This document shows, piece by piece, positions 1 through 64,000 of a stretch of 64,000 bases of DNA. Made by a program: the position numbers and the translations under genes. Source of the DNA: Candidatus Roizmanbacteria bacterium RIFCSPHIGHO2_02_FULL_40_13b (GTDB lineage Bacteria > Patescibacteriota > Microgenomatia > UBA1406 > HO2-37-13b). The DNA lies in NCBI GenBank assembly GCA_001789445.1, contig MFZQ01000014.1, forward strand, positions 11,557-75,556. The letters run 5' to 3'. The notes beneath the pieces were generated by a model. It saw only the letters and a list, made by a program, of their open reading frames with translations, did no database searches and was not told where the DNA came from. Positions within the stretch are counted from its first letter, which is position 1. Each line of letters begins with the position of its first letter.

Positions 1-38
1 GGTTTGGGGAGGGTACGATTTTTTATTATCTCAAGGAA

Positions 39-857
39 ATGAGGAAAAATTGGCTAAAGGGAAAGCAAAAATTTCAGCCGCGCTTATTGGGTTTTTTATT
101 CTTATTTTTGCCCTATTTATTGTCCGCATCATTGGTTATATCTTCAAACTCGGTAATGGAATCTTCTAACGCCCCGCTCGTATTATCCTTAGGTGGAAGT
201 TTAGTCTCTACAAAAGAGGGAATTGATACCGCATTTTTGAAAGAATTTAACCAGATGGTGCGAAAATTCGTAAAAGGTGGAAGAAAATTTTTCATTGTTG
301 TTGGTGGTGGCCGGTTATGTCGAGATTATCGAGATGCTGGACAAGAAACTATTGGTGAAGTCACCGATATTGATCTTGACTGGCTTGGAGTTCATGCAAC
401 ACGCGTGAATGCACATCTCATTCGAACAATTTTTAAAGATATCGCCCACCCACGGATCATCGAAAATTATGAAAAAAAACTAAAACCACATGCTGAACCT
501 GTTGTGATTGCCGCCGGTTGGAAACCGGGCTGGTCAACCGATTATGATGCAGTACTTTTGAGCAAAGACTATGGAGCAACTATAATTATTAATATGTCGG
601 ACATTGATTACGTATACGATAAAGATCCAAAAATGCATGCGGATGCAACAATAATAGAAAAAATGTCATGGAACGAATTCGAAAAACTTGTTGGTACAAA
701 ATGGAGCCCTGGGGCCAATGTTCCGTTTGATCCAGTTGCCTGTGCACTTGCCAAAAAGCTTGGATCAACTGTTATAATCACCAATGGACGCAATTTGAGC
801 AATTTAGAAAATATCATTAACGGAAAAAAATTTATTGGCACCGTTATAACGTCGTAA
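39..857 (+). CDS. pyrH: Archaeal-type UMP kinase (amino-acid kinase family); likely true start at 156 (MESSNAPLVLSLGGS)
   Basis: Motifs LSLGGS, IVVGGGRLCRDY, GVHATRVNA, AAGWKPGWSTDYDA, IDYVYDKDP and FDPVACALAKKLGSTVII align with archaeal PyrH. The first ~39 codons are hydrophobic and outside the homology. Confidence 0.75.
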   Translation: MRKNWLKGKQKFQPRLLGFLFLFLPYLLSASLVISSNSVMESSNAPLVLSLGGSLVSTKEGIDTAFLKEFNQMVRKFVKGGRKFFIVVGGGRLCRDYRDAGQETIGEVTDIDLDWLGVHATRVNAHLIRTIFKDIAHPRIIENYEKKLKPHAEPVVIAAGWKPGWSTDYDAVLLSKDYGATIIINMSDIDYVYDKDPKMHADATIIEKMSWNEFEKLVGTKWSPGANVPFDPVACALAKKLGSTVIITNGRNLSNLENIINGKKFIGTVITS

Positions 858-863
858 ATTTTC

Positions 864-1925
864 ATGATTCTTTCCAAAATCACGCTTTCAAACTTTCGTA
901 ATTTTGATACAAAAAAGGTTGTGTTACATCCGAGCACGACCATTATTACCGGGCCCAATTCTATTGGAAAAACAAATCTCTTGGAAGCTATGTATGTACT
1001 CATTACTGGAGCTGGAATTCGAGACGAAAAACAAGATGAGCTTATTAAAATTGGAGAGAAAACTGCGACTATTGAAGGAAAACTCGAACATAACAACGAT
1101 ATAGATACACTGCGAATCTATCTTGAAAATGGTATTACCGCAAAAAAAGTTTTTAGTATTAATAAAACACAAAAACGCCTGTTTGAATATACGAAACAAG
1201 TGATGCCAACTGTTTTTTTTACTCCAAAACTCGTCCATGTTATTGATGGTGAGCCTGCAAGTCGGCGAAAGTTTATTGATCGAATTCTCTCAAAGCTCGA
1301 TATTGAGTATAAAAAACGGTTGGGAAATTATGAAACTGCACTTCGAAAAAGAAATAAGATTTTAGAAAAAGTGTATGACATCGCAAAATTAAAAGATGAA
1401 CTTCCCTTTTGGGATACTTATTTAATTGAACAAGCGGCATATATCTGTGAAAAGCGAGCATGGTTTGTGGACCAGTTGAACTCTGGAGTTGCTATGCAAA
1501 ATCACCTTTTCTCGATAATCTATACTGAAAAGGAGATTTCAAAAAAAACACTCCAAGATACATTTGATAAACAGTATCAAATAAAATCAACACGTGTTGG
1601 TCCACAACGTGATTCATATGAGATTTTTCAGAAAAATTTACTTCGCCCCGACACAGAGGCAAAAAATGTTCATCAATTTGGTAGCCGCTCCGAGCAACGT
1701 CTGGCCCTTTTTTGGATTATCGTAAATGAGCTCAAACTCTATGAAGAAATCTTCAAAACAGCTCCCCTCCTGTTGCTCGATGACATCTTCTCCGAGCTCG
1801 ATGAAGCAAATAGGGAATATGTGGTTGATTTAATAGGAAAGTACCAAACGGTGATTACAAAAACGGATGAGGAAGTCATCAAACTCGGCAAACTCCCGCA
1901 CTCGACCATTGAAATGGTAAAATAG
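864..1925 (+). CDS. recF: DNA replication and repair protein RecF
   Basis: N-terminal Walker A (GPNSIGKTNLLEA), ABC signature (SRSEQRLALF) and Walker B (LLLLDDIFSELD). Length 353 aa. Confidence 0.9.
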   Translation: MILSKITLSNFRNFDTKKVVLHPSTTIITGPNSIGKTNLLEAMYVLITGAGIRDEKQDELIKIGEKTATIEGKLEHNNDIDTLRIYLENGITAKKVFSINKTQKRLFEYTKQVMPTVFFTPKLVHVIDGEPASRRKFIDRILSKLDIEYKKRLGNYETALRKRNKILEKVYDIAKLKDELPFWDTYLIEQAAYICEKRAWFVDQLNSGVAMQNHLFSIIYTEKEISKKTLQDTFDKQYQIKSTRVGPQRDSYEIFQKNLLRPDTEAKNVHQFGSRSEQRLALFWIIVNELKLYEEIFKTAPLLLLDDIFSELDEANREYVVDLIGKYQTVITKTDEEVIKLGKLPHSTIEMVK

Positions 1926-1931
1926 AGGTCT

Positions 1932-2018
1932 GGAGGGTTGGCCGAGCGGTTTAAGGCGCAGGTTTCGAAAACCTGTGAGCGAAAGCTCTCAGAGGTTCAA
2001 ATCCTCTACCCTCCGCCA
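1932..2018 (+). tRNA. tRNA-Ser (anticodon CGA), CCA encoded
   Basis: Cloverleaf with acceptor GGAGGGT/ACCCTCC, anticodon stem CAGGT/ACCTG, loop TTCGAAA (anticodon CGA), long variable arm GAGC..GCTC, and T-arm AGAGG-TTCAAAT-CCTCT. Confidence 0.85.
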
Positions 2019-2046
2019 AAGCCACTGAATATTGTATCCTTAAAGA

Positions 2047-4524
2047 ATGGGGAATGAAAAAGGACTTTCGGGGGAAGAAGCTTCCGCACTACTAAAATCT
2101 CACGGTTTTAATGAGATTGCTGTAAAACCGCGCCAAACTCCACTGCAGATTTTTGTCTCGCAGTTTAAAAGTATTCTCGCCGTGCTTCTTATTCTCGCCT
2201 CCCTCGCATCACTTTTCTTAGGCGACCTTGTTGACGGAGTATTAATCTTACTCATTATCGCAATTAATGGAATCTTGGGATTTATCCAAGAGTATAAAGC
2301 CGAACAAGCAATTGCGGCACTTGGAAAAATGACTGTTTCGAGTGCCCGGGTTGTGCGAGATGGAATTGAGCAAAAGATTGAGAGTAGAGAGTTGGTGCCT
2401 GGTGACATCATTATTTTAGAACAAGGTGATAAGATCCCGGCAGATTGTACGCTTGTTCACAGCACACACTTTGAAGTTAATGAAGCATCTCTTACTGGAG
2501 AGTCCCTCAGCGTTGAAAAAAACCATGAAAAAGAGAGTACAAATAAGATTTTTCTTGGAACGATTGTTGCCAAAGGAAGAGGACGCGCGTTCGTCACTAC
2601 AACCGGCATGCAGACTCGCTTTGGACAAATAGCTAAAAAACTTTCGAAAATTGAAGATACTGCAACTCCACTTGAGAAAAAAATAAATACACTGGCTAAA
2701 CAACTCGGATTCCTCGCGCTTATGGGTGCTATCACCGTTTTTATAGTTGGATACCTCTATAATCATCCACTCGTTCAAATGGTCTTTACAAGTATTAGCT
2801 TAGCCGTCGCGGCTGTTCCGGAAGGATTACCGACTGTCATTACCATAACACTTGCTGTAGGCATGCAGAGAATGGCACGAAAAAAAGCAATTATGCGAAG
2901 ACTTTCATCTATCGAAGCACTTGGTTCTATAACAGTCATTGCGACAGATAAAACGGGCACACTCACCCAAAATCAAATGCGTGTATCTAAAGTTTGGCTT
3001 AATGATTCTTCAGATAAGACAGAAAGGCTACTTCTTGAAGCAGGTGTTTTGTGTAATAATGCAAGTCTTGTAAAAAATAATGATAAAAAACTTGACTTTT
3101 TAGGTGATACTACTGAAGGATCACTCTTGTTGTACGCTGCAAGCAATGATGTGGATGTTGAAAAACTTCGAAAAAGCGGAAAACTCATTGAAGAATTCGC
3201 ATTTGATCCGGCGCTTAAGCTCATGAGCGTTTTGTGGGAAAAAAATGGTGAGAAATATGTGTATACAAAAGGATCGTATGAGTCTATTTTAACAGTATCT
3301 AAGAACGTCGATACAGAAGAAATTGAAAAAATTCATACGGAATTTGCAAGTGATGGACTTCGAGTTATCGCAGTTGCGTATAAAAAAGTTCATTCTATTC
3401 CTAAAAATAGAAAAGAGGCAGAAGATGGTCTTGTGTTTCTAGGGCTTGTGGGTATTGCTGATCCCCCCCGGGACGAGGTTACAGGCGCGATCAAGATCGC
3501 CCGACTAGCTGGAATACGAACAATTATGATAACGGGTGATAACGAACTTACTGCCAGAGCTATTGCATCAAAAATTGGTTTGCTAGAAAATGGTGATGAG
3601 ATTATCACCGGAAAACAGCTTAAAGCTTTAACCGATAGTGAGCTTCTCAATAAACTTGATTTAATAAGAATTTTTGCTCGAACAACTCCTGAACAGAAAC
3701 TTCGTCTGGTGACGCTCCTTCAAAAACAAGGACATATTGTCGCTGTCACTGGTGATGGGGTGAATGATGCACTTGCGCTAAAGCAGGCTGATGTTGGTGT
3801 TTCAATGGGAATAACAGGTACTGATGTTGCTAAAGAAGCTTCAGATATGATTTTGACCGATGACAATTATGCAACACTCGTTACTGCCATTTCCGAAGGA
3901 AGAACGATCTACACAAACATAAAAGCATCGGTTAAGTATTTGGTCGGAAGCAATACAGGTGAGGTAATTACGGTCGTTACTGGAATTTTTCTTGGACTTC
4001 CCCTGATCTTTTCACCAATACATCTTTTATATATAAATCTTGTCTCAGATGGACTCCCTGCTATTTCCCTTGCAATGATGCCAAAACATGCAGGAATCAT
4101 GAAAGGTTCGGTTGTAAGATCCAAATCAATGTTTGACCGGTACGATAAAATTTGGTTTTTTGAAGTGAACTTCATAACAGTTATTATCACAATTCTCTCA
4201 TTTATTATTGGGCTTGCAACAGGTTCTATAGAGACTGCTCGAACAATGGCATTCTCCATATTCGTCTTTGCCCAAAGTTTTATTCTTCTCGATGTATGGC
4301 ATCTCAATAGATCGATTTTGGGTGGAACAATGTTCAAAAGCTTTATTTTTCTATTAGCATTTTTGACTCCTTTTATATTACAGTTACTGCTTATCTACAA
4401 CTCAACACTCATCACGCTATTCAAGCTAAGTCCACTTTCCATTACCCAGTTACTGTATGTTATTTCACTTTCATCAATACTCCTTTTTGTTGCAGAAGTT
4501 CGAAAAGTATTGATAAATCGATAA
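2047..4524 (+). CDS. Cation-transporting P-type ATPase, P2A (Ca2+/SERCA-PMR-like)
   Basis: DKTGTLT phosphorylation motif, PEGLP in TM4, TGDN and GDGVNDA motifs, about 10 TM segments, and an N-terminus (GLSGEEASALLKSHGFNEI) typical of Ca-ATPases. Confidence 0.85.
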   Translation: MGNEKGLSGEEASALLKSHGFNEIAVKPRQTPLQIFVSQFKSILAVLLILASLASLFLGDLVDGVLILLIIAINGILGFIQEYKAEQAIAALGKMTVSSARVVRDGIEQKIESRELVPGDIIILEQGDKIPADCTLVHSTHFEVNEASLTGESLSVEKNHEKESTNKIFLGTIVAKGRGRAFVTTTGMQTRFGQIAKKLSKIEDTATPLEKKINTLAKQLGFLALMGAITVFIVGYLYNHPLVQMVFTSISLAVAAVPEGLPTVITITLAVGMQRMARKKAIMRRLSSIEALGSITVIATDKTGTLTQNQMRVSKVWLNDSSDKTERLLLEAGVLCNNASLVKNNDKKLDFLGDTTEGSLLLYAASNDVDVEKLRKSGKLIEEFAFDPALKLMSVLWEKNGEKYVYTKGSYESILTVSKNVDTEEIEKIHTEFASDGLRVIAVAYKKVHSIPKNRKEAEDGLVFLGLVGIADPPRDEVTGAIKIARLAGIRTIMITGDNELTARAIASKIGLLENGDEIITGKQLKALTDSELLNKLDLIRIFARTTPEQKLRLVTLLQKQGHIVAVTGDGVNDALALKQADVGVSMGITGTDVAKEASDMILTDDNYATLVTAISEGRTIYTNIKASVKYLVGSNTGEVITVVTGIFLGLPLIFSPIHLLYINLVSDGLPAISLAMMPKHAGIMKGSVVRSKSMFDRYDKIWFFEVNFITVIITILSFIIGLATGSIETARTMAFSIFVFAQSFILLDVWHLNRSILGGTMFKSFIFLLAFLTPFILQLLLIYNSTLITLFKLSPLSITQLLYVISLSSILLFVAEVRKVLINR

Positions 4525-4534
4525 TCCTATAGTA

Positions 4535-4563
4535 TTGACAAATGTCCCTCTTTGAGGTATAAT
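4535..4563 (+). promoter_or_regulatory. Perfect sigma70 consensus promoter TTGACA-17 nt-TATAAT
   Basis: TTGACA at 4535-4540 and TATAAT at 4558-4563 with a 17 nt spacer, read directly from the sequence. Confidence 0.4.
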
Positions 4564-4577
4564 TGACAAGTTCCAAT

Positions 4578-4601
4578 AGCCACATTAGCTGTGGTTTTTT
4601 T
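4578..4601 (+). terminator. Rho-independent terminator-like hairpin plus T7 run, probably terminating the P-type ATPase gene
   Basis: agCCACAttagcTGTGGttttttt: a 5-7 bp stem followed by seven T residues, about 55 nt after the ATPase stop. Confidence 0.5.
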
Positions 4602-4789
4602 GGACATTTTCGCACCTTAACAAAACGGATAGTACAAAAGTGAGCTCAACTCACGAATTTTGAGTACAGTATCGAATACAGTGATATTGTGCCTAGAATC
4701 CGTGAGTTGTAGTTCAAACAAACGGCCTGCTTCATCAGAAGCTTGACCCTCTCATCATCACTGGTCCCCACAGAAATGATGAACCGAAC

Positions 4790-5599
4790 ATGTTTTACAA
4801 CCGAAGAAGCACGAGTCGAAGAAGCACCATTCAGGCACCGCGAGCACCGATGGTACCGCTCGCACTACTACTCTTGCTCGTTTTGATCATCCTAGGCAAT
4901 GCCTGGTGGTCACCGACGACGGAGGCCCTTTCGGCACAACCGACAGCAGTTGTAGACGCTCCTGTCCAGATTTCGACAGTGAGAGGACTTGCAACCGCCA
5001 CACCGGAACCACCGATTCACATCGCGTGGTTATCACACACGCTCGACCCGTTCCTCTGGAAACTCGCCAACGCCTGCAATAGGTGGGGCGTGGATCCAAG
5101 ACTGTGTGCCATTGTTGCACTTGTGGAGTCCGGGGGAAACCCGTACGCCGTGAGTGAAAGTGGCGCATATGGGCTGATGCAGATCATGCCAGCAACGGGC
5201 TCGCTCGTCGCTACAAGTCTCGATACCCCAGTGGATATCTACGTCATCGACGACAACGTCAATGCCGGAGCGTTCCTTCTTGGAGACGAGCTTGGCTACT
5301 TTGGATTCCTGCAGAGTGCAGATCCAACCTGGCGATGGAGCGTCATGCGTGCAGCAGCTGCCTTCAACGGTAGCCGCAAGTATGCAGACGAGCTGATCGA
5401 CTACGAGACGCTCAAGGTAGGTGGCAATTGCGCCCTCTACTATCCAGAGATCTTTGACCAGCAAATGCATCGGTATTCCTGCTGGGTAGGCGGCCTCTGG
5501 GACGACATCGACGAGAAGGAAAGCGACACGCTTAACTACTGGCTTGCCAGTGGAGGTCAACGACTGATCGACGATGCCGTAGCCGCAGCACAGCGGTAA
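4790..5599 (+). CDS. Membrane-anchored lytic transglycosylase (SLT domain) on a GC-rich island
   Basis: SLT catalytic motif [25 protein letters not shown], an N-terminal hydrophobic anchor, and local GC near 58% against roughly 35% in the flanks. Confidence 0.7.
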
Positions 5600-5731
5600 A
5601 GCACAAGGGCCAGGAGGCACACAGACGGATGTCAGCGTGATCCTTCCTTCCCCCTTTTTGCCCCAAGCGTTCTCGCGCCCTCGAGACTGTACTATCCGTT
5701 TTCCAACCCTTTTGCTATAATATTTTTATAC

Positions 5732-6223
5732 ATGAATACTTCTCAAATAAAAATCTTTATCACTGGTGGAACAATTGATGACTTGAATTATGAGAGAGAC
5801 GTCCCTCAAAATCATCAATCCCTCATTACCGGCTTATTAGAGCGAGCGAGAATTACTCCCGATTATGATGTTGAAGTACTCATGCAGAAAGATAGTCGAG
5901 TTATTTCTGATAAAGATAGAGAAATTATTTTAGAAAGATGCAGGAATTGTACTGAGGATGAAATACTTATTACTCATGGCACATACACAATGCCTGGAAC
6001 TGCAAAATATTTAGGCAACACTCATCTTGATAAAACGATTGTTCTTTTTGGAGCACATATTCCTGCAAACAGAGATAATTCGGACGCTCTTTTTAACCTA
6101 GGAACTGCCTTCATTGCCTGTCAATTACTACCAAAAGGTGTCTATATTCTTATGAATGGAAAAGTATTCACATGGGATAACGTCAAAAAGGATTTTCCAA
6201 CCGGGTACTTTAAAGAAGAATAA
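5732..6223 (+). CDS. Asparaginase/glutaminase-family N-terminal domain protein (short, 163 aa)
   Basis: IFITGGTIDD motif (asparaginase TGGTIA threonine box) and a size that covers only the N-domain. Confidence 0.5.
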   Translation: MNTSQIKIFITGGTIDDLNYERDVPQNHQSLITGLLERARITPDYDVEVLMQKDSRVISDKDREIILERCRNCTEDEILITHGTYTMPGTAKYLGNTHLDKTIVLFGAHIPANRDNSDALFNLGTAFIACQLLPKGVYILMNGKVFTWDNVKKDFPTGYFKEE

Positions 6224-6267
6224 TCAAAGAATTTTCTACCTCTTTTTCATGGTATACTTCACCATAC

Positions 6268-8046
6268 TTGCATAGAAAATCGCGTATGAGTACACTCACA
6301 CACTCCATTGAAGAAATAAAAAATAAGCTTGATATCGTTGATTTCATTGGTGGCTATACGACACTGAAAAAGATGGGACGAAATTATAAAGCCAACTGCC
6401 CGTTTCATACCGAAAAAACTCCCTCATTTGTAGTTTCCCCAGACCGGCAAATTTGGCACTGTTTTGGCGCATGTCAAGATGGGGGAGATGTGATTAAGTT
6501 TTACATGAAGTGGGAAAATGTGACTTTTTTTGAAGCGCTCAAAGAGCTTGCTGTTCGAACTGGCGTAAAGCTTGAAACGAGTGAGGTCGAGGATCATACG
6601 TGGCAAAAAAAGGCACGAATGTTTGAAATAAATGCACTTGCGGCAAAATATTACAATTACCTTCTTGTAAACCATAAAGTCGCAAAAGTTGCCCGCGAGA
6701 TTCTTGAGAAAAGAAACATTTCAGACAAACTCATCAACACGTTTCAACTTGGATATGCTCCCAATTCGTGGGATTCGCTCATAAAGTTTTTGACGAAAAA
6801 AAAGTATTCGCTTCCTGACCTTGAATCGGTCGGACTTGTTATTAAAGGAGATAAAGGAAGTTATTACGATCGATTTCGAAATCGAATTGTTTTTCCACTC
6901 AAAGATAGTCGCGGAAATATTTTAGGATTTTCGGGCCGAGCTATTGAAACTGATGATGGCGGGGCAAAATACATTAATACTCCTGAAACAGAAATTTATC
7001 ATAAACGAGAAACGCTTTTTGGGATTGATATTAGCAAAGAAAGTATTCGTCGTTCAGAGAGTGTTATTTTAGTTGAGGGAGAATTTGACATGATCGCCTG
7101 TTTTCGAGAAGGGGTGGAGAATGCAGTTGCAATAAAAGGCTCTGCAGTGACCAGAGATCAACTTTTAGTAATAAGTCGATTGTGTAAACATATAATTCTT
7201 GCACTTGATGCCGACTTTTCTGGAAGTGAGACAATTAAAAGAGCTATTAAAGATGCACAGATTCTCGATTTCAAGATTGAAGTTGCAGTTCCAAAAAATG
7301 GAAAAGATCCCGATGAAGCATTTTCAATTAATAAGGTTGAGTATAAAAAGATACTCAAAAATCCCCAAAACATTTATGATTTCGTCATTGAAAATACCCT
7401 CGCCCAGTTTCCCAAAATTGATGCATATTCGAAACGTGAAATTGCAGATAAAATTATTCCCTTTGTTGTCTTTATTGAGAATCCTATTATTAAGTCACAT
7501 TACATTCGCCGACTTTCTCAAATATTGGAAGTCGATGAAAATTCTATCCAAGTCGAGCTTACAAATTTCGGAAGAAGCGAAGAGAAAAAAACAAATAAAA
7601 AATTTATTACAGAAAAACCCGTTATAAAAAAAAGAGATGAACTCATCGAACAACATGTATTAAGCAAAACTTTTACTAGTGAAGCTATTGATGAAGCGCT
7701 AGAAAAATTGAAACAAGAAATTACAGAAGATGACTTTACTTCAAATGTGTATCAGAAAATATTTCATGCATTAATTGAAAGTAAAGAGCGTTTTACTGCA
7801 CAAAGTTTTGCAAAATTGTTGCCTGCAGAGTTGCAAGAAGCATATGACCAGTTATTTTTAGGAGCCATGGAAATTCCAACTTCCGATATAGGTGATTTTG
7901 ACAGGACGCTTCTTGAAATGAAACGACTTTCTTTGAAACGAAAAATTCGTGATCTCATACAAAATGAGAAAGACGATAACTTAAAAAGGGTTCAAGAACT
8001 TTCTGATTTATTATCTTCAGTGGAAAAAAGGTTGTTTATGGTGTAA
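6268..8046 (+). CDS. dnaG: DNA primase DnaG
   Basis: CHC2 zinc finger (CPFHTEKTPSF...HCFGC), Toprim EGEFD motif, 592 aa, and location upstream of rpoD. Confidence 0.9.
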   Translation: MHRKSRMSTLTHSIEEIKNKLDIVDFIGGYTTLKKMGRNYKANCPFHTEKTPSFVVSPDRQIWHCFGACQDGGDVIKFYMKWENVTFFEALKELAVRTGVKLETSEVEDHTWQKKARMFEINALAAKYYNYLLVNHKVAKVAREILEKRNISDKLINTFQLGYAPNSWDSLIKFLTKKKYSLPDLESVGLVIKGDKGSYYDRFRNRIVFPLKDSRGNILGFSGRAIETDDGGAKYINTPETEIYHKRETLFGIDISKESIRRSESVILVEGEFDMIACFREGVENAVAIKGSAVTRDQLLVISRLCKHIILALDADFSGSETIKRAIKDAQILDFKIEVAVPKNGKDPDEAFSINKVEYKKILKNPQNIYDFVIENTLAQFPKIDAYSKREIADKIIPFVVFIENPIIKSHYIRRLSQILEVDENSIQVELTNFGRSEEKKTNKKFITEKPVIKKRDELIEQHVLSKTFTSEAIDEALEKLKQEITEDDFTSNVYQKIFHALIESKERFTAQSFAKLLPAELQEAYDQLFLGAMEIPTSDIGDFDRTLLEMKRLSLKRKIRDLIQNEKDDNLKRVQELSDLLSSVEKRLFMV

Positions 8047-8102
8047 AATACTGCTGTTGAGTTTCCCCCAAAGGGAGATGCTCTCCAAAATTTTTATTAA
8101 TT

Positions 8103-9206
8103 TTGGCCTATCATATGCCTTTGCAACGAATTCCAAAATCAATCAAAGAACTACTCAAACAAGGTGAGGAAAATGGTTTTTTGGTTCTTGATGATATCTT
8201 CTTCGTATACCCCGACCCCGAACATCACATTGAAGAAATAGACGATCTTTTTGACAAGTCAATGAAAAAAAAGATTGATATATTTGAAAATGTTTCAACC
8301 CGAGATGAAGAAGACGCTAAAAAAACTATTGAAGAACTTGAACGAGAGCTTAAACAACTCGTTACGATTAGACATGGTGAATCACTTGATCCAATAAAAA
8401 TGTATTTGAAGGAAATTGGTCAATATCCACTTCTTAAATTTGAAGATGAGATCAAACTTGCCAAGGCGTATGAAAAAGAAGATTTAGATGCACGAGAAAA
8501 GCTGATTAAGTCTAACTTACGTCTCGTTGTTTCTATTGCTAAAAAGTATCTTGGCCGTAGACTTTCATTCCTTGACCTCATTCAAGAAGGAAATCAGGGA
8601 CTTATTAAAGGAGTTGAAAAGTATGACTGGCGACGTGGGTACAAATTTTCAACGTATGCAACGTGGTGGATTCGCCAAGCCATCACCCGCGCAATTGCTG
8701 ATCAATCTCGTACAATTCGAATTCCAGTCCATATGGTTGATAACATCAATCGATATTACAAAATTCAACGAAAACTTATTCAAAAACTTGGCCGCGATCC
8801 CTCAAACGAAGAAGTTTCAAAGGAAATGGAAATATCGATTAAAGAAGTTGAGAATTTAATAAAAATTTCACAACACCCAAAATCGCTTTCAACCCCAATT
8901 GGAGATGACAAAGAGACAACGCTTGAACAATTTGTAGCAGATAGTGATCAACCAACGCTTTATGATACTGTCTCAAAAGAGTTTTTGAGAGATTATCTCA
9001 ATGAGGTTCTTGACACACTTTCTGAACGAGAACGAAAAGTGCTCATCATGCGATTTGGACTCGATGATGGAAAAACAAAGACACTTGAAGATGTGGGAAA
9101 AGAATTTAATGTGACCCGTGAACGCATTCGACAAATTGAGGCAAAGGCAATTCGAAAACTTCGCCACCCCACCCGCGCACGTAAACTGAAGGACTTTGTA
9201 GAGTAG
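8103..9206 (+). CDS. rpoD: RNA polymerase sigma factor RpoD (sigma-70)
   Basis: Region 2 ([27 protein letters not shown]), region 4 HTH ([29 protein letters not shown]), and the dnaG-rpoD arrangement. Confidence 0.9.
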
Positions 9207-9219
9207 TATAATACGTGTC

Positions 9220-12177
9220 ATGAACCTTACTCCCACACAAAAAAAAGCTATTTCTAACAATGAAGGTCCGCTTCTTATTATCGCTGGCGCAGGAACAGGA
9301 AAAACAACTGTACTCGTTGAGAAAATAAAATATTTAGTTTCTAAAAACCTAGCAAAACCCGAGGAAATTCTCGCACTAACTTTCACCGAGAAAGCCGCAC
9401 AAGAAATAGAGGAACGCGTAGATCTCGCACTTCCAATGGGGTATTTTCAAATGCAGATAAGCACCTTCCACGCATTTTGCGACAAGATTTTACGCAACGA
9501 GATCATAAACATCGGACTTTCTCCAGCTTACACTCTTCAAACACAAGCCCAGACGATGCTATTCTTGCGCCAAAATTTACCAATCATGAATCTCACCTAT
9601 TTTCGCCCACTTTCAAATCCAAACAAGTTTCTCTATGGACTCTTGCAACATTTTTCCAGGCTTCGGGATGAAGATGTGAGTCCGGAAGAGTATGATCGTT
9701 GGATAAAAAGAGGGCTCGAGAGCTCGTCAGCTGGAGGGCTTGAGGAAAAAGGGAAGTATAAAGAGCTTGCGAAAGCATACAGCGAGTTTCAGAATCTGAA
9801 AATAAAAAATAATGTGTTCGATTTTGCGGATCTCATTTATTACACGTTGAAGTTATTTAGAACACGAAAAAAAATACTTGAGCAATACCAAAATAAGTAT
9901 AAGTACATTCTCGTTGATGAGTTTCAGGATACTAATATTGCACAGTATGCATTGATTAAGCTTTTAGCTCCGCCTAAAAGTAATAAAAGTTTGACTGTTA
10001 TTGGAGACGACAATCAAAGTATTTATAAATTTAGAGGGGCGGCAATTTCAAACATTCTCACGTTTAAAAAAGATTATAAGAAAACAAAAACTGTTGTTCT
10101 AAATGAGAACTTCCGAAGTACACAAAAAATTCTCGATGTTGCATACAAAGTTATACAAAATAATAATCCCGACACGCTCGAATCTAAACTCGGAATTTCA
10201 AAAGAATTAAAAAGTCAACAAGGTGAAGGAGCAACAGATGATATTGAATTAAAACTCAACATGAATGTAGTTCATGAAGCAGACGCTGTAATTTCCAACA
10301 TTGAAAAACGAAAAAAAGAAAATCCAAAACTTACCTTCAATGATTTTGCAATTCTCACTCGAGCAAATGCGCACATCGATCCATTTATTAAAGCGCTTTC
10401 CGCCGCAGGAATCCCATATCAGGTAAACAATCAAGGACTATTATTCAAACAACCAGAGATTAAAGATCTTATTTCATTCCTCTATATATTAAATGATGTG
10501 AATGATTCGACTGCTTTTTTTCGAGTTATTTCCATGGATATTTTTGATATTGATTCCACCGATATTGCCAAACTTGTTTCGTTTGCTCGAAAAGTTGGCG
10601 TGTCGTTTTTGGAAGCAACATCAATTTATGTAAGCTCCGAGCACGAGGATTTTCGAAATGAAAATTTTGAACAATATAAACCGTACTTACCTGTTCTGAA
10701 AATCGGTACAAAAGAAAGACTGTATAAAGTGATTACGCAAATAACCGATGGGATCTCTCGAATTAGTAAAGATAGTGCCGGACAAATTCTCTATTATTTC
10801 CTCGAAAATAGTGGCCTCATGGCAAAAATCTCGGTTATTAAAACAGAAAAGGAAGAAATAATTGCAAAAAATATCTCTCGCTTTTTTAATAAACTGAAAA
10901 GTTTTGAACTTACCCAAGTTGATGCTTCTGTAAACGCGGTTGTTGAGTATTTAACATTATGCATGGAAATGGGGGAGTCGCCCATTACTGAAAATGACGA
11001 TTGGGAACAGATGGATGCGGTCAATATTCTGACTGTCCATGGTTCAAAGGGATTGGAATTTGATACTGTTTTTTTGGTAAATCTCACAAGCGGCAGATTT
11101 CCAACAATTTATAGACGTGAACAAATTCCCCTTCCTGATGGAATTATTAAAGAATTACTTCCAACTGGAGATGCACATATGCAAGAAGAACGACGACTCT
11201 TTTATGTTGGAATAACTCGGGCAAAGAATAAGCTGTTTTTGAGTGCATCATATTTTTATGGAGAAGGGAAGCGTCGTCACAAATTATCTCCCTTTATCGA
11301 TGAAGCACTTGACCCAAAGCTTATTCAAAAAGCAAAAAATGAAACACTTGAGACTTTAGAACAATTACCTCTCTTTGACTTAGCAAAAATAAAAGATGAC
11401 TTTGAAAAAAAGCCTGAAAAAAAATCAAAAGCGCTCTCAAAAACCAAAACACTTTTCTCATACTCACAAATTCAAACGTATCAGATTTGTCCACTTCGAT
11501 ATAAATATCAGTACGTTGTAAAACTACCAGTAACTGCCGGATTTGCCGCCTCATTTGGAGACTCGATGCATAAGGCTCTTCAATATTTTTATACTCTCCA
11601 CTTGAAAGATATGCATCCGACCCTCGATGATTTATACGATCTGTATTATAAGTACTGGGTTCCAGTGGGGTATGGATCTAAACAGTATGAGGAGAAAGTT
11701 AAAAATGAAGGAAAAAGGTTACTTCAAGAATTTTACGATACGTACCATTCAGAAAATATTCAGATTGCCGGACTTGAACAGTGGTTTAAGATTAAGATTA
11801 CAGATTCTATCTTTATTTCAGGGAAAATAGATCGCATTGACTTAATTGAAAATGACTCCATTGAAATTATCGATTATAAAACTGGAAAAGTACCGACCGA
11901 TGCAGAACTCAAAAAAGAAATGCAGCTCGCCCTTTATGCACTTGCGGCAACTGATAAGTCTTTGTATGCAAAAGATCTTTCTCAAATAAAATTGACATAT
12001 TATTACCTGCAAGAAAATAAGAAAATGAGTCTAACTCGAACACAAAAAGATATTGATACAGTTATTGAAACGGTTTCCCAGACTGCTCAAGCTATTCAAT
12101 CCGGAAACTTTGAGCCACGAGTTGGTCCCTGGTGCGGCTTTTGTCCGTTTAAGATCAACTGCGAGGTATGGCAGTAG
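9220..12177 (+). CDS. UvrD/PcrA-family helicase fused to a C-terminal PD-(D/E)xK nuclease with a Cas4/AddB-like Fe-S Cys cluster
   Basis: Walker A AGAGTGKT, DEFQD motif, a C-terminal nuclease motif (IDRIDL..IIDYKTGK), and Cys pattern C...CGFCPFKINC. Confidence 0.8.
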   Translation: MNLTPTQKKAISNNEGPLLIIAGAGTGKTTVLVEKIKYLVSKNLAKPEEILALTFTEKAAQEIEERVDLALPMGYFQMQISTFHAFCDKILRNEIINIGLSPAYTLQTQAQTMLFLRQNLPIMNLTYFRPLSNPNKFLYGLLQHFSRLRDEDVSPEEYDRWIKRGLESSSAGGLEEKGKYKELAKAYSEFQNLKIKNNVFDFADLIYYTLKLFRTRKKILEQYQNKYKYILVDEFQDTNIAQYALIKLLAPPKSNKSLTVIGDDNQSIYKFRGAAISNILTFKKDYKKTKTVVLNENFRSTQKILDVAYKVIQNNNPDTLESKLGISKELKSQQGEGATDDIELKLNMNVVHEADAVISNIEKRKKENPKLTFNDFAILTRANAHIDPFIKALSAAGIPYQVNNQGLLFKQPEIKDLISFLYILNDVNDSTAFFRVISMDIFDIDSTDIAKLVSFARKVGVSFLEATSIYVSSEHEDFRNENFEQYKPYLPVLKIGTKERLYKVITQITDGISRISKDSAGQILYYFLENSGLMAKISVIKTEKEEIIAKNISRFFNKLKSFELTQVDASVNAVVEYLTLCMEMGESPITENDDWEQMDAVNILTVHGSKGLEFDTVFLVNLTSGRFPTIYRREQIPLPDGIIKELLPTGDAHMQEERRLFYVGITRAKNKLFLSASYFYGEGKRRHKLSPFIDEALDPKLIQKAKNETLETLEQLPLFDLAKIKDDFEKKPEKKSKALSKTKTLFSYSQIQTYQICPLRYKYQYVVKLPVTAGFAASFGDSMHKALQYFYTLHLKDMHPTLDDLYDLYYKYWVPVGYGSKQYEEKVKNEGKRLLQEFYDTYHSENIQIAGLEQWFKIKITDSIFISGKIDRIDLIENDSIEIIDYKTGKVPTDAELKKEMQLALYALAATDKSLYAKDLSQIKLTYYYLQENKKMSLTRTQKDIDTVIETVSQTAQAIQSGNFEPRVGPWCGFCPFKINCEVWQ

Positions 12178-12195
12178 CAATTTAATAAAATATTT

Positions 12196-13527
12196 TCATA
12201 GACTTGAGCCAGGTAATTGAGATGCTTCTGAATAGAATAAATCTCCTTTATCATCATCTCTTTCACATGTAATTTGAATTATATCCTGAGGAGACATTAC
12301 TATTGATGCCGCTTTATAAACACCAGTATTCCATACAGTTCTAGTTCTGGTTGGATTATGTGATTCAGGTATGAATCCGTCTCCTGTATAGAAATACTCC
12401 GCATTATTTGATCGCCGAAGGTCTTCAATTAGCGTTTGCCAAAATACTCTATCGTGACTTGCGCCATGTTTTTCGGCCGTAGCATGAGCAAAAGCATTGA
12501 ATAATGGCCAGTCTCCTCCATTATGATAATCCCCTGGTAAATATTGTCGATTAAATTCTCTTGGATTTAGATAACCTCCATCTTCTGTAGCAACTACAGG
12601 TATTCCTCCAGAATTTTTTGGTAGGCTATATACTGTTTCTAAAACAATTGAATCAGAAAGTAATTGCTCTCCAAATAATGCCATAGCTAAAAATTCGCCA
12701 GTAAGCGAGCTCACATCTGTGTATGGTTGTGAACGAGAAAATTGAAGTCTACCAGACGAATGTTGCAGTTGTTGATATCCATCAACTGCCTCCGCTATTT
12801 CTGATCCATTTCCCAAACCAAGACGTGTCACTGCAACAGTTGTAGCAGCATAAATACCTTGAGTATAAGTATTAACATCAGCACGTGGAAAATGATATGT
12901 ATCAAACCAACTATGCTCAGTACCTGCTGGTGAAACATATTGTCCAAATTGTGTATGAGATTGGACCCATTCCCACCGTTGTCTCCATCTTGATTGTTCA
13001 TTTGCTTCAACTGGTTCTCCACTTTGAGCAAGTTTCGCTCGCCAAATAAGACCAAGCATTGTTGATTCATCGTCAAATGCCCACGTACGTGTACCTGGAA
13101 ATAAACGCGTCGTTGGTAAGTGTCCAGATGTGTCAGCTTTATCAAATTGTGATAATACATGGGCTTCAAAATCAGGCTCATCAATAAATAAAGTTCCATA
13201 AAATGAATCACGAACCCAATTATCACAATGAAATGGACTAGCTCTTAAGAAAGCTTGTTTTGGCATATATACTATATTTTGATTTAATAAATCAAATGCG
13301 GGCTGAAGATGTTCATGAATTTCTTTTTGTCTTTCAAGGTTATCCTGAATCCTTCGAAGTTCAGGAGTTAAAAAAGGGGCCGTTAGTACATTGATCGCTC
13401 GTACGTCAGTTCCTAAAGTATGGTATGCTCTTCGTGTACCAACTCCAAGTGGAGTTTTCGGTCCAGTTTCAAATTCTGGCTGTGATAAATGCAACAAACC
13501 TTCGATATTTTTAGACATTGGGAGCAA
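12196..13527 (-). CDS. Glycoside hydrolase with (alpha/alpha)6-barrel, GH100 neutral-invertase / GDE_C-like
   Basis: YHNGGDWPLFNAFAH motif resembling the GH100/GH63/GDE_C catalytic region. Length 443 aa. Confidence 0.5.
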   Translation of the reverse strand: MLPMSKNIEGLLHLSQPEFETGPKTPLGVGTRRAYHTLGTDVRAINVLTAPFLTPELRRIQDNLERQKEIHEHLQPAFDLLNQNIVYMPKQAFLRASPFHCDNWVRDSFYGTLFIDEPDFEAHVLSQFDKADTSGHLPTTRLFPGTRTWAFDDESTMLGLIWRAKLAQSGEPVEANEQSRWRQRWEWVQSHTQFGQYVSPAGTEHSWFDTYHFPRADVNTYTQGIYAATTVAVTRLGLGNGSEIAEAVDGYQQLQHSSGRLQFSRSQPYTDVSSLTGEFLAMALFGEQLLSDSIVLETVYSLPKNSGGIPVVATEDGGYLNPREFNRQYLPGDYHNGGDWPLFNAFAHATAEKHGASHDRVFWQTLIEDLRRSNNAEYFYTGDGFIPESHNPTRTRTVWNTGVYKAASIVMSPQDIIQITCERDDDKGDLFYSEASQLPGSSL

Positions 13528-13569
13528 TTATAGCAAAAGAATAACAATATAGAGAGATTATTATTATAT

Positions 13570-14562
13570 TCATCCCATCCTCATTACCTTCTTCCTTACG
13601 TTGTATGCAATATTATATATATTATACAGCAGGGGAGACACGATGAGATCTCGCCCACTGACGAGTTCTACAAACTTCGTCCCATACCCTTCCTTAAATC
13701 GGGTAAACCCCGCCCACGGATCATTTTGCTCATAGTTTGGCGGCAGTGAGCCCCACATATCAAACCGCGTACAACCATGTTTTTTTCCAAAAAGAATCGC
13801 TTCCCACATGAGCAAATTTGGTGCCATGAGGTTGCGATAATCAACGGATGAACCACCATACGGATAGTATAAGACGTCGTTAAATGTAAATAATTCATAA
13901 GAGGCGAGGGGAGTGTTTCCCCGAAACGCAATTAAAATATGCGCAATCCCCTCTTTAAAATTGTTAAAGATGGTTTCATGATATTTTTTATTATGTCCAT
14001 AATACTGTTGCCTACTGGCAGTGCCAAAGTACAGTCCTACAAAGACGTTAAATCCAGTTTCGTTTGTCATTTCCCGCACTACAATTCCATTTTTTTGTGC
14101 AACTTTTATGTTATACCGTGTTTTTGGTTTTAATTTTTTCATCAACTCCTCTTCAGAAAGTCGTAGATCGAGCATTTGTGTCCATTTGGGAAATAGTGGA
14201 TGCGGTGACTTAACAAGATGTGGATGATATGACTGGCTCGGCTGGCCTTTTTCTACATACGGCTCAACTTTTATAAAAATACAATTTCGTCTTTGACCTC
14301 CAATTTGTAAAAAATGAAGAACATCTTTGTTAGGAAATACTGATCGAGGTAGATACCCAATTTTGAATGGAATTTTGGGAATCTTGTGAAACGTTACCTG
14401 AAACACATTCTTTAACACGTCATCACGAAACTCCCCAATTCGCAACACCTCAATCCCCATTTTTTTGCGCGCCTCTCCCCATTCCCACGACTGCAACGGA
14501 TGTGGGGCAACCCGATTATATTTTTCCCTATCAAAGTCGTCTTTTATGATTTCTATTTTCAT
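13570..14562 (-). CDS. FemAB-family peptidoglycan interpeptide-bridge peptidyltransferase (FemX-like)
   Basis: KTRYNIKVAQKNG motif and overall FemAB-like layout. Length 330 aa. Confidence 0.65.
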   Translation of the reverse strand: MKIEIIKDDFDREKYNRVAPHPLQSWEWGEARKKMGIEVLRIGEFRDDVLKNVFQVTFHKIPKIPFKIGYLPRSVFPNKDVLHFLQIGGQRRNCIFIKVEPYVEKGQPSQSYHPHLVKSPHPLFPKWTQMLDLRLSEEELMKKLKPKTRYNIKVAQKNGIVVREMTNETGFNVFVGLYFGTASRQQYYGHNKKYHETIFNNFKEGIAHILIAFRGNTPLASYELFTFNDVLYYPYGGSSVDYRNLMAPNLLMWEAILFGKKHGCTRFDMWGSLPPNYEQNDPWAGFTRFKEGYGTKFVELVSGRDLIVSPLLYNIYNIAYNVRKKVMRMG

Positions 14563-14703
14563 AAGCTAATTTAAGGTTTATTAATTATAAACATATATAA
14601 GCGTAGATACCCGTTTTGAGAACAACTGGGGTGCCAGTTTTAAGCGGGGGTCCCCACTTGTTCGAGAAACTGGGTATCAAGCGATCTTACTGACTTCCAC
14701 GAG

Positions 14704-14752
14704 CTTCACACCGAGATCCTTCACCGCCAGCCGGCGGTTCAGGATGACAGAG
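14704..14752. repeat. GC-rich intergenic repeat unit (TTCACACCGAGATCCTTCAC...GTTCAGGATGACAGAG); the inverted copy is at 36411-36446
   Basis: 36411-36446 is the reverse complement of this element, differing by one substitution and loss of the central CCGCCAGCCGGCGG hairpin. Confidence 0.6.
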
Positions 14753-14763
14753 TATCTAGCTCT

Positions 14764-16551
14764 CTAGCCCTCCAGCTCTCTACTTTCATCTATAAACCTC
14801 GATACCTGCGCATAACTACTTCTTCCAAACGCAAACCGTCTCCCCACATACGTTATAAATAATTTTCGCATCGCACGCGTTATTCCAACGTAAAAAAGCC
14901 TGCGTTCTTCTTCAAGTTCATACAAATCATCAACTGATCGGCTATGCGGCAAGATCCCTTCTTCAAGTCCAATTATAAACACAAACGGAAACTCCAGCCC
15001 CTTTGCCTGATGAAGCGTCATCAAATGCACTCCCTTTTTGCCTTGAGCCTGTCGAAGAGTCTTCTCATTTTGAGAGTATTCCGATTCAACGAGCGCCACT
15101 TGTTCCAAAAACTCTCCAATCTTATTATGCGTTGTAGCTACGACCCGAAGTTCTTTAATATTTTCAAGCCGTGAAAAATCTTCCTCTGTTTCTCCATTAT
15201 ACAGATCACCATACTTAGTTTGTAGTAAAATCGCATCCAAAATATCCACACTGTCAGCCTCTTCTAATTTATCTTTGTAAAGCTCATATACTTTTTCAAA
15301 TTGCTCAAACCTGCGTTTCCCAATTTTTACTGCTCGATCGCTTGAAATCTCATCGTCCGGGTTCATTACAAGACGCATATACGAAAGTAAGTCTTTTATT
15401 TCTTTCCGCTCATAGAATCTCGTTCCTCCAATTAATACATACGGAATTCCCATATGTAAAAATGATTCTTCCACCGCCCGAGACTGTGCGTTGATTCGAT
15501 ATAGAACTGCAAAGTCCTGATACTTGCATTCTCCTCCTTGAACAAGATTTTCAATTTGTCCTGCAACGTAGAGGCCCTCGTATTCTTCGTTATCAAGCTT
15601 TTCTATCTCGACAAGCTCCCCTCTCCCCTTTTGTGTAAAAACTTTGAGAATTGGGTGCGTGTGATTTTGATTAATTACATTATATGCAAAATCAAGAATA
15701 TTTTGTGTTGACCGATAATTTTCTTTCAAATAAAACGTTTCACAATTTTCAAAATTTTCTTTAAACTTCTCAAGATTTCTAATCTGTGCACCACGCCATG
15801 AATAGATACTTTGGGAGAAGTCGCCAACAATTGTTACATTATTTTCTTTCTTTCCGAGTTGCCGAGTAAGTTGATACTGTGCGAAATTTGTATCTTGAAA
15901 TTCATCAACAAGGATGTACTTAAATTGTTGGTGATACTTATCAAGAATTTCTGGATGCTTATCAAAGAGCATAACGGTTTTGTAAATTAAATCATCAAAA
16001 TCAACCGCATTATTTTTCTCAAGTCGTTTTTGGTACGCACTGTATACTGGGCCAACCATTCGGCCAATAAAGTCTTTAAACATTTCAGCATATTTTTCAG
16101 GAGAAATAAGTTCATCTTTTGCTGAAGAAATTCTCCCCAAAAAAAAATTTCCCGTGTATCTTTTATCAATATCTTGATCAACTAGTACCTTTTTTATAAG
16201 ATTTTCTTGATCATCCCGGTCATAAATAACAAAATTTGACCCAATACCATCAACTGCACCGTACCTGCGGAGAACTCGTACACAAAATGAGTGAAACGTT
16301 CCAACAAATCCAATCGTGACTTCCTCTTTATATAGCCGCTCCTTCATCTCACCAGCCGCTTTATTCGTGAAGGTTATAAGAATAATCGAGGATTGTGGAA
16401 CTTTGTCGTTCTTAATTAGATTGACAACTTTTTTAATGAGAACACGCGTTTTACCCGATCCAGCCCCAGCAAGAATAAGAGATGGGCCAGATGTATGCAT
16501 TACCGCTTTTTTTTGTGCTTCATTTAGTTCGTTGAATAGCTCACACTTCAT
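14764..16551 (-). CDS. pcrA: ATP-dependent DNA helicase PcrA/UvrD/Rep
   Basis: N-terminus LNEAQKKAV...LILAGAGSGKT, DEFQDT and GDFSQSIY motifs. The ORF extends to 16731, but homology begins at MKCELFNELNEAQ (ATG at 16551). Confidence 0.85.
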   Translation of the reverse strand: MKCELFNELNEAQKKAVMHTSGPSLILAGAGSGKTRVLIKKVVNLIKNDKVPQSSIILITFTNKAAGEMKERLYKEEVTIGFVGTFHSFCVRVLRRYGAVDGIGSNFVIYDRDDQENLIKKVLVDQDIDKRYTGNFFLGRISSAKDELISPEKYAEMFKDFIGRMVGPVYSAYQKRLEKNNAVDFDDLIYKTVMLFDKHPEILDKYHQQFKYILVDEFQDTNFAQYQLTRQLGKKENNVTIVGDFSQSIYSWRGAQIRNLEKFKENFENCETFYLKENYRSTQNILDFAYNVINQNHTHPILKVFTQKGRGELVEIEKLDNEEYEGLYVAGQIENLVQGGECKYQDFAVLYRINAQSRAVEESFLHMGIPYVLIGGTRFYERKEIKDLLSYMRLVMNPDDEISSDRAVKIGKRRFEQFEKVYELYKDKLEEADSVDILDAILLQTKYGDLYNGETEEDFSRLENIKELRVVATTHNKIGEFLEQVALVESEYSQNEKTLRQAQGKKGVHLMTLHQAKGLEFPFVFIIGLEEGILPHSRSVDDLYELEEERRLFYVGITRAMRKLFITYVGRRFAFGRSSYAQVSRFIDESRELEG

Positions 16552-16567
16552 GGTATATAATCTTACC

Positions 16568-17221
16568 ATGAAATACGTCGTAGCAAACCTCAAAGCACAC
16601 AAAAGTGTCGATGAGACAATGGCCTGGTTACACGAGTTTATGGCCCAAGACCTCGAGAAGTTTTCAAATATCGTTGAAATTATTATCGCTCCCTCGTTTC
16701 TCGCACTTGAAAGCACATATAAAATCCTCAAAGATTTATCTATCAGTCTTTGCAGTCAAGATCTCTCTTCCCTTTCACCCGGCGCGTATACGGGTGAGGT
16801 TAGCGCACAAGCACTCAAATCATTTGTGAAGTATACACTTATTGGTCATAGCGAGCGCAGAAGAGTACTTAAAGAATCAGATGAGCTCCTCAACCAAAAG
16901 GTTGTTCAAGCAAATAGTGCGGGTATTATTCCAATTTACTTTATGAATGGTGAAAACACAGATGTTCCAGCGAATGTACATCACATAGTGTATGAACCAG
17001 CAGGAGCAATTGGAGTTGGAAATGAAATAAGTATCGATCATGTTATTGAGATTAGAAAGCAAGCTGATCCTGAAAATAAATATACTTTTTTTTATGGAGG
17101 ATCAGTGTCACCAGAAAATGCTGAAACATATATAAATAATGAAACGATTGATGGAGTGATTATTGGTACCGAGGCACTAGATCCTATTCGTTTTTACAAA
17201 ATACTCTGCACTATCATTTAA
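16568..17221 (+). CDS. tpiA: Triosephosphate isomerase
   Basis: VVANLKAH, IGHSERR, YEPAGAIGVG and YGGSV motifs. The ORF N-extension from 16316 is rejected because homology starts at MKYVVANLK. Confidence 0.85.
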   Translation: MKYVVANLKAHKSVDETMAWLHEFMAQDLEKFSNIVEIIIAPSFLALESTYKILKDLSISLCSQDLSSLSPGAYTGEVSAQALKSFVKYTLIGHSERRRVLKESDELLNQKVVQANSAGIIPIYFMNGENTDVPANVHHIVYEPAGAIGVGNEISIDHVIEIRKQADPENKYTFFYGGSVSPENAETYINNETIDGVIIGTEALDPIRFYKILCTII

Positions 17222-18244
17222 ATGAATAGAAAAAGGTTTAAAGTATCGCTTTTTTTGCTTTTTTTAATAACTATTCTTGGATTTTTATTATTTCCGTACT
17301 ATCAATTTGTTGGGCGAGTGACCGGAAGATCTCCAATTGCACTTCTTTTATTAAATAATCACTTTAAAAAAACAAATAACACGGTAAATATTTTATTACT
17401 TGGAAAGGCTGGCGGAAACAATGATGGTCCAAATCTCACCGATTCAATAACAGTTGCTTCATACAACCTCAACACTAAAAAAGTGTATCTCATCTCAATT
17501 CCCCGTGATATTTGGAGTCAAACCCTCAACGAAAAAATTAATGCGGCATATGCATTTGGAGAAGCTAAGAAAGCAGGTGGAGGAATGATACTTTCGTCAG
17601 CCGAAATTGGGTCTGTTGTTGATCTGCCAATTCATTATGCAATTGTTATCGATTTTGAGAAGTTTCAAACAATAATTGATTCAGTTGGAGGAGTTGATGT
17701 GGATGTTACGCATTCATTTGTTGATAACAAGTATCCACGCCCGGGGAAAGAAAATGATACGTGTAACGGTGATCCGGAGTATCTGTGTCGATACGAAACG
17801 ATTAGTTTTCAAGCAGGAATGCATCATATGAATGGTGAAACAGCGCTTAAATTTGCCCGTTCTCGTAATGCAGAAGGTGATGAAGGGTCTGATTTTGCTC
17901 GTAGTGCTCGTCAGCAAAAAATATTTCAGTCACTTAGAGTAAAAGCACAACAAATTGCAAAAAGTGGAAATTTAAAAAAAATTGAAGCGTTATATAATTC
18001 CTTTGATCGTGCCATCGAAAGAAATATTAAAAACGATGAAGTGGCTTTTTTAGCTAAAAAAATAGTTTTTAGTGGTGGAATTCATGAAATTACTGTACCG
18101 CTACCTGAAGATTTATTCATCGTTCCGAACGTTACTGATTATTACGGAAAATATGTACTTATCCCCGCAACGGGAAACTTTGATAGGATTCATGAATATG
18201 TGAAATGTGCTCTTTTGGATAAAGAGATTTGCTTACAAAGCTAA
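17222..18244 (+). CDS. LytR-CpsA-Psr (LCP) family cell-envelope phosphotransferase
   Basis: N-terminal TM, ILLLGKAGGNNDG..LTDSI, SIPRD and GETALKFARSR motifs. Confidence 0.75.
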   Translation: MNRKRFKVSLFLLFLITILGFLLFPYYQFVGRVTGRSPIALLLLNNHFKKTNNTVNILLLGKAGGNNDGPNLTDSITVASYNLNTKKVYLISIPRDIWSQTLNEKINAAYAFGEAKKAGGGMILSSAEIGSVVDLPIHYAIVIDFEKFQTIIDSVGGVDVDVTHSFVDNKYPRPGKENDTCNGDPEYLCRYETISFQAGMHHMNGETALKFARSRNAEGDEGSDFARSARQQKIFQSLRVKAQQIAKSGNLKKIEALYNSFDRAIERNIKNDEVAFLAKKIVFSGGIHEITVPLPEDLFIVPNVTDYYGKYVLIPATGNFDRIHEYVKCALLDKEICLQS

Positions 18245-18937
18245 TGCCAATGCTAAAAAAATAATTGGAATAACTGCAAAAAATATACTTGCTTGAAAAT
18301 TTCCGGAAACTACCAGAGTTGGTTCACTTGTTAGTGAAGACATAGTTGTAATCGTTGCAGATTGTGAAGAAATAGTTGATGAAGAGACGGTGTCGGTGAC
18401 CTGCCCTGTTGGAGAAGGTACTTGAGAAGGAGAGGAGTCAGCCTGCCCGCCGGTGCCTGAGCTAGCTTCAGTAGGCGATGGCAGACGAGAAAATGTTTCG
18501 GTGTTTGGATCAAATGGAATTTCTTTTTGTTCGTTAAATGGAGAGGTGGGCTGAACGCTTATAATTTCAATTACTTGTGTTGGAACTGGAGTTACGACTT
18601 TTGCTGTTTCTTTTATTTTTTTGGGAGTTTTTGAAAGTGTAAATCCGAGGATGATAATAATAACTAAAATCAATAAGACTCCAAGTAAAATAAAAATGAG
18701 TGTTTTATTTACCGGAGAAGTAATCGTCTCTTCTAATTGATGCATATTTAATGGAGTTGCATGCATTTGAGGATCGCCTGTTGCATTCCCATCAAAATCA
18801 GGAATCACTGGATTAATTGTTGTAGTTTTTTTATGAAAAAAAAGATGACGGAGTTCAAAAAGAAGCACGAAAATTGTTATGATAAATGCAACGATAGCAA
18901 TCAAATTAACTGATTTAATAAGTTCTACAAAATCCAT
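18233..18937 (-). CDS. Hypothetical membrane protein with 3 TM segments and a Ser/Thr/Pro-rich linker
   Basis: Hydrophobic segments at the N-terminus, middle and C-terminus, with a low-complexity STP region. No recognised domain. Confidence 0.35.
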   Translation of the reverse strand: MDFVELIKSVNLIAIVAFIITIFVLLFELRHLFFHKKTTTINPVIPDFDGNATGDPQMHATPLNMHQLEETITSPVNKTLIFILLGVLLILVIIIILGFTLSKTPKKIKETAKVVTPVPTQVIEIISVQPTSPFNEQKEIPFDPNTETFSRLPSPTEASSGTGGQADSSPSQVPSPTGQVTDTVSSSTISSQSATITTMSSLTSEPTLVVSGNFQASIFFAVIPIIFLALALAL

Positions 18938-18954
18938 ACATTCTTGCTACTAAT

Positions 18955-20262
18955 TTAAAATAAGAGAATAATACCTGCGCCCAAAAGCATGAGTGCTATT
19001 CCAGAAATTCCAAATAACTCAAATCCAATACCCGAGGGAATAAGTGTAGGTCCCGTAGTTGGTCCACCTGTTACCCCCACAGTTGGAGTAATCACCGGCA
19101 CATCTGTTGGAACGCTTGTTGGAGTCAAGCTCGCTGATCCCGTGGCCTCACCAAGTACATCTTGACCACTTTTTGGAATATTAAATACACGAGTGGCAGT
19201 AAGTACTTTTTGATTTGTATCAATGCTTTTTGCAATGACCGTTTGAGCTCCAACTTTAAGATTAAATTTTGGAACAAATTCCCAAAGTCCTGCAGTATCC
19301 GATTTTATTTCAAACGATCGTGTTTCTTTGGGAAAAGAAAGTGTAACAGATGTGTTTGGAGGCGCGCTCCCTTTGAAAAGTGGTCGAAAACCTGGAATAA
19401 CCGCACTATCTTTGGGGTAATAAATAGCCAAAATTGACGTTTTAGAGTCTTTACTTATACCTGTTTGTGCCCCCAAAATAACTTGTGGTTCTTGTGGAAG
19501 TGAGGATACAAGATTACTATTTTCTCCAAGTTTTACCGAATTTTGAAATGGGCTTACCGCAGAAATTGGTGCAGTAATAAATGAAGAAAGTCCAGATTCA
19601 TTCTCAAATTGAAGATTGACTATTTCAGTTCGAGCGGGATTGTATAGTTCAAATGTTTCTCCGTTGTATAAACAGCAAAGAGAAATTAAAAAACTACCAT
19701 CAGATTTCGTAAATGCACCCATACGTTGACCTTTTCCAACACGAACTTTCAAAAATACATCGGGAATTGGATTACCTGCCGTATCCACTACTTTTCCATA
19801 CAGCGGAGGAAGCGTGGTTGAAATTGCACTTGTCATGAGCGTCGTGAATGAAGTGTATGGTTGTTGATTTGATCCAAACAAAACATTTTCATGATTAATT
19901 TGAAGAAAATACGTTGTTTTGGCAATTAAGTTTTTTAGCGAGAAAAAATGTAGTCGTCGAGGAATTTTGCTTGATTCTATATCGTGTATATCAAGAACAG
20001 TATTTTTAGTTCCTGCAGTGTCCCAATAGATGAGTGTGTCAATAGATGGTTTTTCTGTTTTCCAATAAATATCGGTGCTCGTAGCTGTTTGATTGAGAAT
20101 TTCAACAACAACCGGCCGACTAGTATTACCAAGTGCATCTGGAGAAGAAGTTTGTTTGTGTAAGAAGAAAAAGGGGATCGAAAAAATAAGTCCTACAACA
20201 AGTACTACTAGAATTCCTGGTACGCGCCTTTCATTTGTATATAATTTATAATAGTCGCTCAT
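18955..20262 (-). CDS. Hypothetical surface protein with N-terminal TM and C-terminal hydrophobic anchor (pilus-cluster associated)
   Basis: 435 aa, beta-rich, C-terminus GPTTGPTLIPSGIGFELFGISGIALMLLGAGIILLF, and co-directional with the pilN/pilO-like genes. Confidence 0.35.
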   Translation of the reverse strand: MSDYYKLYTNERRVPGILVVLVVGLIFSIPFFFLHKQTSSPDALGNTSRPVVVEILNQTATSTDIYWKTEKPSIDTLIYWDTAGTKNTVLDIHDIESSKIPRRLHFFSLKNLIAKTTYFLQINHENVLFGSNQQPYTSFTTLMTSAISTTLPPLYGKVVDTAGNPIPDVFLKVRVGKGQRMGAFTKSDGSFLISLCCLYNGETFELYNPARTEIVNLQFENESGLSSFITAPISAVSPFQNSVKLGENSNLVSSLPQEPQVILGAQTGISKDSKTSILAIYYPKDSAVIPGFRPLFKGSAPPNTSVTLSFPKETRSFEIKSDTAGLWEFVPKFNLKVGAQTVIAKSIDTNQKVLTATRVFNIPKSGQDVLGEATGSASLTPTSVPTDVPVITPTVGVTGGPTTGPTLIPSGIGFELFGISGIALMLLGAGIILLF

Positions 20263-20450
20263 TATTCGTGTCTTTTTTGCAAAATATCTAATATAGTCAC
20301 ATCTATTTTAGAAGTTCCTAATGTACTTACCGGTGATTCAACTGCCATAAATTTCTGGGTTGTTGAAATATGATAGATGTCAGCAACAATCCATGTCATT
20401 ATGGTGACAAATATGGTTATTGAGACAATTAATAATTCTTTTTGGTTCAT
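20262..20450 (-). CDS. Small membrane protein (62 aa), possibly PilP-like
   Basis: Single TM segment and a position between the pilO-like gene and the large surface protein gene, with overlapping stops and starts. Confidence 0.3.
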   Translation of the reverse strand: MNQKELLIVSITIFVTIMTWIVADIYHISTTQKFMAVESPVSTLGTSKIDVTILDILQKRHE

Positions 20451-20452
20451 AG

Positions 20453-21028
20453 TTATAGATAAAACAAATCAAGTGATATTTCTAGTCGAACGTGAGCACT
20501 TTCTGATGCATTCTGGTTTGTTTTCAATATATGTAAATTTTTAATCACTTTTATTCTTCGTTGACTTGATAATTCCTTGAAAAAAGCAGTCGTTTGATCA
20601 TAATTTCCTTCTAGTACCATTGCTACAGTATATTGTGAGGGGATTTTTCCATTAGAAACTAAATTCACATTTGTTGTATTTAATTGTAGGATACTTACTC
20701 CCGCTGCTGCTGCTGAATTTTTTAACGACTGAAATAAAACTGCTATTTTTGGTGTTGAAGGAAGTGCTTGATCAAGTAAATAAATGCGATCTCGTATTTG
20801 TTCCAGTTGACTCTGGAGATCGACTAATTGATTTAATTCAGCCTCATAGGTGTCGTTAACAACCCGCAAGTCTTTTTCTTCACGTTGCAATGAAAAAGCT
20901 ATTGAAATAACCGGTTTTATAACAAAGAGTGCAAAAAAAGACGAAATAAGAAAAAAGAGCGTCACATATGTATAGTCCTTAACTTTTTTATTTGAACTTA
21001 TATTTTTTGCAATTTCTTTTATATTCAT
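20453..21028 (-). CDS. Type IV pilus assembly protein PilO-like
   Basis: N-terminal TM plus coiled coil, about 190 aa, and a position after pilN. Confidence 0.45.
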   Translation of the reverse strand: MNIKEIAKNISSNKKVKDYTYVTLFFLISSFFALFVIKPVISIAFSLQREEKDLRVVNDTYEAELNQLVDLQSQLEQIRDRIYLLDQALPSTPKIAVLFQSLKNSAAAAGVSILQLNTTNVNLVSNGKIPSQYTVAMVLEGNYDQTTAFFKELSSQRRIKVIKNLHILKTNQNASESAHVRLEISLDLFYL

Positions 21029-21543
21029 ACGTCAAGTGCTATTGAAAAAATAAAACCATTAGTATCTTTTATAACCGTATCAATTTTTACCTTCGAGAAC
21101 CGCTTGTCCTTGGAAAGCGTCGTATTTAGGTACTGAATTACTGCAATTGATGTCGCATGTGCTTTAAGTGTAATTCCATTCTCATTAATTCCAAAATCAA
21201 AAAGAATTACACCATCGGGAATTTTTGAAAGGACATCATTTATGAGAGAATTTACTTCGTTTTCTTTAGAAAGCTCTTTTTTTATAGAATCTGTCTTCAG
21301 ACTTACTGCTTGAGCCTCAATTACAATTGGTTTTGTAATCTTAATTATTTCTTGTTTTTGAGTAACTTTCTCTTTTAAATCTACAATTTGCTGATCAATA
21401 CTAAACCGGAAGAAAAAAACGATAATAACAACAATTTGAGTTATTACAATAATATAGCGTAAATAATGAAGCGCAAAATACAAAATCTTCTCGGTAACAC
21501 CGCGTTCCTTCTCTCCTAATAGATTAATACCATGTTTACTCAT
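21025..21543 (-). CDS. Type IV pilus assembly protein PilN-like
   Basis: N-terminus MSKHGINLLGEK (the INLL start typical of PilN), a TM segment and about 170 aa. Confidence 0.5.
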   Translation of the reverse strand: MSKHGINLLGEKERGVTEKILYFALHYLRYIIVITQIVVIIVFFFRFSIDQQIVDLKEKVTQKQEIIKITKPIVIEAQAVSLKTDSIKKELSKENEVNSLINDVLSKIPDGVILFDFGINENGITLKAHATSIAVIQYLNTTLSKDKRFSKVKIDTVIKDTNGFIFSIALDV

Positions 21544-21800
21544 TTTTTCTTATTAGCGCTTTTTGCAACTCTTGATTTGAGTCGTGCGGCTTTATTTTTG
21601 TGAATAACGCGCTTTTTGGCAGCTTTATCTATTAGTGAAGATGCTTTTGAGAGTAACGATTTTGTCTTTGCACCCTTTGATGCGACACTTTTCTTTACAG
21701 CTTTCACTACTATTTTATATTTTTTCTTTGCAACTAGGTTACGACCTGTACGCACTTTATCTTTTCTAAGCTTTTTTTTGGCAGATTTTATTATTGGCAT
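21540..21800 (-). CDS. rpsT: 30S ribosomal protein S20
   Basis: MPIIKSAKKKLRKDKVRT...VIHKNKAARLKSRVAKS matches S20. Start taken at MPIIKS (ATG at 21800) with GGTGA 5 nt upstream. Confidence 0.85.
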   Translation of the reverse strand: MPIIKSAKKKLRKDKVRTGRNLVAKKKYKIVVKAVKKSVASKGAKTKSLLSKASSLIDKAAKKRVIHKNKAARLKSRVAKSANKKK

Positions 21801-21866
21801 AAAAATCACCCCCTTTATTAAGTGTAATTAATAGTCGTGGAATATACAATATGATGAGTATAGCAG

Positions 21867-22027
21867 ATGGGAGAGGTTAAGAGGAGGTGATGGGGAGATA
21901 GGGTGGGGCAGAGGAGAGGAAGAGATGAGAAAAACAGAGAGGGAGACTTCTGCTTTTTTCCCATCCTCCTTTCTCCACTCCTCTCATCCCCCCTATCTCC
22001 CTATCCTCTCCTCCCCTCCTCTCTCCC
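21867..22027. repeat. Polypurine arm / polypyrimidine arm hairpin element (copy A) immediately upstream of a TATAAT box and murJ
   Basis: An 86 nt GA-rich arm (21867-21952), then ttctgc, then a CT-rich arm (21955-22027). The arms are imperfect reverse complements (GGGGAGATAGGG / CCCTATCTCCC). A 32-mer ATCTCCCTATCCTCTCCTCCCCTCCTCTCTCC is shared with copy B with one mismatch. Confidence 0.6.
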
Positions 22028-22047
22028 AAATGATATAATCAAACATA

Positions 22048-23673
22048 ATGGACACCTTTCTGAACAATACCAAAAAAATCATTTTTCATAGGCAAAAGGA
22101 TATTTTATCTTCAGCACTTATCCTATCGCTCATGACACTTTTATCAAGTATTTTTGGCTTTGTAAGGCTCCATACACTTGCCTCATTTTACACTAAAGAA
22201 CAACTTGGCCTCTTTTTTGCAGCTTTTCGCATTCCTGATTTCGTTTTTGAAATACTTATAACCGGAGCACTTTCAAGCGCATTTATACCTCTATTTGTCA
22301 AATATAAACAAGATGATTTGAAACTTTCTGAAAATATCTCAAGCATCATTAATTTTGTCCTTGTTGCAATGATATTTTTCGTAATTATTATTATTTTTAG
22401 TACTCCATTATTAACCCCCATCGTAACACCTGGATTTGATCGTGAAAAGACGATGCTTGTTATTTCATTTACTCAAATTTTGCTTGTTTGTCAATTACCA
22501 CTTCTTGTTATTGGTAATATTTTGTCTGGAATTTCTCAGGCAAGTAAAATTTTTGTAATTACGGCGATTGCCCCCGTTGTATATAACCTTGGTATTATTT
22601 TTGGGACTATTTTTCTTTCTTCCTCACTTGGAATATATGCACCTGTTGTCGGTGTGATTATTGGAAGTATTTTATTTTTGGCAACACAAATACCAATTGT
22701 ATTTTTTGTCTCTTTTAAATATCAAATACGCGCATTTAGGAAAAGTGCTCTACATGAATTTGTCCATCTTTTTACTCCACGTATGCTTTCTGTTCTAACA
22801 ACTCAAATTGATCTTTTTGTAGATCTTGCCCTTGCAAGTCTTTTTGGTCCTGCAGGAGTGACAATTTTTGTGTTTGCACAAAGATTGCAATTTTTTCCCG
22901 TATCGTTTTTTGGCATGTCGTTTGGACAAGCATCCCTCCCCTATTTAAGCGATTTATATAAAGAGAATAAGCTTGAAGAAATACGAAAAATATTTATAAA
23001 CTCAATATTACAATTATTATTTTTATCAATCCCCGTATCGTTTTTTTTTATTTTTGCCCGGACTCCAATCGTACGATTCTTTGTTGGAGGACAAAAATTT
23101 GACTGGGAGGGTACGGTAAAAACCGCACGTGTATTGTCATATTTTGCAGTGTCTATACCATTTCATACGCTTTTCTATTTTGTAACCCGAGCATTTTATG
23201 CTACTCATAATACTAAAATACCTTTTTTTGTAAATTTTTCATCGAGCATTATTAACACCGTATTGAGCATTCTTTTGATTGTATATTTAAAATTACCTGT
23301 TTGGTATTTGGGTATGAGCTTCTCAATTACTATGATTTTGAATATTTCAGTACTCTTATTCTTGTTTCGTAGAGAAATCGGTGGCTTTGAACTTAAAAAA
23401 CTTTTACTAAACACATCGAAAATCTATTTTATTGCCGCAATTTCTGCCGCAGTATCTTTTCCTGCAATGAAACTTATCGATGGGCTTATTCTCGATACTT
23501 CTCGTACAATAAACCTATTCCTCTTGCTTATTATTATAGGTACAACGTATACTGGTGTTTATCTTTTTCTTTCATGGTTATTTACGATTGAAGAAATTTA
23601 TTTACTTGGAAATTTATTAATTAAGATTCGAGATATTAAACGTATATTAGTTGAAATGTGGACATCTGATTAA
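22048..23673 (+). CDS. murJ: Lipid II flippase MurJ (MviN)
   Basis: 541 aa, about 14 TM segments, and a conserved N-terminal region (RIPDFVFEILITGALSSAFIPLF). Confidence 0.8.
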   Translation: MDTFLNNTKKIIFHRQKDILSSALILSLMTLLSSIFGFVRLHTLASFYTKEQLGLFFAAFRIPDFVFEILITGALSSAFIPLFVKYKQDDLKLSENISSIINFVLVAMIFFVIIIIFSTPLLTPIVTPGFDREKTMLVISFTQILLVCQLPLLVIGNILSGISQASKIFVITAIAPVVYNLGIIFGTIFLSSSLGIYAPVVGVIIGSILFLATQIPIVFFVSFKYQIRAFRKSALHEFVHLFTPRMLSVLTTQIDLFVDLALASLFGPAGVTIFVFAQRLQFFPVSFFGMSFGQASLPYLSDLYKENKLEEIRKIFINSILQLLFLSIPVSFFFIFARTPIVRFFVGGQKFDWEGTVKTARVLSYFAVSIPFHTLFYFVTRAFYATHNTKIPFFVNFSSSIINTVLSILLIVYLKLPVWYLGMSFSITMILNISVLLFLFRREIGGFELKKLLLNTSKIYFIAAISAAVSFPAMKLIDGLILDTSRTINLFLLLIIIGTTYTGVYLFLSWLFTIEEIYLLGNLLIKIRDIKRILVEMWTSD

Positions 23674-23678
23674 AATCT

Positions 23679-24944
23679 ATGAAAAGCAATGCAAATACAA
23701 ACAAATTAAATGCTATCGAAACAATAAAAAAGAAACTTATTGGTAAAACATTAACGTACCATGAAATATTCAATTTAATGGACGAAATTGCACACCATAA
23801 GATGGGTGACATTCTTACTACCTATTTCGTAGCTTCTTCTTTTCAACAAGGATTTTCCGAAGAAGAACTGTACCATTTCACAAAGGCAATGGTTGAAACA
23901 GGTAAGAAAATAAAATTTGATGGAATTGTTGCCGATAAACACTGCATAGGTGGAATTGCAGGAACGCGCACAAGTATGATTATTGTTCCGATTATTGCCG
24001 CGGCAGGCTTTAAAATTCCCAAACTCTCCTCACGGGCAATTACCTCTCCGGCAGGAACTGCCGACAGTATGGAAACACTTGCCCAAGTAAGTTTTAAAGT
24101 AGATAAGGTTCATGATATTGTTGAAAAAGTTGGTGGGTGTATTGTGTGGAATGGAAACATGGGAATTGCCCCTGCTGACGACATTATTATTCAAGTAGAA
24201 GAGCCGCTTTCTTTTGAATCATATGATAAGGTAATTGTATCAATAATGGCAAAAAAAATTGCCGTTTCAGCAAATCACCTTATTCTAGATATTCCAGTTG
24301 GAGCTACTATGAAGGTCCGTAATACAGAAGACGCAGAGAAAATCGCAGCAAAGTTTAAACGACTTGCAAAACGATTTAATATAGAAATAACAATTGATAT
24401 AAATTATATGTATGAACCTGCAGGTCGTGGTGTAGGGCCGGCACTTGAGGCCTTAGACGTACTTTATATATTAGAACAAAGTCCGCTTAGACCAATTAAT
24501 CTTGAAAAAAAGGCGCTTCGGCTAACTGGTAAATTATTGGATAGTTGCTTTAAGCATGCTCAGATTGATAAAGATGGGGAAAAAGAGGCATTACATTTAT
24601 TACAAAGCGGGCAGGCACTAAAAAAATTCAAAGAAATAATTAAAGCACAAGATGGTGACGATCACGTTACATCACGTTCATTTACTATAAAAGGACACAA
24701 TGCAGAGCTTAAAGCAATTCATTCAGGAAAAATTTCAAAAGTTAATAACTTTAATATAAACACAATCGCACGAATACTTGGTGCGCCTGAAGATCAATAT
24801 GCTGGTATTTACTTGTTGAAAAGACGAGGAGAATCAATTAAAAAAGGTGAAGCACTTTTACGATTTCACTCAACAGATAAATATAAGCTAAAAGAAGCAC
24901 AAGATACAATTATCAATATTCCAATATATACAATAGAAAAATGA
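23679..24944 (+). CDS. Thymidine/AMP phosphorylase family protein (DeoA-like)
   Basis: DKHCIGGIAGTRTS motif (compare thymidine phosphorylase DKHSTGGVGD). 421 aa with a glycosyltransferase family 3 layout. Confidence 0.75.
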   Translation: MKSNANTNKLNAIETIKKKLIGKTLTYHEIFNLMDEIAHHKMGDILTTYFVASSFQQGFSEEELYHFTKAMVETGKKIKFDGIVADKHCIGGIAGTRTSMIIVPIIAAAGFKIPKLSSRAITSPAGTADSMETLAQVSFKVDKVHDIVEKVGGCIVWNGNMGIAPADDIIIQVEEPLSFESYDKVIVSIMAKKIAVSANHLILDIPVGATMKVRNTEDAEKIAAKFKRLAKRFNIEITIDINYMYEPAGRGVGPALEALDVLYILEQSPLRPINLEKKALRLTGKLLDSCFKHAQIDKDGEKEALHLLQSGQALKKFKEIIKAQDGDDHVTSRSFTIKGHNAELKAIHSGKISKVNNFNINTIARILGAPEDQYAGIYLLKRRGESIKKGEALLRFHSTDKYKLKEAQDTIINIPIYTIEK

Positions 24945-25912
24945 GACTAAAAAAAAGTTATATATTTATTTGCATTTTCGTAATTATTTCTATCGGATTC
25001 TTCCTTTTTTACAAGGAAGGAAGTTTACCGGTAAATAAAACGGATAAAGGAACAAGACTTTTTGTGATAAATCGTGGGGATGGCCTTATTAATATCACTA
25101 ATCGGCTTGATAAAGAGGGTCTGATACGAAGTAAAACTGTTTTCTACATAATCACTCGACTTAACGGACTAGAGAATAAAATAGAGGCTGGTGATTTTCG
25201 CCTTTCACCTTCAATGACCAGTGAACAGATTGCAAAAACCCTTACGAAAGGTACACTTGATATATGGGTCACCGTTATTGAAGGGTTGCGCCGGGAAGAA
25301 ATTGCCGATATTCTTTCTGAAACCCATGGAATTGACAAATTGGAATTTATGGATAAGGCAGTTGAAGGATATCTTTTCCCCGATACGTACCTTATTCCAA
25401 AAGATGCATCTGTTGATATGATTCTTTCAATTTTTAAAAATAATTTCGATTCAAAATATAACGGAAATATAGAGTCACTTGCACAAAAAAAACAGCTGAA
25501 TCGAATGCAAGTTATTACCTTAGCATCCCTTGTTGAAAAAGAAGCTCGCAGTTTTGAAAATCGAACAATTGTGGCATCAATTATGCTAAAACGATATAAA
25601 AATGGGTGGCCTTTAGATCTCGATGCCACTGTCCAGTATGCACTTGGTTACCAATCCGATTCAAAAACATGGTGGAAAAAAAATTTGACAAGAGAAGATA
25701 TTAAAATAAATTCTTTATACAATACCTATAAAAATGCCGGTCTTCCACCAGGTCCAATTTGCAATCCGGGTCTTGATTCAATAAAAGCAGTCCTTGCCGC
25801 AGACGAAAAAACTCCCTATTGGTTTTACATTTCCTCTCGGGACGGATCGGTTATGCATTATGCGCAAACACAAGAAGAACATGATGAGAATATTAGAAAA
25901 TATTTAAATTAA
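24941..25912 (+). CDS. mltG: Endolytic murein transglycosylase MltG (YceG)
   Basis: N-terminal TM and the YceG-like signature YNTYKNAGLPPGPICNPGLDSIKAVL. Confidence 0.85.
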   Translation: MRLKKSYIFICIFVIISIGFFLFYKEGSLPVNKTDKGTRLFVINRGDGLINITNRLDKEGLIRSKTVFYIITRLNGLENKIEAGDFRLSPSMTSEQIAKTLTKGTLDIWVTVIEGLRREEIADILSETHGIDKLEFMDKAVEGYLFPDTYLIPKDASVDMILSIFKNNFDSKYNGNIESLAQKKQLNRMQVITLASLVEKEARSFENRTIVASIMLKRYKNGWPLDLDATVQYALGYQSDSKTWWKKNLTREDIKINSLYNTYKNAGLPPGPICNPGLDSIKAVLAADEKTPYWFYISSRDGSVMHYAQTQEEHDENIRKYLN

Positions 25913-28026
25913 ATATCCCCCATCGCTTCTGGTTCAGCACCATCATCTATCGCACTCTGGCGACGAAGCACTTCGCGCGGTTTTGATCCTTCGGCGCCGC
26001 TCACAAATCCTTCTTCTTCAAGCTGATCAAGAAGCTTAGCCGCACGAGCGTACCCAATAGAAAGTTTGCGTTGTAAAAGCGAAGACGATGCTTTTCCAAA
26101 TGAACTTATTACATCGATAGCTTGATTGAAAAGTGCATCATGGTTTTCGTTCCCACTCCCAACTGTCCTTCCCCCACTTCCTTTGAGTGCAACATCTTGA
26201 TTTACAACTTCTTCAGTGTAGTGAACTGCAGGAACATTTTGCTTTATGAAAGTTACAACAGCCGCCGCATCTTTTTCTGAAAGAAAAGGACTTTGAATAC
26301 GACGTGGTTTAGCTTGATCTGGAGGCAAAAATAACATATCTCCTTTCCCTAAAAGCTTTTCAGCGCCTGGCGTGTCGAGGACAACACGAGAGTCGATCAT
26401 ACTCGCTACATTGAATGCTATCCGTGACGGGATATTTGCCTTCATGAGTCCGGTAATAACATCGACCGATGGTCGCTGGGTAGCAAGAATCAGATGAATT
26501 CCGGTTGCACGTGCCATTTGGGCAATTCTAGTAATAAGCTCTTCTGCATCCCGCGCAGAAAACATCATAAGGTCTGCAAGCTCATCTATAATAAAAATTA
26601 TGTACGGATACTTTTCCACTCCAGTTATTTGATTATATCCTTCAATATTTCGAGCACTCATTTTGGCAAATTGTTTGTACCTATTTTCCATCTCGCCCAC
26701 TGTCCATTTGAGTGCAGAAATTATCTTTTCTGGATCAACAATAACTTCAGTCATCAGATGGGGAATTCCGTTGTACAGTCCTAGTTCAACCCGTTTTGGA
26801 TCAACAAGGATGAGACGAAGGTCAGATGGTTTGGTACGAAACAAAAATGAACAAATCCACGCATTTAGAATAACTGACTTTCCCGCCCCTGTTGTTCCGG
26901 CAATAAGTACATGTGGCATTCTGCCAATATCAACAACTTGTGGGGTTCCCGAAACATCCAGGCCCAAGGGAACAAGGAGAGGGTTATTACTTTTTGTCAT
27001 TATATCCTCGCCAAGCATGCGTTTGAGTGCGACAATTTCCCCTTTCTTATTTGGAATTTCTATCCCAACAAGTGAGCGGCCTGGAATTGGTGCCTCTATA
27101 CGAACTTGGCCTGTAGATGCTGCAATAGCAAGCGCAAGATCATTTGAAAGTGCAGTAATTTTTGAAAGTTTGGTTCCCATGACAATCTCAAGCGCGTATT
27201 GAGTAACCGTGGGACCTTTATTTACCTCAACAACTCGGGCACGAATTCCAAAACTATCAAGTGTGCGCTCAATAATTTCAGAGTTCTTCTTAACATCGCC
27301 ACGGTCTGCCTCGGTTTGTTCAATATCAGAAAGTAGAGAAAGTGGTGGAAAAACCCACTGCGACTGTGTTTTGGAAAGTGGGCGTATCGTCAGTTCGCCT
27401 TGACTATTGGGCAGTGCATGTGTTGGTACAGTAACAGGTCTTCTCTTATCTTGAATGTATTCATTATCTGATTCTGATTTTGATTGTCGTTTTGAAAATA
27501 AATCCGATTGTTTTTTTAGTCCTTCAATGAATGATTTAACTATTCCAGCAATGAAAACGAGGAACGCATCGATCGAAGTATTTAAAAATACAATCCCTCC
27601 AACAACAATCGTCGTAAAGAGGATAATGAGAGCACCAAAAAGTGAAAAGTCTTGTTTGAGATTATCAAATACAACATTTCCATAACTACCTGAATGTGTA
27701 AGTCCAAGTACACCGATAAAAAGAAGTAAAAGTCCAAGTGTAATATGAGGTCTAATAATTTTCAGTTTTTTTGAATTAAAAAAATGGGTGCCTAAAAGAA
27801 GTAATAAAATAGGAACAAATAGTGAAACTGTTCCAAATCCATCTGCGAGCTTAGCGTTAATGGTAATTAAAATCGATCCTTGTTGTAAATATGAAAGCAA
27901 AAGGAGTAAAGAAAACCCAATAAGAAGGAAGCCAAGTATCGTAAAAAAAGAGCGCTGATTAATTTTTAATTTCAAGAAAGGGAGTTTGATTTTGAAAAAT
28001 TTCTTAGTCCTGGCCATATACATCAA
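25909..28026 (-). CDS. ftsK: DNA translocase FtsK/SpoIIIE
   Basis: N-terminal TM segments, Walker A GTTGAGKSV, and a C-terminal gamma winged helix (LLQRKLSIGYARAAKLLDQLEEEGFV). Confidence 0.9.
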   Translation of the reverse strand: MMYMARTKKFFKIKLPFLKLKINQRSFFTILGFLLIGFSLLLLLSYLQQGSILITINAKLADGFGTVSLFVPILLLLLGTHFFNSKKLKIIRPHITLGLLLLFIGVLGLTHSGSYGNVVFDNLKQDFSLFGALIILFTTIVVGGIVFLNTSIDAFLVFIAGIVKSFIEGLKKQSDLFSKRQSKSESDNEYIQDKRRPVTVPTHALPNSQGELTIRPLSKTQSQWVFPPLSLLSDIEQTEADRGDVKKNSEIIERTLDSFGIRARVVEVNKGPTVTQYALEIVMGTKLSKITALSNDLALAIAASTGQVRIEAPIPGRSLVGIEIPNKKGEIVALKRMLGEDIMTKSNNPLLVPLGLDVSGTPQVVDIGRMPHVLIAGTTGAGKSVILNAWICSFLFRTKPSDLRLILVDPKRVELGLYNGIPHLMTEVIVDPEKIISALKWTVGEMENRYKQFAKMSARNIEGYNQITGVEKYPYIIFIIDELADLMMFSARDAEELITRIAQMARATGIHLILATQRPSVDVITGLMKANIPSRIAFNVASMIDSRVVLDTPGAEKLLGKGDMLFLPPDQAKPRRIQSPFLSEKDAAAVVTFIKQNVPAVHYTEEVVNQDVALKGSGGRTVGSGNENHDALFNQAIDVISSFGKASSSLLQRKLSIGYARAAKLLDQLEEEGFVSGAEGSKPREVLRRQSAIDDGAEPEAMGDI

Positions 28027-28077
28027 TTATTGTAAGCTATAGTGTGCGAGAATGTCAAAGGAATTACAAATGCACCT

Positions 28078-28113
28078 TAAATACTTCGATTATTCGAATA
28101 ATCGAAGTATTTA
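28078..28113. promoter_or_regulatory. 36 bp perfect palindrome in the ftsK/nudix divergent intergenic region (candidate operator)
   Basis: tAAATACTTCGATTATTCG|AATAATCGAAGTATTTa is its own reverse complement, checked base by base. Confidence 0.5.
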
Positions 28114-28167
28114 TGAGTTATTTATTTTTCATCCAAAAATATTTATGGAGATGCTATAATTTCGGGT

Positions 28168-28620
28168 ATGAAAGATGCTCGAGAAAAAAAGATTGGAGTT
28201 GGAACGGGAGTACTTATCCTAAACAAAGGAAAAGTTCTACTTGGAAAACGAAATCAAGATCCAAAAAAAACCTCGAGTCTTCTCCATGGAGATGGTACAT
28301 GGACAATGCCTGGAGGAAAGCTTGATTTTGGTGAATCGTTTGAAGAAGGCGCAAAACGAGAGACACTTGAAGAAACTGGACTGATTTTAAATGAAATCGA
28401 GATTGTTTGCGTAAACAACGATATTGTAGATACTGCACATTTTGTGACAATCGGAGTCTTATGTAGAGATGATTTTGAAGGCCAGCCACGAGTTATGGAG
28501 CCTGAAAAAATCACCGATTGGCAATGGTTTGATCTAAAGAATCTTCCCGCTCCACTCTATTTTCCAAGTCAACGAGTTCTCGATAACTATTTAAAACAAA
28601 AGTTTTACATTTCAAGATAA
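28168..28620 (+). CDS. NUDIX hydrolase
   Basis: Nudix box GGKLDFGESFEEGAKRETLEETGL. Confidence 0.8.
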   Translation: MKDAREKKIGVGTGVLILNKGKVLLGKRNQDPKKTSSLLHGDGTWTMPGGKLDFGESFEEGAKRETLEETGLILNEIEIVCVNNDIVDTAHFVTIGVLCRDDFEGQPRVMEPEKITDWQWFDLKNLPAPLYFPSQRVLDNYLKQKFYISR

Positions 28621-28638
28621 TTTCTTCCTCACCCCGAC

Positions 28639-30744
28639 TTATTCTGATTGTTTTGGAATCATCATCAGGTTAATTCTGCCCATGCTGTCAACTTGGTCGA
28701 CTTTCACCCGTACTCTGTCTCCAATTTGAACTACATCGTGCGGATCTTTCACAAATCCGCTTCCCATTTTGGAAACATGCACCAGTCCTTCTTTTCCAGG
28801 TAAGAATTCAACAAATGCTCCGAATTGGAGTATTCGCTTCACCTCTCCCTCAAATTCTTCCCCAATCTGGACCTGTCGATAGACGTTTGCAACAAGGTCT
28901 ACGGCAATATCGACCATTTTTCGATCAACTCCAGAAATACTGACTTTTCCGTCATCCGTAATATTAATCTCGGTTTGGGTTTGAGCGATGATTCGCTTAA
29001 TATTCTTTCCTCCCGGACCGATAATTTCTCCAATTTTGTCTTCAGGTGGCGTAAGAATGACTACTTTTGGTGCAAATGGAGATACGTCTCCTCGGGGCCG
29101 ATCAATGACTTTATGCATCGCTTCAAGGATGTGAAGCCGAGCAACATTTCCCTGAGTAAAGATTTTCTCAATCATGTCCTTTGTGAGGCCGCGATTTTTA
29201 ACATCAAGTTGAATTGCTGTAATTCCTGTCTTTGTTCCAGCAATCTTGAAGTCCATTTCGCCTGCAAAATCTTCAAGTCCCACGATATCGGTGAGAACCA
29301 CGTATTCTGAGTCAGACTTGGTGACAATTCCCATGGCAACCCCCGCTACAGCTTCTTTAATTAATACTCCAGCATCCATGAGGGCGAGTGAGGAGCCACA
29401 CACCGATCCCATAGAACTTGATCCGTTCTCTGCTAAAATTTCTGAAACCACTCGCATGGCATATGGGAATTCTTCAAGAGATGGTAAAACCGGCTCTATT
29501 GCTTTTTCAGCCAAAGCTCCATGTCCAATAGCACGCCGGGACGGACTCATCATACGACCAACCGTTCCATATGAGTATGGACCGTCAGAGTAGTGATGAA
29601 TGTACCGTTTGGTTTCCGTTCCTTCCGGACCCTCGATAGTTTGTTCAAGTGTTGAGGAACCAAGCGTCACGGTTGAAAGTACTTGTGTTTGACCACGTTG
29701 GAAAAGTGCTGATCCATGTGTTCGAGGTAAAAGAGAAGTCTCCACATAAAGCTCACGTACTTCATCAACCGCTCGACCATCCGGTCGTTTCTTGTTTTCA
29801 AGAATGTCACTTTTAATAAACGCATAATTATATGTTGTGAGTGCAGCAGAGATTTCCTTCTTGTCGTACTTTTCATCCAATTTTGTGTATAAATCATCAA
29901 TGATTTCATTGAGTAACACGCTATCAGATCCGGCTGTTCGAGCAGACTGGGCAATCGCTTTTTCAATCAAATCTTTATATTCCTTCTTAATAAGCGAGAC
30001 AATTTCATCGTATGTCTCACTTTCTTTTACAACTTGCTTTTCTCTACCAATCTTCTCTCGCAAAGTCTTGATAAAGTCGACTATTTTCTTGTTTTCTTGT
30101 TTTGCCATCTCAATTCCCTCCTTGATTATATCTTCGGAAACCATTTGAGATTCAGCTTCGATCATTAGAACCTTTTCTTCTGTTGAAGACACAACAAGAT
30201 CAAGAATTGAATGTTGCTGTTCCAAATCAGTTGGATTTAAGATAAGTCCGCCATCGCCGTTTTCGGTTGATGATTTAACATATCCAACACGCATGGTGCT
30301 AATAGGACCTTCCCAAGGAACACTTGAAACATGAAGTGCGGCAGAAACTGCAATTGCTGATAGAATTTCTGGGGAATTTTCACTGTCTACTGAAAGTAGT
30401 GTGATCACAACTTGGACTTGATTTTTATAATTTTTAGGAAAAAGTGGGCGAATTGAGCGATCGATGAGTCGACCGGTAAGAACTGCCTCATCAGATGGTC
30501 GTCCTTCTCGTTTTACCCAGCGAGAACCTTTGATAATGCCTCCAGCATAGAGCTTTTCAGCATACTCTACAGAAAGGGGAAAATAATCCAAATTTGGATT
30601 TTCCTCTCCAACGGCGACAGTTACCAGAACTGCAGTGTCACCAAGTGTGGCATATACCGATGAGTCTACAGCTTGTGCTAACTTGCCAAACTGAAGCGTA
30701 AGTTTTTTATCGTCTATGACGATAGATTCTTCAATCTTGTTCAT
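28639..30744 (-). CDS. pnp: Polyribonucleotide nucleotidyltransferase (PNPase)
   Basis: Two RNase PH domains plus C-terminal KH and S1 domains, 701 aa, located downstream of rpsO. Confidence 0.95.
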   Translation of the reverse strand: MNKIEESIVIDDKKLTLQFGKLAQAVDSSVYATLGDTAVLVTVAVGEENPNLDYFPLSVEYAEKLYAGGIIKGSRWVKREGRPSDEAVLTGRLIDRSIRPLFPKNYKNQVQVVITLLSVDSENSPEILSAIAVSAALHVSSVPWEGPISTMRVGYVKSSTENGDGGLILNPTDLEQQHSILDLVVSSTEEKVLMIEAESQMVSEDIIKEGIEMAKQENKKIVDFIKTLREKIGREKQVVKESETYDEIVSLIKKEYKDLIEKAIAQSARTAGSDSVLLNEIIDDLYTKLDEKYDKKEISAALTTYNYAFIKSDILENKKRPDGRAVDEVRELYVETSLLPRTHGSALFQRGQTQVLSTVTLGSSTLEQTIEGPEGTETKRYIHHYSDGPYSYGTVGRMMSPSRRAIGHGALAEKAIEPVLPSLEEFPYAMRVVSEILAENGSSSMGSVCGSSLALMDAGVLIKEAVAGVAMGIVTKSDSEYVVLTDIVGLEDFAGEMDFKIAGTKTGITAIQLDVKNRGLTKDMIEKIFTQGNVARLHILEAMHKVIDRPRGDVSPFAPKVVILTPPEDKIGEIIGPGGKNIKRIIAQTQTEINITDDGKVSISGVDRKMVDIAVDLVANVYRQVQIGEEFEGEVKRILQFGAFVEFLPGKEGLVHVSKMGSGFVKDPHDVVQIGDRVRVKVDQVDSMGRINLMMIPKQSE

Positions 30745-30905
30745 AAGAAAAATATGTATGTTTACGGATGCGATTTTTCGAGGTTGGATATTGAGATTCG
30801 AAGCTAGTCCAGCTGTGCCGAGATCTAATTTCCAATTTCAACATCCAAATTGAACCTCTTTTGTAAACCGTTTCCGAAAGCAAAATTAGTAATAATTAAG
30901 AGACG

Positions 30906-31379
30906 TTACTTTGACAAGTTCACTTTTTTGATTAAGTCCTTGTACCGATCACTATCTTTTTCCGCTAAATAATTAACTATTCGTCGTCGTTTTGAAATAA
31001 CCTTTAATAATCCTCGTCGTGAATGATTATCCTTTGGATTTTGTTCCAAATGTAGGGTCAAATTCAGAATTTTGTGTGTTGCAAGCGCCACTTGAACTTC
31101 CGGAGACCCGGTATCACCATCTTTGGTCGCAAATTCTTTAATAAGGTCCTCTTTGCTTGATGTTGTGATCCAATCAGACACCTTACTTGCTTCAGCTTTT
31201 ACTTCTTTTGAAGTTTTAACAACCTCGACCTTTTCAACTTTTGGAGCTTTTTCAGCTATTTTCTTTTCCACAACAGGCGCCTTTGCGACTGTCTTTTTAG
31301 CTTGAGTTTTTACCTCGGGTTTCTTCGGAGCTACTTTCTTGCCCTGAGCTTGTCGAAGGGCTACTTTCTTTTCTGCCAT
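30906..31379 (-). CDS. rpsO: 30S ribosomal protein S15 with a roughly 70 aa Lys/Ala/Pro-rich N-terminal extension
   Basis: C-terminal core [45 protein letters not shown] matches S15. Start taken at [10 protein letters not shown] (ATG at 31379); the ORF reaches 31448. Confidence 0.85.
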
Positions 31380-31489
31380 AATTACGTAAATTATACTGGA
31401 AAGAGCTCGTTTATGCAACTGAAGGATTAATTTTCTCTCACTTTGCAAAAGTCGTGCCTATTCACCTTAAAGGTGAAATAGGCATATTA

Positions 31490-32125
31490 TTAAGAATTTT
31501 CTAATCTTTTATCTACTTCTATCAACAATTTATTGAGCGTTTCTATGTCCAAATCTTCATCCCCTTCAAAATTAATACCTCTCTCGTGTAAAATTTCAAA
31601 GACTCTTCTCCATCTCTCTTGAAAATATTCTGCATCAATTTTTCTTATAATGGTGTATCCACCAGATGGAACTTGTAAAATCATCATCTCATCAGAACGA
31701 TCAAATTGCATCAAGAGTTCGTTTGGATCTTGTCCCGGCATAACCATCAGTACAGATCCTTCTACAAAATTATCAACTCGATATTGTGGAGTTGTTTTTA
31801 ATCTATTGACCTCTTTTGGTAATGGCAAACGTACGCCCGTTTCTTTATCGATGAGTCCCGCAGGCTCTGCCAAGGCATCAATTTCGTGTATCCTTTGAGT
31901 AACCTCCTCTAAAGGTAAATCCTTGTCCCACATAATCATACCTTCTGATGTATCGATGAGATGCATTCCTGAACGGGGAATTGAGCTACCTGCTGCGATC
32001 ATACGGGCAAATCCGAGTCCTTTTTGGGTTGATCCAGAAAGCAATAGTACATTCTCACCAGCTGCGTCACTAAGGAAAAAGCGTCTGGCACGGTCTTCTT
32101 GTGGATCAGATAACCCATATTTCAT
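31490..32125 (-). CDS. Hypothetical protein (211 aa)
   Basis: No confident domain. It has a degenerate P-loop-like segment, ENVLLLSGSTQKGLGFARMIAAGS. Confidence 0.3.
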   Translation of the reverse strand: MKYGLSDPQEDRARRFFLSDAAGENVLLLSGSTQKGLGFARMIAAGSSIPRSGMHLIDTSEGMIMWDKDLPLEEVTQRIHEIDALAEPAGLIDKETGVRLPLPKEVNRLKTTPQYRVDNFVEGSVLMVMPGQDPNELLMQFDRSDEMMILQVPSGGYTIIRKIDAEYFQERWRRVFEILHERGINFEGDEDLDIETLNKLLIEVDKRLENS

Positions 32126-32321
32126 TTATATATCTAATAAATCAGATAGTGTTGCATGTGTTAATCCCTCAAGTCCTTGAGGGATTGAACCTTTAATGAC
32201 TAATTGTTCTTTTGGCGACTGTCCTGTTTGTTCTTTCATGACAATCTATTATAACAAATTATCTGCAAATTCTGTGTATGAATAATACCAAGCTGACAGA
32301 TATGGTTTTGTTTTCTTCTTC

Positions 32322-32358
32322 TTGACAAATATTAGCAGATGGGTTAAACTATTGCTAA
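32322..32358 (+). promoter_or_regulatory. hrcA promoter region with a degenerate CIRCE-like inverted repeat (TTAGCA-N15-TGCTAA)
   Basis: TTGACA at 32322-32327, TTAGCAgat-N9-tatTGCTAA at 32332-32358 (CIRCE consensus TTAGCACTC-N9-GAGTGCTAA), and TAAACT as a -10 candidate. Confidence 0.45.
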
Positions 32359-32398
32359 TTCCTTCGATTCCGCCCCTGGCGGGACTCAGGATACATAT

Positions 32399-33127
32399 AT
32401 GGATGATTTGACGCCTCGGCAGACCGAGATTTTGAAAACAATTATTGCAGAATATACCGAAACGGGGCAAGCTGTTGGCTCGGAAATTTTAGATAAGAAG
32501 TATAATCTAGGCGTCTCGCCGGCAACTATTCGCAACGAGATGGTGGAACTCTCCAAAAAATCATATCTAAAAAAAGAGCACTTTTCTGCCGGACGCGTGC
32601 CAACGGCTAAGGCGTTTCGGTTTTATATTCAGAACATAATGCAAGAACGAGAGCTTTCAACGGCTGATGAGGTATCATATAAAAGTGATGTGTGGGATCA
32701 CCGGGCAGATTTACATGAACTTTTACAAACAGCAACTCGCGTACTCGCCCGCCGAACTGGACTTTTGGCTGTTACAACAACAGATAAGGGCGACGTATAC
32801 TATTTTGGAATCAATAACTTTTTATCAAACCGAGAATTTTGGGATATTGCCGAAATTCGATCGTTATTCGAGCGATTTGATGAAAATAGTTATTGTAATC
32901 ATATAATGGACGAACTCGCCCGAATGGAAAATGAGCTTCTTTTTATGTTTGAAGAAAAAGATGCATCGGGAATTTGTTCATCGGTGTTTGGAGAATTTAA
33001 AGGAAAAAGTGTGTCGGGGGCAATTGGCGTCATTGGGCCACGTCGTATGCGATATGACGTGATTGTTCCAAGCGTACGATATTTCACGAGCCTTATAAAT
33101 AGTATTGTGGCCGAACAAGGAATGTAA
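32399..33127 (+). CDS. hrcA: Heat-inducible transcription repressor HrcA (short form)
   Basis: N-terminus LTPRQTEILKTIIAEYTETGQAVGSEIL...SPATIRNEMVELSKKSYL...FSAGRVPT. Confidence 0.85.
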   Translation: MDDLTPRQTEILKTIIAEYTETGQAVGSEILDKKYNLGVSPATIRNEMVELSKKSYLKKEHFSAGRVPTAKAFRFYIQNIMQERELSTADEVSYKSDVWDHRADLHELLQTATRVLARRTGLLAVTTTDKGDVYYFGINNFLSNREFWDIAEIRSLFERFDENSYCNHIMDELARMENELLFMFEEKDASGICSSVFGEFKGKSVSGAIGVIGPRRMRYDVIVPSVRYFTSLINSIVAEQGM

Positions 33128-33147
33128 AAAAATTCTATAATAAATAT

Positions 33148-33612
33148 ATGAGAGCAACAAAAATTAAAAAAAATACAGATGTAGGGGACGGTTTGCAACC
33201 GTCCCAAAAAATGGATCCAGTAGTCGAGGAATGGAAAAATAACTATTTACGGGCGCTTGCTGATTACAACAATTTAGAAAAAAGAACCGAAAGTCAGACA
33301 ATTGATATATTTAAGAGAGCGAATAAGAACATCCTTTTGAAGCTCTTGGATCTGTATGACATACTGGAACAAGCAGAGGTGTTTGTGAAAGATGATGGGT
33401 TGAAGCTAGTTAAAGAATCGTTTGAAAGACTGCTTGCAAGCGAAGGAGTTACTAAAATGGAGCTGTTAAACACAAAGTTTGACCCCTACCACGCAGAATG
33501 TATCGAGGTAGTTCCCGGAGAAAAACCAGAAATAATTTATGAGATAGTAAAAAATGGTTACAAGTTGCATGGAGAGATCTTAAGGATCGCTCAAGTGAAA
33601 GTATCAAAATAA
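33148..33612 (+). CDS. grpE: Nucleotide exchange factor GrpE
   Basis: C-terminus FDPYHAECIEVV...GYKLHGEILRIAQVKV. Position between hrcA and dnaK. Confidence 0.85.
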   Translation: MRATKIKKNTDVGDGLQPSQKMDPVVEEWKNNYLRALADYNNLEKRTESQTIDIFKRANKNILLKLLDLYDILEQAEVFVKDDGLKLVKESFERLLASEGVTKMELLNTKFDPYHAECIEVVPGEKPEIIYEIVKNGYKLHGEILRIAQVKVSK

Positions 33613-33635
33613 TTACAAATTTTTAAACAACAAAT

Positions 33636-35534
33636 ATGGCAAAAACAATCGGAATCGATTTAGGAACAACAAATTCAGTGGTTGCAGTAATGGAGGCTGG
33701 GAAAGCTAAAATTATTCATTCAAAAGAAGGTCGAAATATCATTCCTTCAGTGGTTGACCCAAAAAACCGCGTGGTTGGGGACGTTGCAAAACGTCAGATG
33801 GTCATGAAACCGAAAGAAATTATCTTTTCAGTGAAGAGACTCGTTGGTCGAAAATTTACAGATACTTCAGTTCAGAGCGATATGAAATGGCTTCCCTATT
33901 CAATTAAGTCTGGACGTGACGGAATGGCAGTTATTGAAGTTGATGGTAAAACATATACACCGCAAGAAATTTCTTCAATGATTCTCACAAAGGCCAAAAA
34001 AGATGCTGAAGATTATTTGGGCGAAACCGTTGATAAAGCAGTTATTACCGTTCCTGCATATTTTGATGATGCTCAGCGCCAAGCCACCAAACAAGCTGGT
34101 GAGATTGCCGGGCTTGAAGTAATCAGAATTGTAAATGAGCCAACGGCGGCGGCACTCGCCTATGGACTGGATAAAAAAACGCTCCATAATATTGCGGTGT
34201 ATGATTTTGGAGGGGGAACATTTGACATCACTATTCTTGAACTTGGAGACGGTGTTTTTGAAGTAAAATCAACAAACGGAGACACGCATTTGGGTGGAGA
34301 TGATTTTGACAAAATGATTGTTGATTATCTGGTTACGGAGTTTAAGAAAACAAATGGAATTGATCTTTCCAAAGACTCTCAAGCATTGCAACGTTTACGC
34401 GACGCGGCTGAAAAGGCAAAAATCGAGCTTTCAACATCTATGGAAAGTGAAATTAATTTGCCGTTTATAACAGTACAAGACGGTCAACCACTTCATTTTG
34501 TCATTAAATTAACTCGTTCAAAACTTGAATCAATAGTTGCGTCTCTTGTTGAACGATCATTTACACCGGTTAAAGAAGCTATTAAAGATGCAAAAGTTGC
34601 GGCAAAAGATATCCAAGAAGTGATTTTGGTTGGAGGTATGACCAGAATGCCACTCATTGAGACGAAAGTTAAGGAATTTTTTGGAAAAGAACCCAATAAA
34701 TCGGTTAATCCAGATGAAGCGGTGGCGATCGGCGCGGCAATTCAAGCAGGAATTATTGGAGGAGAGGTAAAAGATGTGGTTCTTCTTGACGTTACACCGC
34801 TAACTCTTGGGGTTGAAACGTTAGGTGGAGTCACAACACCGCTTATTACCAAAAATTCTTCGGTTCCAACGGCAAAATCAGAAGTGTTTTCAACTGCGGC
34901 AGATAATCAGACGCAAGTTGAAATTCACATTCTACAGGGCGAACGTCCACTTGCCCGGGATAATAAATCTCTCGGACGATTTATTCTGGAAGGAATTCCA
35001 CCAGCACCTCGGGGAGTTCCACAGGTGGAGGTGACATTTGATCTTGATGCAAACGGGATCCTTACCGTAACTGCAAAAGATAAAGCGAGTGGCAAAGAGC
35101 AAAGTATTAAAATCACTGGCTCAACTGGTCTTACTAAAGAAGAGATTGAGAAGATGAAGGAAGATGCTGAAAAGCATGCGGCTGAAGATAGTGCCGAGGC
35201 AGAAAAGATTCAGGCACGAAATATGGCTGATTCACTCGTATATACGGCTGAAAAATCACTTCGGGACGCCGGAGATAAAGTACCTGCTGAAGTTAAGAGC
35301 GAGGTTGAGGAGAAGGTAAAAGGAGTAAAAGATGTTCTGGAGAGTGGCTCAAAAGAAGATATCGAAAAAGCCACATCAGAACTTTCAACGTCAATGCAAA
35401 AAATTGGCGAACACATGAATAAGACTGAAGATGCTCCTGCCGAAGGCGAGAGTGCGCCTAGTGAAGACGCTCCAAAAGATGAATCGGCAGACGCAAAACC
35501 TGAAAACGTAGAAGAAGGAGAAGTAGTTAAATAA
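33636..35534 (+). CDS. dnaK: Chaperone DnaK (Hsp70)
   Basis: [18 protein letters not shown] and the full Hsp70 architecture. 632 aa. Confidence 0.95.
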
Positions 35535-35540
35535 GGCCTT

Positions 35541-36383
35541 ATGGCAAGTAATTATTACGAAGTTTTGGGTGTATCGAAGTCTGCAAGCGCGGCAGAAATT
35601 AAGTCGGCGTATCGAAAGCTTGCGTTGAAGTGGCACCCCGATCGTAATAAAGATGCCGGGGCGGAAGCCAAATTCAAAGAAATTAATCAGGCATACGAAG
35701 TGCTTTCAGACACAAGTAAAAAGCAGACGTATGACCAAGTAGGTCATACTAACTTTACCGATCGCGGTGGGAATAACGCATCCGGCGGTGCATACGGAAA
35801 TCCATTCACGTATACCTACACTACTTCCAGCTCTGGGAACCCATTTGAGGGAGTAGACGGATTTTCTGATCCATTTGAGATATTTGAACAATTTTTTGGA
35901 TTTGGAAATTCGCGTGGGAACAGACGACCTCATCAAGTATATCAACTTACTATTAGTTTTGATGAGGCTGTCACCGGAATTGAAAAAACGGTACAAATAG
36001 AAGGACAAACGAAAACGATAAAGATTCCGGCAGGAATAGACAGTGGAAATCGAATTCGATTTTCTGATTTTGATGTGATGATTAATGTTGCCAAAAGCGA
36101 CATTTTCAAACGAGAACGACAAGATATTTATGTAGAATTTCCGCTTTCGATAACAACTGCAGTTCTCGGAGGAGTTGTAACCGTGCCCTCGCTTGATGGG
36201 GGCGGAGTACAAATAAAGGTGAAACCGGGAACACAACCGAATTCGGCCCTGCGTCTTGCAGGAAAAGGACTACCGTACCCAAATTCAAAACGACGCGGAG
36301 ACGAGTACGTTATTTTCAAAGTCAAAATTCCTGAAAAAGTAACCGGCCGCCAGAAACAGATACTCGAGGAACTCGATGCGTAA
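35541..36383 (+). CDS. dnaJ: J-domain co-chaperone (DnaJ/CbpA-like, no zinc-finger domain)
   Basis: J domain [32 protein letters not shown], a G/F-rich region and a C-terminal substrate-binding domain. No CxxCxGxG repeats. Confidence 0.8.
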
Positions 36384-36454
36384 ACACGCCTGAATCATGA
36401 TATAATATCGTGTCATCCTGAACGGAGTGAAGGATCTCGGTGTGAAACAACATT

Positions 36455-37018
36455 ATGAAAGTCGAAGCAAATATATTAAAAAAAGGTGATTATGTGCTCC
36501 TCAATGGAGACGTGTGGCAGGTGCAAAAAACTGAATTCAATTATCGTGGTCGAGGGGCCGCTAATGTTTCGACTCGAATTAAGAATGTGTTGACGGGGGG
36601 AACCATCGAGAATGGAACAAAATCTAACTTTGAATATGAGCTTGCAGATATCGAACAAGTCCAAGGTCAATATTTGTACAAAGATAACGCAAAGCTTTAT
36701 TTCATGGATCCCATCACCTACGATCAAATAGACATAGATATAAAAAAAACAGGTACTATTTCTGATTATTTAAAAGAGGGAGATTTGGTATACATTTTGA
36801 AATTTAATGGAACTCCAATAAGTATTCGTTCCTTGCAAAGCGTTCGTTTGAAAGTAATTGAAGCCCCAGATGCAGTTAAGGGCGATACAACAACGGCTCC
36901 CAAAAAAGATGTTGTACTGGAAACTGGAATCACCGTCAAAGCGCCCATCTTCATCAAAAAAGGTGATACAATTGTTGTTAACCCTGAAACTGGAGAATAT
37001 GTCGAGCGAGTGAATTAG
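36455..37018 (+). CDS. efp: Elongation factor P (Arg-type loop)
   Basis: KOW-like N-domain with TEFNYRGRGAANV aligning to the EF-P KPGKGQA loop. 187 aa. Confidence 0.9.
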   Translation: MKVEANILKKGDYVLLNGDVWQVQKTEFNYRGRGAANVSTRIKNVLTGGTIENGTKSNFEYELADIEQVQGQYLYKDNAKLYFMDPITYDQIDIDIKKTGTISDYLKEGDLVYILKFNGTPISIRSLQSVRLKVIEAPDAVKGDTTTAPKKDVVLETGITVKAPIFIKKGDTIVVNPETGEYVERVN

Positions 37019-37056
37019 TAGTCAGTAGATAGTAGTTAGTAGTCAGGGTCTAATAA

Positions 37057-37590
37057 ATGGATTACTTCATAAAAGTACTAGGAAAACTTTCTCCTGCAAA
37101 TATTGAAAAAGGAATTCAAATTTCCACAACTTTTTTGGTTAGTTTAATACTTATTTTAGTAATCCAGAAAACGTTGAAGATATTTTTTAATGGATTAAAA
37201 AATAAATCTCATCTTTCCTCATACTCAAATCGACTTGATACGGCTCGTGGACTTCTTGATAACTTTGTAATGGTTGCTGTTTTGGGAATCACCTTGTTAC
37301 TTTGTCTGCGATCACTTGGATTTGATATAACCCCAATTCTTACTGGTGCTGGAATTTTGGGACTTGCCATTTCTTTTGGCGCACAAACAATTGTTAAAGA
37401 TGTTCTTTCTGGTTTTTTCATTATTATTGAAAATCAATATAATGTTGGAAATCAAGTAAAAATAAATGATATTTCTGGTGAGGTTTTTAAAATAAATCTT
37501 CGAACAACTGTTCTTAAGGATAAAAAAGAAAATATGATCTACATTCCAAATTCAGAGATTAAAACAGTTTTAGTTTACAACAAATCCTGA
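37057..37590 (+). CDS. Small mechanosensitive channel, MscS family
   Basis: TM helices followed by GAQTIVKDVLSGFFIIIENQYNVGNQVKINDISGEVFKINLRTTVL, which is MscS pore helix and beta-domain-like. Confidence 0.6.
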   Translation: MDYFIKVLGKLSPANIEKGIQISTTFLVSLILILVIQKTLKIFFNGLKNKSHLSSYSNRLDTARGLLDNFVMVAVLGITLLLCLRSLGFDITPILTGAGILGLAISFGAQTIVKDVLSGFFIIIENQYNVGNQVKINDISGEVFKINLRTTVLKDKKENMIYIPNSEIKTVLVYNKS

Positions 37591-37700
37591 AAAATCTATC
37601 ACATTTTAAACAAACCGTAAGCTCGTATTATCGCGAGAAAAAAAGAAACTTCCCGTGGAGAGATATAGATAATCCATACTTCATATTTATTTCAGAAGTA

Positions 37701-38381
37701 ATGTTGCAACAAACACAGGCACATCGAGTTATTGCAAAATATAATAAGTTTATTCAGCTTTTCCCAACAGTAGAGAGTTTGGCCAAAGCTTCAAATATAG
37801 AGGTTCTTCGTGTGTGGCAAGGATTAGGATATAACCGACGAGCACTTTTTCTTAAAAAGTCAGCTGAAATTATTTGTGAAAAATACACTGGAAAAATTCC
37901 TCGCATAGTTGAGAAACTTACCGGACTTCCCGGAATCGGATATTCAACAGCTTGTGCAATTGCTACATTTGCATATAACATCCCAACTGTTTTTATTGAA
38001 ACAAATATCCGAACTGTTTTCATTCATTTCTTTTTTAAAGAAAAAGAAAATGTAAGTGATCAAGAAATACTGGAGCTTGTAACAAAAACTGTAGATAAAA
38101 ATAATCCTCGAGACTGGTACTATGCGCTCATGGATTATGGAGTGTTCCTTAAGAAAAAATATAAGAATCCTTCGAGAAAAAGTAAATCTTACTCAAAACA
38201 ATCTCGATTTGAGGGATCTAAGCGGCAATTACGAGGAAATATTGTCAAACTTTTATTAGAAAAAAAGAGACTGAGACTTATGGAAATTGATGGAGATTTG
38301 GAAACTGTTAAAAAAGTTATGGAGGAATTGGAAAAAGAAAAACTCATTAAGAGAAAAGGATCGGTGTATACTATTGCCTGA
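37701..38381 (+). CDS. HhH-GPD DNA glycosylase, MutY/EndoIII-like, lacking the Fe-S cluster loop; conserved N-terminal homology continues upstream to about 37626 without a canonical start
   Basis: MLQQTQ helix, HhH LTGLPGIGYSTACAIATFAYNIP, and IETNIRTVF (compare MutY LDGNVKRVL). No Cys4 motif. Upstream in-frame FPWRDIDNPYFIFISEV matches MutY LPWR..PY.VW.SEVMLQQTQ. Confidence 0.7.
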   Translation: MLQQTQAHRVIAKYNKFIQLFPTVESLAKASNIEVLRVWQGLGYNRRALFLKKSAEIICEKYTGKIPRIVEKLTGLPGIGYSTACAIATFAYNIPTVFIETNIRTVFIHFFFKEKENVSDQEILELVTKTVDKNNPRDWYYALMDYGVFLKKKYKNPSRKSKSYSKQSRFEGSKRQLRGNIVKLLLEKKRLRLMEIDGDLETVKKVMEELEKEKLIKRKGSVYTIA

Positions 38382-38382
38382 T

Positions 38383-38979
38383 ATGTCTTCAAAACAAAAA
38401 CTAAGTTTTGGAATTGTAACTTCAGTTTTTCTCGTTTTGATTATCTCCATCTTTTTCTCATTTTTTCAAGAAAGTAAACAGAAAAAGATACATGAAGGAA
38501 CAGTAAAAAGTATCTCTGTAGGGGAGGGTTTCAAACCCTCCCAACGGCCCCAAATCAATCAGACATTCCTCGTCACTCGAATCATTGATGGCGATACATT
38601 CGAAATACAAACGAGACAAAAAGTGAGACTCATTGGAATTGATACTCCAGAACTTAATACATCGACTAAAAAAGTTCCCGGTTGTTTTGGTATTCAAGCG
38701 AAAGAGAAATTAAGTGAACTCATTTTTAATAAACAAGTAAGGCTCATGAAAGATATTTCAGAAACAGACAGATATGGGAGACTTTTGCGATATGTGTATT
38801 TTGGAGAAAACTTTATAAATCAGGATCTCATCGAACAAGGTTTTGCCCTAGCCAGTACTTTTCCACCTGATGTGAAGTATAAAGAGGTTTTTTTGAAAGC
38901 ACAAACTGAGGCGAGAGAGAATATGAGAGGATTATGGAAAGAGTGTTATCTGAATAGATTCCCGCCTTCGCGGGAATGA
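38383..38979 (+). CDS. Thermonuclease (staphylococcal nuclease, SNase-like), membrane-anchored
   Basis: VTRIIDGDTF...VRLIGIDTPE and RYGRLLRYVY motifs with an N-terminal TM. Start taken at MSSKQK (38383), directly after the previous stop. Confidence 0.8.
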   Translation: MSSKQKLSFGIVTSVFLVLIISIFFSFFQESKQKKIHEGTVKSISVGEGFKPSQRPQINQTFLVTRIIDGDTFEIQTRQKVRLIGIDTPELNTSTKKVPGCFGIQAKEKLSELIFNKQVRLMKDISETDRYGRLLRYVYFGENFINQDLIEQGFALASTFPPDVKYKEVFLKAQTEARENMRGLWKECYLNRFPPSRE

Positions 38980-39076
38980 CATATTATTTCCAGATGATAC
39001 GCTTATTTCGAGTATCACTGGGATTACACGTACATTGAGGGCCCCTTTGATACGAGAAATAACGTATCGAGGGAAA

Positions 39077-39137
39077 TTGAGATCCTGAAACCCGTCTTCG
39101 CAGGGCTACGCCGAGGCGAGCAAGTTCGGGATGACGG
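39077..39137. repeat. GC-rich intergenic repeat unit (GATCCTGAAAC...AAGTTCGGGATGACGG) related to 62268-62292
   Basis: It shares GATCC(C/T)GAAAC at the 5' end and AGTTCGGGATGACGG at the 3' end with the 62 kb copy. It lies between the convergent nuc and typA genes. Confidence 0.55.
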
Positions 39138-39141
39138 TTAG

Positions 39142-40968
39142 TTAGCTCCTCCCTGCTATCCTTCTCGCAGATTGAGTGAGGTAGCGTTTGCGAATTCGCA
39201 GGCTTTTTGGTGTTACTTCAAGAAGCTCGTCATCAGCAATAAAATCAAGTGATTGTTCAAGTGAAAGAATCGTTGCCGGCTCTAGACTTTCTGAGACTCC
39301 TTCTCCACTTGACCGATTATTCGTAAGCTTTTTTTCTCGACACACATGTACCTCGATATCTTCCTCTCGGCTGGCTTGCCCGACAACCATTCCTTCATAC
39401 ACCGTAATACCCGGACCGATAAAAAGCATTCCTCGTTCTTGCGCATTCACCAGCCCATATGTCATCGAGCTTCCGGCTTGTGTGGCAACAAGTGCCCCAC
39501 TTCGAACTTGTTCCATAGGAGATCCTTTTGGTTCATATCCTAAAAAGTACGAGCTCATAATCATCGTTCCACGTGTTTTAGTTAAAAGTGAGGAGCGGAT
39601 TCCGATAAGATTTTGGCTGGATATCTTGTAAATCATCCGCACCGTATCATTTCGATCAGTTGTCACATCAAGCATCGTGCCTTGGCGTTTCCCAAATTCT
39701 TCGCTCACCACTCCCATAAAATCTTTGTGAACATCAATCGTCACTTCTTCATACGGTTCGCAAACCATTCCATCAATCGTTTTGTAAATCACTTGCGGCC
39801 TGGAAACTTCAAGTTCAAATCCTTCCCGTCTCATTGTTTCAATAAGGATCGCTAGATGAAGCTCACCTCGCCCCCGGACCATAAATCCTGTTCCAGAAGA
39901 TGAATCATCTTCAATTTGCAGCCCTAAATTTGTTTGAATTTCTTTGGAAAGTCGTTCTTTTATTTGACGAGAAGTGGTAAATTCTCCTTCACGACCTGCA
40001 AGGGGAGATGTATTTGGACCAATGGTTATTTTAATTGTTGGTTCCTCAATTGAGATTGTAGGAAGTGCAACTGGAGTTGCTGGATCAGTAACGGTTTGAC
40101 CAATGGTAAGCTGGGCGATTCCGGCAAGTGCTACAATATCACCGCTTGTTATTTCCTCAACCTCAACTCGAGAAATTCCTTCACTTGTGTAAAGTTTGCT
40201 GGCTGTATAATTCCCCAAAACTCCTGTTTCATTTACAAGCGTTATTTTTTCACCTTTTTTAAGTTTCCCTTGATTTACTTTTCCAATACAAAGTCGACCG
40301 ACGTACAGATCATGATCGAGCGTAGAAATAAGCATTTGAAATGGTTTATCTTCATCAATCGCACTATTTGGAACTTCTTTGATGACCGTTTCAAAAAGCG
40401 GTGTTACATCTCCTGGAGTTTCGGGCGAATACTTTTCTGGTTTTTCAAAAAAAACTTTTCCGTCCCGACCTACCGCAAAAAGAGTGGTAAAGTGGAGCGC
40501 GGACTCATCATGTGCAAGCTCTAAAAACAAACTCTCAACTTCATGAATGACTTCGTCAGATCGTTCATCTTTTTTATCAATTTTATTTATAACAAGAATT
40601 ATTTTTAAGTGCGCTTCCAGGGCTTTTTTTAATACAAATTTAGTTTGAGGTAAAGGGCCTTCTGCCGCGTCGACAAGAAGGATGGCTCCGCTCGCCATAT
40701 TTATAATTCGCTCAACTTCTCCACCAAAATCCGCATGTCCGGGAGTATCAATAATATTGATCTTATGATCTTTATAGAACACACTCGTATTCTTGGAAAG
40801 AATGGTAATCCCCTTTTCACGCTCCAAATCGTTCGAATCCATGATGAGCGTTTGACCCATTTCTTTTTGATTGTCACGAAATGTATGTGTTTGTTTTAAA
40901 AGGGCGTCCACAAGCGTGGTTTTTCCATGATCAACGTGGGCAATAATAGCGATATTGTATATGTTCAT
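39142..40968 (-). CDS. typA: Translational GTPase TypA/BipA
   Basis: AIIAHVDHGKTTL and DTPGHADFGGEVER motifs with EF-G-like domains. ATG at 40968 (MNIYNIAII); an alternative GTG lies at 40986. Confidence 0.9.
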   Translation of the reverse strand: MNIYNIAIIAHVDHGKTTLVDALLKQTHTFRDNQKEMGQTLIMDSNDLEREKGITILSKNTSVFYKDHKINIIDTPGHADFGGEVERIINMASGAILLVDAAEGPLPQTKFVLKKALEAHLKIILVINKIDKKDERSDEVIHEVESLFLELAHDESALHFTTLFAVGRDGKVFFEKPEKYSPETPGDVTPLFETVIKEVPNSAIDEDKPFQMLISTLDHDLYVGRLCIGKVNQGKLKKGEKITLVNETGVLGNYTASKLYTSEGISRVEVEEITSGDIVALAGIAQLTIGQTVTDPATPVALPTISIEEPTIKITIGPNTSPLAGREGEFTTSRQIKERLSKEIQTNLGLQIEDDSSSGTGFMVRGRGELHLAILIETMRREGFELEVSRPQVIYKTIDGMVCEPYEEVTIDVHKDFMGVVSEEFGKRQGTMLDVTTDRNDTVRMIYKISSQNLIGIRSSLLTKTRGTMIMSSYFLGYEPKGSPMEQVRSGALVATQAGSSMTYGLVNAQERGMLFIGPGITVYEGMVVGQASREEDIEVHVCREKKLTNNRSSGEGVSESLEPATILSLEQSLDFIADDELLEVTPKSLRIRKRYLTQSARRIAGRS

Positions 40969-40998
40969 ATTGTTACAAAGGACCACTAATTATATCAC

Positions 40999-41025
40999 GT
41001 TTGGTCCACCTTTTGTGGACCAAAC
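40999..41025. repeat. Perfect 11 bp stem hairpin GTTTGGTCCAC-cttt-GTGGACCAAAC
   Basis: Read from the sequence. It lies between the typA start and repeat copy B. Confidence 0.5.
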
Positions 41026-41148
41026 GGAGAGGAGAGGATGGGGGGGATTGGGAGATAGGGAGAATCCTCCCCTCTGTTTTTTTCTCCTCCTCATCTCCTC
41101 CGCCACACCCCATCTCCCTATCTTCTCCTCCCCTCCTCTCTCCTCTTC
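41026..41148. repeat. Polypurine/polypyrimidine hairpin element (copy B) upstream of a TATAAT box and the ZIP transporter gene
   Basis: GA-rich arm 41026-41063 and CT-rich arm 41068-41148, sharing ATCTCCCTATCtTCTCCTCCCCTCCTCTCTCC with copy A. Followed by gcTATAATc. Confidence 0.6.
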
Positions 41149-41246
41149 CCATGCTATAATCACACAGTGCATAAACAACTAACCATCGTCTGTGGATGCG
41201 TTGTACCACTTGACTTATTGCAAATCATTTGCAATAATACCAATGC

Positions 41247-41990
41247 ATGTCTATATTTCTTCAAATAATTCTTGCAACGTTCATTACCAGCAGTCTTTCT
41301 CTTGTTGGAGGATCTTTACTTATTTGGAAAAAACTTCTTGATCATAAATATTTACCACACTTTGTAAGTTTTGCGGCTGGAGTAATGCTTACAACCGCTT
41401 TTATTGATTTACTTCCCGAAGCTATCGAAAATAGTACAAATCACGCAATATACGAATCTGTCTTACTTGGAATTGTCGTATTTTTCTTTTTGGAGCGCTT
41501 TGTACTTTGGTTTCATCATCACGATGACCTACATGGAACTAAGCCGACAGCAGTCCTTATTCTCTTGGGAGACGCACTTCACAATATGTTTGATGGAGCT
41601 GCGATTGCAGCAGCTTTCCTCACCAATCCGAGTTTGGGAATTGTAACGACTATCGCAATTGCGGCGCACGAAATTCCCCATGAAATTGCTGACTTCACTA
41701 TTCTTATTCATGGTGGAATGAAAAAAACACGAGCTCTCTATTTCAATTTTTTATCTGCACTTACCGCATTCGTTGGGGCGATAAGTGGATACTTTTTTCT
41801 GTCGCAAGTTGAGGAAATTCGGCCGCTATTTTTGGGATTCAGTGCCGGAATGTTCATTTACATCGCCTGTTCAGACCTTATTCCCGATATGCATACTGAG
41901 TTTAAGAAACAAAAAAGATGGAAACAAAGTTGGCCCTTCATTGTAGGACTGTTAGTTGGGTACACACTCATTACAACATTGCATCATTAA
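41247..41990 (+). CDS. ZIP-family zinc/metal transporter (ZupT-like)
   Basis: AIAAHEIPHEIADFTIL signature (HExPHE), about 8 TM segments, 247 aa. Confidence 0.8.
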   Translation: MSIFLQIILATFITSSLSLVGGSLLIWKKLLDHKYLPHFVSFAAGVMLTTAFIDLLPEAIENSTNHAIYESVLLGIVVFFFLERFVLWFHHHDDLHGTKPTAVLILLGDALHNMFDGAAIAAAFLTNPSLGIVTTIAIAAHEIPHEIADFTILIHGGMKKTRALYFNFLSALTAFVGAISGYFFLSQVEEIRPLFLGFSAGMFIYIACSDLIPDMHTEFKKQKRWKQSWPFIVGLLVGYTLITTLHH

Positions 41991-42098
41991 TTAAAGGAAG
42001 ATTGCACCCAAGATCCCAACCGCAACAAGTCCAATACCGGCTTTCACCCACGTTTTTTTCTCAACCCATAATACCTTATTTTCCTTTTCAGCCATATT

Positions 42099-42350
42099 TT
42101 ATTTATACACAACTCCTCGATGTCCAACAGAAATGATATTAACTATTTTATCTTTCTCGTTAACTATATAAATTATACGAAAAGGACCTACTTTACTTGA
42201 AAATTTTCCTATTAATTCTCTAGTCAATGGTTTCCAGTAAAAGGGATCCTCTTTTAATTCTCGAATAATGAGTGAAATTACAGATTCGAATCGTTTGGGT
42301 ATTAATTTTAACTGTCGTTTTGCTTTAGGAGCAATAATAACAGTAAACAT
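42099..42350 (-). CDS. Type II toxin, RelE/ParE family
   Basis: 83 aa, C-terminus FRIIYIVNEKDKIVNIISVGHRGVVYK, and a position downstream of a Phd/YefM gene with overlapping stop and start. Confidence 0.7.
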   Translation of the reverse strand: MFTVIIAPKAKRQLKLIPKRFESVISLIIRELKEDPFYWKPLTRELIGKFSSKVGPFRIIYIVNEKDKIVNIISVGHRGVVYK

Positions 42351-42622
42351 TATTCAAAACCCAACTCTTTTTTAACGTCTTCCCAATTTTCACCTTTGCC
42401 TTCACGTATTTCTTTCTCTCCTTGACGAATAGCTTTCATGAGCGCTTTATCAGCTAAAATCTCATTTGTCTCTTTAATAGATTCATATTCTGAAAATGGA
42501 ATGATTATCGCGGCAGGAGCACCATTTACCGTAATAATATATTCGTGAAGTTTTTTGTGAGCGTTATCAACCAATTTCGTTAAATTCCCCCGTGCTTGTG
42601 TGATCGACAATGTTTGTGTCAT
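42350..42622 (-). CDS. Type II antitoxin, Phd/YefM family
   Basis: LSITQARGNLTKLVD...APAAIIIPFSEYESIKETNEIL. The ORF extends to 42658; probable start at MTQTLS. Confidence 0.65.
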   Translation of the reverse strand: MTQTLSITQARGNLTKLVDNAHKKLHEYIITVNGAPAAIIIPFSEYESIKETNEILADKALMKAIRQGEKEIREGKGENWEDVKKELGFE

Positions 42623-42687
42623 ACTGTATATGGTACATAATTCTGTACAGAATGTCAAGAAGTTAAAAAGTAATCTATCTTATTCGC

Positions 42688-43128
42688 TCACGGATTGACA
42701 ATTATTTCTTGGACGAAGTTACCTTCGAGTGGAGAAGAATTGCTGTAGTCGGCATACCGAAGATAACTGGGTTTCAGTTCATAAACCATGATGTCTCCTT
42801 TCTCAATTTTTTCAATTGGGGGCGGCCAATTAAAAAGCTTTCCGTGTTCTATTACTTCTTCTTTTACATAAATTTTTGTAAACATCTGAATAATTGTTCT
42901 AATTTTTTCAAATCCACTAATTGCAATAGCAATTCCATTTGCCTCAACTGTTTTATAACTATCCTGATCACTTACGACAACAGAGACTTTTGAGTTTGCG
43001 GCAATATTTGCAACTTTTGCTGTTTCTGATTTGGTAATAAAATAAAAGTTTAAGTCTTCGTTGGCTACGAAAAACATTGAAGATAAATGAGGAGAGTTAT
43101 CGGGTGAGGTTGTTCCAAAAACAGCCAA
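42688..43128 (-). CDS. Pyridoxamine 5'-phosphate oxidase-like FMN-binding split-barrel protein
   Basis: About 146 aa with a PNPOx-like pattern. Weak. Confidence 0.4.
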   Translation of the reverse strand: MAVFGTTSPDNSPHLSSMFFVANEDLNFYFITKSETAKVANIAANSKVSVVVSDQDSYKTVEANGIAIAISGFEKIRTIIQMFTKIYVKEEVIEHGKLFNWPPPIEKIEKGDIMVYELKPSYLRYADYSNSSPLEGNFVQEIIVNP

Positions 43129-43194
43129 ATGTCGTGAATTAAGAAATTCATAGACGTCTTGTTTCGTGACTTGAGTGTCTGTATTCTTGCTATT

Positions 43195-43410
43195 CTATTT
43201 GATACTATTTGCAACATATCCTGTTTTTTTTATTTGTTCAAGTATCTCTTTTATTGTAACTTTTTTTTCATCAAATGCAATATCAGTTTGACAGGTAGCG
43301 TATTTTGTTTTTGCCTCGTGTACTCCATCCAAATCTTCCAAGTCAAAATCAATACTCATTGCACATGATGTACAATGCATTCCCTCAATTTGTAATTTTA
43401 TTTTTGTCAT
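43195..43410 (-). CDS. copZ: Copper chaperone CopZ (HMA domain)
   Basis: GMHCTSCA metal-binding motif, 71 aa. Confidence 0.8.
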   Translation of the reverse strand: MTKIKLQIEGMHCTSCAMSIDFDLEDLDGVHEAKTKYATCQTDIAFDEKKVTIKEILEQIKKTGYVANSIK

Positions 43411-44396
43411 ATAACTTCAATAGTTCCTCGATACATCCCCATGGAACAAGTAAAAGGAATCTGCCCGATTTGTTTGGGAGTAAAGGTAATTGTTTGAGTT
43501 TCATTTGGCAATAAATTCCTTTCTATTCCCAATGACGGAATACGAAATGCCGAAGCACAACTAAATGCGTCTTTACTAGTGAGGATTATTTGTACTGGGA
43601 GATTTTTTTTAACACGAATTGTATTTGGAGAATAACCGGAAGACGTTATTATAATCTCAACATTTTGACTTGTTACTACTTGTTGTTTTGGAGTAGAAGC
43701 AAATAAGGAATTAAGATTTATTGGAGATCCAAGTGCTACTAATGATCCATTGATTGAAATAATACCGAGATACAAAACTGCAAATGCTGCAATTTTCAAG
43801 AATTTTTCTCTGAATGTATCCCCTAATACACTGGTTATCCAACCAACTCCAAAAAACAATGGAGTAGTTCCTATTATAAATGTCGCCATAATAAGTGCTC
43901 CAGAAAGAGCGTTCGCACTACTGATCGCTAATGCTTCCATCGCAAGTGTTGTTCCACAAGGAATAAAAATTGTCATTGCACCAAGAAGTGCTGGTGCAAA
44001 AACTGCTTTGCTTTTAGATTGATTTCGTATCCTCTTTGTCAGAAACCGTGGTGGTTGAATAATTGCATATCGAAATATCGGATGGACATTCAATAGATTC
44101 AGCGCAACAACGATCATATAGATTCCTGCCGCAAGCTGCATAGTAGTTTGAACTGTCTGATTTATTCCAACTGCTTTTCCAAATAGTCCAAGAAGAAATC
44201 CAAGAGCTGTGTATGTGATAAGTCTAGCTATCAAAAATGTTGCTGTAGACAAAATAGGATTTTTTGTATTTACTCCTTTCTCAATTTCCTCTTCTTCACG
44301 TGCGGCAATAACAGAAGCCAGTAACCCACCCTGTACAGCCAAACAGGTTAGTCCTCCAACAGTTAGTCCGGTTATAAATATTACCCAAAGATTCAT
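43407..44396 (-). CDS. Polytopic membrane permease (TauE/SafE-like?) fused to a C-terminal cupredoxin-like domain
   Basis: Gly-rich TM helices ([23 protein letters not shown]) and a C-terminus [16 protein letters not shown] paralogous to the 46609-46968 protein. Located inside the cop operon. Confidence 0.45.
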
Positions 44397-46606
44397 ATGA
44401 TTATTTTGGCCCTTTTTAATAAAAGAGAATTAGTAACGACCGATATTGAACTTGATGCCATTGCAATGGATGCTAAAATAGGACTTAGCACTATGCCAAA
44501 AAATGGGTACAGCACCCCCATCGCAACTGGTATCAGTATTATATTATACCCGAATGCCCAGAATAGGTTAAGCTTAATAGTTCGCATTGTTTTATTGGAA
44601 AGCATGATTGCCGAACCAACAGAACGCAAGTCCTTATTGATAAGGGTAATATCAGCGGCTTCTATGGCCACATCTGTTCCGGTACCCATGGCAATTCCTA
44701 CGTCGGCGGCGGCAAGCGCAGGCGCATCATTAATTCCATCGCCAACCATAGCCACAACTCGATCAGCCCGTTGAAGTTCTCGAATAATTTTTTCTTTATC
44801 TTCTGGCAAAACTTGTGCGTACATTTTCACTATTCCTACTTGGTCAGCAATAGCTTGGGCAGTCCGCTCATTATCACCCGTGATCATAATTGCTTCAATT
44901 CCCATTTTCTGCAAGGCTTGTACTCCAACGTGCGCCGAATCTTTGATAGTATCTGCAACAGCGATAAGTCCGAGGAGGGATCCCTCGCTGGCGAGTAGCA
45001 TTACTGTTTTCCCCTCTCGTTCAAGTTTTTCAATTTCTTCTTTATGAGAGCTCGTCTCGATTTTTTCACGTGTCATCAGACGCATATTTCCAAAAAAAAC
45101 GGTGTTTCCCTCGATTGTACCTTCAACCCCATGACCTGTAATTGCTTTAAATCCTTCGACTTTGCTTAGAGAGAGATTATCAGCTTCTGCTCTTTTCACA
45201 ATTGCCTCAGCAAGCGAGTGTTCAGATCCTTTCTCAAGCGATGCTGCAAGTTGTAACATATTCTGACTACCAATTATATCTGTCACTTCTGGTTTTCCAT
45301 AGGTAAGCGTTCCGGTTTTATCAAAAACAATAGTAGTTATTTTATGGGCAATTTCGAGACTTGCGGCATCTTTAATTAAAATTCCATGCTCCGCTCCCTT
45401 TCCTGTTCCCACCATAATTGCTGTTGGCGTGGCAAGACCCATTGCACACGGACAAGCAATAATGAGCACTGCTACTGTGTTCAGAAGTGCATATACAAAA
45501 CTTGGATTTGGACCAAATATATACCATACTCCAAACGTGATAAACGCGAGCATAATAACAATAGGAACAAAATATGAAGACACAACGTCGGCCAAACGTT
45601 GAATAGGTGCTTTTGAGCCTTGTGCTTCAGTAACCAGTTTGATAATTTGTGCAAGCATTGTGTCTGCACCAACCTTAGTAGCTTTATACAGAAACGTTCC
45701 TGTTTTATTTAGTGTTGCCCCAACGACTATATCATCTTTCATTTTGTCAACGGGAATACTTTCACCGGTTATCATGGATTCGTCAATACTTGATTCCCCC
45801 TCAATAATAATTCCATCGACTGGAATTTTTTCACCTGGTCGAACCCGAATAATATCATCTTTTTGTACTTCTTCGATAGGAACGTCTACTTCTTTTTCAT
45901 CTCGTACAACACGAGCAGTTTTTGCCTGCATTCCTAGTAATTTTTTAATCGCACTACTTGTTCCAAGTTTTGCCTTTGCTTCCAAATACCGACCTAACAA
46001 TATAAGTGCAATTACGAGAACTGAAACGTCAAAATAGGGCATTGTTTCCAGACCAAATCGGGCGATACTTTGGGGAAAAATAGCTACAATTGCTGAAAAA
46101 GAATATGCAACTGTTGTGCCTAAAGCAACAAGTGTGTCCATATTGGCAGTTCGGTGTTTGAGCGCGGGTATCATGGCTCGGTAAAATGTTGCACCAGCCC
46201 AAAATTGAATTGGCGTCGCCAATATAAACTGAATAATTGGATCTTGGAAGAAAAGAGGTGCGGTTTGTGAAAGTCCTGGCAGACTTCCCCAAAGAATGGT
46301 TACTCCTATTGCAAGACTGGTAACCATTTTAATCTCCAACTCATTTAGTTCTTTTTTCTTTTCAAGCTCAATCTCTTGCTCACTTTTCTCTGTAAGTTCA
46401 AGTGTATATCCTGTTTTGCTAATAGCGTCGGCCATATTTTGGGGAGTACATATATCAGAATCGTAGCTAACGGTAGCCTTTCCGGTGGCTAGGTTCACTA
46501 TAGCCTGCGAAACTCCGGGAGTTTTTGAGAGAGCTCGCTCAGTCACCCGTACGCATGATGCACAGTGCATGCCTTTTATTGGAAATGATTTTTTTACTTC
46601 TGTCAT
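44393..46606 (-). CDS. copA: Copper-translocating P1B-type ATPase CopA
   Basis: N-terminal [14 protein letters not shown] motif ([11 protein letters not shown]), DKTGTLT and [10 protein letters not shown]. Start taken at MTEVKK (46606); the ORF reaches 46651. Confidence 0.9.
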
Positions 46607-46608
46607 AA

Positions 46609-46968
46609 TTATGTCACTAGTAACTTTCCATGAAACATGCCCATTCCACACGAAAAAATATGTTCACCCGATTTTTCGGGGGTCACTTCAATCGTAACTT
46701 TTTGATTTAGTGGAAGAAATTTGCGAATTTTAAAATCCCCTAAAACAACTTCTTCCAAACAACTTGATTGGTCTTTACGTAAAAAGGTTAATATTGTTGT
46801 TTTATTTTTTTGGATTGAAATAGTGCTTGGAGTATAGCCACCATCTACAACAATTTCTATTTCAGAATCGGCCTTAACAACAGCATCTTTTTTCATCAAA
46901 AAGAACCAATAGGTACATACAATACCAACCATGCTAAAAATTGCAACAAAAATTTTATCTAGTGTCAT
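46609..46968 (-). CDS. Membrane-anchored cupredoxin-like domain protein
   Basis: N-terminal TM and a C-terminus [26 protein letters not shown]. Start taken at MTLDK (46968), avoiding overlap with the upstream gene. Confidence 0.5.
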
Positions 46969-46970
46969 AC

Positions 46971-47408
46971 TTAATACCCCCAGTCTTTCTGCCACTGTTT
47001 CATCATGCCTACTTCGGCTGTTTGTGAAGAAATAATATCATCTGCCATTTTCTTAAGTTCGTCATGTTGGGCATTTTTTTGTGCTTCTTTTGCCATCTCA
47101 ATTGCACCTTGATGATGAGGAATCATGGCATTAATGAATGCTCTATCAAACTCGTCGTCACTAGTATCCGATAGTGACTCCATCATGTCATCCATACTTG
47201 AATTCATTCCCATCCCCGTATCTTCCTGATCGACCTCTTTCACTATCTCTTGCTTTTCTGCATTCAAACGCATTCCCATCATACGCATGGCACCTGTCAT
47301 ATTGTTATTAACAGCATTTGATGCAAAAAAAACAGTTAAGACAATACCAGCGAGAAATCCAATTATTCCATACAAAACCGCTTTTTCATTTTTCATAGTA
47401 TTCACCAC
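46971..47408 (-). CDS. DUF305-family Met-rich protein (copper-resistance associated)
   Basis: MIPHHQGAIEMA motif with Met-rich stretches (MRMMGM, MGMNSSMDDMM) and an N-terminal TM. Confidence 0.6.
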   Translation of the reverse strand: MVNTMKNEKAVLYGIIGFLAGIVLTVFFASNAVNNNMTGAMRMMGMRLNAEKQEIVKEVDQEDTGMGMNSSMDDMMESLSDTSDDEFDRAFINAMIPHHQGAIEMAKEAQKNAQHDELKKMADDIISSQTAEVGMMKQWQKDWGY

Positions 47409-47422
47409 CTTTCAAAAAAATT

Positions 47423-47698
47423 CTATTTCTTAATAAATTTGTTATACGCTATTGCAAATACATATCCAGAAATCCATGCAAATCCGACAAAGGTAATAAG
47501 TCCAACTGTCATTGATCCGATATCTGGTGTTGCTGGTGGCAATGACTTAAAATCAACTCCGTGAAACCAGCTACTCATGACTCCCATGTAACTGTTTTGT
47601 GAAATAGCTACCCAGGCAAGGCAAAGTACATACCATACCCCTCCAACTAGTGCCAGTGCGTTTGCTGTTGCTTTTGGTTCGTGTTGCATATTCATCAC
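47423..47698 (-). CDS. Small membrane protein (91 aa), function unknown
   Basis: Two predicted TM helices. Lies in the cop operon between csoR and the DUF305 gene. Confidence 0.3.
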   Translation of the reverse strand: MMNMQHEPKATANALALVGGVWYVLCLAWVAISQNSYMGVMSSWFHGVDFKSLPPATPDIGSMTVGLITFVGFAWISGYVFAIAYNKFIKK

Positions 47699-47703
47699 CC
47701 CCT

Positions 47704-47976
47704 TCAGTTTGATTTTTTAAAAATATTCATAACTTCAGCTATTGCTTCTTCGCTATTTCCGTTTTTAATCGAATCAGAAACACATGATTTGAGATGATTT
47801 TCAAGAATTAGATTGTCTGTTTCTATAATGGCTTTTTGCACGGCCTGCGATTGTGTAAGAACATCAATACAGTATTCATCTGACTCTATCATTGAAATAA
47901 CTTTATTGAGATGACCTCGAGCAATCTTCAACCGATGAAGAACTCGCTCTTTTGAATCTTTTGGTTTGTATGACAT
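47704..47976 (-). CDS. csoR: Copper-sensing repressor CsoR (CsoR/RcnR family)
   Basis: HRLKIARGHLNKVISMIESDEYCIDVLTQSQAVQKAI...HLKSCV, with conserved Cys/His ligand positions. 90 aa. Confidence 0.75.
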   Translation of the reverse strand: MSYKPKDSKERVLHRLKIARGHLNKVISMIESDEYCIDVLTQSQAVQKAIIETDNLILENHLKSCVSDSIKNGNSEEAIAEVMNIFKKSN

Positions 47977-47993
47977 AGCTCATTAGGAATAGT

Positions 47994-48014
47994 ATATCCC
48001 CTATAGGGGGATAT
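47994..48014. promoter_or_regulatory. Candidate CsoR operator: GC-core palindrome ATATCCCC-TATA-GGGGGATAT
   Basis: Near-perfect 21 bp palindrome 18 bp upstream of the csoR start. It resembles known CsoR boxes (B. subtilis TACCCTACGGGGGTA). Confidence 0.55.
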
Positions 48015-48035
48015 TACTACATTTGTAAAAAGTTG

Positions 48036-48710
48036 TCAAGCGGTAATTGGTGGAGGCTGAATATGTTCTTTTTTGGGAAAAATCGCAACAACGATTCGTG
48101 CGATAAGTACTACAAAAGCAAACCAATAGGTGATTTGACCCAGTAATCGTTTTATTACAAAAACTCCATCCTTTTGTTCCATCAGAAAAAAATGAAGAAC
48201 TACAAGCGCAAGTGCAATATAGCTCGTCATTTGTAATTTCTTCCACATACCTTCAGGAAGTTTTTCAAATATCATATGAAAAGATGAAACGGTTACCATA
48301 AAAAGGATCAACAGTGCGATTAGTCCAGCTTGAATACCAATTGTATTGCTCTTGGTAAAATTAAATAATCGAAAAAAATCAAATTTATAAAAAAACATAA
48401 TGACAAGAAATGTGTGAATTATTGCCAAGACAAAACTTGCAATTCCCCAATGCTTACGATGTACTTTTAAGATATTTACCGCTGGGATAAAACGAGAAAG
48501 TGAGCCGATGAAAAGTGTGATTGAAAGCAATGCAATTGCCACAAGTCCCGTGGTTTTGATCATCTCTGATGGAGTTATTTTGCCGAAATTGTAAAAGAAA
48601 AAATAGATCAATAATATCCCTATTGGTACAATCCAATCGAGCAATTTTTGTAGTAAATTTTTATCCATCGAAAAATGATCTGGGTGTTCCGGTGGTTTAA
48701 GATTTTCCAT
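48036..48710 (-). CDS. Ferric-reductase-like / MsrQ(YedZ)-like heme-binding membrane protein
   Basis: Six TM helices with conserved His residues in TM helices (HRKHWGIASFVLAIIH, HMIFEKL, HFFL). Confidence 0.4.
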   Translation of the reverse strand: MENLKPPEHPDHFSMDKNLLQKLLDWIVPIGILLIYFFFYNFGKITPSEMIKTTGLVAIALLSITLFIGSLSRFIPAVNILKVHRKHWGIASFVLAIIHTFLVIMFFYKFDFFRLFNFTKSNTIGIQAGLIALLILFMVTVSSFHMIFEKLPEGMWKKLQMTSYIALALVVLHFFLMEQKDGVFVIKRLLGQITYWFAFVVLIARIVVAIFPKKEHIQPPPITA

Positions 48711-48828
48711 AATTATGCTCTTTTAATTGTACTGTAATTGCCAACAAAAAAATAGTTATCATAATAAGTTGACACATGATACACATCGGACAAAATTTTG
48801 ATAAAAGAGTATATTTTTATGTGGTCGT

Positions 48829-49578
48829 TCATGCTATAGTCCATCCGCCATCAATAACTAACGTCTGACCAGCTACAAAGCTTGATTCATCGCTTGCTAA
48901 ATAAACTGCTCCATATGCAATATCTGCTGGTATACCAACCCTTCCAACTGGAGTTTTACTTAAAAATCCCTGTTTTGCTTGCTCATTTTCTAAAAAAGGC
49001 TTGGTCATATCAGTATCAATAATACCCGGGGCGATAGCATTAACACAAATTCCTTTCGGAGCATAATCCAGGGCCATTTCACGAGTTAAATTAACTACTG
49101 CTCCTTTTGCGGCACAATATGCTGCCGACTTTTCAAATCCAAATAATCCTGCTATGGAGGCAATATTTATGATTTTTCCTTTTCCATTTTTAATCATATC
49201 GGGCAACACCGCTTTTGACATGAGATATACTCCTTTAGCATCGATATCCATAACTTTGTCCCATTCTTCCTCGCTTGTTGAAGTTACATCATCAGGAATA
49301 TAGACTCCTGCATTGTTTACAAGTATGTCAATTGAACCAAACTTTAACCGAACCGTACTAAGCATTTCTTGAATTTGTTTTTGTGAGGAAACATCAGTCA
49401 TACAGTACATCGCTTCTCCACCACTTCGATCTATTTCATCAACAACTTCTTTCAACGGTTTCTCTCGTCTACCACAAACAACAACTTGCGCACCTTCTCT
49501 AGCAAACATCCGAGCTATTTCGGCCCCAATTCCTGTTCCACCTCCTGTAATTAATGCAACTTTATGTTGTAATCTCAT
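48829..49578 (-). CDS. SDR-family oxidoreductase (FabG-like)
   Basis: TGGGTGIG Rossmann motif, NNAG, and the catalytic YCAAK motif. Confidence 0.85.
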   Translation of the reverse strand: MRLQHKVALITGGGTGIGAEIARMFAREGAQVVVCGRREKPLKEVVDEIDRSGGEAMYCMTDVSSQKQIQEMLSTVRLKFGSIDILVNNAGVYIPDDVTSTSEEEWDKVMDIDAKGVYLMSKAVLPDMIKNGKGKIINIASIAGLFGFEKSAAYCAAKGAVVNLTREMALDYAPKGICVNAIAPGIIDTDMTKPFLENEQAKQGFLSKTPVGRVGIPADIAYGAVYLASDESSFVAGQTLVIDGGWTIA

Positions 49579-49601
49579 ATTTTTTTCTCCTTCCTGATAG
49601 G

Positions 49602-49973
49602 CTAGCCTGAAACTTCAGCTTTTTGAGCATCCTCCTTTGTTACATGGATTGTTCCGTCTGCATGCTCTGGTGGCGAGTAAATTGTAAACAATTTTAAGTC
49701 CTCATCACCACTATTTTTAAAGTTGTGCACCGTTCCTGCTGGAACATATACAACATCATGCTCTTTAAGCATACGTAACTCTCCATTTATTGTTGCTTCA
49801 CACTCTCCATCGATAAAGTAAAGAATTTGATCAACTCCTCCGTGCGTTTCTTCGCCAATATCTTCTCCTACCGCAATACTCATTGCAACAATTTGGCTAT
49901 GCGTCCCCGTGTACAATACTTTTCTGAAATTAGCGTTTTCTTTTGTTAGTTTTTTAATATCTGTTGCAAACAT
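49602..49973 (-). CDS. Cupin-domain protein
   Basis: Cupin motifs GEETHGG...DGE and VPAGTVHNFKN. 123 aa. Confidence 0.6.
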   Translation of the reverse strand: MFATDIKKLTKENANFRKVLYTGTHSQIVAMSIAVGEDIGEETHGGVDQILYFIDGECEATINGELRMLKEHDVVYVPAGTVHNFKNSGDEDLKLFTIYSPPEHADGTIHVTKEDAQKAEVSG

Positions 49974-50093
49974 AGTTTTGCCTCACTTTCTCGTTAGTCA
50001 TATTGTGGACCCCGGAGGTTAAAAAAACAATGACCTTAATCATCTTTTTGTGATGATGTATTGTATCGATTTAGAATAGTTCTTATTATATAG

Positions 50094-50456
50094 TTGAGTC
50101 ATATGATTACAGTTTTACAGTCGGGGACATATGAACTCTTTGAAACAAAAGAACAGACTAAAATCCTAATTTTAGATAAAAAATATACATTTGCATGGGT
50201 AAGTATACGTGAAATTGGAGAAATTTTGGTAACTTCTCATAAAACGCATAAAACTGATACTACGCTTGCTCTGGGAAAATATCGATTATATGATGTAAAA
50301 GATGAACCAAAACTTTCTGATCAAATTCATCTTGAACTCGCACTAGGAGAAGGATTGTGGCAAGGATATTTGTTACCAACAGGTCTCCCAACAAATATAA
50401 AGAAAAGGAATCGAATAATCCCCACTATTGAAGTCATAACAAAATCAACTCATTGA
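50094..50456 (+). CDS. Hypothetical protein (120 aa)
   Basis: ORF only; no recognised motif. Confidence 0.3.
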   Translation: MSHMITVLQSGTYELFETKEQTKILILDKKYTFAWVSIREIGEILVTSHKTHKTDTTLALGKYRLYDVKDEPKLSDQIHLELALGEGLWQGYLLPTGLPTNIKKRNRIIPTIEVITKSTH

Positions 50457-51097
50457 TCTTTATGCAACTCCTGTTTTAACGAATGTAAGTCGTTAAGAAT
50501 CATCGTTTTGGCACTAAATGAAATAAGTTCTTTTTCTTTCAAATGTTTTAATTCTCTACTTACCGTTTCTTTGGTCATTCCAACTTGGGCGGCAAGCTGA
50601 CGATTTGTTATTATAATTTCCCATTTTCCGTTTTTCACGACGCCAAATCGTTTTGTATAAATGATGAGTTCTGTAATAAGCCGAGCATATGCATTTCCCG
50701 CCATTAAATATGTTATTTTCTGTGTTATTCCGTCTGTTCCTTTAAAAACTCGAGCTAGAAGATCATAGAGTACTTCTGGTTCATTTTTTATAAATGTAAT
50801 AACTTCTTTTTTAGGCGCTTTGTAAATATCAAGTTCTGTTATAGCTTCATAATAATATTCGTTTGGTGCGTCATTAATTGCCCATGACATCGGGAAAAAA
50901 GAAATTGGTTTGAAGATATTTACCACAAGTTCTTCTCCTTTTTGAGAAATAGCATATTCTTTAACAGAACCTTCTTTTAGATAAAAAATTCCTGATGGAG
51001 CTTCGTCCGCACGAATGAGGATCTCTCCTTTTTTATATGTCTGGTGTTGAAATTGAGTAAAAAAACGCTCAATTTTTTCAGCAAGTTGCGGGTTCAT
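50450..51097 (-). CDS. Crp/Fnr-family transcriptional regulator
   Basis: cNMP-binding beta-roll plus C-terminal HTH RQLAAQVGMTKETVSRELKHLKEKELI. Confidence 0.75.
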   Translation of the reverse strand: MNPQLAEKIERFFTQFQHQTYKKGEILIRADEAPSGIFYLKEGSVKEYAISQKGEELVVNIFKPISFFPMSWAINDAPNEYYYEAITELDIYKAPKKEVITFIKNEPEVLYDLLARVFKGTDGITQKITYLMAGNAYARLITELIIYTKRFGVVKNGKWEIIITNRQLAAQVGMTKETVSRELKHLKEKELISFSAKTMILNDLHSLKQELHKDQ

Positions 51098-51420
51098 AAA
51101 TCAGCCTCATTAATCAAAGAATAAATATCATATGCAACTTCATCATATGGATGAGCTTTTTTCATCACGGCGATAACTTCTTTTGCTCTTTCTTTGGCGC
51201 ACACAACCTCAATCCGCTCTTCTTCAACAACTTCAAGTTTTCCAACTTCCCCGGTAAAGGGCTTGGCACCTTGTAACGGCAAAAACCGTCCGACACCTTT
51301 TGATGAAAATGAAGAATGACTGTAGTTTCTGTATTGTCCAGCTCCGGCATCCCCCATCGCACGTCGAACAACGTCAGTATGAGAAAGTGGAACGAAGACA
51401 ACGATTTTTACGAGGTTCAT
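51094..51420 (-). CDS. PII/CutA-like fold protein (COG3323-like, Nif3-insert-domain-like)
   Basis: VKIVVFVP...AGAGQYRNY...GRFLPLQGAKPFTGEVGKLEVVEEERIEVVC...AHPYDEVAYDIYSL pattern. Confidence 0.4.
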   Translation of the reverse strand: MNLVKIVVFVPLSHTDVVRRAMGDAGAGQYRNYSHSSFSSKGVGRFLPLQGAKPFTGEVGKLEVVEEERIEVVCAKERAKEVIAVMKKAHPYDEVAYDIYSLINEADL

Positions 51421-51455
51421 GAGGAGATTATATCAAATTAAGATGCGGGAACGCT

Positions 51456-51980
51456 TTATCTAGCGTGTGGCTCGAATGGGTAAAATCTTCGTCCTAAAAA
51501 AGCATCGACTGAAAAATCAGTTATGCCATTTCTTTTTCCCCATAAAGCATATGCTAATAACCGGTGATTCCCATCAAGCGCATACGTTGTATGAGTAAGG
51601 GGATTTCTCCCTCGAACAAGAAGTAATGGACGAAACTTGCCACCAGTTCCCAAAAAATCAACGAGGTCGTCAATGTGGTTACTAAAATCCGTTGGTAATA
51701 AACTACCTTTCTCGTAGTACATTTGCACGACTGATGAAATTTTTCTCTGTCTACCGTTATCTGTTAAAAGTCTTGTTGCGATTTGACTTGGACCAGTAGG
51801 TTCGTAAAACCAATTGACGTCTTGAAGCTGGGAGATTGTCGGAGTATATATGTTCCAATGATAGGTAGCTATTTCTTTTTTTAAGATCTCTGTATCTTTA
51901 TCATCGGGTACCAACACCGCTCGCTCAACATCTGCACTACTTACTGCATGATTTTCAAGACCAGGTTGTGCAATTTCCAT
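51456..51980 (-). CDS. Hypothetical protein with a ParB/sulfiredoxin-like motif
   Basis: ALDGNHRLLAYAL resembles the ParB/Srx DGHHR motif. Otherwise unrecognised. Confidence 0.35.
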   Translation of the reverse strand: MEIAQPGLENHAVSSADVERAVLVPDDKDTEILKKEIATYHWNIYTPTISQLQDVNWFYEPTGPSQIATRLLTDNGRQRKISSVVQMYYEKGSLLPTDFSNHIDDLVDFLGTGGKFRPLLLVRGRNPLTHTTYALDGNHRLLAYALWGKRNGITDFSVDAFLGRRFYPFEPHAR

Positions 51981-52048
51981 AAGAAATTATATCATTTTCA
52001 GAGCGTTCGAGCTATCGAGATATCCCAAACCACTCCCGGGGTGGGAGA

Positions 52049-52666
52049 TTACGGCATCGTTTCGACCATCATTTTGTAATAGACTTGACGGGTAAGCTCG
52101 ACATCTTTCATACAATACACGCAGATTTCCTCTATCTTCCCTTCTTGAAAATATGGCCAGACTTGCGACCCATCCATAACATCTTTTGACGTTGGAAATC
52201 CAAATACTTTGGCCAAGGTATCGAGCTTTACATTTTTTCCATACCCCCATTTTCCCCACTCGCTCATCGTATCAAAAAACGGCATACTGCGATATTTGGC
52301 AAATGAAAGCTCAAGGCGCGGTTTGACTCCATGAATGATGGAGCGCTGATAGATGAAGGGAAGGTCAAACTCAAAAATATTGTGTCCGATAAATTGATAG
52401 ACATCTGCGGCAATTCTCCAAAAATCGGAGAGCATTTGTTTTTCATCCCCTTTCAAAACACCTCTTTCTATTTGAGAACCTTCTTTGATGTATCCAATGC
52501 AACAAATACGACCAAATGTACCATCAAACGATGTTTTGGCAATCAGCTCATCAACCTTCTCAACTATAAGACCTTCGCCATCTTTCTTACTTTTGATTTC
52601 CAGATATAAATTCTTCATCGACTCATCAACCGGAATTGTTTCGATGTCAAAAAAGAGTTTTGTCAT
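52049..52666 (-). CDS. DEDD-family 3'-5' exonuclease (RNase H-like; PolB-exo-like)
   Basis: Exo I motif LFFDIETIP, with further acidic motifs (HNIFEFD, YCMKD). Confidence 0.6.
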   Translation of the reverse strand: MTKLFFDIETIPVDESMKNLYLEIKSKKDGEGLIVEKVDELIAKTSFDGTFGRICCIGYIKEGSQIERGVLKGDEKQMLSDFWRIAADVYQFIGHNIFEFDLPFIYQRSIIHGVKPRLELSFAKYRSMPFFDTMSEWGKWGYGKNVKLDTLAKVFGFPTSKDVMDGSQVWPYFQEGKIEEICVYCMKDVELTRQVYYKMMVETMP

Positions 52667-52750
52667 GGGGGTATTGTATATGCTAATTGCTATTTTGTCT
52701 ACAGTATATATGCAACATTTTGTGCGTAAGGTAGGCAGAATATAGATGAA

Positions 52751-52963
52751 TCAGGGGCAGGGGGCGAACTGGCAATTTGGACCACTCCGGCCGACAGCGG
52801 ATCCATCGGGACAAAGCTTTGCTTCCATAGTACAAGCTATTTGACCTTGTCCTTGCCAGGGGAAAATGTAACACCAGTCATCTTCACAGCCCCACGTAAT
52901 TAGCACTACGAGTAGAATTACTACAGCCACAACTACCATCACCACCACTCTCATGATATTCAT
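52751..52963 (-). CDS. Small secreted or membrane-anchored cysteine-rich peptide (70 aa, 6 Cys in the mature part)
   Basis: An N-terminal hydrophobic segment followed by CEDDWCYIFPWQGQGQIACTMEAKLCPDGSAVGRSGPNCQFAPCP. Local GC is higher than in the flanks. Confidence 0.35.
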   Translation of the reverse strand: MNIMRVVVMVVVAVVILLVVLITWGCEDDWCYIFPWQGQGQIACTMEAKLCPDGSAVGRSGPNCQFAPCP

Positions 52964-53019
52964 ACCAATATTTTAGCATTTTGACGGGTGAGAATTTTAG
53001 TGTCAAAAATTATGAACCA

Positions 53020-53646
53020 TCAAGGTTGGGAAATATTTTTTTGAACATTAGAGTTCTTCAAAACTTTGACTGGTTTATCCCCGTCTGCAGGATCAATAAT
53101 GCCTGCAATTTCAAGTGCATCAATGAGACCTGCTGCACGTGCATACCCAATACTAAGCTTTCTTTGTAAAAGTGGTGTAGAAACTTTTCCAAATTCTTGT
53201 GCTAATCTTACCGCATCATCATATACTGGGTCAGTTTTAGGATTAAGAATCTCCCGAGGTTTTGCGCCATCAACCGGACTTACGATTCCTCTTTTTTCCA
53301 TCATATCTACTAACTTTGAAGCTCTGGCATATCCAATATCTAGTTTTCTCTGTAGTAATGAAGTTGATACTTTCCCTGCCTGCATAATTGCAATCACTGC
53401 TTTGGAGTACAGGGGATCAAAATTAACATCAAGATCATCTTCTGTTTGATCTATAAATTGTTCTTCTGTAGTTGGATTAAGTCGGGAAGTAAGAATTTGA
53501 ACTGTTCTATTGAGATCAGAAATTTTCTCCTCATTTTTTTCTTGCAATTCTCGTGAAGTACTTTCGAGCCTCCATACCTCATACAAAAGGTACACTAGTA
53601 ATGCAAATATGAGAAACAAAGTAATTTGGGTAACAGTCATAACCAT
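53020..53646 (-). CDS. Membrane-anchored protein with two tandem FtsK-gamma (KOPS-binding winged-helix) domains and no motor domain
   Basis: N-terminal TM plus coiled coil, then two repeats: DPLYSKAVIAIMQAGKVSTSLLQRKLDIGYARASKLVDMMEKRGIVSPVDGAKPREIL and DPVYDDAVRLAQEFGKVSTPLLQRKLSIGYARAAGLIDALEIAGIIDPADGDKPVKVL. Both match the ftsK C-terminus at 25909-26100. Confidence 0.65.
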   Translation of the reverse strand: MVMTVTQITLFLIFALLVYLLYEVWRLESTSRELQEKNEEKISDLNRTVQILTSRLNPTTEEQFIDQTEDDLDVNFDPLYSKAVIAIMQAGKVSTSLLQRKLDIGYARASKLVDMMEKRGIVSPVDGAKPREILNPKTDPVYDDAVRLAQEFGKVSTPLLQRKLSIGYARAAGLIDALEIAGIIDPADGDKPVKVLKNSNVQKNISQP

Positions 53647-53734
53647 TTATTCAAATGGGTAGTTGGGATAAGTATAGCATAGTGAGGGGTGGATTTTTGG
53701 ATAAGAGGGGTGTAGATCATGGGTAAAATCAAGT

Positions 53735-56047
53735 TCATAAATAAGCTGCCTTAGCATATAAATCTTTCTGGAACGCAAAAAAAATTGATCGGATATCCTC
53801 TACACTTCCAAGTGATTGTTCGGCATTAGCAATGGCATGATATTTTATATTTAATAATATTGGCAACATTTCTTCATCAAGTTCTTCGACCCCTTTTTCT
53901 TCGTATTTTGACAGCACAAAATCTAAAAATTCTTTTTGTTTTTCATCGAGTCCCTCAAAAATTTTGTCCTTTGATTGTGCTATTCTTTGTGTTCTTGAAA
54001 TCGGCTGTGTTAAGAATGAAATATATGTTAAAACGTCAAATAAATCACTTTGCTCAGCATCGATCAATTTTTGCAATGTTTCTAATTCATCTTTACCATA
54101 ACCTCTTTCAGCAATCTTTTCTAAGAATGCTTTGCGTGTGGTTGGGTTTGACCAAATTTTTCTTAACTCTTCCTCATTCTTAAAAAAGTCTGGCAAGACA
54201 CCGAACATATTATCCATAAACTCATTTACAGAGATTGGCTTTCCATCAGGACCCCAAAATGATGTAGAAATCATATGTTTTATCTCACGTTCTTTACCAT
54301 CTCGTAATTTTATTTTTAATTTTTCCTTTGGTTCCACTTGATCTTTGTCACCAATAACTAAACTCTGATCATTAACTGGCTCCGGATATTTAATTACCTT
54401 TGGCTCGCTCTCTGCTGTATCATCTACGGGTTCCCCGTCCCATTCCGAATCAGAAAAATGATGATAAGCATCAACAAAATCAAAAATTGTAAAATATTCT
54501 TTACCATCAAAAAGTCTCGTCCCACGACCAATAATTTGTTTAAACTCAATTATAGAATTGACTGGCCGCATCAAAACAATATTGCGAATATTACGTGCAT
54601 CAACACCGGTTGAAAGCTTTTGTGATGTGGTTAAAATAGTGGGAATTGTTTTTTCATTATCTTGAAACTCTCGTAAAAATTGCTCACCTCGAAATCCATC
54701 GTTTGCTGTCACTCGCACACAATAATTTGGATCTCTACTGTCTTTCATTTGATTTACCAAATCACGAATTGCCAAAGCGTGGTCTTGTGTTGCACAAAAT
54801 ATAATCGTTTCTTCGTTTTGATTTATTTCGTCCAAGATTATGCGAACTCGTTTAGCTTCGCGTTCTTTAATAAAAATAATTTTATTAAAGTCGGGTTCTT
54901 CATAAATTTTGCCTTCCTCTACTTCTCCTTCAATTATTTGATCATCAGAAACGTACATATAGTCATCAAGAGTCGTTTTGATTCTTTTGACTTTAAATGG
55001 TGTTAAAAACCCATCGTTTACGCCTTCCTTGAGTGAATAAATATAGACTGGTTCGCCAAAATATTTATACGTATCTACGTTATCTTTTCGCTTTGGTGTA
55101 GCTGTTAATCCTAGTTGAACAGCTGGCGAAAAATATTCCAAAATCCCCCGCCAATTACTTTCATCGTTAGCGCCACCTCGATGACATTCGTCGATAATAA
55201 TAAAATCAAAAAAATCGGATGGGTAATCACCAAAATAAGGAGTACCGTTTGAACCACTCATAAACGTTTGGAAGATTGTAAAAAAAATACTTCCGCTCAT
55301 TGGCACAGCGCCTCTTCTTCTAATATCCAATGGATTGATTCGTACAAGCGCGTCTTCGTCAAAAGCAGAAAAAGCATTAAATGCTTGATCAGCTAATATA
55401 TTTCTGTCTGCCAAAAATAAAATTCTTGGCCGACGTGTACTATCACGTTTTAAATTCCATCGGGTCTGAAACAGTTTCCAAGCAATCTGAAAAGCTACGG
55501 CCGTTTTTCCGGTTCCAGTTGCCATAGTCAAAAGAATTCTGTTTTTTTCTTCAGCTACCGCGTTTAAAACATTATTAATGGCAATTTCTTGATAATAGCG
55601 GCTGCCATATTCGCCCTCATTTGGCACACGGGCAAATTTTTCTTTCCATTCATTTTGATCCGAATAGGTCTTGTTCCACAGCTCATCTGGAGTGGGAAAA
55701 TTGACAACTGGTCCTTCATGTCCAGTTTTCATGGACATTTCATAAATCTCACGGCCATTAGATGAATACGTAAAATCAATATGCATTTTTCCGGCATATG
55801 CTTTAGCCTGAGCAACTCCCTCACCACATTCTTGATCTTCAGCTTTAGCTTCAATCACACCAATTTTGTGATTTTTATACACAAAAATATAGTCAGCTAT
55901 CTCTGGCTTGCTCCTAGTTCCACCAATTTGGATTTTACCATCAGTAATCCGAAATTCTCGAAGAACTTTTGATCCCTCGACAACTCCCCACCCGCTCGCT
56001 TTAAGCTTTGGATCAATAAGTTCTGCCCGTGTTTCCGCTTCGTTCAT
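53735..56047 (-). CDS. hsdR: Type I restriction enzyme R subunit HsdR
   Basis: N-terminus MNEAETRAELIDPKLKASGW, Walker A MATGTGKT, DECH box and helicase motifs. 770 aa. Confidence 0.9.
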   Translation of the reverse strand: MNEAETRAELIDPKLKASGWGVVEGSKVLREFRITDGKIQIGGTRSKPEIADYIFVYKNHKIGVIEAKAEDQECGEGVAQAKAYAGKMHIDFTYSSNGREIYEMSMKTGHEGPVVNFPTPDELWNKTYSDQNEWKEKFARVPNEGEYGSRYYQEIAINNVLNAVAEEKNRILLTMATGTGKTAVAFQIAWKLFQTRWNLKRDSTRRPRILFLADRNILADQAFNAFSAFDEDALVRINPLDIRRRGAVPMSGSIFFTIFQTFMSGSNGTPYFGDYPSDFFDFIIIDECHRGGANDESNWRGILEYFSPAVQLGLTATPKRKDNVDTYKYFGEPVYIYSLKEGVNDGFLTPFKVKRIKTTLDDYMYVSDDQIIEGEVEEGKIYEEPDFNKIIFIKEREAKRVRIILDEINQNEETIIFCATQDHALAIRDLVNQMKDSRDPNYCVRVTANDGFRGEQFLREFQDNEKTIPTILTTSQKLSTGVDARNIRNIVLMRPVNSIIEFKQIIGRGTRLFDGKEYFTIFDFVDAYHHFSDSEWDGEPVDDTAESEPKVIKYPEPVNDQSLVIGDKDQVEPKEKLKIKLRDGKEREIKHMISTSFWGPDGKPISVNEFMDNMFGVLPDFFKNEEELRKIWSNPTTRKAFLEKIAERGYGKDELETLQKLIDAEQSDLFDVLTYISFLTQPISRTQRIAQSKDKIFEGLDEKQKEFLDFVLSKYEEKGVEELDEEMLPILLNIKYHAIANAEQSLGSVEDIRSIFFAFQKDLYAKAAYL

Positions 56048-56059
56048 ACAATAATTTTA

Positions 56060-56590
56060 CTATGTAAAGAGCTTTTTAACCTCTTTTGCCACTGAAAAAA
56101 CAAATTCAAGATCTGCTTTTGTGTAATCTTTAATCTCTTTATGTATGCCAATATGCTGTTCGTTTCTCAATTGTCTAACTCTATCGATTTTTTTAAATAA
56201 TTCATCTTCTATGCAGTCTTTAGCTTTCAAAAAATTATTAATATTGCCCAGATTAAGTTTTTCAAATTTTATTTTTTCAGGATTTTTCATGTAATCTCCA
56301 GCTATAATTTGATGACTATCAGTAACTTCGTGTAATACTATTTTATTTGTGAAATCCCATTTGTAGATTACCAAATCTTCTTTTGTATATTTCTTCTCCA
56401 ATAGATATAAAAGCAATGCCTCAATAATTGATGCTGTGTAAATAATTACAGTTTTTCTAAAACTGCTTTTGGCTAAGTCACTATAACTCTTTGATTCTGA
56501 AAATGGAATTAGATCAAGAATATGATTAAAGGCAATATCAAGATTTTCTCTCAAAACTAAGTCGCTAACAAAGGGGAAGTTACTAGCCAT
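56060..56590 (-). CDS. Hypothetical protein inserted between hsdS and hsdR; possible HEPN-like (R-x3-6-H) motif
   Basis: 176 aa, alpha-helical, C-terminal RVRQLRNEQHIG. No confident family. Confidence 0.3.
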   Translation of the reverse strand: MASNFPFVSDLVLRENLDIAFNHILDLIPFSESKSYSDLAKSSFRKTVIIYTASIIEALLLYLLEKKYTKEDLVIYKWDFTNKIVLHEVTDSHQIIAGDYMKNPEKIKFEKLNLGNINNFLKAKDCIEDELFKKIDRVRQLRNEQHIGIHKEIKDYTKADLEFVFSVAKEVKKLFT

Positions 56591-56594
56591 AGTC

Positions 56595-56789
56595 TCAAGG
56601 CTTGAGCATCTCAGAAAGAGATCTGTATCCTTTTTGTTTTAAATAATTACCAAGCTTCATATTTGATTTTACTCCCAAATCAATGCCATATTTTTTTTCA
56701 ATTGTTCCGACTTTTGTATCAAACCTTTTTGGAGTGAACTGACCCTTGTTATTCTTAGCTCGCGAGGTCTTTGTTTGTTTTGTATTCAT
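56595..56789 (-). CDS. Small basic protein (64 aa)
   Basis: Lys-rich with pI well above 10. Lies in the R-M operon between hsdS and the HEPN-like gene. Confidence 0.3.
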   Translation of the reverse strand: MNTKQTKTSRAKNNKGQFTPKRFDTKVGTIEKKYGIDLGVKSNMKLGNYLKQKGYRSLSEMLKP

Positions 56790-56822
56790 AGATTTATTAT
56801 ACCAGCTTTAAAGTAAACTCCA

Positions 56823-58001
56823 TCACAATTCTCCGGCAAACGCCTTCCTGAGCACAGATTTCTTCATCTCCTCCAAATCAGCCAATTTTTGTTTATAAAT
56901 AACTTCCAGTTTTTTAGTCTCAGCCGAAAGCGCATCAAGTTTGATAACAATAGATTTTTGTTCGGAAATATTAGGCATTGGAATAACAAAATCTAAAACC
57001 AAATTCATATTCGCTCTTGGCATTCTGGCTCCTGTCCATGTAGCATTTATTTGTTTAACTGTTTCTTTGGAAATAAGCCAATAAAATAAAAAATTTCTGT
57101 AAAGGTTTTTATTAGGCTTGATAGGGAAAATCTCTGTTGAACAATGACCTTCAAAGTTTGGTAATAGCACTTTATTGAGATATGGTCTTAGTCTTCCATA
57201 TAAAACATGCTCACCACTAAAATGGAAAGTATTGCTTTTTACTTTCAATGGATTCAACGAGCCAAGAAATTTACCAGTATTAGATTCTATATCTTCAAGT
57301 CCAACATACGGCAGATTTGTTTTTTTGTACGGAGTTTTATCATATTTACACACCTCATCCAAGGTATTCTCCTCCCAATCTTTCCCCGGATTAGCAAAAA
57401 CACTCTGCAAATATGATTCAAAAAGCTCTTTGGAGTTTTGAAGATTTTTTTCAGTGTTTTCTTTCGCCTTCGCCACTTTCCCAAAAACCTCATCTAGTTT
57501 TTTTACAATTCGTGTTTGCTCACTGAATGATGGCAACGGTGCCTCAATATCTTTATATGCCTGCATATTTAGATTCCTTATACCAGTTGAGTGACTTTGC
57601 ATTCTCTCTGTTATGCCAGATATATAAGAATAAAATAGAAACTTATGTAGGAAATTAAAATCCAACTCACTTTGATCTTTAATTCTGATCACAGATGTAA
57701 AATTACTAAAAGAAAACTCGCCATCTTTTTTATTAAAAATAATGACACGTCCAACTGGCTGTTTCGGTCCACCCCCTGATTTCTCCAGAACAATATCGCC
57801 ATACATCAGTTTACGATTTGCAAATTGCTTTTTCTCAACATCTAAATAAGCTACGTCAGAGTCGTCTAAACGGCCATCTTTAGTAATGTTTGTATTACGA
57901 ATCACACCAATATTTATATATGGTGGTTCTTTTCCTTTCCATAGGCCGTTATAGAAATCACAGGTCTCACTAAGTTTTTTGGTTTGCCAATTATTTTTCA
58001 T
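56823..58001 (-). CDS. hsdS: Type I R-M specificity subunit HsdS
   Basis: Two target-recognition domains separated and followed by conserved coiled regions. 392 aa. Flanked by hsdM and hsdR. Confidence 0.85.
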   Translation of the reverse strand: MKNNWQTKKLSETCDFYNGLWKGKEPPYINIGVIRNTNITKDGRLDDSDVAYLDVEKKQFANRKLMYGDIVLEKSGGGPKQPVGRVIIFNKKDGEFSFSNFTSVIRIKDQSELDFNFLHKFLFYSYISGITERMQSHSTGIRNLNMQAYKDIEAPLPSFSEQTRIVKKLDEVFGKVAKAKENTEKNLQNSKELFESYLQSVFANPGKDWEENTLDEVCKYDKTPYKKTNLPYVGLEDIESNTGKFLGSLNPLKVKSNTFHFSGEHVLYGRLRPYLNKVLLPNFEGHCSTEIFPIKPNKNLYRNFLFYWLISKETVKQINATWTGARMPRANMNLVLDFVIPMPNISEQKSIVIKLDALSAETKKLEVIYKQKLADLEEMKKSVLRKAFAGEL

Positions 58002-59439
58002 AATATGAACGCAACAATTTTATGGAGTCAACTAACTTAGTATTAAAATCTTTTCCTCTGTTCGACGGATAATGAATACAGTTTCTTATGTATGTTGGCA
58101 GAGTTATCTTCTTATCTCCTTTTTTTAATGGGTACTCTTGTTCGAGTTTTTTTACCTGCACAAAATAACCATTATCAAATTCTTTTATCCCAACAGCGTC
58201 TTTATTATTTTCATCGCCATAAACCGCTCTGAGATGATCGTATAATTCGTTATGATAATCAGTGCTAGAAATTTCAAAAACATCGTACGTCACACTTGCA
58301 TATGTTGATGCTTTTTTTTCAAATTGTTTTTTTTCTGTTTTTTCTTTCTTTGTTTCCTTGTTAGGATTTTTAAATATTTTGTAGTTTCTGCTTAAGTCGT
58401 CCTTATCTATCATGTAGTTAGAATGTGTAGCAAAAAAAACAATATTATTTCTTCCACTCCGAGTAATCTTCACCAACTCTTTTAACAAGTCTTCTTGAGC
58501 TTGCGGATGAAGATGGGTTTCTGGTTCATCGAGTAACAAGATTGAGTTAGAGAGTTCGTTGTTTCTATTTTGCGCAGATACTGTTAAAAGAAAAGACACG
58601 AACTGCTTAAATCCATCGCTTCTCTGATCAGCAGTTTTTGCCTTTCCTTTCGTACCGATATCGTGTACATGAAAATTTATTAAACCATCTGATATGTCAA
58701 ATGTTACTTTGATCGGGTGTTTCGGCCAGGCTGTATTAATATGTTCGCTTACTTTATCACTCAGTTCAGTTTTCAACTGTTCGCGCTCGGTAGATTCTTT
58801 AGCTAGGTCTACTCTTGCCTTAATGGCATCCTGCCCAATAATCCCAGCAAGTGCAAAACAATTTTTTAATGGCACTGAGATATCATCTGGTGTACTTGCA
58901 AATTGATCTAAATCTATTGGTTGGGAAATTAAATATCGATCCTCAGCTGTCCAAAAAATAGTTTTATGGGCTTTGTTTAAAATTGATTCCTTTATAAGCT
59001 CTTGAGCTGCAGATTTATTTTCATAATCATCCGTAATATTAATAATTTCTAATTTAATTTCAGACTGGCTTGGATTTGCATAATTAAAACCAATAACAAG
59101 TTTGATGTCTTTTATGTCAACGTCTTTTGTATCTATTGGTGTTTCTTGGGATTTTAAAAGCTCTTTATATTGATTTGCTTCATCCTCTTCTAAAGAGTAT
59201 GAATATTCAATCTCTATTGACTTCAATCTATCTTTAAAATCGTTCTTTAGTGGTAAAGGATTACCTTTTTCATCTTTAAGACCATCTTTTAATGCCAATG
59301 CTTTTAGAATGGTTGACTTGCCCGCCTCATTGACACCGATCAAACCATAAGTAAAAGTATTATCACTAAGAGGTATAATATCAAAAGATATTTCTTCTAT
59401 ACTTCTGTAATTCTTTATTTGTATTGACTTTAATATCAT
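57991..59439 (-). CDS. ABC/SMC-like AAA ATPase (AAA_21/OLD-PrrC-like N-domain) with an uncharacterised C-terminal domain, inserted between hsdM and hsdS
   Basis: Walker A GVNEAGKST, Walker B/D-loop LLLDEPETHLHP, H-loop FFATHS. The ~130 aa C-terminus has RNCIHYPSN and YDHLRAVYGDE. Confidence 0.7.
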   Translation of the reverse strand: MILKSIQIKNYRSIEEISFDIIPLSDNTFTYGLIGVNEAGKSTILKALALKDGLKDEKGNPLPLKNDFKDRLKSIEIEYSYSLEEDEANQYKELLKSQETPIDTKDVDIKDIKLVIGFNYANPSQSEIKLEIINITDDYENKSAAQELIKESILNKAHKTIFWTAEDRYLISQPIDLDQFASTPDDISVPLKNCFALAGIIGQDAIKARVDLAKESTEREQLKTELSDKVSEHINTAWPKHPIKVTFDISDGLINFHVHDIGTKGKAKTADQRSDGFKQFVSFLLTVSAQNRNNELSNSILLLDEPETHLHPQAQEDLLKELVKITRSGRNNIVFFATHSNYMIDKDDLSRNYKIFKNPNKETKKEKTEKKQFEKKASTYASVTYDVFEISSTDYHNELYDHLRAVYGDENNKDAVGIKEFDNGYFVQVKKLEQEYPLKKGDKKITLPTYIRNCIHYPSNRGKDFNTKLVDSIKLLRSYYEK

Positions 59440-59442
59440 ATT

Positions 59443-60894
59443 TTATAAATATTTACTGATGCTATTTAATATCTGTCCACTTTTCTGATCCAAGCTTCTC
59501 ATTTCTTCCAAAATCTCCTTTGGATTGCGTAATGGTGCCGAGCCAATTTTGTTTGGATTTTTTACCGATAAGTCAAATGTTTTTTGATCGATATTTTTAA
59601 CATCAATGCTCCACGAGTTTTCGCTATCTGCTTTTGTTTTTTGTAGTTCGACAAATTCTGCCAAGTCCGCTTCGCTTAATGGGTTGCCCTTACCGAGGTT
59701 GCGGGTGAGGTTGAGTTGGTAAAACCAAACTTTTTTTGTTGATGCGCCTTTTTCAAAAAATAATACAACGGTTTTAACCCCTGCTCCGGCAAATACACCA
59801 CCTGGGAGATCAAGCACTGTGTGTAGATTGCAACTTTCTAGAAGAAGTTTCCGCAGCGAAACAGAGGCATTGTCGGTATTAGAAAGAAACGTATTTTTGA
59901 TAACAATACCAGCCTTACCACCTGCTTTTAGAATTTTGATGAAGTGTTGAAGAAAAAGAAACGCTGTTTCGCCTGTTTTAATTGGGAAGTTTTGTTGAAT
60001 TTCTCGTCCAATTCCAGCGCCGAAAGGTGGATTGGCCAAGACTATGTCATATCGATCTTTTTCTTGAATATCATTGATATTTTCAGCCAATGTATTCATG
60101 TGCCGAATATTTGGCGCTTCAATACCGTGCAAAATCATATTCATAATGCCTATGATATATGCGAGTGATTTTATTTCTTTACCATAGAAAGTTTTGTTTT
60201 GCAGTATTGATATCTGACTTGATGAAAGCTTTGACTGATTTTGAGTGAGGTAGTTAAATGATTCAACCAAAAAGCCTGCACTTCCACACGCTCCATCGTA
60301 AATTGTCTCACTAATTTTCGGCGCAACTACTTTTACAATCGTTTTAATAAGTGGACGTGGTGTGTAATACTCGCCACCATTTCGGCCCGCGTTGCCCATG
60401 TTTTTTATTTTGGCTTCGTAAAGATGTGAAAGTTCGTGTTTCTCTTCATATAGTCGGAAGTGCATGCCGTCAACGATATTTAAAATCTCCCGCAATTTAT
60501 ACCCACTGGAAATTTTATTTTTGAGTTCATGAAAAATTTCGCCAATCTTATATTCAATTGTATTTGGATCTTCCGCTCTAAATTTCTTGAGATATGGAAA
60601 CAGATTATTATTTACAAAATCTTTTAGATCGTCACCATCAAGCGCTTTATTATGATCGAGTTTGCCTTCGTCGTTCTTTGGACACGCCCATATATTCCAC
60701 TGGTATTCCGGAGACAAAATATATTTATATTCCTTCCCAGCTAGTGCCGCTTCCGTTCGTTTTGTTTCCTCCAGACCATCAAGATATTTCAAAAAGAGAA
60801 CCCATGAAGTTTGTTCCACATAATCAAGCTCTGTTCCACAACCGGAATCGGTATGAAGAATATTGTCAATGTTTTTGAATGATTGCTCGAACAT
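59443..60894 (-). CDS. hsdM: Type I R-M N6-adenine DNA methyltransferase HsdM
   Basis: VLANPPFG catalytic motif, an AdoMet-binding motif, and a typical HsdM N-domain. Confidence 0.9.
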   Translation of the reverse strand: MFEQSFKNIDNILHTDSGCGTELDYVEQTSWVLFLKYLDGLEETKRTEAALAGKEYKYILSPEYQWNIWACPKNDEGKLDHNKALDGDDLKDFVNNNLFPYLKKFRAEDPNTIEYKIGEIFHELKNKISSGYKLREILNIVDGMHFRLYEEKHELSHLYEAKIKNMGNAGRNGGEYYTPRPLIKTIVKVVAPKISETIYDGACGSAGFLVESFNYLTQNQSKLSSSQISILQNKTFYGKEIKSLAYIIGIMNMILHGIEAPNIRHMNTLAENINDIQEKDRYDIVLANPPFGAGIGREIQQNFPIKTGETAFLFLQHFIKILKAGGKAGIVIKNTFLSNTDNASVSLRKLLLESCNLHTVLDLPGGVFAGAGVKTVVLFFEKGASTKKVWFYQLNLTRNLGKGNPLSEADLAEFVELQKTKADSENSWSIDVKNIDQKTFDLSVKNPNKIGSAPLRNPKEILEEMRSLDQKSGQILNSISKYL

Positions 60895-60936
60895 AGGTTA
60901 GTTTCTAAATATGGCTCCATTCTACCACTCCATAGC

Positions 60937-61191
60937 CTATTTATACACTCCTTGTCTGTGGCCGATTTTGATAACTAAAATAAGCAATTGATGTTGATAA
61001 ATTTGATAGATGATTCGGTAAGGCCACATACGAAAACTATATGATCCTTTATATTCTCCTTCTAATTTTTTACCAATAAGTGGATTTATCGATAATGAAA
61101 TGAATGCGGAAAGAATTCTGTTGTATTCTTTTTTTGGAATTTTTTTAAGTTTTTTTTCGACTGTTGGTTTTAGTTTTACTTGGTATGCCAT
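60937..61191 (-). CDS. Type II toxin, RelE/ParE family
   Basis: 84 aa; YRIIYQI...IGHRQGVYK is RelE-like. Confidence 0.7.
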   Translation of the reverse strand: MAYQVKLKPTVEKKLKKIPKKEYNRILSAFISLSINPLIGKKLEGEYKGSYSFRMWPYRIIYQIYQHQLLILVIKIGHRQGVYK

Positions 61192-61504
61192 ATTTCTTTG
61201 CGACTTTATCAGAAACTAAAAAGCCCTCTTGTTTCAGTAGGGCATCTAGTGTGACCCAATTTTTATACTCTCCTGATTCAAACGCTTTATGTGCTTCTTC
61301 AATATCTTTTGAAAGATCAGGAAATTGTTCCATTACCTCGAATGTCTCTTGCCATGATTCAAACTCTTCAGCTGATATAAGTACCGCTTTGGGCCGACCT
61401 TTTTCAGTAAAAGTATAGTGCACTCCCGGCTGTTGTACCGCTTCGGCAATATCAAAAATATTCTTTCGCGCTTCTGTTATTGGAATAGTTGTTTTTGTGT
61501 TCAT
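61145..61504 (-). CDS. Type II antitoxin, Phd/YefM family
   Basis: IPITEARKNIFDIAE...PKAVLISAEEFESWQETFEVM. Its 3' end overlaps the toxin gene by 47 nt. Confidence 0.6.
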   Translation of the reverse strand: MNTKTTIPITEARKNIFDIAEAVQQPGVHYTFTEKGRPKAVLISAEEFESWQETFEVMEQFPDLSKDIEEAHKAFESGEYKNWVTLDALLKQEGFLVSDKVAKKYGIPSKTKTNSRKKT

Positions 61505-61551
61505 AGTATTACGTACATAATAACGTACGCTTCCTATTTTGTCAAGAGCTA

Positions 61552-62217
61552 TTATATTTGTCCTTTTTCTTTAAATGAAACGTATTTCGATGAACTCACA
61601 ATAATATGATCTGCCATTTCTATTCCCAGTATTTTCCCAGCTTCAATAATTCGTTTTGTAACAAGTTCATCATCATGTGAAGGTTCGGGATCACCTGATG
61701 GATGATTGTGGACGATAATAATACTTGCCGCATTATGCTTTAATGCCGGCGCAAATACATCGCGCGGGTGAACAATACTAGCATTAAGCGTACCGATTGA
61801 AATTGTTTCCGTCGTGATAAGTTGATTGCGCGCATCAAGGTAAAGTGCTACAAAATGTTCTTTCTTTTTATGACGAATGTCGCCTACTACTTTAATAACA
61901 TCGCCAGGTGTTGTAATTTTAATTGACGGATCATTTTTAAAAATACGCTTAGCGATTTCAAGAGATGCGGAAATAATAGATGCACGTGAAGTTCCAACAC
62001 CTTTTAATTTAGCGATTTCTTTTGGGTCCATTGCGGCTATATCCATAAAAGACAACGTTTTTAGAATTCGCTTAGCAACGCTTATTACATTTTGACCTTT
62101 ATAACCAGTGCGAAGTAATATTGCGAGCAGTTCAAAATCATGCAATGCACGGGGTCCTTTTTCAAAGAGTTTTTCACGAGGTTGACTTGAATGGGGCAGG
62201 TCCTTGATGCTAGCCAT
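61552..62217 (-). CDS. radC: RadC-like JAB/MPN domain protein (UPF0758)
   Basis: An HhH-like N-domain and the JAMM motif HNHPSGDPEPS. Confidence 0.8.
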   Translation of the reverse strand: MASIKDLPHSSQPREKLFEKGPRALHDFELLAILLRTGYKGQNVISVAKRILKTLSFMDIAAMDPKEIAKLKGVGTSRASIISASLEIAKRIFKNDPSIKITTPGDVIKVVGDIRHKKKEHFVALYLDARNQLITTETISIGTLNASIVHPRDVFAPALKHNAASIIIVHNHPSGDPEPSHDDELVTKRIIEAGKILGIEMADHIIVSSSKYVSFKEKGQI

Positions 62218-62260
62218 GCTCTATTCTACCACTCGTCCTTCCCAAATGCGCTGGGATGTG

Positions 62261-62389
62261 CGTGGATCCCGAAACGAGTTCGGGATGACGGCGGGCAAGG
62301 CACGTTCAGGATGACCCCACTTCGTCACGTTCATGTAAACCGAACGTGACTACGAGGGGCAAGCAGAGGGTGGGATCAGGATGACAGAG
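62261..62389. repeat. Cluster of three GC-rich repeat units with core TTC(A/G)GGATGAC, plus two perfect hairpins
   Basis: AGTTCGGGATGACGG (62277), CGTTCAGGATGACC (62304), GATCAGGATGACAGAG (62374). Hairpins ATCCCGAAacgagTTCGGGAT and GTCACGTTCatgtaaaccGAACGTGAC. Confidence 0.55.
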
Positions 62390-63206
62390 AGGGCTTAAGT
62401 TTCTTGATGGATGGATTTCCCAGGAGTGATTTCATTTGTGAAATTGCACTCTGATTGAGCTGAATTAATCTTTCGGGCTGAGAAATTCCTTTTTTAATGA
62501 GTTCTGCGTTTATTCCTTCCAGATTTGCGAGTACTACCAGTTTTGTTACATCTTCATAATCGCGAATATTTCCATCTTTTTTAGGATTTTGATCTCGCCA
62601 ATCCTTAGCAGTCCTACCAAATAACGCACTATTTAATACATCGGCTTCTGTTGCATAGACGACAGTGATAGATTGTTTCGAAATGTTTGGTGGGATCAAG
62701 TGTATCATAATCGCATCGGTATGGATTCGATAATTAATTTTAGTGAGCTGTCTTTTTATATCCCAACCCAAAGCCAATCGTTCATTTTCTTCTGATTTAA
62801 GTCGTTGAAATTCCTTGATTAAATACAACTTAAATTCTGGGCTAATCCAACTGGCAAATTCAAAGGCAATGTCGCGGTGCGCAAAAGTACCTCCATATCT
62901 ACCAGCCGACGACCGAATACCTATCGCATTTGTTTTTTTAATCCACTTTGAAGATGATACTATAAAGCCATTTGAGCCGGCTTCGTTTTTAATGTTATTG
63001 AATTCCATAACATTAAAATTTGGATTATGCACCTGTTCCCAAGTGCCCATAAATTGAATTGTATACTTCGTAGATAGCCAATTCACAATTACTATACCCG
63101 TTGCTTCACGATCTTTGAATTTGGCCATATCAGTCAAAGAAATATATTCTTCCTCATTGTCTTTCACGACTGCTATTTGTAGACCTTGAGCAATAATTTT
63201 TTTCAC
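62376..63206 (-). CDS. KilA-N domain protein (phage/virus-type DNA-binding)
   Basis: N-terminus ISLTDMAKF and GGTFAHRDIAFEFASWISPEFKLYLIKEF, which is the KilA-N/APSES-like signature. Confidence 0.6.
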   Translation of the reverse strand: MKKIIAQGLQIAVVKDNEEEYISLTDMAKFKDREATGIVIVNWLSTKYTIQFMGTWEQVHNPNFNVMEFNNIKNEAGSNGFIVSSSKWIKKTNAIGIRSSAGRYGGTFAHRDIAFEFASWISPEFKLYLIKEFQRLKSEENERLALGWDIKRQLTKINYRIHTDAIMIHLIPPNISKQSITVVYATEADVLNSALFGRTAKDWRDQNPKKDGNIRDYEDVTKLVVLANLEGINAELIKKGISQPERLIQLNQSAISQMKSLLGNPSIKKLKPSLSS

Positions 63207-63334
63207 GACATTATTCTACCACGTTTAGACTCTGTAAATGGGCTGGAATGAGGGGAACACCTTTCACTTTACAACCTAAAAAGTGTTTTAAATTAAGGTA
63301 GCTTTCATGTATAATAGCCCTTACTAAAGCAATA

Positions 63335-63406
63335 TCCCCTGTAGCTCAACGGTAGAGCAGGATCCTGTTAAGATCAAGGTTCGTGGTTCGAATCCACGCG
63401 GGGGAG
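63335..63406 (+). tRNA. tRNA-Asn (anticodon GTT)
   Basis: Acceptor TCCCCTG/CGGGGGA, D-arm GCTC-AACGGTA-GAGC, anticodon loop CTGTTAA, T-arm CGTGG-TTCGAAT-CCACG. Closely matches E. coli tRNA-Asn. Confidence 0.85.
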
Positions 63407-63928
63407 CCTAGATGGATGAGTGTTCAATTCCACAAGGTATGAAAAGGGGAATCTGTGCTCTACAACAACCTCTTTGTTAGTCAAAAAAAGGTTCGAAGAT
63501 ACCTTCCTCAAAAAAAGATATTGTGGTAGCTCTTTTGCCTTCAAAAAATACTTTTCAGCGTTCTGACAGAGCAAAAAGAAGTTCGAAGCTTTTTTCTGCC
63601 AATCAAGGCTATTTTTTTCCAGCTTATTTTGTGTCCCCAAAAGCTGAATCCTGTCATTTTCTTTTTTCTGTTTGTATTCCTCATATACTTCATCAGGACT
63701 CTTGTCCCCTATGGCTGTTATTTTCCCAGCAATCCGCATCTCAAAGAGATTCTTTAGCTCGGTATCAATTTGACCAATACGTTTACTTATATTGACCAAT
63801 AATTTATTCTGATCCTCCTTCAATGCAGAATACTCCCGATCCATCTCCTCAAGTAGAAATTCAGAAAGATCCATGCCTATGTCGATAGGTGCAACTACCT
63901 TGTCAGCAAACTCCTGTACAAGGTCCAA
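63374..63928 (-). CDS. Hypothetical coiled-coil protein; the 3' end of the ORF runs antisense through tRNA-Asn
   Basis: ORF only. The last ~11 codons are the reverse complement of the tRNA, so the real stop and extent are doubtful. Confidence 0.2.
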   Translation of the reverse strand: MDLVQEFADKVVAPIDIGMDLSEFLLEEMDREYSALKEDQNKLLVNISKRIGQIDTELKNLFEMRIAGKITAIGDKSPDEVYEEYKQKKENDRIQLLGTQNKLEKNSLDWQKKASNFFLLCQNAEKYFLKAKELPQYLFLRKVSSNLFLTNKEVVVEHRFPFSYLVELNTHPSRLPRVDSNHEP

Positions 63929-64000
63929 TCGATTGATGCTAGGCTGTGTGCAAGTGTGGCGACCTCGTGATTTTGTGCAATGATAGAGGCAATGTTCAGT

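Follow-up and report, generated by a model that had tools for sequence, protein, structure and literature searches.

The question raised by this locus was why a single gene differed so sharply in base composition from the genome around it, and whether this contrast marked a recent arrival. Here, the window denotes the whole 64-kb stretch of DNA that was analyzed. The abrupt GC island described in an earlier note was recovered by computation: positions 4720-5710 had a GC content of 55.9% compared with 37.5% in the remaining window (z = 5.8). The contrast with the flanks was therefore clear, although the earlier figures of 58% and 35% set it slightly too high. No other 991-nt window within the 64 kb exceeded 45.6% GC. 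The edges were placed at 4723 and 5689 by maximum-likelihood change points, and at the right edge the GC content dropped from 0.58 to 0.24 inside 50 nt. The tract and the gene that it carried were as follows:

4723..5689, no strand: GC-rich tract, 56.4% GC, from change points and the composition profile
4790..5599, plus strand: lytic transglycosylase gene, 269 aa, Pfam SLT (PF01464)

The tract took in the ORF, a structured 3' UTR and the 3'-most ~67 nt of the 5' UTR. Codon use of the SLT ORF was atypical at all positions when compared with other ORFs of the window, its GC3 being 0.61 against 0.29 ± 0.06 in the 48 others (maximum 0.44; z = 5.6), with GC1 and GC2 likewise elevated. The antisense open frame of 195 aa that had been pointed out was present at 5033-5620. 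It was rejected as a gene since the sibling alleles lacked it, and the longest antisense open stretches in those alleles fell within the range of synonymous shuffles; it was thus a by-product of GC-richness, as had been supposed.

The assignment of the gene as an SLT-domain lytic transglycosylase was borne out by a PF01464 match (E = 2.9e-16; 59.5 bits against a cut-off of 21.3), the motif quoted earlier being located at aa 113-137. The proposed membrane anchor corresponded to a single hydrophobic helix at aa 21-39 (4850-4906; mean Kyte-Doolittle value 2.47; AlphaFold helix 24-37). The protein also contained a conserved N-terminal RRSxIQ motif, predicted to be cytoplasmic, a variable linker reaching about aa 77, and a catalytic domain at aa 78-269 (5021-5596), with an AlphaFold pLDDT of >90 over aa 75-269. 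The catalytic Glu113-Ser114 pair was encoded at 5126-5131. Residues E113, S114, G128, Q131, I132, M133, P134, A191 and N193 were invariant within the clade, and E113, S114, Q131, M133, P134, A191 and N193 were still invariant in a wider alignment. The GLMQIMP and AxN motifs were invariant as well, the window allele having AAFNGS where the other alleles had AAYNGG. A clade-specific C-terminal insert, GG[DN]CA...RYxC[WF], carried two invariant cysteines.

The top Foldseek matches of the protein were MltE, MltC and Slt/Slt70 (probability 1.00, E down to 1.8e-5) together with goose-type lysozyme, and PDB profile matches to MltC, Slt and EmtA were obtained at ~1e-11. The identity to solved structures was merely 17-22%, and the protein scored below every cut-off of the NCBIfam equivalogs. 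The dN/dS ratio of the gene was 0.26 in comparison with the sibling locus L003. Judged from its sequence and predicted fold, the protein is a single-pass membrane-anchored family-1 lytic transglycosylase with a catalytic domain predicted to face outward, and the enzyme would be expected to cut peptidoglycan outside the cell. It resembles MltE/EmtA, MltC and Slt70 of E. coli in its goose-lysozyme-like all-helical catalytic fold, in the Glu-Ser pair at a helix end and in the GLMQIMP and AYNxG motifs. Unlike those enzymes, it has an N-terminal membrane helix as the anchor and no lipobox, and it carries the cytoplasmic RRSxIQ motif and the two-cysteine C-terminal insert. The literature searched contained no description of a GC-rich lytic transglycosylase from Patescibacteria.

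The host lineage is groundwater Patescibacteria (CPR), with a Microgenomates genome as the nearest named relative. The gene lay between the following neighbors:

2047..4524, plus strand: P-type cation ATPase (Pfam), the conserved left flank
5732..6223, plus strand: ORF consisting of the asparaginase N-terminal domain only, 163 aa, PF00710, a neighbor outside the cassette

A tRNA-Ser gene was located 2.7 kb upstream of the cassette, with the ATPase gene in between. The order ATPase, SLT, dnaG was common to the window and the sibling loci L003 and L174. The DnaG of L003 was 93% identical to that of the window at the amino acid level; in L174, where the ATPase occupied the same position, the ATPase and DnaG were 81% and 85% identical, and dS between the window and L174 was ~2, that is, saturated. 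The asparaginase ORF was confined to the window lineage: in L003 dnaG followed directly, and in L174 a sigma-factor gene was found instead. In the distant L008 (DnaG 66% identical) the cassette was missing and other genes filled the interval between tRNA-Ser and dnaG. The genes flanking L010-L013 had no counterpart in the window, and the cassette unit was recorded in at least three gene contexts overall.

These comparisons bore directly on the two explanations offered in the earlier note, a recent acquisition of a foreign gene and an assembly chimera between species. The sharp compositional break and the codon use odd at all positions spoke for such an origin, and an anomaly of GC content and codon usage confined to one gene near a tRNA gene is also what islands of horizontal transfer look like. 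However, the presence of the insertion in siblings had been left to be checked, and it was already there, at the same position, in the diverged L003 and L174. Chimerism was contradicted by other assemblies: both junctions were reproduced at 100% identity in L001, which matched window positions 1-6786, and the left junction in L002, which matched 4546-5628 at 100%, while siblings from other projects displayed the identical type of junction between GC-rich and AT-rich DNA. The nearest homologs all came from AT-rich genomes with the same frame around the gene. Scans of IMG/VR and of JGI metagenome contigs, guided by profiles, yielded generic SLT domains only, and neither a clade member nor a phage copy nor any other close relative was detected in those metagenome and viral contigs. 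An integrase or other mobility gene was not found among the scanned ORFs of the window, nor were direct repeats at the flanks. Islands acquired by horizontal transfer ameliorate with time according to the model of Lawrence and Ochman. In contrast to islands of that type, the one studied here kept a conserved position in diverged relatives, lacked mobility genes, had an undecayed composition at saturated divergence and possessed its own conserved AT-rich regulatory frame, including promoter and leader. Both a recent acquisition and a chimera were thus considered extremely improbable.

The frame consisted of a set of elements that, together with the gene, made up a conserved unit of about 4526-5709, exceeding the GC island:

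4526..4563, plus strand: predicted promoter block with a CCTATAGTATTGAC box, a -35 hexamer, a 17-nt spacer and a -10 hexamer
4571..4604, plus strand: 5' hairpin, a terminator-like match where the transcript is predicted to begin
4622..4636, plus strand: IR-L, AAAACGGATAGTACA, left member of a perfect inverted repeat of 15 nt flanking the gene
4647..4709, plus strand: leader hairpin, long and imperfect (inverted repeat I1)
5606..5653, plus strand: 3' UTR hairpin with the top CACACNGACGUGA(U)GUCAGNGUG and a GNRA-type loop, the window copy lying at 5618-5639
5688..5709, plus strand: IR-R and tail; IR-R at 5688-5702, TGTACTATCCGTTTT, the reverse complement of IR-L, then CCAACCC

The promoter block began directly past the stop codon of the ATPase gene (4522-4524). 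Its -35 (TTGACA, 4535-4540) and -10 (TATAAT, 4558-4563) hexamers matched the consensus at 12 of 12 positions. In L010, L012, L013 and L295, whose ORFs were just 38-48% identical in amino acids, the nucleotide sequences of the CCTATAGTATTGAC box and of both hexamers were conserved. The block probably works as a consensus sigma-70 promoter.

The 5' hairpin had a core stem at 4578-4596 followed by a T-run and an outer stem UUCCAA/UUUUGGA. Its consensus fold over five loci contained 12 pairs, 5 of them with compensatory changes, and a covariation score of 0.45 was obtained against 0.23 in shuffles (none of 500 reached 0.45) and at most 0.16 in slid controls. By its appearance this element looked like an intrinsic terminator or attenuator. 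The leader hairpin was absent from L174; its consensus fold over four loci had 24 pairs, 4 with compensatory changes, and its internal loops, UUUGAGUACA and UUGU, were conserved. The top of the 3' hairpin was invariant in seven loci, and its basal stem contained 6 compensatory pairs, with 86.6% of cells paired compared with 43-57% in slid controls. The covariation support for this hairpin was nevertheless just moderate, because a slide by +1 equaled its covariation score. A short U-run 3' of the hairpin was limited to the window lineage. The hairpin had no second copy in the window, and its motif had no match in viral contigs.

The arms of the inverted repeat were 1051 nt apart, 100% complementary and the sole two exact copies in the 64 kb. 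A 12-mer of the repeat flanked the ORF on both sides in L001, L010, L013, L174 and L295, and IR-R with the conserved CCAACCC tail marked the right end of the unit and of the GC-rich tract. In folds that assumed a transcript spanning both repeats, the IR-L:IR-R pairing probability was ~1.0 in four loci. A permissive scan of Rfam 15 over 4300-6000 gave only weak hairpin matches at chance level, and at the gathering score the whole window yielded two tRNAs and nothing else. A role of IR-R as an activator site or fixed -35 element of the downstream gene was dropped, since the spacing to the -10 varied between 13 and 25 nt. The repeats were also inspected by eye as integron attC sites and as retron a1/a2 sequences, and both readings were dropped: the core motifs did not fit, and an integrase and a reverse transcriptase, respectively, were absent. 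Matches of the IR 14-mer in viral contigs were at chance level, and the only viral contig with two copies (L188) was a palindromic assembly artefact.

A perfect and strictly conserved 15-nt inverted repeat around a gene, with the promoter outside, could represent the ends of a non-autonomous transposon with the gene as its cargo, or the sites at which an ON/OFF segment, read from the fixed outside promoter, is inverted by recombination. The several gene contexts of the unit agree with such a role, as does its location in a region downstream of tRNA-Ser whose gene content differs among relatives. Conservation, however, extended past both repeats, taking in the promoter and the 5' hairpin to the left and CCAACCC to the right, so the repeats were not the ends of an element. 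A target-site duplication was not found, and none of the 46 scanned ORFs of the window encoded a transposase, integrase, invertase, other recombinase or reverse transcriptase. When an inverton was looked for, the repeats were there, but the gene had the same orientation relative to the promoter in 8 of 8 loci. The breakpoints of allele exchange, described below, lay 85-140 nt inward of the repeats, where the ORF begins and ends. Mobility or inversion by means of the repeats was therefore regarded as very unlikely.

The eight alleles compared were strongly divergent. Their catalytic parts were 38-52% identical, except for the window and L003 (85%), and the N-terminal part was 12-38% identical at the amino acid level between distant alleles, with a dN/dS of 0.5-1.0 for the window and L003. 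The exchange of alleles was seen most directly in two metagenome contigs, L295 and L013. Their flanks were 93-100% identical at the nucleotide level up to ~45 nt inside the ORF, and identity at this level resumed at the stop codon, while the ORF body was mostly 30-60% identical, one catalytic-motif window reaching 83%, and the catalytic part was 49% identical in amino acids. The exchanged segment began near codon 15 and ended at the stop codon. The body of L295 was L010-like (~83%), with one internal segment matching other allele types. Near-identical flanks around mosaic alleles of ~45-50% amino acid identity point to an exchange by recombination in the flanks. On this comparison, the ORF body is hypervariable and its alleles are mosaic and evidently swapped by recombination in the conserved flanks.

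As the swap was read from metagenome contigs, it might, less probably, be an assembly artefact that joined different strains at the leader they share, or the two allele types might be paralogous loci in one genome. Both types recurred in several assemblies, and they occurred together in one sample, SRR3989344. Short contigs terminated within the conserved frame, L002 doing so at 4546 and 5628. When silent cassettes were searched for by tblastn of the eight alleles against the window, L001 and L008, covering ~69 kb of genome, no match below E = 0.4 was obtained outside the locus.

Mosaic genes kept diverse by recombination between strains include porB, opa and tbpB of Neisseria and the pneumococcal pbp genes. 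The locus shares with them near-identical flanks, deeply divergent mosaic alleles and breakpoints at the borders of the variable segment. It differs in that those loci lack a large stable GC excess and a structured RNA frame, and in that the variable protein here is a peptidoglycan hydrolase of an episymbiont lineage. Horizontal exchange does occur at this locus, but what related strains pass on are alleles of a gene already resident there, and no foreign gene arrives. A hypervariable enzyme of this kind may face a partner that varies as well, for example the wall of the host cell to which these episymbionts attach, or that cell's inhibitors of wall hydrolases.

All alleles were nevertheless of ~54-58% GC, with GC3 of 0.54-0.65 in the eight, within genomes of 37-45% GC in which the flanking genes had GC3 of 0.20-0.47. 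Even the nearly unconstrained N-terminal third was 53-58% GC at all codon positions. It was proposed that the island is probably the variable part of an expression locus that is conserved and long resident and that serves recombining, GC-maintained alleles. A fixed AT-rich frame (promoter, 5' hairpin, IR-L, leader hairpin, 3' hairpin and IR-R) would hold an interchangeable GC-rich lytic transglycosylase ORF, whose alleles would be swapped between strains via recombination in the conserved flanks. The GC-richness would then be an actively maintained equilibrium and no residue of a recent import.

Heteroduplex repair biased to GC, which would be strongest where alleles differ and recombine, was tentatively favored, at less than even odds, as the process that maintains the GC content. 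Recombination is reportedly correlated with GC3 in bacteria. Biased gene conversion in bacteria typically shifts the composition by a few percentage points, and to our knowledge it has never been shown in Patescibacteria; both points count against this mechanism. The conserved, non-variable 3' UTR was GC-rich too, which also counts against the proposed explanation.

A different history was suggested by homologs outside the clade, among which proteins of GC-rich-type composition prevailed (GARP 0.41; host proteins had 0.21, and the clade lay in between at 0.31) and whose examined contexts were 63-74% GC. After an ancient transfer from a very GC-rich donor, the gene could have been ameliorating slowly and passively ever since, in parallel in every descendant lineage and with no force maintaining the GC content. 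The dS between the window and L003 was lower in the SLT gene than in dnaG, and compositional decay could thus be slower at the former. The synonymous sites of the window and L003 were, however, saturated with respect to L174 (dS ~2), and the more distant alleles were just 38-52% identical in amino acids. Under two-state decay toward the host bias, GC3 was estimated to have come down by now to ~0.45-0.48 at most, below the values observed. Muto-Osawa relations give the GC1 and GC3 values expected at a 56% GC equilibrium, and those of the locus fitted a genome at such an equilibrium. The N-terminal part was almost fully turned over, yet as GC-rich as the core, and the 3' UTR of L003 was 61% GC, including a lineage-specific insertion of ~50 nt that was visibly GC-rich. 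Passive amelioration was therefore judged unlikely.

Selection for a highly structured mRNA was retained as the main alternative, or a contributor, to the GC-richness, a serious possibility that falls short of being probable. The folding energy of the ORF had z = -1.9 to -5.6 against global synonymous shuffles (seven alleles) and z = -1.55 to -4.9 against local 30-codon shuffles (eight alleles), compared with averages of -0.24 for host genes and -0.87 for GC-matched genes (Mann-Whitney p = 1.4e-4 and 5.5e-5). All alleles were thus predicted to over-fold relative to both controls, but three did so weakly (z about -1.6 to -1.7), and a few control genes reached z of about -3.

In the strict form of this alternative, the GC content would be kept by selection for a structured, nuclease-resistant or throttled mRNA, the hypervariability being a separate property of the protein; this was held to be possible but rather unlikely. 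The covarying hairpin at the predicted transcript start and the conserved 3' hairpin favor it, as does the near-certain pairing of IR-L with IR-R, provided that the transcript spans both. The host encodes PNPase, a 3' exonuclease, and stable hairpins block this enzyme. The individual base pairs of the ORF were not conserved between the window and L003, however: 28-33% of those that had changed were kept, compared with 26-44% in dnaG, which weakened the RNA-structure alternative. The IR arms were invariant and so provided no evidence of covariation, and the U-run after the 3' hairpin was found in the window lineage and not in others. 5'-terminal stem-loops stabilize mRNA in the ompA and aprE leaders, and 5'-3' UTR pairing is found in S. 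aureus icaR. The locus has a stable predicted 5'-end hairpin and complementary 5' and 3' regions in common with these cases. Unlike them, the predicted pairing here would enclose the whole 1.05-kb mRNA and leave the ribosome-binding site free.

The proposed GC-maintained allele locus has a parallel in the vls cassettes of Borrelia, a gene-conversion locus of 49% GC in a 28.6% GC genome with a GC skew of about 0.52 (PMC11499132). Both have a hypervariable, recombination-diversified coding segment with constant ends, lie ~20 GC points above an AT-rich genome and are associated with inverted repeats. Unlike in vls, the GC skew here was -0.07 to 0.00 in the eight alleles and a silent cassette array was not found in the 69 kb, both of which count against the proposed explanation. 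The variation was seen between strains, the protein is an enzyme and not a surface lipoprotein, and the inverted repeats bracket the whole gene, those of vls being at a junction. A dedicated diversification locus, in which a fixed expression site marked by the inverted repeat and the structured RNA elements swaps GC-rich cassettes to switch wall-cutting specificity on the host cell, was held to be doubtful. Under that reading, the exchange would mechanistically need the GC-richness, as proposed for vls. If true, no antigenic-variation-like or host-range-switching system would have been described before it in these episymbionts.

Sharp GC anomalies are usually taken as a sign of recent transfer, and here ~20 GC points appear to have been kept through deep divergence. 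The locus is a rare natural case for learning whether, beyond ancestry, local base composition is set by a recombination-linked bias or by selection at the RNA level. It breaks up metagenome assemblies and could be mis-flagged as contamination in MAG curation. Both the conserved hairpins and the inverted repeat around the gene are unannotated, putative regulatory elements. Hypervariable, predicted to face outward and placed behind a consensus promoter, the peptidoglycan-cutting enzyme is a strong candidate for a determinant of host interaction or host range in these uncultivated episymbiotic bacteria.

The GC content of positions 4720-5710 was computed as 55.9% versus 37.5% in the remainder of the window (z=5.8), every other 991-nt window reaching 45.6% at most, which confirmed the contrast claimed in the earlier note. 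The edges of the island were placed at 4723 and 5689 by a three-segment likelihood fit, and it carried the following gene:

4790-5599, plus strand: SLT ORF of 269 aa (Pfam SLT, 2.9e-16)

The SLT motif quoted in that note was present in this ORF, in agreement with its assignment as a lytic transglycosylase, and the claimed membrane anchor was recovered as a single membrane helix (residues 24-37) in the AlphaFold model, which had a disordered linker and a pLDDT >90 over aa 75-269. The comparison of codon usage gave a GC3 of 0.61 for the ORF versus 0.29 +/- 0.06 for 48 other window ORFs; GC1 and GC2 were likewise raised, and both C3 (0.34 vs 0.135) and G3 (0.26 vs 0.155) were enriched. The protein was rich in Ala, Pro and Trp and poor in Lys (1.9% vs 7.9%). 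The 195-aa antisense ORF of the island was not conserved in the siblings.

An ENA contig (L001) was 100% identical to window positions 1-6786 and spanned both junctions, and a Logan contig (L002) from run SRR2090153, an aquifer sample (PMC7414124), matched 4546-5628 at 100%; both may share source reads with the window. The same junctions recurred in two diverged siblings from other projects. In L003 the island, at 79% nucleotide identity, was followed by dnaG at 83.6%, and L174 contained the ATPase, SLT, an opposite-strand sigma-factor gene and dnaG in this order. The island is not a chimera, and the assembly chimerism considered in the earlier note was not borne out. The presence of the cassette in both siblings, together with a dS of ~2 between the window and L174, also spoke against the recent horizontal acquisition suggested there. 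Recent transfer or chimerism was hence regarded as a highly improbable source of the GC-richness.

When 1.84 billion representatives were searched exhaustively with HMMER, the full-length relatives recovered formed a small clade (38-48% identity); thousands of generic SLT proteins, most of GC-rich-type amino-acid composition, lay further out. In all clade members with DNA (the window, L003, L174, L010-L013 and L295), genes of 54-58% GC lay within flanks of 37-45% GC, and the distant homologs examined were located in contigs of uniform 63-74% GC. The public gene call at L010 (P0007; 342-395) began at an internal Met, and starting from an in-frame ATG upstream brought back the conserved MK..NSRRSSIQ motif at the N terminus. 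The window protein (P0001) was called from Met21 of the ORF and is probably also too short.

The closest named genome to the window was a Candidatus Microgenomates MAG. RecF, tRNA-Ser, DnaG, RpoD and PilO were encoded in the window, as was the following:

39-857: archaeal-type UMP kinase, not the bacterial type (TIGR02076 above cut-off)

A more distant relative, L008 (CAYQYZ010000003.1), shared its gene order with the Patescibacteria-like window at 61-97% aa identity, and its title "uncultured Gammaproteobacteria" is therefore probably wrong; the spread of identities was unusual (RpoD 97%, RecF 75%, DnaG 66%). The gene content between tRNA-Ser(cga) and dnaG (window 1932-2018 to 6267; L008 6361-10000) differed among relatives, comprising the ATPase, SLT and an asparaginase fragment in the window and four unrelated ORFs in L008. 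The fragment (5732-6223, 163 aa), an asparaginase N-terminal domain only, adjoined the cassette here and was missing in L003 and L174. A tRNA-Ser (tga) was also present ~0.9 kb upstream of the cassette in L013. Elsewhere in the window, two UvrD/PcrA-type helicase paralogs (9220-12177, plus; 14764-16731, minus) were ~34% identical, the longer bearing a C-terminal Cas4/AddB-like nuclease domain (AddAB-like pair), and a type I restriction-modification operon (HsdR, HsdS, HsdM; 53735-60894, minus) held an AAA_15/AAA_21 ATPase gene between hsdS and hsdM.

Between the window and L003, dN, dS and omega were 0.17, 0.65 and 0.26 for SLT and 0.04, 1.39 and 0.03 for DnaG; relative to L174, dS was saturated, and aa identities were 81% (ATPase), 85% (DnaG) and 46% (SLT). 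Under two-state decay by host bias, most of any initial GC3 excess would have been lost over the window-L174 time, and passive amelioration was considered unlikely. GC3 was 0.54-0.65 in all alleles. The N-terminal 59-81 residues, only 12-38% identical among distant alleles and near-unconstrained (window-L003 omega from 0.47 by NG86 to 0.99 by YN00), were still encoded at 53-58% GC. These data argue that GC-richness would be the equilibrium of the segment rather than a remnant.

The non-coding flanks were kept at the nucleotide level across loci whose ORFs were just 38-48% aa identical, and the conserved unit exceeds the island in extent. The elements of this frame were:

4535-4563: putative promoter, 12/12 consensus match
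4571-4604: hairpin and T-run at the predicted transcript start; 5 compensatory pairs, covariation score reached by no shuffle
4622-4636: IR-L, left arm of the inverted repeat
4647-4709: long leader hairpin, missing from L174
5606-5653: 3' hairpin, top invariant
5688-5702: IR-R, perfect reverse complement of IR-L

None of them matched Rfam. The predicted pairing probability of IR-L with IR-R was ~1, assuming a single transcript spanning both repeats. That the segment bracketed by these arms is a mobile cassette or switch was judged improbable. A 13-nt direct repeat (4506-4518 and 4531-4543; AGTATTGATAAAT and AGTATTGACAAAT), 25 nt apart, duplicated the -35 region; L174 had one copy, overlapping the 3' end of the ATPase. 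A TATAAT box (5716-5721) lay 10 nt ahead of the ATG of the asparaginase-fragment ORF, and at other loci a similar -10 box followed IR-R 7-12 nt ahead of the start codon irrespective of the downstream gene, which suggests leaderless transcripts. An 8.3-kb "viral" contig met in the motif scans (L188, IMGVR_UViG_3300009619_000055) was rejected as an assembly artefact, a near-perfect palindrome with ORFs mirrored about its center.

The flanks of L295 and L013 were 93-100% identical in nucleotide sequence. On the left, identity extended through the first 14 codons (MKTHKNSRRSTIQP), and on the right it resumed exactly past the stop codon; the ORF bodies were mostly 30-60% identical, with 83% in one catalytic-motif window. 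The L295 body was ~83% identical to that of L010, though the flanks of L010 were just ~80-90% identical, and one internal segment of L295 matched the window and L012 allele types. This pattern indicates allele replacement and mosaicism, probably through recombination in the conserved frame. It may alternatively reflect strain-level assembly joins or paralogous loci; both allele types were found repeatedly across assemblies, and together in one sample. The contigs were mostly 1-2.5 kb and ended inside the conserved frame, as would be expected if alleles recombine there.

The minimum folding energies of the ORF were below those of synonymous-codon shuffles in every allele, with z of -4.2, -5.0, -3.3, -1.9, -3.0, -5.6 and -2.8 (7 alleles, global shuffles) and of -4.9 to -1.55 (local 30-codon shuffles). 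The mean was about -0.3 for 27 host genes (24 averaging -0.24, sd 1.4; the remaining three -0.5, +0.25 and -3.25) and -0.87 (sd 1.2) for a GC-matched set of 17, some of them GC-rich SLT homologs; Mann-Whitney p was 1.4e-4 and 5.5e-5. A comparison of the window with L003 revealed no conservation of single base pairs in the ORF. PNPase, DnaJ and HsdR (28639-30744, 35541-36383, 53735-56047) stood out as the control outliers, being likewise more stable than synonymous shuffles (z ~-3).

It was tentatively proposed that GC is maintained by a recombination-linked, GC-favoring bias. Such a bias would affect all codon positions and near-neutral sites. Its effect would peak at sites of allelic difference and recombination, in keeping with how nearly the GC-rich segment coincides with the exchanged one; a precedent of comparable size is the GC excess of Borrelia vls (PMC11499132). 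Selection for structured mRNA would account for the RNA elements and for the excess folding of the ORF. It was given somewhat less confidence, the recombination-linked bias being slightly preferred.

The solved folds and sequences closest to the protein were MltE/EmtA, MltC and Slt70. Family-1 motifs, including the catalytic Glu-Ser, were invariant among its relatives. The clade was distinguished by an RRSxIQ motif on the cytoplasmic side and by a C-terminal insert bearing two invariant cysteines. Since the host already encodes MurJ, FemAB, MltG/YceG and an LCP-family protein as wall machinery of its own, the SLT enzyme represents an additional lytic transglycosylase. In the Patescibacteria literature such enzymes are mentioned only with regard to type IV secretion (PMC12102498), and no report of the present locus was found there. 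The enzyme would cut peptidoglycan outside the cell. Its hypervariability under a consensus promoter suggests that it interacts with a variable partner, for which the host cell's wall or inhibitors are the most plausible candidates.

Follow-up and report, generated by a model that had tools for sequence, protein, structure and literature searches.

A palindromic repeat of one Candidatus Roizmanbacteria population that looks like selfish DNA, lodged beside extended -10 promoters and, as single arms, inside genes

CPR genomes are tiny and densely packed, and little repetitive DNA is expected in them. Two copies of a long hairpin-forming sequence that lie directly against -10 boxes within 64,000 nt of a Candidatus Roizmanbacteria contig (the whole stretch analysed here, referred to below as the window) raise the question of whether the repeat belongs to these promoters or has come to rest beside them. 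The first-pass annotation had taken the pair for a homopurine/homopyrimidine mirror element, possibly H-DNA-forming, whose fixed position against a -10 box suggested a mobile promoter-associated element or a regulatory structure. On the evidence below, the repeat looks like selfish DNA and not like part of a promoter.

Copy A (21869-22027) is a full-length palindromic element of 159 nt that aligns from end to end with full-length copies at three further loci of the same genome (L033, L052 and L053a), and consists of a GA-rich arm (21869-21945), an apex (~21946-21952) and a CT-rich arm (21953-22027). Copy B (41026-41150) is internally deleted, with a short GA arm (41026-41064) followed by a CT-rich remainder (41065-41150). 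A conserved module, M, occupies 21930-21873 on the minus strand in copy A and 41084-41143 on the plus strand in copy B. Both copies were found where the first-pass annotation had placed them, and their arms are indeed imperfect reverse complements, albeit not GA-only and CT-only as had been written: the purine-rich arms contain 88-90% A+G and the pyrimidine-rich arms 92-93% C+T. Even with three mismatches allowed, the window contains the 20-mer TCTCCTCCCCTCCTCTCTCC at two places only, and none of 100 shuffled sequences contains it; the 32-mer said to be common to the copies was recovered with its one mismatch (21995-22026 against 41112-41143), a 54-nt direct repeat has 81% identity, and the 50-nt arms of copy A are 76% complementary. 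Copy A folds into a ~63-bp hairpin (-92.6 kcal/mol, z = -5.1) and copy B retains a ~34-bp outer stem (-57.1 kcal/mol, z = -3.4), with no shuffled sequence as stable in either case. Because the same A and B sequences are present in independent assemblies from ENA, NCBI, JGI and Logan, the copies are not an assembly artefact.

The symmetry of the element is that of an inverted repeat: the GA arm matches the CT arm as its reverse complement and not as its mirror image, so that the description as a mirror, H-DNA-type element was mostly wrong. What stands of it is one perfect pyrimidine mirror, CTCTCCTCCCCTCCTCTC, near the outer end, 18 nt long in copy A and 16 nt in copy B; the longest pure pyrimidine runs measure 24 and 30 nt. 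A perfect 11-bp palindrome between the bipA -10 box and copy B (GTTTGGTCCAC-CTTTT-GTGGACCAAAC, 40999-41025) is single in the window and lies outside the repeat family. The small open reading frames across copies A and B, including a 78-aa ORF over copy B that some pipelines annotate, had been regarded as artefacts, and in agreement with this none matched a Pfam family.

We searched for relatives of the two copies with a core common to their four arms, CCCnATCTCCCnATCnnCTCCTC, written as a 19-base degenerate pattern and scanned against metagenomes. The scan returned 54 loci, and the family ones were in Rifle groundwater contigs; approximately half of the 54 matches were (CCCCATCT)n octamer tandem repeats in unrelated organisms and were discarded. 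The remaining loci gave an extended consensus, CTCATCTCCTCCGCCCCA-CCCnATCTCCCnATC-nnCTCCTCCCCnCCTC, and a profile search identified 25 unique module copies (at sites of ~55-160 nt), well beyond the two copies first noticed. These 25 are the loci retrieved by the pattern search and not a whole-genome census, and the number of sites is accordingly given as at least 25. The unit of the family is a pyrimidine-rich module of ~57-80 nt, and the full element comprises two such modules in inverted orientation (~150-160 nt, with a ~60-bp stem). Eleven of the 25 sites are intergenic: four full hairpins (copy A, L033, L052 and L053a), three internally deleted or decayed copies (copy B, L053b and L039, each with an internal deletion), three half-elements (L065, L019b and L027a) and one ORF-bearing composite (L037). 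The other 14 are single arms inside long ORFs. The outer ends of the inverted repeat read GGGAGGAG...CTCCTCCC, and the full copies have in common a centre, ACAGAGAGG..TTCTGCTTTT.TCCCATCC, that is asymmetric; intragenic copies have one arm only. Some assemblies have contig breaks inside the repeat.

All tested family loci belong to the window's own Candidatus Roizmanbacteria population. Exact-sequence look-up placed flanking proteins of L019, L025, L027, L029, L033, L035, L037, L039, L040, L047, L052, L053 and L065 in the NCBI bins that also contain the S20 protein of the window (A2799_/A3D80_/A3A56_/A3H83_); L018 was assigned without direct look-up, via its duplicate L066 on contig Ga0209541_10000344, where L047 also lies. 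One Rifle groundwater bin of this CPR organism is GCA_001789775.1. Among contigs of species-representative genomes, which do not include the source genome, the exact 20-mer gave four unrelated matches (Actinorhabdospora, Thermogemmatispora and others). Viral contigs gave no match to one core pattern and a single chance match, in GC-rich coding DNA, to a second, so that, to the extent that these patterns can tell, phages do not carry the element. No further module copies were hidden in the genes of the window at E<=10. A transposase or other transposition signature was not found among the copies, the ends of which are fuzzy.

We assessed what the module does to the genes that carry it. It lies in frame in genes for GatB, L-threonine dehydrogenase, tRNA-dihydrouridine synthase (Dus), a SpoU methyltransferase and a PAP2 phosphatase, as well as in two glycosyltransferases, a 969-aa membrane protein (three copies) and other proteins, and all 14 intragenic copies leave the ORF open, in both orientations and all three frames. 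Compared with solved structures (PDB sequences), the threonine dehydrogenase is longer by 19 aa, inserted cleanly at a loop, and GatB aligns with a net gap of 19 aa, likewise at a loop. The nearest GatB homologues (~70% identity, 442-445 aa against 463 aa here) are without the insert, a net gain of ~18 aa. Given this use of several frames and both orientations, and the insert-free homologues, conservation of the module is at the level of DNA and not of protein, as in Rickettsia palindromic elements (RPEs; PMC10969869); the folding, covariation and Rfam results given below argue likewise against conservation as RNA. The composition of the arms bears on how this is tolerated, since the CT strand is open in 2.75 of three frames on average, compared to 1.44 for the GA strand and 1.18 for random 66-mers, and full-length copy A is open in only one of six frames. 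These values fit both the presence of half-elements only in ORFs and the greater number of insertions with the CT strand as sense (nine, versus five with GA as sense). A 33-nt in-frame indel inside the element copy of the PAP2 gene separates near-identical strains. We also considered length variants in 90% protein clusters as ongoing indels of the element, and rejected all except PAP2, the others being start-site or C-terminal differences.

Both window copies are in divergent intergenic regions. Copy A lies between rpsT, encoding ribosomal protein S20 (86 aa; 21540-21800, minus strand), and murJ, encoding the lipid II flippase (541 aa; 22048-23673, plus strand), and copy B between the GTPase gene bipA/typA (608 aa; 39142-40968, minus strand) and a gene for a ZIP-family metal transporter (247 aa; 41247-41990, plus strand). 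All four outer ends of the copies face an outward-pointing extended -10 box, and no -35 partner was found for any of these four boxes. The rpsT box (TGCTATACT, 21865-21857, minus strand) starts 3 nt beyond the left end of copy A and the murJ box (TGATATAAT, 22031-22039, plus strand) 3 nt beyond its right end; as the murJ ATG follows only 8 nt past that box, the murJ mRNA is probably leaderless. On the left of copy B is the bipA box (TGATATAAT, 40997-40989, minus strand). At the right end, TGCTATAAT (41152-41160, plus strand) is a box of doubtful function 87 nt upstream of the ZIP ATG. It differs from the conserved ZIP promoter, TTGACT-N17-AATAAT (41210-41238, plus strand), which is 60 nt further downstream and contains in its spacer a palindrome, TTGCAAATCATTTGCAA (41218-41234), that is likely a metal-regulator operator. 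The box previously noted upstream of the ZIP gene is therefore present without being the conserved promoter of that gene. Each copy was also said to end in a shared sequence followed at once by TATAAT; TATAAT does follow, separated from the shared end by 7 nt in copy A and by 11 nt in copy B. The window contains 12 instances of TGnTATAAT where ~6.7 would be expected, most of them upstream of genes, and this sequence appears to be the usual promoter signature of the organism.

Comparison with relatives indicates which parts of these spacers are old. The rpsT-murJ gene order is kept in relatives with 57-71% MurJ identity, and the S20-murJ spacer measures 94-109 nt in three of them (L069, L070 and L071) compared to 247 nt in the window. 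In L069, an empty-site relative with the rpsT and murJ boxes at the same places, the divergent -10 boxes are only ~12 nt apart, and it is precisely this gap that copy A fills in the window. The bipA extended -10 (same box, same distance) and the ZIP promoter with its palindrome are kept without the element in L073 and L074, where gene order differs; the ZIP promoter of L073 is identical to that of the window. As relatives without the element keep the boxes, the flanking promoters are ancestral and the element has been inserted on their upstream side. The claim of a repeated and apparently mobile sequence is borne out by these empty orthologous sites together with the 25 sites in one genome. 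A relative with 71% MurJ identity (L068), which also has the rpsT box, has, at the corresponding place between S20 and murJ, a GA-rich remnant of one arm, which could reflect long retention there or a preferred target. Three of the four outer flanks of A and B match CCCAT..TGCTATA.TCA. We considered the -10 boxes as part of the inverted repeat and rejected this, since they are present in relatives without the element. The flanks of the full-length copies have no common direct repeat of the target-site-duplication kind, and the empty sites (69-71% protein identity) are too diverged to fix the junctions.

The proximity of intergenic copies to promoters, as had been proposed, is a real tendency. 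Of the 18 ends at which intergenic copies face outward, nine have a -10-like box no more than 10 nt away (a strict TGnTAnnnT in five cases), another four lie just upstream of a -35/-10 pair, giving 13 of 18 within 45 nt of a promoter, and the last five face gene 3' ends. The promoter-associated part of the proposal is not supported, as the -10 boxes lie outside the element, which itself contains no -35/-10 pair, and more than half of the family is in ORFs, where no promoter is nearby. Extended -10 promoters do not need a -35 region. We infer that the position against the -10 box is a survivorship pattern arising from compact spacers, and not a promoter function, given that spacers are ~100 nt long and filled with promoters, that loss of a -35 region is tolerated, and that the promoters exist without the element. 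Nine of 18 ends within 10 nt of a box would also be expected of an element that targets or modulates promoters. On the survivorship reading, the element would neither provide the flanking promoters nor be required for them.

Taken together, copies A and B are probably lineage-specific, non-autonomous palindromic repeats of one Candidatus Roizmanbacteria population, similar to MITEs, REPINs and RPEs, that selection has filtered into harmless sites. The repeat is multicopy in this genome, absent at orthologous sites of relatives, and found not only in spacers but also, in the form of single arms, in frame within genes. The element would have spread by a DNA-level mechanism, with purifying selection in a very compact genome then keeping only harmless copies. 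Full hairpins would last in untranscribed spacer DNA immediately before extended -10 promoters, which need no -35, and also between a stop codon and the next promoter. Within ORFs only half-elements would last, owing to a nearly stop-free pyrimidine strand and to sites in protein surface loops.

The composite copy raises the further possibility that the hairpins descend, as forms without an ORF, from a selfish element of the rRNA intervening-sequence (IVS) type that left rRNA genes for promoter spacers and protein-coding genes, a hypothesis that we consider unlikely. At L037:10077-10722, two arms with the normal termini of the family form a ~70-bp stem (duplex -122 kcal/mol) around a loop that holds a 142-aa 23S_rRNA_IVP/four-helix-bundle ORF (PF05635 E = 8e-28; TIGR02436 E = 1e-27). 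This is exactly the architecture of an IVS, with the same termini as the rest of the family, and the protein encoded by the only ORF-bearing copy is a four-helix-bundle IVP protein and not a known transposase. Avd, an accessory protein of DGRs, is related to the 23S_rRNA_IVP four-helix-bundle protein, and a DGR cassette (Avd plus RVT_1 reverse transcriptase) is located 1.7 kb from the L052 copy. Under an IVS origin, the IVP protein may help mobilisation, conceivably with the DGR-type reverse transcriptase of the same genome, and the intragenic half-elements would be truncated copies. Against such an origin, this is the one ORF-bearing copy in 551 kb, over which no third 23S_rRNA_IVP or Avd gene was found, and the IVP gene may have entered a hairpin that was already there. 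DGR-type adenine mutagenesis of the repeat was considered and rejected, in that the variable columns (25, 29, 37, 41-42 and 49-52) do not correspond to adenines of either strand.

We also weighed whether the hairpins, whatever their origin, have been exapted as promoter-region structures, with a cruciform under negative supercoiling or a short pyrimidine-mirror triplex insulating or tuning two extended -10 promoters. The window copies and L052 are between divergent promoters, their stems are very stable, and the perfect 16-18-nt pyrimidine mirror is at the outer end, all of which, with the 9 of 18 and 13 of 18 ends close to promoters, would suit such a role; a supercoiling-sensitive putative cruciform between divergent promoters is physically plausible. 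However, relatives appear from their sequences to use the same promoters without the element, 14 of 25 sites are within ORFs, and the TGCTATAAT box beside copy B is not the conserved ZIP promoter. The structure itself also argues against this role: the mirror is short for H-DNA and the whole arms are inverted repeats, most of one arm is lost in copy B, and the stems of the four full-length copies decay without compensation, as none of 47 stem pairs has a compensatory change (covariation term +1.88) and changes simply break pairs. Nothing here points to a selected structure of the kind that had been suggested for regulation; H-DNA formation and promoter regulation by the element are not supported, and we consider exaptation unlikely.

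Less probable by far is a role at the level of RNA, as a structured non-coding RNA gene or a cis element (an RNase III-processed hairpin, a terminator or a small RNA). Folding energies are far below those of shuffled sequences, and the tandem contexts of L053a and L053b would put the hairpin in the 3' region of the upstream transcript. The window copies, however, are upstream of outward-facing -10 boxes, and as the known promoters point away from them they do not transcribe these copies. The two strands fold equally stably, so that neither is the better folder, the stems are without a terminator-like T-tail, and half-copies are translated within ORFs. In addition to the 0/47 compensatory pairs, searches of both strands against Rfam at permissive thresholds gave no family at threshold, the matches being only eukaryotic miRNA-precursor-like hairpins far below gathering scores. 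Chance similarity of low-complexity purine/pyrimidine tracts, or a small protein-coding gene, as low-complexity composition and the 78-aa ORF call across copy B might suggest, is already refuted by the 20-mer absent from all 100 shuffles, the 32-mer with one mismatch, a family consensus conserved at 25 sites, ORFs without a Pfam match and a module frame that differs between sites.

A probably selfish repeat in such a genome has several implications. One Roizmanbacteria population carries a young repeat at a minimum of 25 sites, more than half of which lengthen conserved enzymes by ~18-25 residues, and this would be an independent counterpart, in a very different reduced genome, of the RPE phenomenon of Rickettsia. 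By removing stop codons, the purine/pyrimidine asymmetry of the strands means that selfish DNA can survive inside genes. The repeat also accounts for places where CPR assemblies show unusual low-complexity inserts, spurious small ORFs or broken contigs, and its pattern of survival suggests that DNA upstream of extended -10 promoters is dispensable in these organisms. If the IVP-bearing copy is indeed the parent, the family would offer a route to study the spread of IVS elements and of the four-helix-bundle proteins, which are widespread but uncharacterised.

Several known systems resemble the family in part. The IVS of Coxiella burnetii has terminal inverted repeats and an S23p ORF in its loop and has been described as selfish (PMC4990558), and 23S_rRNA_IVP ORFs occur within rRNA insertions of CPR bacteria (PMC11270868). 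The L037 copy has the same layout of a stem and an IVP-ORF loop as the Coxiella IVS but lies between protein-coding genes and not in an rRNA helix, and the window copies are without an ORF; every copy examined was in a protein-coding gene or an intergenic spacer. RPEs are ~150-bp palindromic repeats found in intergenic regions and in frame in unrelated housekeeping genes, where they form tolerated peptide segments (PMC10969869). The likeness to the present family extends to short palindromes, a small compact genome and in-frame hosts (here GatB, TDH, Dus, SpoU, PAP2 and glycosyltransferases). The two have no sequence relationship, however, and the host here is a CPR bacterium. Furthermore, what ORFs contain here is a single arm (~54-75 nt) and in no case the full palindrome. 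The marked purine/pyrimidine asymmetry of the arms leaves the CT strand with hardly any stop codons, and translation of the module uses several frames, whereas each RPE family encodes a conserved peptide.

Correia elements, the MITEs of Neisseria, are inverted repeats of ~100-200 bp that are typically immediately upstream of genes (PMC10969869), and are similar to the repeat described here in size, inverted-repeat build and gene-upstream location. They differ in bringing sigma-70 promoters with them, along with IHF sites and TA duplications, whereas the -10 boxes here are ancestral and outside the element and no target duplication was seen. REP/REPIN sequences, which RAYT transposases mobilise, provide a parallel in that the replicating unit may be an inverted hairpin doublet with singlets as remnants, and in being lineage-specific and multicopy with decaying copies; REPs are ~20-40 nt long and strictly extragenic, in contrast to the longer and often intragenic modules of this family. 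Like MITEs in general, the element is short (<~500 bp), non-coding, multicopy and bounded by terminal inverted repeats. The family belongs to a known kind of repeat, and its interest lies in the CPR host, the stop-free purine/pyrimidine design, the half-copies that sit in frame and the possibility that it is connected with IVS elements.

Several metagenome contigs from the Roizmanbacteria population represented by the window start or stop within or beside a copy of the repeat (the ends of L003, L009, L035, L019 and L065), the first base of L003 lying 46 nt upstream of murJ, inside copy A. Therefore, short-read assemblies of this genome are fragmented by the repeat.

Several genes adjoining repeat copies lack a Shine-Dalgarno sequence and have their ATG only 6–9 nt past the -10 box (window 22031-22050 and contig sites L053:5674-5700, L053:8428-8450 and L065:322-340), an arrangement that points to frequent use of leaderless mRNAs in this organism. 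By contrast, the ribosome-binding site of rpsT is strong (AAGGGGGTGAT). The ZIP transporter mRNA is probably leaderless, because its ATG is only 8 nt past the -10 box of a canonical promoter (TTGACT-N17-AATAAT, 41210-41238). The spacer of this promoter contains a palindrome with an 8-1-8 layout (TTGCAAATCATTTGCAA, 41218-41234) that is unchanged in a relative whose ZIP transporter is 73% identical (contig L073) and that resembles the operator of a Zur/Fur-type metal regulator. Next to the extended -10 of bipA, in the -35 position, lies a perfect 11-bp palindrome whose arms enclose a 5-nt loop (GTTTGGTCCAC CTTTT GTGGACCAAAC, 40999-41025). It occurs once within the window and is missing from the contigs of two relatives (L073 and L074); it may be either an operator or a further small insertion.

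Another relative (contig L068, 71% MurJ identity) has GA-rich, module-like tracts (5588-5750 and 2380-2450) that fall below the profile threshold. One occupies the orthologous rpsT-murJ site; a further one sits between PYNP and yceG, where it flanks a GC-rich hairpin (CCTGCCCGCCA...TGGCAGGCGGG). Within the window, a GC-rich island (4790-5640, ~50% GC versus 38% for the window) that may have been horizontally acquired codes for an SLT lytic transglycosylase of 269 aa. After it come a pyrimidine tract (5641-5659) and the TGCTATAAT promoter of an asparaginase-like gene.

The GatB surface loop bearing the in-frame repeat insert carries unrelated inserts of 10–40 aa in other Roizmanbacteria (homologues P0273, P0302, P0312, P0316, P0350, P0353 and P0364), several of which resemble translated DNA repeats (e.g., ...EIASSLSAPRND and ...LITNYQFPNKSKIP). 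Different small repeats seem to have inserted at this loop recurrently. Peptide strings of the RLRGNDK / SFPRRRES type were also observed within or terminating open reading frames of the repeat's own genome: …DSRLRGNDK in a 969-aa protein of L037, …GLRGNDN at the PAP2 C-terminus on L040, and …SFPRRRESIQMDPRLLGDD at L039:4278-4649. Such strings are typical translations of a different short hairpin repeat, GC-rich and widespread, and their position in or at the ends of reading frames suggests a second repeat family in the same genome that is likewise read through.

The same genome harbors a diversity-generating retroelement cassette (L052:7610-10378), comprising an RVT_1 reverse transcriptase (7610-8704, minus strand), an Avd gene (8856-9158), an Asn-rich TR-like stretch and a putative target gene (9596-10378), the promoter of which directly adjoins a full-length repeat copy. 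At L037:10077-10722, the arms of one repeat copy flank a gene situated in the loop, which encodes a 142-aa four-helix-bundle protein (23S_rRNA_IVP / TIGR02436), and the right arm holds a nested 38-nt insert (TTTCCTTCGCCCTAGCTCAGGATCTCGCCTCGGCTCGA). This copy has an IVS-like layout and is located outside any rRNA gene.

What the first reader, a model, noticed from the sequence alone, without database searches (positions are those of the whole stretch)
53020..53646. Stand-alone membrane protein with two tandem FtsK-gamma (KOPS-reading) winged-helix domains
Two consecutive ~58 aa repeats each reproduce the FtsK gamma-domain signature (VSTSLLQRKLDIGYARASKLVD… and VSTPLLQRKLSIGYARAAGLIDALE…). Both are nearly identical in pattern to the C-terminus of the bona fide ftsK in this window (LLQRKLSIGYARAAKLLDQLEE). 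There is an N-terminal TM anchor and coiled coil, but no motor domain. The gene sits directly downstream of hsdR. A membrane-tethered sequence-specific dsDNA reader with no translocase is unusual. It could tether the chromosome or foreign DNA, or regulate FtsK.
Basis: seen in the sequence. Interest (0 to 1): 0.65.

Follow-up and report, generated by a model that had tools for sequence, protein, structure and literature searches.

The report
Motorless twin FtsK-gamma protein beside restriction genes
A small membrane-anchored protein made of two copies of the DNA-reading "gamma" domain of the chromosome pump FtsK, but with no pump, belongs to an uncharacterised family that nearly always sits next to restriction-modification genes, so the domain seems to have been reused for defence or mobile-element functions.

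Summary
ORF 53020-53646 (-) encodes 208 aa: an N-terminal transmembrane helix, a helical stalk, a disordered linker and two FtsK_gamma winged helices (Pfam E 1.9e-47, two stretches). The modelled fold superposes on KOPS-bound FtsK gamma at 1.0 Å. There is no motor.

It is not an ftsK remnant:
- The window holds an intact ftsK (25909-28026).
- Homologs at 35-56% identity keep the same architecture.
- dN/dS is 0.10-0.15 among one clade's orthologs.

The organism is a Candidatus Roizmanbacteria bacterium (CPR).

New findings:
- Nine of ten distinct loci of this coiled-coil + twin-gamma family have an R-M methylase or specificity gene within 5 kb. The systems are type I, type III, type ISP/IIG or SNF2+MTase. 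None of 151 ftsK loci do.
- One clade sits in conjugative elements beside a MOBC relaxase and type IV secretion genes.
- Motorless proteins with 2-4 gamma domains form over 100 sequence clusters. Some are fused to Mrr nuclease, TIR, Schlafen or GIY-YIG-like domains.

Best reading (confidence about 0.4): a multivalent dsDNA-binding accessory of restriction/defence islands. Function and DNA target are untested. I found no published characterisation.

The parts
53020..53646 (-). Gene for the 208-aa TM + coiled-coil + twin FtsK-gamma protein (identical to hypothetical protein A2799_04370 of a Candidatus Roizmanbacteria bacterium)
53575..53643 (-). N-terminal transmembrane helix (about residues 2-24), predicted N-out/C-in
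   Evidence: Hydropathy and K/R distribution. Part of AF2 helix 3-54.
53485..53574 (-). Amphipathic helical stalk (residues 25-54), a probable coiled-coil oligomerisation region
   Evidence: AF2 helix 3-54. Heptad-like spacing I42/L45/V49/L52/L56 read from the sequence. Conserved in alignment A1. The oligomeric state is not tested.
53425..53484 (-). Acidic disordered linker (residues 55-74)
   Evidence: pLDDT below 50 for residues 56-73
53236..53424 (-). FtsK-gamma winged helix 1 (residues 75-137). The positions of E. coli R1300/E1303/E1306 are K/D/E, as in the host FtsK.
   Evidence: PMC2680272
53050..53235 (-). FtsK-gamma winged helix 2 (residues 138-199). The 9-residue stretch RKLSIGYAR is identical to the host FtsK. 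The R1300 position is Gly.
   Evidence: PMC5052618
53671..53679 (-). Candidate extended -10 promoter element TGCTATACT, about 25 nt upstream of the ATG
   Evidence: Read from the sequence. Clade-B homologs have TGCTATAGT at the same place. Not tested.
53684..53712 (+). Two copies of GAGGGGTG, 21 bp apart, flanking the -35 position. These are the only two copies in the 64-kb window. Possible operator.
   Evidence: Not conserved in other family loci, so weak.
53735..56047 (-). hsdR, type I restriction subunit, directly upstream and co-directional
56823..58001 (-). hsdS specificity subunit
57991..59439 (-). AAA_15/AAA_21 ATPase (Old/AriA/GajA-like) embedded in the hsd operon
59443..60894 (-). hsdM methyltransferase
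25909..28026 (-). Intact host ftsK (alpha, motor and single gamma domains), used as the comparison. It is not part of the locus.

Best explanation
The gene is functional and conserved. It encodes a small bitopic inner-membrane protein. A short N-terminus faces outward. A cytoplasmic helical stalk probably oligomerises it. Two FtsK-gamma winged helices, joined by a 5-8 residue linker, give an oligomer four or more dsDNA-binding heads at the membrane surface.

It is not part of the chromosome translocase. It belongs to a small family (coiled coil + twin gamma, with or without the TM helix) found in CPR-type bacteria. That family travels with ATP-dependent, DNA-translocating restriction-modification systems on variable islands and conjugative elements.

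The most likely role is a multivalent DNA-binding accessory of the neighbouring restriction/defence module. It would bind duplex DNA, probably a G-rich octamer of the KOPS type that the host FtsK gamma also reads. It would then either hold DNA at the membrane for the restriction complex or mark or block DNA against it.

Shown: domain identity, fold, absence of a motor, purifying selection in one clade, the genomic association, and fusions of twin gamma to nuclease and TIR effectors in related proteins. Inferred: DNA binding by this protein, its sequence target, oligomerisation, and any functional coupling to R-M.
For: **Domain identity and fold.**

**The family is real and constrained.**
- Fourteen aligned members share 39-55% identity to the window protein, with an invariant IGYARA core in both repeats.
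- dN/dS is 0.10-0.15 among clade-B orthologs.

**Association with R-M.** An R-M methylase or HsdS gene lies within 5 kb in 9 of 10 distinct family loci:
- window: type I
- L003, L087, L096: type I
- L001, L085: SNF2 + N6_N4 MTase
- L007: type III Mod + Res
- L088: ResIII + Eco57I, type ISP/IIG
- L097: type I + UvrD + DUF2779, with the twin-gamma gene 8 bp behind in the same direction

The same queries found nothing in 151 ftsK loci covering 1,069 kb of flank. The R-M types and gene orders differ between loci, so the linkage has been re-formed repeatedly.

**Fusions in other motorless twin-gamma proteins.** Partners include Mrr_cat restriction nuclease (P0160, P0221, P0240), TIR_2 (P0014, P0216), DUF4062, Schlafen AlbA_2 and T5orf172/MUG113. 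In those proteins twin gamma acts as a targeting or sensing module.

**Residues on the DNA and XerD surface.**
- The 9-mer equivalent to E. coli 1289-1297 is RKLDIGYAR in gamma 1. It is RKLSIGYAR in both gamma 2 and the host FtsK.
- The KOPS-blind positions R1300/E1303/E1306 are K/D/E in both gamma 1 and the host FtsK (PMC5052618; PMC2680272).

**Experimental precedent.** Engineered covalent gamma trimers bind KOPS DNA detectably where single gamma domains hardly do (PMC3384302).

**Local setting.** The window locus is a defence island. It holds a type I R-M system with an embedded Old/AriA-like ATPase, a Phd/ParE pair, and a KilA-N protein matching PADLOC candidate PDC-S22 at E 1e-126.
Against: - No experiment exists on any family member.
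- PADLOC has no model for the protein.
- Adjacency could reflect shared residence in the few variable islands of small CPR genomes. My control (ftsK, a core gene) does not control for that.
- In clade B the R-M genes look like variable cargo inserted about 75 bp upstream of a conserved twin-gamma promoter. There the protein's fixed partners are a 134-aa REC-like protein and a MOBC relaxase, not the R-M genes.
- One family locus (L092) has no R-M gene within 8 kb. It has a MOBC relaxase and a DUF87 ATPase instead.
- Orientation relative to the R-M genes varies: co-directional, divergent or convergent.
- The family sample is small (10 distinct loci).
- The queries used came from the family loci themselves. 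Only L096 is a non-trivial hit.
Confidence: 0.4

Rival explanations
1. Mobile-element maintenance or transfer factor. The protein would serve conjugative or integrative elements in one of two ways. It could be a membrane-anchored DNA-recruiting partner of the relaxase and coupling ATPase. Or it could be an element-encoded substitute for FtsK gamma that switches on XerD, as in elements that exploit Xer recombination. On this view the window copy is an orphan on an island.
For: - Clade-B homologs head a conserved module of twin gamma, a 134-aa REC-like protein and a Replic_Relax protein. TrbC, TrbL, a TraC-like gene and an 851-aa coupling-type ATPase lie within 10 kb.
- Replic_Relax (PF13814) is classed as the MOBC relaxase family in PMC5357655.
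- An independent locus (L092) has a MOBC relaxase and a DUF87/TrwB-like ATPase nearby.
- Isolated gamma, or covalent 3x gamma supplied in trans, restores XerCD/dif recombination. A 9-residue gamma peptide is enough to stimulate it (PMC3384302, PMC5052618).
- That 9-mer in gamma 2 is identical to the host FtsK's.
Against: - The window has no homolog of the 134-aa protein, the relaxase or any T4SS gene (blastp).
- The window has no integrase among the ORFs scanned.
- There is no dif-like site beyond chance and no flanking direct repeats.
- Three further family loci (L007, L088, L097) have R-M genes, and no conjugation genes were found among the neighbouring genes scanned.
- Membrane anchoring and a stalk are not needed for Xer activation.
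Confidence: 0.22
2. Transcriptional controller of the neighbouring R-M or island genes, analogous to C-proteins. A coiled-coil dimer of winged helices would bind operator repeats and time the expression of restriction relative to modification.
For: - Two copies of GAGGGGTG, 21 bp apart, flank the -35 position of the gene's own candidate promoter. They are the only copies in 64 kb.
- Weak secondary Pfam matches to the MarR, TrmB and HTH_27 winged helices.
Against: - The repeat is not conserved in any other family locus.
- The recognition-helix region is nearly invariant across family members that sit next to unrelated R-M systems, and it stays close to FtsK gamma at about 50% identity. Operator-specific regulators normally diverge there.
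- A membrane anchor is atypical for such regulators.
Confidence: 0.12
3. Core chromosome function. The protein would tether KOPS-bearing chromosomal DNA to the membrane (Noc- or RacA-like), or compete with or regulate FtsK loading.
For: - Gamma 1 shares the K/D/E recognition positions with the host FtsK.
- The cytoplasmic heads are membrane-anchored.
- Multi-gamma constructs bind KOPS (PMC3384302).
Against: - Distribution is sparse and island-bound.
- The gene sits in variable regions and conjugative elements, never beside division or segregation genes in the loci seen.
- Several family members lack the TM helix.
Confidence: 0.1
4. Non-functional leftover of a duplicated ftsK 3' end.
For: About 50% identity of each repeat to the host FtsK gamma.
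Against: - FtsK in this genome has one gamma domain. This protein has two, plus an unrelated N-terminus.
- Only 88 bp separate it from hsdR, which leaves no room for motor remnants.
- The architecture is conserved at 35-56% identity across genomes.
- dN/dS is 0.10-0.15 in clade B.
- It has its own promoter-like element.
Confidence: 0.02

Closest known systems
Gamma subdomain of FtsK/SpoIIIE (E. coli and P. aeruginosa FtsK; PDB 2VE9, 2J5P, 5DCF)
   Same: - Same Pfam family.
- Same three-helix winged-helix fold (rmsd about 1 Å).
- Conserved alpha2-alpha3 surface (QR..IGY.R), which in FtsK contacts both KOPS DNA and XerD.
   Different: - No alpha/beta motor and no 4-TM N-terminal domain.
- Two gamma domains in tandem on one chain.
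- A single-pass anchor plus a stalk.
- Encoded on a defence or mobile island beside R-M genes, in addition to a normal ftsK elsewhere in the genome.
Engineered covalent gamma trimers (3-gamma; Nolivos et al. 2012, PMC3384302)
   Same: - Several gamma domains on one polypeptide without a motor.
- Experimentally these bind KOPS-containing DNA better than single gamma domains.
- They activate XerCD/dif recombination in trans.
   Different: - Artificial, soluble and three copies with glycine-rich linkers.
- The natural protein has two copies, a very short linker, a coiled-coil stalk and a membrane anchor.
- The natural protein's activities are untested.
Phage FtsK_gamma proteins and the small terminase with an N-terminal FtsK_gamma domain (phages Sam46/Sam112, PMC8190038)
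   Same: A gamma domain used outside a translocase as a portable DNA-recognition module. That paper states that the role of stand-alone gamma genes in phages is unknown.
   Different: - Those have a single gamma domain, fused to Terminase_2 or free-standing in phage genomes.
- No full-length relative of the window protein was found in IMG/VR, INPHARED phages or PLSDB plasmids.
Genes embedded in or linked to type I R-M loci (for example PrrC in the prr locus and the rlo genes of Campylobacter; from my own knowledge, not checked here)
   Same: A non-R-M gene recurrently placed inside or beside hsd operons. The window's hsd operon also carries an Old/AriA-like ATPase.
   Different: No sequence relationship. 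Those are nucleases or ATPases, whereas this is a DNA-binding protein with no recognisable effector domain.
Streptomyces TraB, with a C-terminal winged helix that reads 8-bp clt repeats, and membrane tethers such as Noc and RacA (from my own knowledge, not checked here)
   Same: A winged-helix or HTH domain reads short repeated DNA motifs at the membrane, for DNA transfer or positioning.
   Different: TraB carries its own FtsK-like motor. Noc and RacA belong to other folds and are core chromosomal functions.

Membership tests
FtsK_gamma domain family (PF09397) | Profile match above the curated threshold | tested here: met
   159 bits against a cut-off of 30.6, E 1.9e-47, two stretches
FtsK_gamma domain family (PF09397) | Three-helix winged-helix fold superposable on solved gamma domains | tested here: met
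   AF2 model against 2VE9/2VE8: rmsd 0.9-1.0 Å over 58 columns, target TM-score 0.82-0.92
FtsK_gamma domain family (PF09397) | Conserved alpha2-alpha3 surface (E. coli 1288-1297, QRQFRIGYNR) and recognition-helix residues R1300/E1303/E1306 | tested here: inconclusive
   Gamma 1 reads QRKLDIGYAR with K/D/E. Gamma 2 reads QRKLSIGYAR with G/D/E. The host FtsK reads QRKLSIGYAR with K/D/E (PMC5052618, PMC2680272). These match the host's own gamma but not E. coli's, and what the CPR variants recognise is unknown.
FtsK_gamma domain family (PF09397) | Sequence-specific binding of a polar 8-bp motif (KOPS/SRS) | not testable with these tools
   Needs EMSA, SELEX or ChIP. The 64-kb window is too short for a skewed-octamer analysis.
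FtsK/SpoIIIE DNA translocase | RecA-like motor domain (PF01580) and alpha domain (PF17854) | tested here: not met
   No match in the 208-aa protein. Both are present in the host ftsK at 25909-28026.
FtsK/SpoIIIE DNA translocase | Multi-pass N-terminal membrane domain | tested here: not met
   A single hydrophobic segment, residues 2-20
Type I restriction-modification system (as an accessory) | Recurrent genomic linkage to R-M genes | tested here: met
   9 of 10 distinct family loci against 0 of 151 ftsK loci. The partner can also be type III, type ISP/IIG or SNF2+MTase, so the link is not specific to type I.
Type I restriction-modification system (as an accessory) | Physical or functional interaction with HsdR/M/S | not testable with these tools
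   Needs pull-down, two-hybrid or restriction assays
Known anti-phage defence proteins (PADLOC-DB 2.0) | Match to any defence-system model | tested here: not met
   0 families at E <= 0.01
Conjugative-element DNA-processing module (as in clade-B homologs) | Adjacent MOBC relaxase, REC-like partner and T4SS genes | tested here: not met
   Met for L001, L003 and L085. The window has no homologs of these genes.
Xer activation factor of an element that exploits Xer recombination | Element flanked by dif-like sites | tested here: not met
   One pattern match in 64 kb against 1.38 expected, and it is far from the locus. No flanking repeats. The CPR dif consensus is unknown, so the test is weak.
Xer activation factor of an element that exploits Xer recombination | Binds and activates XerD | not testable with these tools
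   Only the conservation of the 9-mer relative to the host FtsK could be checked

The most novel reading that the evidence does not exclude
Defence and restriction systems may have borrowed the FtsK gamma reader to tell host chromosome from foreign DNA. A motorless, multivalent gamma protein, or a gamma pair fused to Mrr, TIR or Schlafen effectors, would recognise the chromosome's polar KOPS-type octamers. That would play a role like Chi does for RecBCD. It would stop or license neighbouring DNA-translocating restriction enzymes, protecting self DNA during establishment of a newly acquired R-M system or after DNA damage.
Probability: 0.12. Interest if true: 0.85.

Novelty: new variant of a known kind. 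Interest (0 to 1): 0.58.

Why it matters
FtsK gamma is a textbook example of a domain that reads chromosome polarity and switches on dimer resolution. This analysis shows three things about it:

- The domain has a large, unstudied life outside translocases, as tandem copies without a motor.
- Some of those copies are fused to Mrr nuclease and TIR effector domains.
- One membrane-anchored family is almost always next to restriction-modification genes or inside conjugative elements.

That gives a concrete, testable link between chromosome-architecture motifs and defence or mobile-element biology. It also flags an accessory gene of R-M loci in CPR bacteria, which are reported to rely mainly on R-M systems rather than CRISPR for defence (my own knowledge, not checked here). 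If the protein is only a generic DNA anchor, the result is still a useful annotation for a 'hypothetical protein' family.

Tried and rejected
- **dif-like site flanking the island.** One match against 1.38 expected, and far away. No evidence for an element that exploits Xer recombination.
- **Direct or inverted repeats as island ends, 47-64 kb.** Only short chance-level pairs. One 17-mer pair turned out to be promoter-like elements of hsdM and radC.
- **Homologs of the clade-B ICE genes in the window** (134-aa protein, MOBC relaxase, DUF2958, T4SS). None found except radC.
- **PADLOC match for the protein and its small neighbours.** None.
- **Intrinsic terminator or sigma-70 promoter scan between hsdR and the gene.** Nothing above the shuffle expectation. 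The extended -10 was read by eye.
- **Over-represented or skewed 7- and 8-mers as a KOPS candidate.** Uninformative at 64 kb.
- **The GAGGGGTG pair upstream of the gene as a conserved operator.** Not found in other family loci.
- **Full-length relatives in IMG/VR, INPHARED phages and PLSDB plasmids.** Only single-gamma hits.
- **Look-ups meant to see beyond the window end at the tRNA-Asn.** Two failed because the alternative start codons gave non-matching products.
- **Literature searches** for stand-alone FtsK gamma, CPR, R-M/KOPS and defence. Zero hits.
- **Truncated-ftsK remnant.** Rejected (see rivals).
Full report
**1.

The ORF at 53020..53646 on the minus strand starts with ATG and encodes 208 aa containing the quoted peptides. 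Pfam FtsK_gamma (PF09397) matches with E 1.9e-47 and 159 bits against a cut-off of 30.6, in two stretches. A gamma HMM I built places them at residues 75-137 and 137-199. The NCBIfam FtsK model matches only its last ~60 positions.

Sequence search of the PDB finds the solved gamma domains of P. aeruginosa and E. coli FtsK and the XerD-gamma fusion 5DCF. An AlphaFold2 model built on a 14-sequence family alignment has mean pLDDT 67.5, with most ten-residue blocks across the two domains at 74-82. It gives one long helix (residues 3-54), a disordered acidic linker (56-73) and two three-helix winged helices. Foldseek's best PDB match is KOPS-bound FtsK gamma, 2VE9, at rmsd 1.0 Å over 58 columns.

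No motor or alpha domain is present. The hydrophobic segment is residues 2-20. It has no K/R before it and 2-4 after it in all family members checked, which predicts N-out/C-in topology with the DNA-binding heads in the cytoplasm.

The gene lies 88 bp downstream of a type I hsdR (53735..56047). The window's true ftsK is at 25909..28026 and has alpha, motor and one gamma domain.

**2. It is not a remnant**

Several results rule out a truncated ftsK copy:

- The exact protein is a 'hypothetical protein' of a Candidatus Roizmanbacteria bacterium, a CPR/Patescibacteria lineage.
- About 18 proteins of 185-219 aa share 38-56% identity over 75-98% of its length.
- The 14 aligned members all show a TM helix, a stalk and two gamma domains, with an invariant IGYARA core in both repeats.
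- Other members have the stalk and twin gamma but no TM helix: P0015, P0019, and the proteins of loci L007 and L097.
- Clade-B orthologs have dN/dS of 0.10-0.15.
- Gamma 1 domains resemble each other slightly more than they resemble gamma 2 domains across the family (52-53% against 46%). This fits an old, stable two-domain arrangement.
- FtsK in this genome has a single gamma domain.
- The 88-bp upstream spacer leaves no room for decayed motor sequence.

**3. Residues that matter in FtsK**

In E. coli the peptide 1289-1297 (RQFRIGYNR) is sufficient to stimulate XerD, and the same surface contacts KOPS DNA (PMC5052618). R1300, E1303 and E1306 together give the KOPS-blind phenotype when mutated (PMC2680272).

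| | 9-mer | R1300 / E1303 / E1306 positions |
|---|---|---|
| Host FtsK gamma | RKLSIGYAR | K / D / E |
| Gamma 1 | RKLDIGYAR | K / D / E |
| Gamma 2 | RKLSIGYAR | G / D / E |

Both heads therefore look like the host's own gamma, with one recognition position lost in gamma 2. What the CPR version of the domain recognises is unknown.

Engineered covalent gamma trimers bind KOPS DNA detectably where single domains barely do. They also restore XerCD/dif recombination in trans (PMC3384302). A natural multi-gamma protein is thus plausibly competent for both activities.

**4. Genomic context of the window copy**

All of these genes are on the minus strand. In window coordinates from high to low they are:

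- KilA-N protein, matching PADLOC candidate PDC-S22 at E 1e-126
- radC
- a Phd/ParE pair
- hsdM
- an AAA_15 ATPase (Old/AriA/GajA-like)
- hsdS
- two unknown ORFs
- hsdR
- the twin-gamma gene
- a 70-aa Cys-rich membrane ORF
- a stand-alone PolB-type exonuclease

A tRNA-Asn lies at 63335-63408. The rest of the window is ordinary chromosome: recF-like, tpi, yceG, dnaJ, ftsK and copper-handling genes.

An extended -10-like element, TGCTATACT, sits about 25 nt upstream of the ATG. Clade-B genes have TGCTATAGT in the same place. The gene therefore probably has its own promoter.

**5. Context of relatives**

*Clade B* (P0003, P0004, P0005, P0010, P0018):

- The gene heads a conserved module of twin gamma, a 134-aa REC-like protein and a Replic_Relax protein.
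- A short radC and a DUF2958 gene lie opposite.
- TrbC, TrbL, a TraC-like gene and an 851-aa coupling-type ATPase lie within 10 kb.
- PF13814 is classed as the MOBC relaxase family (PMC5357655), so these are conjugative elements.
- Directly upstream and divergent lies variable R-M cargo: type I hsdRMS, or SNF2 + N6_N4 methylase, or hsdM adjacent in L096.

*Stalk + twin gamma members without a TM helix:*

- L007 (Levyibacteriota): next to type III Mod + Res.
- L088: next to a 1338-aa ResIII + Eco57I enzyme (type ISP/IIG), with DUF4357 and DUF5677.
- L097: the last gene of an hsdR-hsdM-hsdS-UvrD-DUF2779 array, 8 bp behind the previous gene.
- L092: no R-M gene, but a MOBC relaxase, a DUF87 ATPase and IS elements.

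I searched with a fixed set of methylase and specificity-subunit queries. Nine of ten distinct family loci had a hit within 5 kb. None of 151 ftsK loci did, across 1,069 kb of flank.

Three caveats apply:

- The queries came from the family loci themselves, so only L096 is a non-trivial hit.
- The control gene is a core gene, so the test does not separate functional coupling from shared island residence.
- The sample is small.

More distant twin-gamma proteins without the stalk have unrelated neighbourhoods.

**6. The wider twin-gamma world**

A profile search of 1.84 billion cluster representatives found 89 proteins at E <= 1e-30. Of the best 150, more than 100 are motorless with 2-4 gamma domains, mostly 130-260 aa. 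About 35 matched the FtsK motor query, and most of those carry 2-3 gamma domains. Some short entries may be fragments.

Among 37 longer motorless ones, the fusion partners include:

- Mrr_cat restriction nuclease (4)
- TIR_2 (3)
- DUF4062 (2)
- DUF4236 (4)
- Schlafen AlbA_2
- T5orf172/MUG113
- RNase_T
- DnaJ

Twin gamma is thus used repeatedly as a DNA-targeting or DNA-sensing module of conflict-type effectors.

Phage protein families also contain gamma domains. A phage paper states that the role of stand-alone gamma genes is unknown (PMC8190038). I found no paper that characterises motorless gamma proteins or links them to R-M.

**7. Interpretation**

The best-supported reading is a multivalent dsDNA-binding accessory of restriction/defence islands. 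It would be held at the membrane in this clade and act on or alongside ATP-dependent, DNA-translocating restriction enzymes (confidence about 0.4). How it acts is inference. It could tether incoming DNA, or mark or block chromosomal DNA.

Rivals, in order of my confidence:

- An element-maintenance or transfer factor. It would act with the relaxase and coupling ATPase or as an XerD activator. The clade-B and L092 contexts support this. The absence of conjugation genes, dif-like sites or repeats around the window copy weakens it.
- A C-protein-like regulator. The unique pair of GAGGGGTG repeats over the promoter supports this. Their absence elsewhere and the near-invariant recognition helices weaken it.
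There is no positive evidence, and the distribution is sparse and island-bound.
- A pseudogene. Refuted.

**8. Novelty and score**

The domain is well known. The motorless, membrane-anchored, tandem architecture and its R-M and ICE association are, as far as I could search, undescribed. I rate it a new variant of a known kind, with interest 0.58.

The most novel reading not excluded is that defence systems use the FtsK gamma reader to recognise chromosome-specific polar motifs as a self signal. I put its probability at about 0.12. It would be of high interest if true.

Noticed in passing
window 53684-53691 and 53705-53712 (+): GAGGGGTG occurs only twice in the whole 64-kb window on either strand. 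Both copies lie in the 88-bp hsdR/twin-gamma spacer, 21 bp apart, flanking the -35 position of the candidate promoter. The motif is G-rich like KOPS/SRS motifs but is not conserved in other family loci.
   Followed up: partly
window 57991-59439 (-), 56595-56789 (-), 56060-56590 (-): The type I hsd operon is interrupted by an AAA_15/AAA_21 ATPase with PADLOC matches to Old, AriA and GajA. It also holds two ORFs (64 and 176 aa) with no family match. This may be a second defence module embedded in the R-M locus.
   Followed up: partly
window 62376-63206 (-); tRNA-Asn 63335-63408 (+): A KilA-N protein matches the PADLOC candidate system PDC-S22 at E 1e-126 and sits next to a tRNA-Asn. The sequence beyond the window end could not be fetched, so the extent of the island is unknown.
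   Followed up: partly
window about 60937-61504 (-): A Phd/YefM antitoxin and ParE toxin pair lies between radC and hsdM, as seen in the gene calls of the source contig (L090).
   Followed up: no
window 60914-60930 and 62218-62234: A 17-mer, GCTCYATTCTACCACTC, is repeated just upstream of hsdM and radC. On the coding strand it reads TGGTAGAAT, an extended -10-like element. The twin-gamma gene has TGCTATACT. This suggests promoters without a -35 element are common in this organism.
   Followed up: no
window 52751-52963 (-) and 52049-52666 (-): Directly downstream are a 70-aa ORF with an N-terminal TM helix and six cysteines, and a stand-alone PolB-type 3'-5' exonuclease (DNA_pol_B_exo2). Their relation to the twin-gamma gene is unknown.
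   Followed up: no
L085 10641-11965; L003 8644-9969; L001 8644-9971: In the conjugative-element clade the twin-gamma gene is followed by a 134-aa protein that looks like a CheY-type receiver (no Pfam match), then a MOBC (Replic_Relax) relaxase. The spacer before the relaxase holds a conserved inverted repeat, CCTTATAAATAAGG, a candidate oriT or operator.
   Followed up: partly
proteins P0128, P0131, P0179, P0223: Some genuine FtsK/SpoIIIE motor proteins carry two or three tandem gamma domains rather than one.
   Followed up: no
proteins P0160, P0221, P0240, P0014, P0216, P0149, P0169, P0027, P0211: Twin gamma domains are fused to Mrr_cat nuclease, TIR_2, DUF4062, Schlafen AlbA_2, T5orf172/MUG113, or DUF4236 + DnaJ. 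These look like single-chain defence proteins that use gamma as the DNA-binding part.
   Followed up: partly
PLSDB hits H17-H24 (P. aeruginosa plasmids) and Pseudomonas phages H48-H50: A gamma-like stretch lies under genes annotated as 'phosphoadenosine phosphosulfate reductase family protein' on P. aeruginosa plasmids. Gamma matches also occur in related Pseudomonas phages. This is another motorless use of the domain.
   Followed up: no
L001 11656-13067: A reverse transcriptase (RVT_1) followed by a bAvd-like gene, which looks like a diversity-generating retroelement, lies in the same Roizmanbacteria conjugative element.
   Followed up: no
L006 (CAYPSA010000002.1): This contig is labelled 'uncultured Gammaproteobacteria', but it carries the same element as the other clade-B loci, one of which is from a Roizmanbacteria MAG. 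The bin's taxonomic label is probably wrong.
   Followed up: no

Follow-up and report, generated by a model that had tools for sequence, protein, structure and literature searches.

An ABC-type NTPase joined to a HEPN domain and linked to restriction-modification (R-M) systems has precedents in PrrC, RloC, APECO1_4465 and ERFG_01251 (extracts of PMC3710099). PrrC, an anticodon nuclease related to RloC and encoded within the type IC hsd operon of EcoprrI, is silent as long as the R-M complex is intact and then acts as a back-up RNase (extracts of PMC3710099 and PMC3458546). As set out in the extracts of PMC3710099, the HEPN active site combines a conserved acid in helix 2 with an Rx4-6H motif that lies where helix 3 ends and whose arginine is followed by a polar residue, and one HEPN family, DUF4145 (PF13643), occurs in operons with R-M systems. 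More generally, multigene defence systems such as BREX, DISARM and type I R-M harbour accessory cassettes between their genes, in many cases ABC ATPases or proteins of the RNase type (HEPN, RelE, NYN) (bioRxiv 10.1101/2024.01.29.577857). The locus described here is a fresh example of this known nesting of defence and toxin genes inside restriction operons. It shows the same phenomenon as the PDC and HEC candidates that PADLOC lists from 'guilt by embedding', from which it differs by its CPR/Patescibacteria host and by two proteins, p64 and p176, that match no PADLOC v2 model and form a previously unnamed two-gene HEPN cassette.

The hsd operon and its two occupied junctions

The window (the whole analysed stretch of 64,000 nucleotides) contains six genes on the minus strand in the order hsdM, ABC ATPase, hsdS, p64, p176 and hsdR, with junctions of -11 to +33 nt. 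This order, the gene positions and the RVRQLRNEQH stretch in p176 had been given correctly by an earlier sequence-only reading. Its statement that stops and starts overlap applied to the ATPase/hsdS junction (11 nt), whereas the other junctions are short gaps of 3 nt (hsdM/ATPase), 33 nt (hsdS/p64), 4 nt (p64/p176) and 12 nt (p176/hsdR). None of the six genes carries a frameshift and all lengths agree with those of homologues; the decayed reading frames that the same reading had considered were not found. A consensus scan of the minus strand within the operon detected no terminator-like site, which makes a single transcription unit plausible.

To judge from its profile matches, the backbone is an intact and complete EcoAI-type (type IB) R-M system. 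Its host is an uncultured ultra-small bacterium of the CPR/Patescibacteria, probably a member of Candidatus Roizmanbacteria. The hsdM gene (59443-60894, minus strand) encodes a methyltransferase subunit of 483 aa that matched Pfam N6_Mtase (2.6e-63) and HsdM_N as well as PADLOC MTase_I over its full length (2.7e-155), and that is 62-87% identical to HsdM in related operons. The specificity subunit of 392 aa (hsdS, 56823-58001, minus strand) has two target-recognition domains (TRDs), with Pfam Methylase_S matched in two stretches and PADLOC Specificity_I over the full length (1.9e-52). Its identity among related operons is merely 24-42%, as expected because the TRDs are variable. The restriction subunit of 770 aa (hsdR, 53735-56047, minus strand) matched Pfam ResIII, Helicase_C and EcoEI_R_C (1.2e-25), and its full length (residues 1-764 of model 768) scored 804.4 bits with NF046051, the equivalog model in NCBIfam for EcoAI/FtnUII-type R subunits of type I systems, for which the cutoff is 550 bits. 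A score above this threshold, together with a separate HsdM and a two-TRD HsdS in the same operon, assigns the system to the EcoAI type. The proposal of a genuine type I R-M operon, carrying insertions that belong to no housekeeping family, was borne out.

Related operons, in which HsdM and HsdR are 69-87% identical to those of the window (L030, L033, L078, L109/L110 and L112), carry different genes at the same junctions. The ATPase is found in the orders M-ATPase-S-[GNAT]-R (L030), M-ATPase-[C39 peptidase + 217 aa ORF]-S-R (L033) and ATPase-S-R (L078, where the contig begins within the ATPase gene). The p64-p176 pair is present without the ATPase in L109-L111, in the order M-S-p60-p176-R in L109/L110, and stands in L112 in the order M-[3 unknown genes]-S-p59-p176-R, the three genes in the place of the ATPase being unrelated to it and one of them weakly KwaB-like. 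Embedding in hsd operons recurs among relatives, but the ATPase and p64-p176 were never found together elsewhere in the data. What had been taken for one trio of cargo genes is a set of two independent modules, each in a slot of its own.

A single R-M-coupled defence module, in which the ATPase would be the sensor, p176 the HEPN effector and p64 a small regulator, is accordingly very improbable. Such a module would agree with the tightly packed operon without an internal terminator-like site that the three genes share, and an ABC ATPase sensor with a separate nuclease effector is a common arrangement (PARIS, Septu and HEC-01 to HEC-03; bioRxiv 10.1101/2024.01.29.577857). However, it is largely refuted by the distribution, since no p64 or p176 match occurs in 83 ATPase loci, the ATPase is absent from the 25 GTDB genome loci bearing p64-p176, and none of L109-L112 combines them. 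In the window itself hsdS stands between the ATPase and the pair. We consider it probable that an intact EcoAI-type operon has received two independent accessory modules, an OLD-like ATPase with a possible RNase tail and a p64-p176 cassette, which would most likely serve as RNA-cleaving toxins or in abortive defence.

An OLD-like ABC ATPase at the hsdM/hsdS junction

The first insert (57991-59439, minus strand) encodes an OLD-like ABC ATPase of 482 aa that lacks a Toprim domain and ends in a helical domain. It matched Pfam AAA_15 (3.9e-22) and AAA_21 (3.2e-20), PADLOC Old (1.7e-27, only at model positions 195-377 of 578) and AriA (9.7e-24), and also GajA and PtuA; the matches to HEC-01A and PDC-M01A cover solely the shared ATPase core. 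Among solved structures, an OLD-family endonuclease (PDB 6p74) is nearest in sequence. The assignment to ABC ATPases of the OLD/AriA/PtuA/GajA kind was in this way confirmed by Pfam, PADLOC and NCBIfam matches. Invariant across 30 homologues (alignment A3) are Walker A (GVNEAGKS, G35-S42, 59314-59337, with G35, N37, E38, G40 and K41), Walker B (LLLDEPE, L301-E307, 58519-58539, with D304, E305, P306 and E307), the RSDGF signature and H339. The best core matches lie in the OLD group (P2 Old, Gabija GajA, PARIS AriA, Septu/retron PtuA and HEC-01A), with which the protein has the Walker A/B motifs, the signature and the H-loop in common. In contrast to OLD and GajA, the protein has no fused Toprim, for which no Pfam family match was obtained, and it ends at residue 482 with a helical bundle of about 125 residues instead. 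Also in contrast to PARIS and Septu, no gene for a Toprim, DUF4435 (AriB) or HNH (PtuB) partner adjoins the ATPase gene in the window, where hsdM and hsdS flank it, or its stand-alone homologues.

The C-terminal domain (residues 358-482, 57994-58368, minus strand) contains the motif R452-N453-C-I-H456 (58072-58086), which the structure model places where the penultimate helix ends. R452 and N453 are invariant in the 30 homologues and H456 is present in 27, the other three having H457; Y395 and H396 are invariant as well. We tentatively regard the domain as HEPN-like, with an R-N-x-x-H motif, replacing the usual Toprim nuclease, although the spacing from arginine to histidine in the window protein is Rx3H and falls outside the canonical Rx4-6H. 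It is possible, if on the unlikely side, that the domain is not a nuclease but serves regulation, oligomerization or partner binding, the ATPase then being an accessory or sensor with the effector elsewhere (HsdR, or none after the loss of Toprim).

The ATPase resembles PrrC and RloC in joining an ABC-type NTPase N-domain to a small helical C-terminal domain with a conserved arginine and histidine, and resembles PrrC also in the nesting of its gene within a type I hsdMSR operon. This embedding was seen in 12 of the 21 informative close homologues (at least 400 bits), which have hsdM directly upstream, vs 1/23 and 0/18 in the more distant bins. It differs from PrrC in that its core is OLD/AriA/PtuA-like and not Rad50/SbcC-like (Pfam AAA_13 is absent from the 11 families that matched at E <= 0.1), in its position between hsdM and hsdS vs hsdS and hsdR, in its type IB vs IC backbone, in its tentative HEPN assignment and in an R-M linkage that is not obligatory. 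The suggested analogy to PrrC/RloC would hold, if at all, for the ATPase only and by architecture, not by an AAA_13 match, and its C-terminal HEPN part is tentative.

The adjacency of hsdM and the ATPase gene extends to backbones in which HsdM is 33% identical or weaker (L048, L037, L040 and L043). From this recurrent placement of the clade at the exact hsdM/hsdS junction on diverged backbones we infer a functional link between the ATPase and the R-M complex. On the other hand, two of the closest homologues looked up stand alone in ordinary neighbourhoods, and coupling to R-M is therefore not obligatory.

These data also bear on the explanation that both inserts are selfish passengers, addiction modules or neutral insertions in tolerated hsd junctions, a genomic sink that would have no functional link to restriction. 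This model is discussed for embedded genes (bioRxiv 10.1101/2024.01.29.577857), and it would account for the unrelated genes that the same two junctions hold in relatives, for the stand-alone ATPase homologues and for the occurrence of p64-p176 mostly away from R-M genes. Yet a single neutral insertion does not easily explain the identical position after hsdM on such diverged backbones. Moreover, in the hsd-embedded relatives the pair is 62-68% identical to that of the window, close to the 69-74% of HsdR, and has therefore stayed with the operon while both diverged considerably. We hold the sink to be a fairly unlikely explanation. Under the preferred reading of two functional modules, the ATPase would combine an OLD-like ABC NTPase sensor with a C-terminal RNase according to the domain logic of PrrC/RloC. 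As long as the R-M complex is intact it would remain silent; once restriction is blocked or overwhelmed, it would be set free and cleave RNA as an abortive second line.

The proteins p64 and p176 at the hsdS/hsdR junction

The second insert consists of two genes on the minus strand. The first (56595-56789) encodes p64, a small basic partner protein of 64 aa (pI 10.3) with a Lys/Arg-rich N-terminal tail followed by the conserved core RFDTKVSTIEKKYGxDLGVxSDMKLGxYLKxKGYPSLAKML. Its family comprises 324 clusters, and 116 of the 120 listed are 52-68 aa long and without a Pfam domain. No match to p64 was found in Pfam, PDB, PADLOC or PHROG, and 24 family members gave no nucleotidyltransferase or other Pfam match.

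The second gene (56060-56590) encodes p176, a protein of 176 aa for which the four-helix up-and-down HEPN fold can be assigned with confidence, a beta-hairpin insert of 33 residues separating helices 2 and 3. The putative RNase active site R139-Q-L-R142-N143-E-Q-H146 (56153-56176) occupies the last part of helix 129-143 and the loop after it. In an alignment of 34 sequences R139, R142, N143 and H146 are invariant, and likewise the acid E57 of helix 2 (38-67). The motif corresponds to the HEPN pattern as R139-x6-H146 with R142-N143 nested in it, whereas R142-H146 alone would be Rx3H. The RxxRNxxH sequence was retained in all five sequences read from a distant p176 subfamily of about 200 aa. This suggests that p176 is a HEPN protein of the endoribonuclease type with a predicted RNase activity. 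DUF4145, which is frequent within R-M systems or as a fusion to them, was the sole Pfam family with any signal in p176 (E 0.023, residues 114-165, spanning the motif). Membership was rejected at 15.2 bits, below the gathering threshold of 23.1, and none of 10 distant family members matched. Nor is a p64-like partner among the DUF4145 associations described in the extracts of PMC3710099.

From the HEPN toxins of the two-gene systems HepT/MntA (for instance SO_3166/SO_3165, type VII TA), RnlA/RnlB and LsoA/LsoB the pair differs in the partner, a basic protein of 52-68 aa without a nucleotidyltransferase (MNT) domain or a match to a known antitoxin family, and in the beta-hairpin insert and the RxxRNxxH motif of p176. 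As a self-contained two-gene cassette it would supply p176 as a HEPN RNase-type toxin and p64 as its obligate partner, translated just before p176 and most likely neutralizing or regulating it in the manner of an antitoxin. Classical type II antitoxins are acidic, so that the strong basicity of p64 would be unusual for one, and p64 could instead be a nucleic-acid-binding cofactor. The gene anatomy, the fold of p176, the conserved motifs, the pairing and the statistics on distribution and context are shown here, whereas RNase activity, toxicity, neutralization by p64 and an ATPase coupled to the R-M complex are what we infer from them.

A wider interpretation can be drawn, which we think fairly unlikely. 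Patescibacterial EcoAI-type hsd operons would be a two-slot docking platform that makes RNA-targeting effectors respond to whatever state the restriction complex is in, with HEPN-type RNases in both slots of the window. The ATPase, derived from OLD, would represent a swap of Toprim for HEPN and a convergent re-invention of PrrC, and p64-p176 an unrecognized, CPR-wide class of HEPN toxins with a new small basic partner. If this were true, these ultra-small symbionts would have in p64-p176 their first specific defence or TA family.

Pairing and spread of p64-p176

In all 29 loci examined a p176 homologue directly follows p64, at a spacing of -23 to +33 nt (median 4 nt), and the pairing holds in the distant subfamily too. 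Pairwise identities of p64 correlate with those of p176 (r 0.57, a value reached by none of 2000 Mantel permutations). Small, co-directional and tightly spaced or overlapping genes that are inherited jointly in a variable context correspond to the generic layout of type II-like TA systems. One narrow peptide pattern, searched for in 185,579 species genomes, gave 25 species matches, and the family appears confined to the CPR except for two MAGs labelled Gammaproteobacteria. No close form of the p64-p176 or of the ATPase family was found on IMG/VR viral contigs. A general coupling of the pair to R-M, as had been proposed, was contradicted by the GTDB genomes, in which an hsd gene adjoins it in 0/25 loci; a position between hsdS and hsdR is limited to the subclade closest to the window. 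Under the two-module reading p64-p176 would be an autonomous, horizontally mobile toxin-antitoxin or abortive-infection-like unit of Patescibacteria that lodged in an hsd operon in one sublineage and was co-inherited thereafter.

Not every HEPN RNase is a toxin, Las1 being a housekeeping enzyme. The pair might likewise function in a lineage-specific RNA processing or RNA binding of Patescibacteria, with p64 as a basic RNA/DNA-binding specificity subunit of a HEPN enzyme. With family median pI values of 9.9 (p64) and 8.7 (p176) the two proteins are on average basic, and the near restriction to CPR together with the lack of matches in the defence databases would agree with such a role. Pfam matches among the neighbours in the 25 genomes are mostly to translation and housekeeping families, which provides no guilt-by-association support for a defence role of the pair. 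We nevertheless regard RNA processing as improbable, because the spread is sporadic in the scan with one narrow peptide pattern, almost every genome has other genes at the flanks and some copies adjoin restriction genes (DpnI, a type III-like system) or sit inside hsd operons, a pattern that fits accessory mobile genes and not core functions.

The hsd operon and its two cargo junctions

The operon consists of six ORFs, all on the minus strand: hsdM (59443-60894, 483 aa), the OLD-like ABC ATPase that is cargo 1 (57991-59439, 482 aa), hsdS (56823-58001, 392 aa), the small basic protein p64 (56595-56789, 64 aa) and the helical protein p176 (56060-56590, 176 aa), which together form cargo 2, and hsdR (53735-56047, 770 aa). 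The six positions agree exactly with those of the sequence-only reading. The starts and stops had also been described there as overlapping. Going from hsdM to hsdR, successive genes are 3 nt apart, overlap by 11 nt and are then 33, 4 and 12 nt apart; literal overlap is restricted to one junction, although the packing is indeed operon-like. Decay of the ORFs was checked for, and six of six were found intact, with lengths equal to those of their homologues. A protein 100% identical to p64 is on record for Candidatus Roizmanbacteria RIFCSPHIGHO2_02_FULL_40, so that the window probably belongs to a CPR (Patescibacteria) genome, with a G+C of 33-42%. A consensus scan detected no minus-strand terminator-like site inside the operon, and promoter and terminator matches in the operon region were no commoner than expected from shuffling. 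HsdR matched the NCBIfam equivalog for the EcoAI/FtnUII type I R subunit over its whole length (804 bits, cutoff 550) and carries the Pfam domains ResIII, Helicase_C and EcoEI_R_C. HsdM is composed of HsdM_N and N6_Mtase, and HsdS of two Methylase_S stretches. Judged from these domains, the hsd backbone is a complete type IB system.

The contents of both junctions were compared among operons whose HsdM and HsdR are 69-87% identical to those of the window (62% for HsdM of locus L045). At the hsdM-hsdS junction the ATPase is present in the window, in L029-L034 and in L045, and in L033 it is followed by a C39-like peptidase and a 217 aa ORF (11404-12614). The same junction holds three unknown genes, the first weakly KwaB-like, in L112 (4660-6381) and nothing in L109/L110. 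At the hsdS-hsdR junction p64-p176 is found in the window and in L109-L113, a GNAT acetyltransferase in L030 (3329-3856), and nothing in L033 and L078. Both junctions are therefore filled combinatorially on related backbones. Because of this variation, the three inserted genes are not the single set that had been proposed; they represent two unrelated modules in two slots. Embedding of accessory genes is known from type I R-M, BREX and DISARM systems (bioRxiv 10.1101/2024.01.29.577857), and the operon in the window is an instance of the same phenomenon. PMC3710099 links at least 16 HEPN clades to R-M systems and anticipates HEPN genes embedded in them.

The ATPase at the hsdM-hsdS junction

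The ATPase matched AAA_15 and AAA_21 in Pfam and Old, AriA, GajA, AbiLi and PtuA in PADLOC. Weak NCBIfam matches were obtained to the retron Eco8 effector, PtuA and a 'restriction system-associated AAA ATPase', and the closest solved sequence was that of an OLD-family endonuclease. All database matches were limited to the ATPase core, the alignment with Old reaching no further than position 377 of the 578 in the model. No Toprim match was found in the protein. An alignment of 30 homologues shows no variation in Walker A (GVNEAGKS), Walker B (LLLDEPE), the RSDGF signature or H339, and by these motifs the ATPase looks active. In the same 30 homologues the last ~125 residues form a distinct conserved domain. 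Its invariant positions are F388, Y395, H396, L447, T449, R452, N453, S472 and I473, whereas H456 is kept in all but three sequences, which carry H457. Modelled alone (23 aligned sequences), this domain is predicted to be a helical bundle (pLDDT 86) with R-N-x-x-H at the end of the penultimate helix. A Foldseek comparison of the model with the PDB gave no match, profile methods gave no link to HEPN, and the profile search of the PDB returned chance-level matches only. The sole HEPN hint comes from weak single-member matches to Cas13d and Csx1. Cargo 1 is a likely candidate for a combination of an ABC ATPase with a HEPN-like domain. Kinship of this domain with the p176 family was also considered. 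Profile-profile comparison aligned the RNxxH heptad only (probability 0.08); therefore, the two are not demonstrably related.

The genomic context of the ATPase was studied in 80 metagenome loci and in three loci retrieved for two close homologues, all searched with the Hsd proteins of the window. hsdM lay directly upstream in 12 of the 21 informative loci with an ATPase scoring at least 400 bits to that of the window, in one of 23 at 250-400 bits and in none of 18 below 250 bits. The order in the hsdM-linked loci was M-ATPase-S(-R) each time. It was kept in L048, the HsdM of which is only 33% identical to that of the window, and in L037, L040 and L043, where the methyltransferase belongs to a different N6_Mtase family altogether. 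Preservation of the order on such diverged backbones suggests that the ATPase was captured here repeatedly, or retained, and hence that it is functionally tied to the M and S subunits. The association is not obligatory, as close homologues stand alone among ordinary neighbours in Mucilaginibacter ginkgonis and in a genome of the CPR (Patescibacteria). Neither p64 nor p176 occurred in the ATPase loci (0/83). In L027, which is from a CPR genome, a stand-alone close homologue is transcribed convergently with the gene of a 303 aa protein (9513-10424, minus strand) that has a weak Pfam HEPN match; an HTH gene adjoins this site. Distant relatives only of the ATPase were found in the IMG/VR search for phage carriage.

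By analogy with PrrC and OLD-type sensors, a dimer of the ATPase would respond to anti-restriction proteins, DNA ends or the state of the R-M complex by unleashing the C-terminal domain. If the HEPN-like tail is correct, the protein would follow the domain logic of PrrC, RloC, APECO1_4465 and ERFG_01251, as described in PMC3710099.

The p64-p176 cassette

For p176 (pI 7.0) a word-indexed search yielded 127 homologous clusters, none with a Pfam domain; the few with a source name all belong to CPR groups. An exhaustive search yielded 501 clusters at 50% identity. Among the 150 listed, 117 have lengths of 160-212 aa, and the shorter ones cover the profile only in part. F7, L27, T47, T52, I55, E57, L60, R139, R142, N143 and H146 are invariant in the alignment. 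The AlphaFold model is confident (pLDDT 92.4, pTM 0.81) and predicts helices at 11-31, 38-67, 114-123, 129-143 and 158-175 and a beta-hairpin at 74-106. Compared with known HEPN proteins, p176 scored 11.4 with the SO_3166 toxin, 10.5 with AF0298, 10.3 with both HepT and TTHA0636, 9.7 with both HI0074 and the sacsin HEPN, 9.3 with AbiA, 8.7 with Csm6 and 7.8 with LsoA. The conserved residues occupy the active-site position given for HEPN in the literature: R139-x6-H146 conforms to Rx6H, and R142-N143 is the 'R followed by N' of the HEPN active site. On its model, p176 is a HEPN-fold protein. Its sole Pfam signal was DUF4145 (15.2 bits, threshold 23.1), which appears in PMC3710099 as a HEPN family reported from R-M operons. 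Ten distant family members gave no Pfam match above threshold, a profile search of PDB sequences gave chance-level matches only, and no relatives were found in IMG/VR viral contigs.

p64 (pI 10.3) consists of a Lys/Arg-rich tail and a conserved core of ~40 residues. Its family comprises 324 clusters; among 120 listed, 116 are 52-68 aa long and none has a Pfam domain. No matches were found in Pfam, the PDB, PADLOC or PHROGs, and the PDB profile search again stayed at chance level. A p64 homologue was located immediately upstream of the p176 homologue in 25/25 GTDB genome loci and likewise in every further locus inspected. A distant subfamily of p176 (~200 aa) keeps both the pairing and RxxRNxxH. 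In 29 loci the spacing ranged from -23 to +33 nt (median 4 nt), and the pairwise identities of p64 and p176 were correlated (r = 0.57, reached by 0/2000 Mantel permutations). p64-p176 is thus a conserved two-gene cassette, always together in the loci examined.

No conserved third gene was found beside the cassette: in neighbour clustering, flanking genes were common only to closely related genomes, reflecting their local synteny. Pfam matches among 83 neighbours were mostly housekeeping (ribosomal proteins, aminoacyl-tRNA synthetases, GrpE, RRF), and defence-type families were few (MmeI, NYN, nSTAND3, RmuC). An hsd gene adjoined the cassette in 0/25 GTDB genome loci. Embedding in hsd is the exception, confined to the subclade nearest the window. 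The orders are hsdM-hsdS-p60-p176-hsdR for the p176 homologue P0002 (68% identical) and hsdM-[three unknown genes]-hsdS-p59-p176-hsdR for P0003 (62%), p60 and p59 being p64 homologues. Of the next relatives, P0006 (59%) lies beside a type III-like R-M system and P0009 (57%) beside DpnI, neither being embedded. This general autonomy implies that the cassette does not need the R-M system.

The analysis shows gene anatomy, folds, motifs and distributions; the activities of both cargoes are inferred. For p64-p176 we propose a toxin-antitoxin or abortive-infection-like pair, in which p176 would act on RNA, probably in dimeric form as other HEPN RNases do, and cut it via a site formed by R139/R142-N143-H146/E57. 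p64, made just upstream, would bind p176 and restrain or direct it. Being basic, p64 may alternatively be a cofactor that binds nucleic acid and not a classical antitoxin. In the sublineage embedded in hsd operons, the cassette may also stabilise the operon or act as a back-up.

Two cassette contigs, L013 and L021, are labelled as Gammaproteobacteria MAGs. L013 shares synteny with L010 and the Uhrbacteria contig L014 and is therefore probably a mis-binned CPR contig. In this group (L010 4167-14153; L013 10537-20519; L014 10536-20519) a ~365 aa ORF follows the cassette after 2-3 nt, succeeded by ORFs of ~626 aa and >2300 aa.

Novelty and surroundings of the operon

Patescibacteria have tiny genomes with few recognised defence systems besides R-M. 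The locus points to two unannotated families. One is a HEPN protein family of about 500 clusters (50% identity), accompanied by an obligate partner that is small and basic (about 320 clusters). The other is a clade of ABC ATPases whose genes are repeatedly found nested after hsdM; its members may be RNases of the PrrC type. Neither p64 nor p176 gave anything above threshold in scans against Pfam (2025 copy), NCBIfam (2026), PADLOC v2 and PHROGs, and both are absent from these collections. The kinds themselves are not new: two-gene HEPN toxin modules are known, as are ABC-NTPase/HEPN fusions and the nesting of accessory genes within type I R-M operons. New is the p64-type partner of a HEPN protein and, as far as checked and leaving aside the literature on ABC ATPase classification, an OLD-like ATPase with a HEPN-like tail after hsdM is undescribed. 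If confirmed, both families would add CPR-specific entries to defence and toxin-antitoxin catalogues, a second, independent ABC-NTPase/RNase back-up would be tied to type I restriction, and a single hsd backbone would be shown to exchange cargo combinatorially at fixed junctions. Since R-M operons with embedded HEPN and ABC-ATPase genes are already known, the advance is incremental, not conceptual.

The operon is set in an accessory stretch. Directly upstream of hsdM are genes for an 84 aa ParE-family toxin and a 119 aa Phd/YefM antitoxin (60937-61504, minus strand), and the best sigma-70-like match of the region (11/12) is at 61545-61517, just before phd. RadC/JAB (61552-62217), a KilA-N protein (62376-63206) and tRNA-Asn (63335-63408, plus strand) lie on this side too, which places the operon in an accessory island adjoining a tRNA gene. 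A KilA-N gene also follows hsdR in L112. On the opposite flank, just downstream of hsdR, a 208 aa protein (53020-53646, minus strand) has two FtsK-gamma winged-helix domains and, by eye, a hydrophobic N-terminal stretch. Within the operon, a TATAAT-like hexamer is found about 2-8 nt upstream of the start codon of the gene after hsdS, which is p64 in the window (region 56790-56822) and L112 (7518-7529) and hsdR in L033 (13804-13809). Possible explanations are an internal promoter and an AT-rich initiation region. Downstream of the island, a PolB-exonuclease-like 3'-5' exonuclease (52049-52666, minus strand) and a Crp/Fnr-type regulator (50450-51097, minus strand) appear to be ordinary neighbours.
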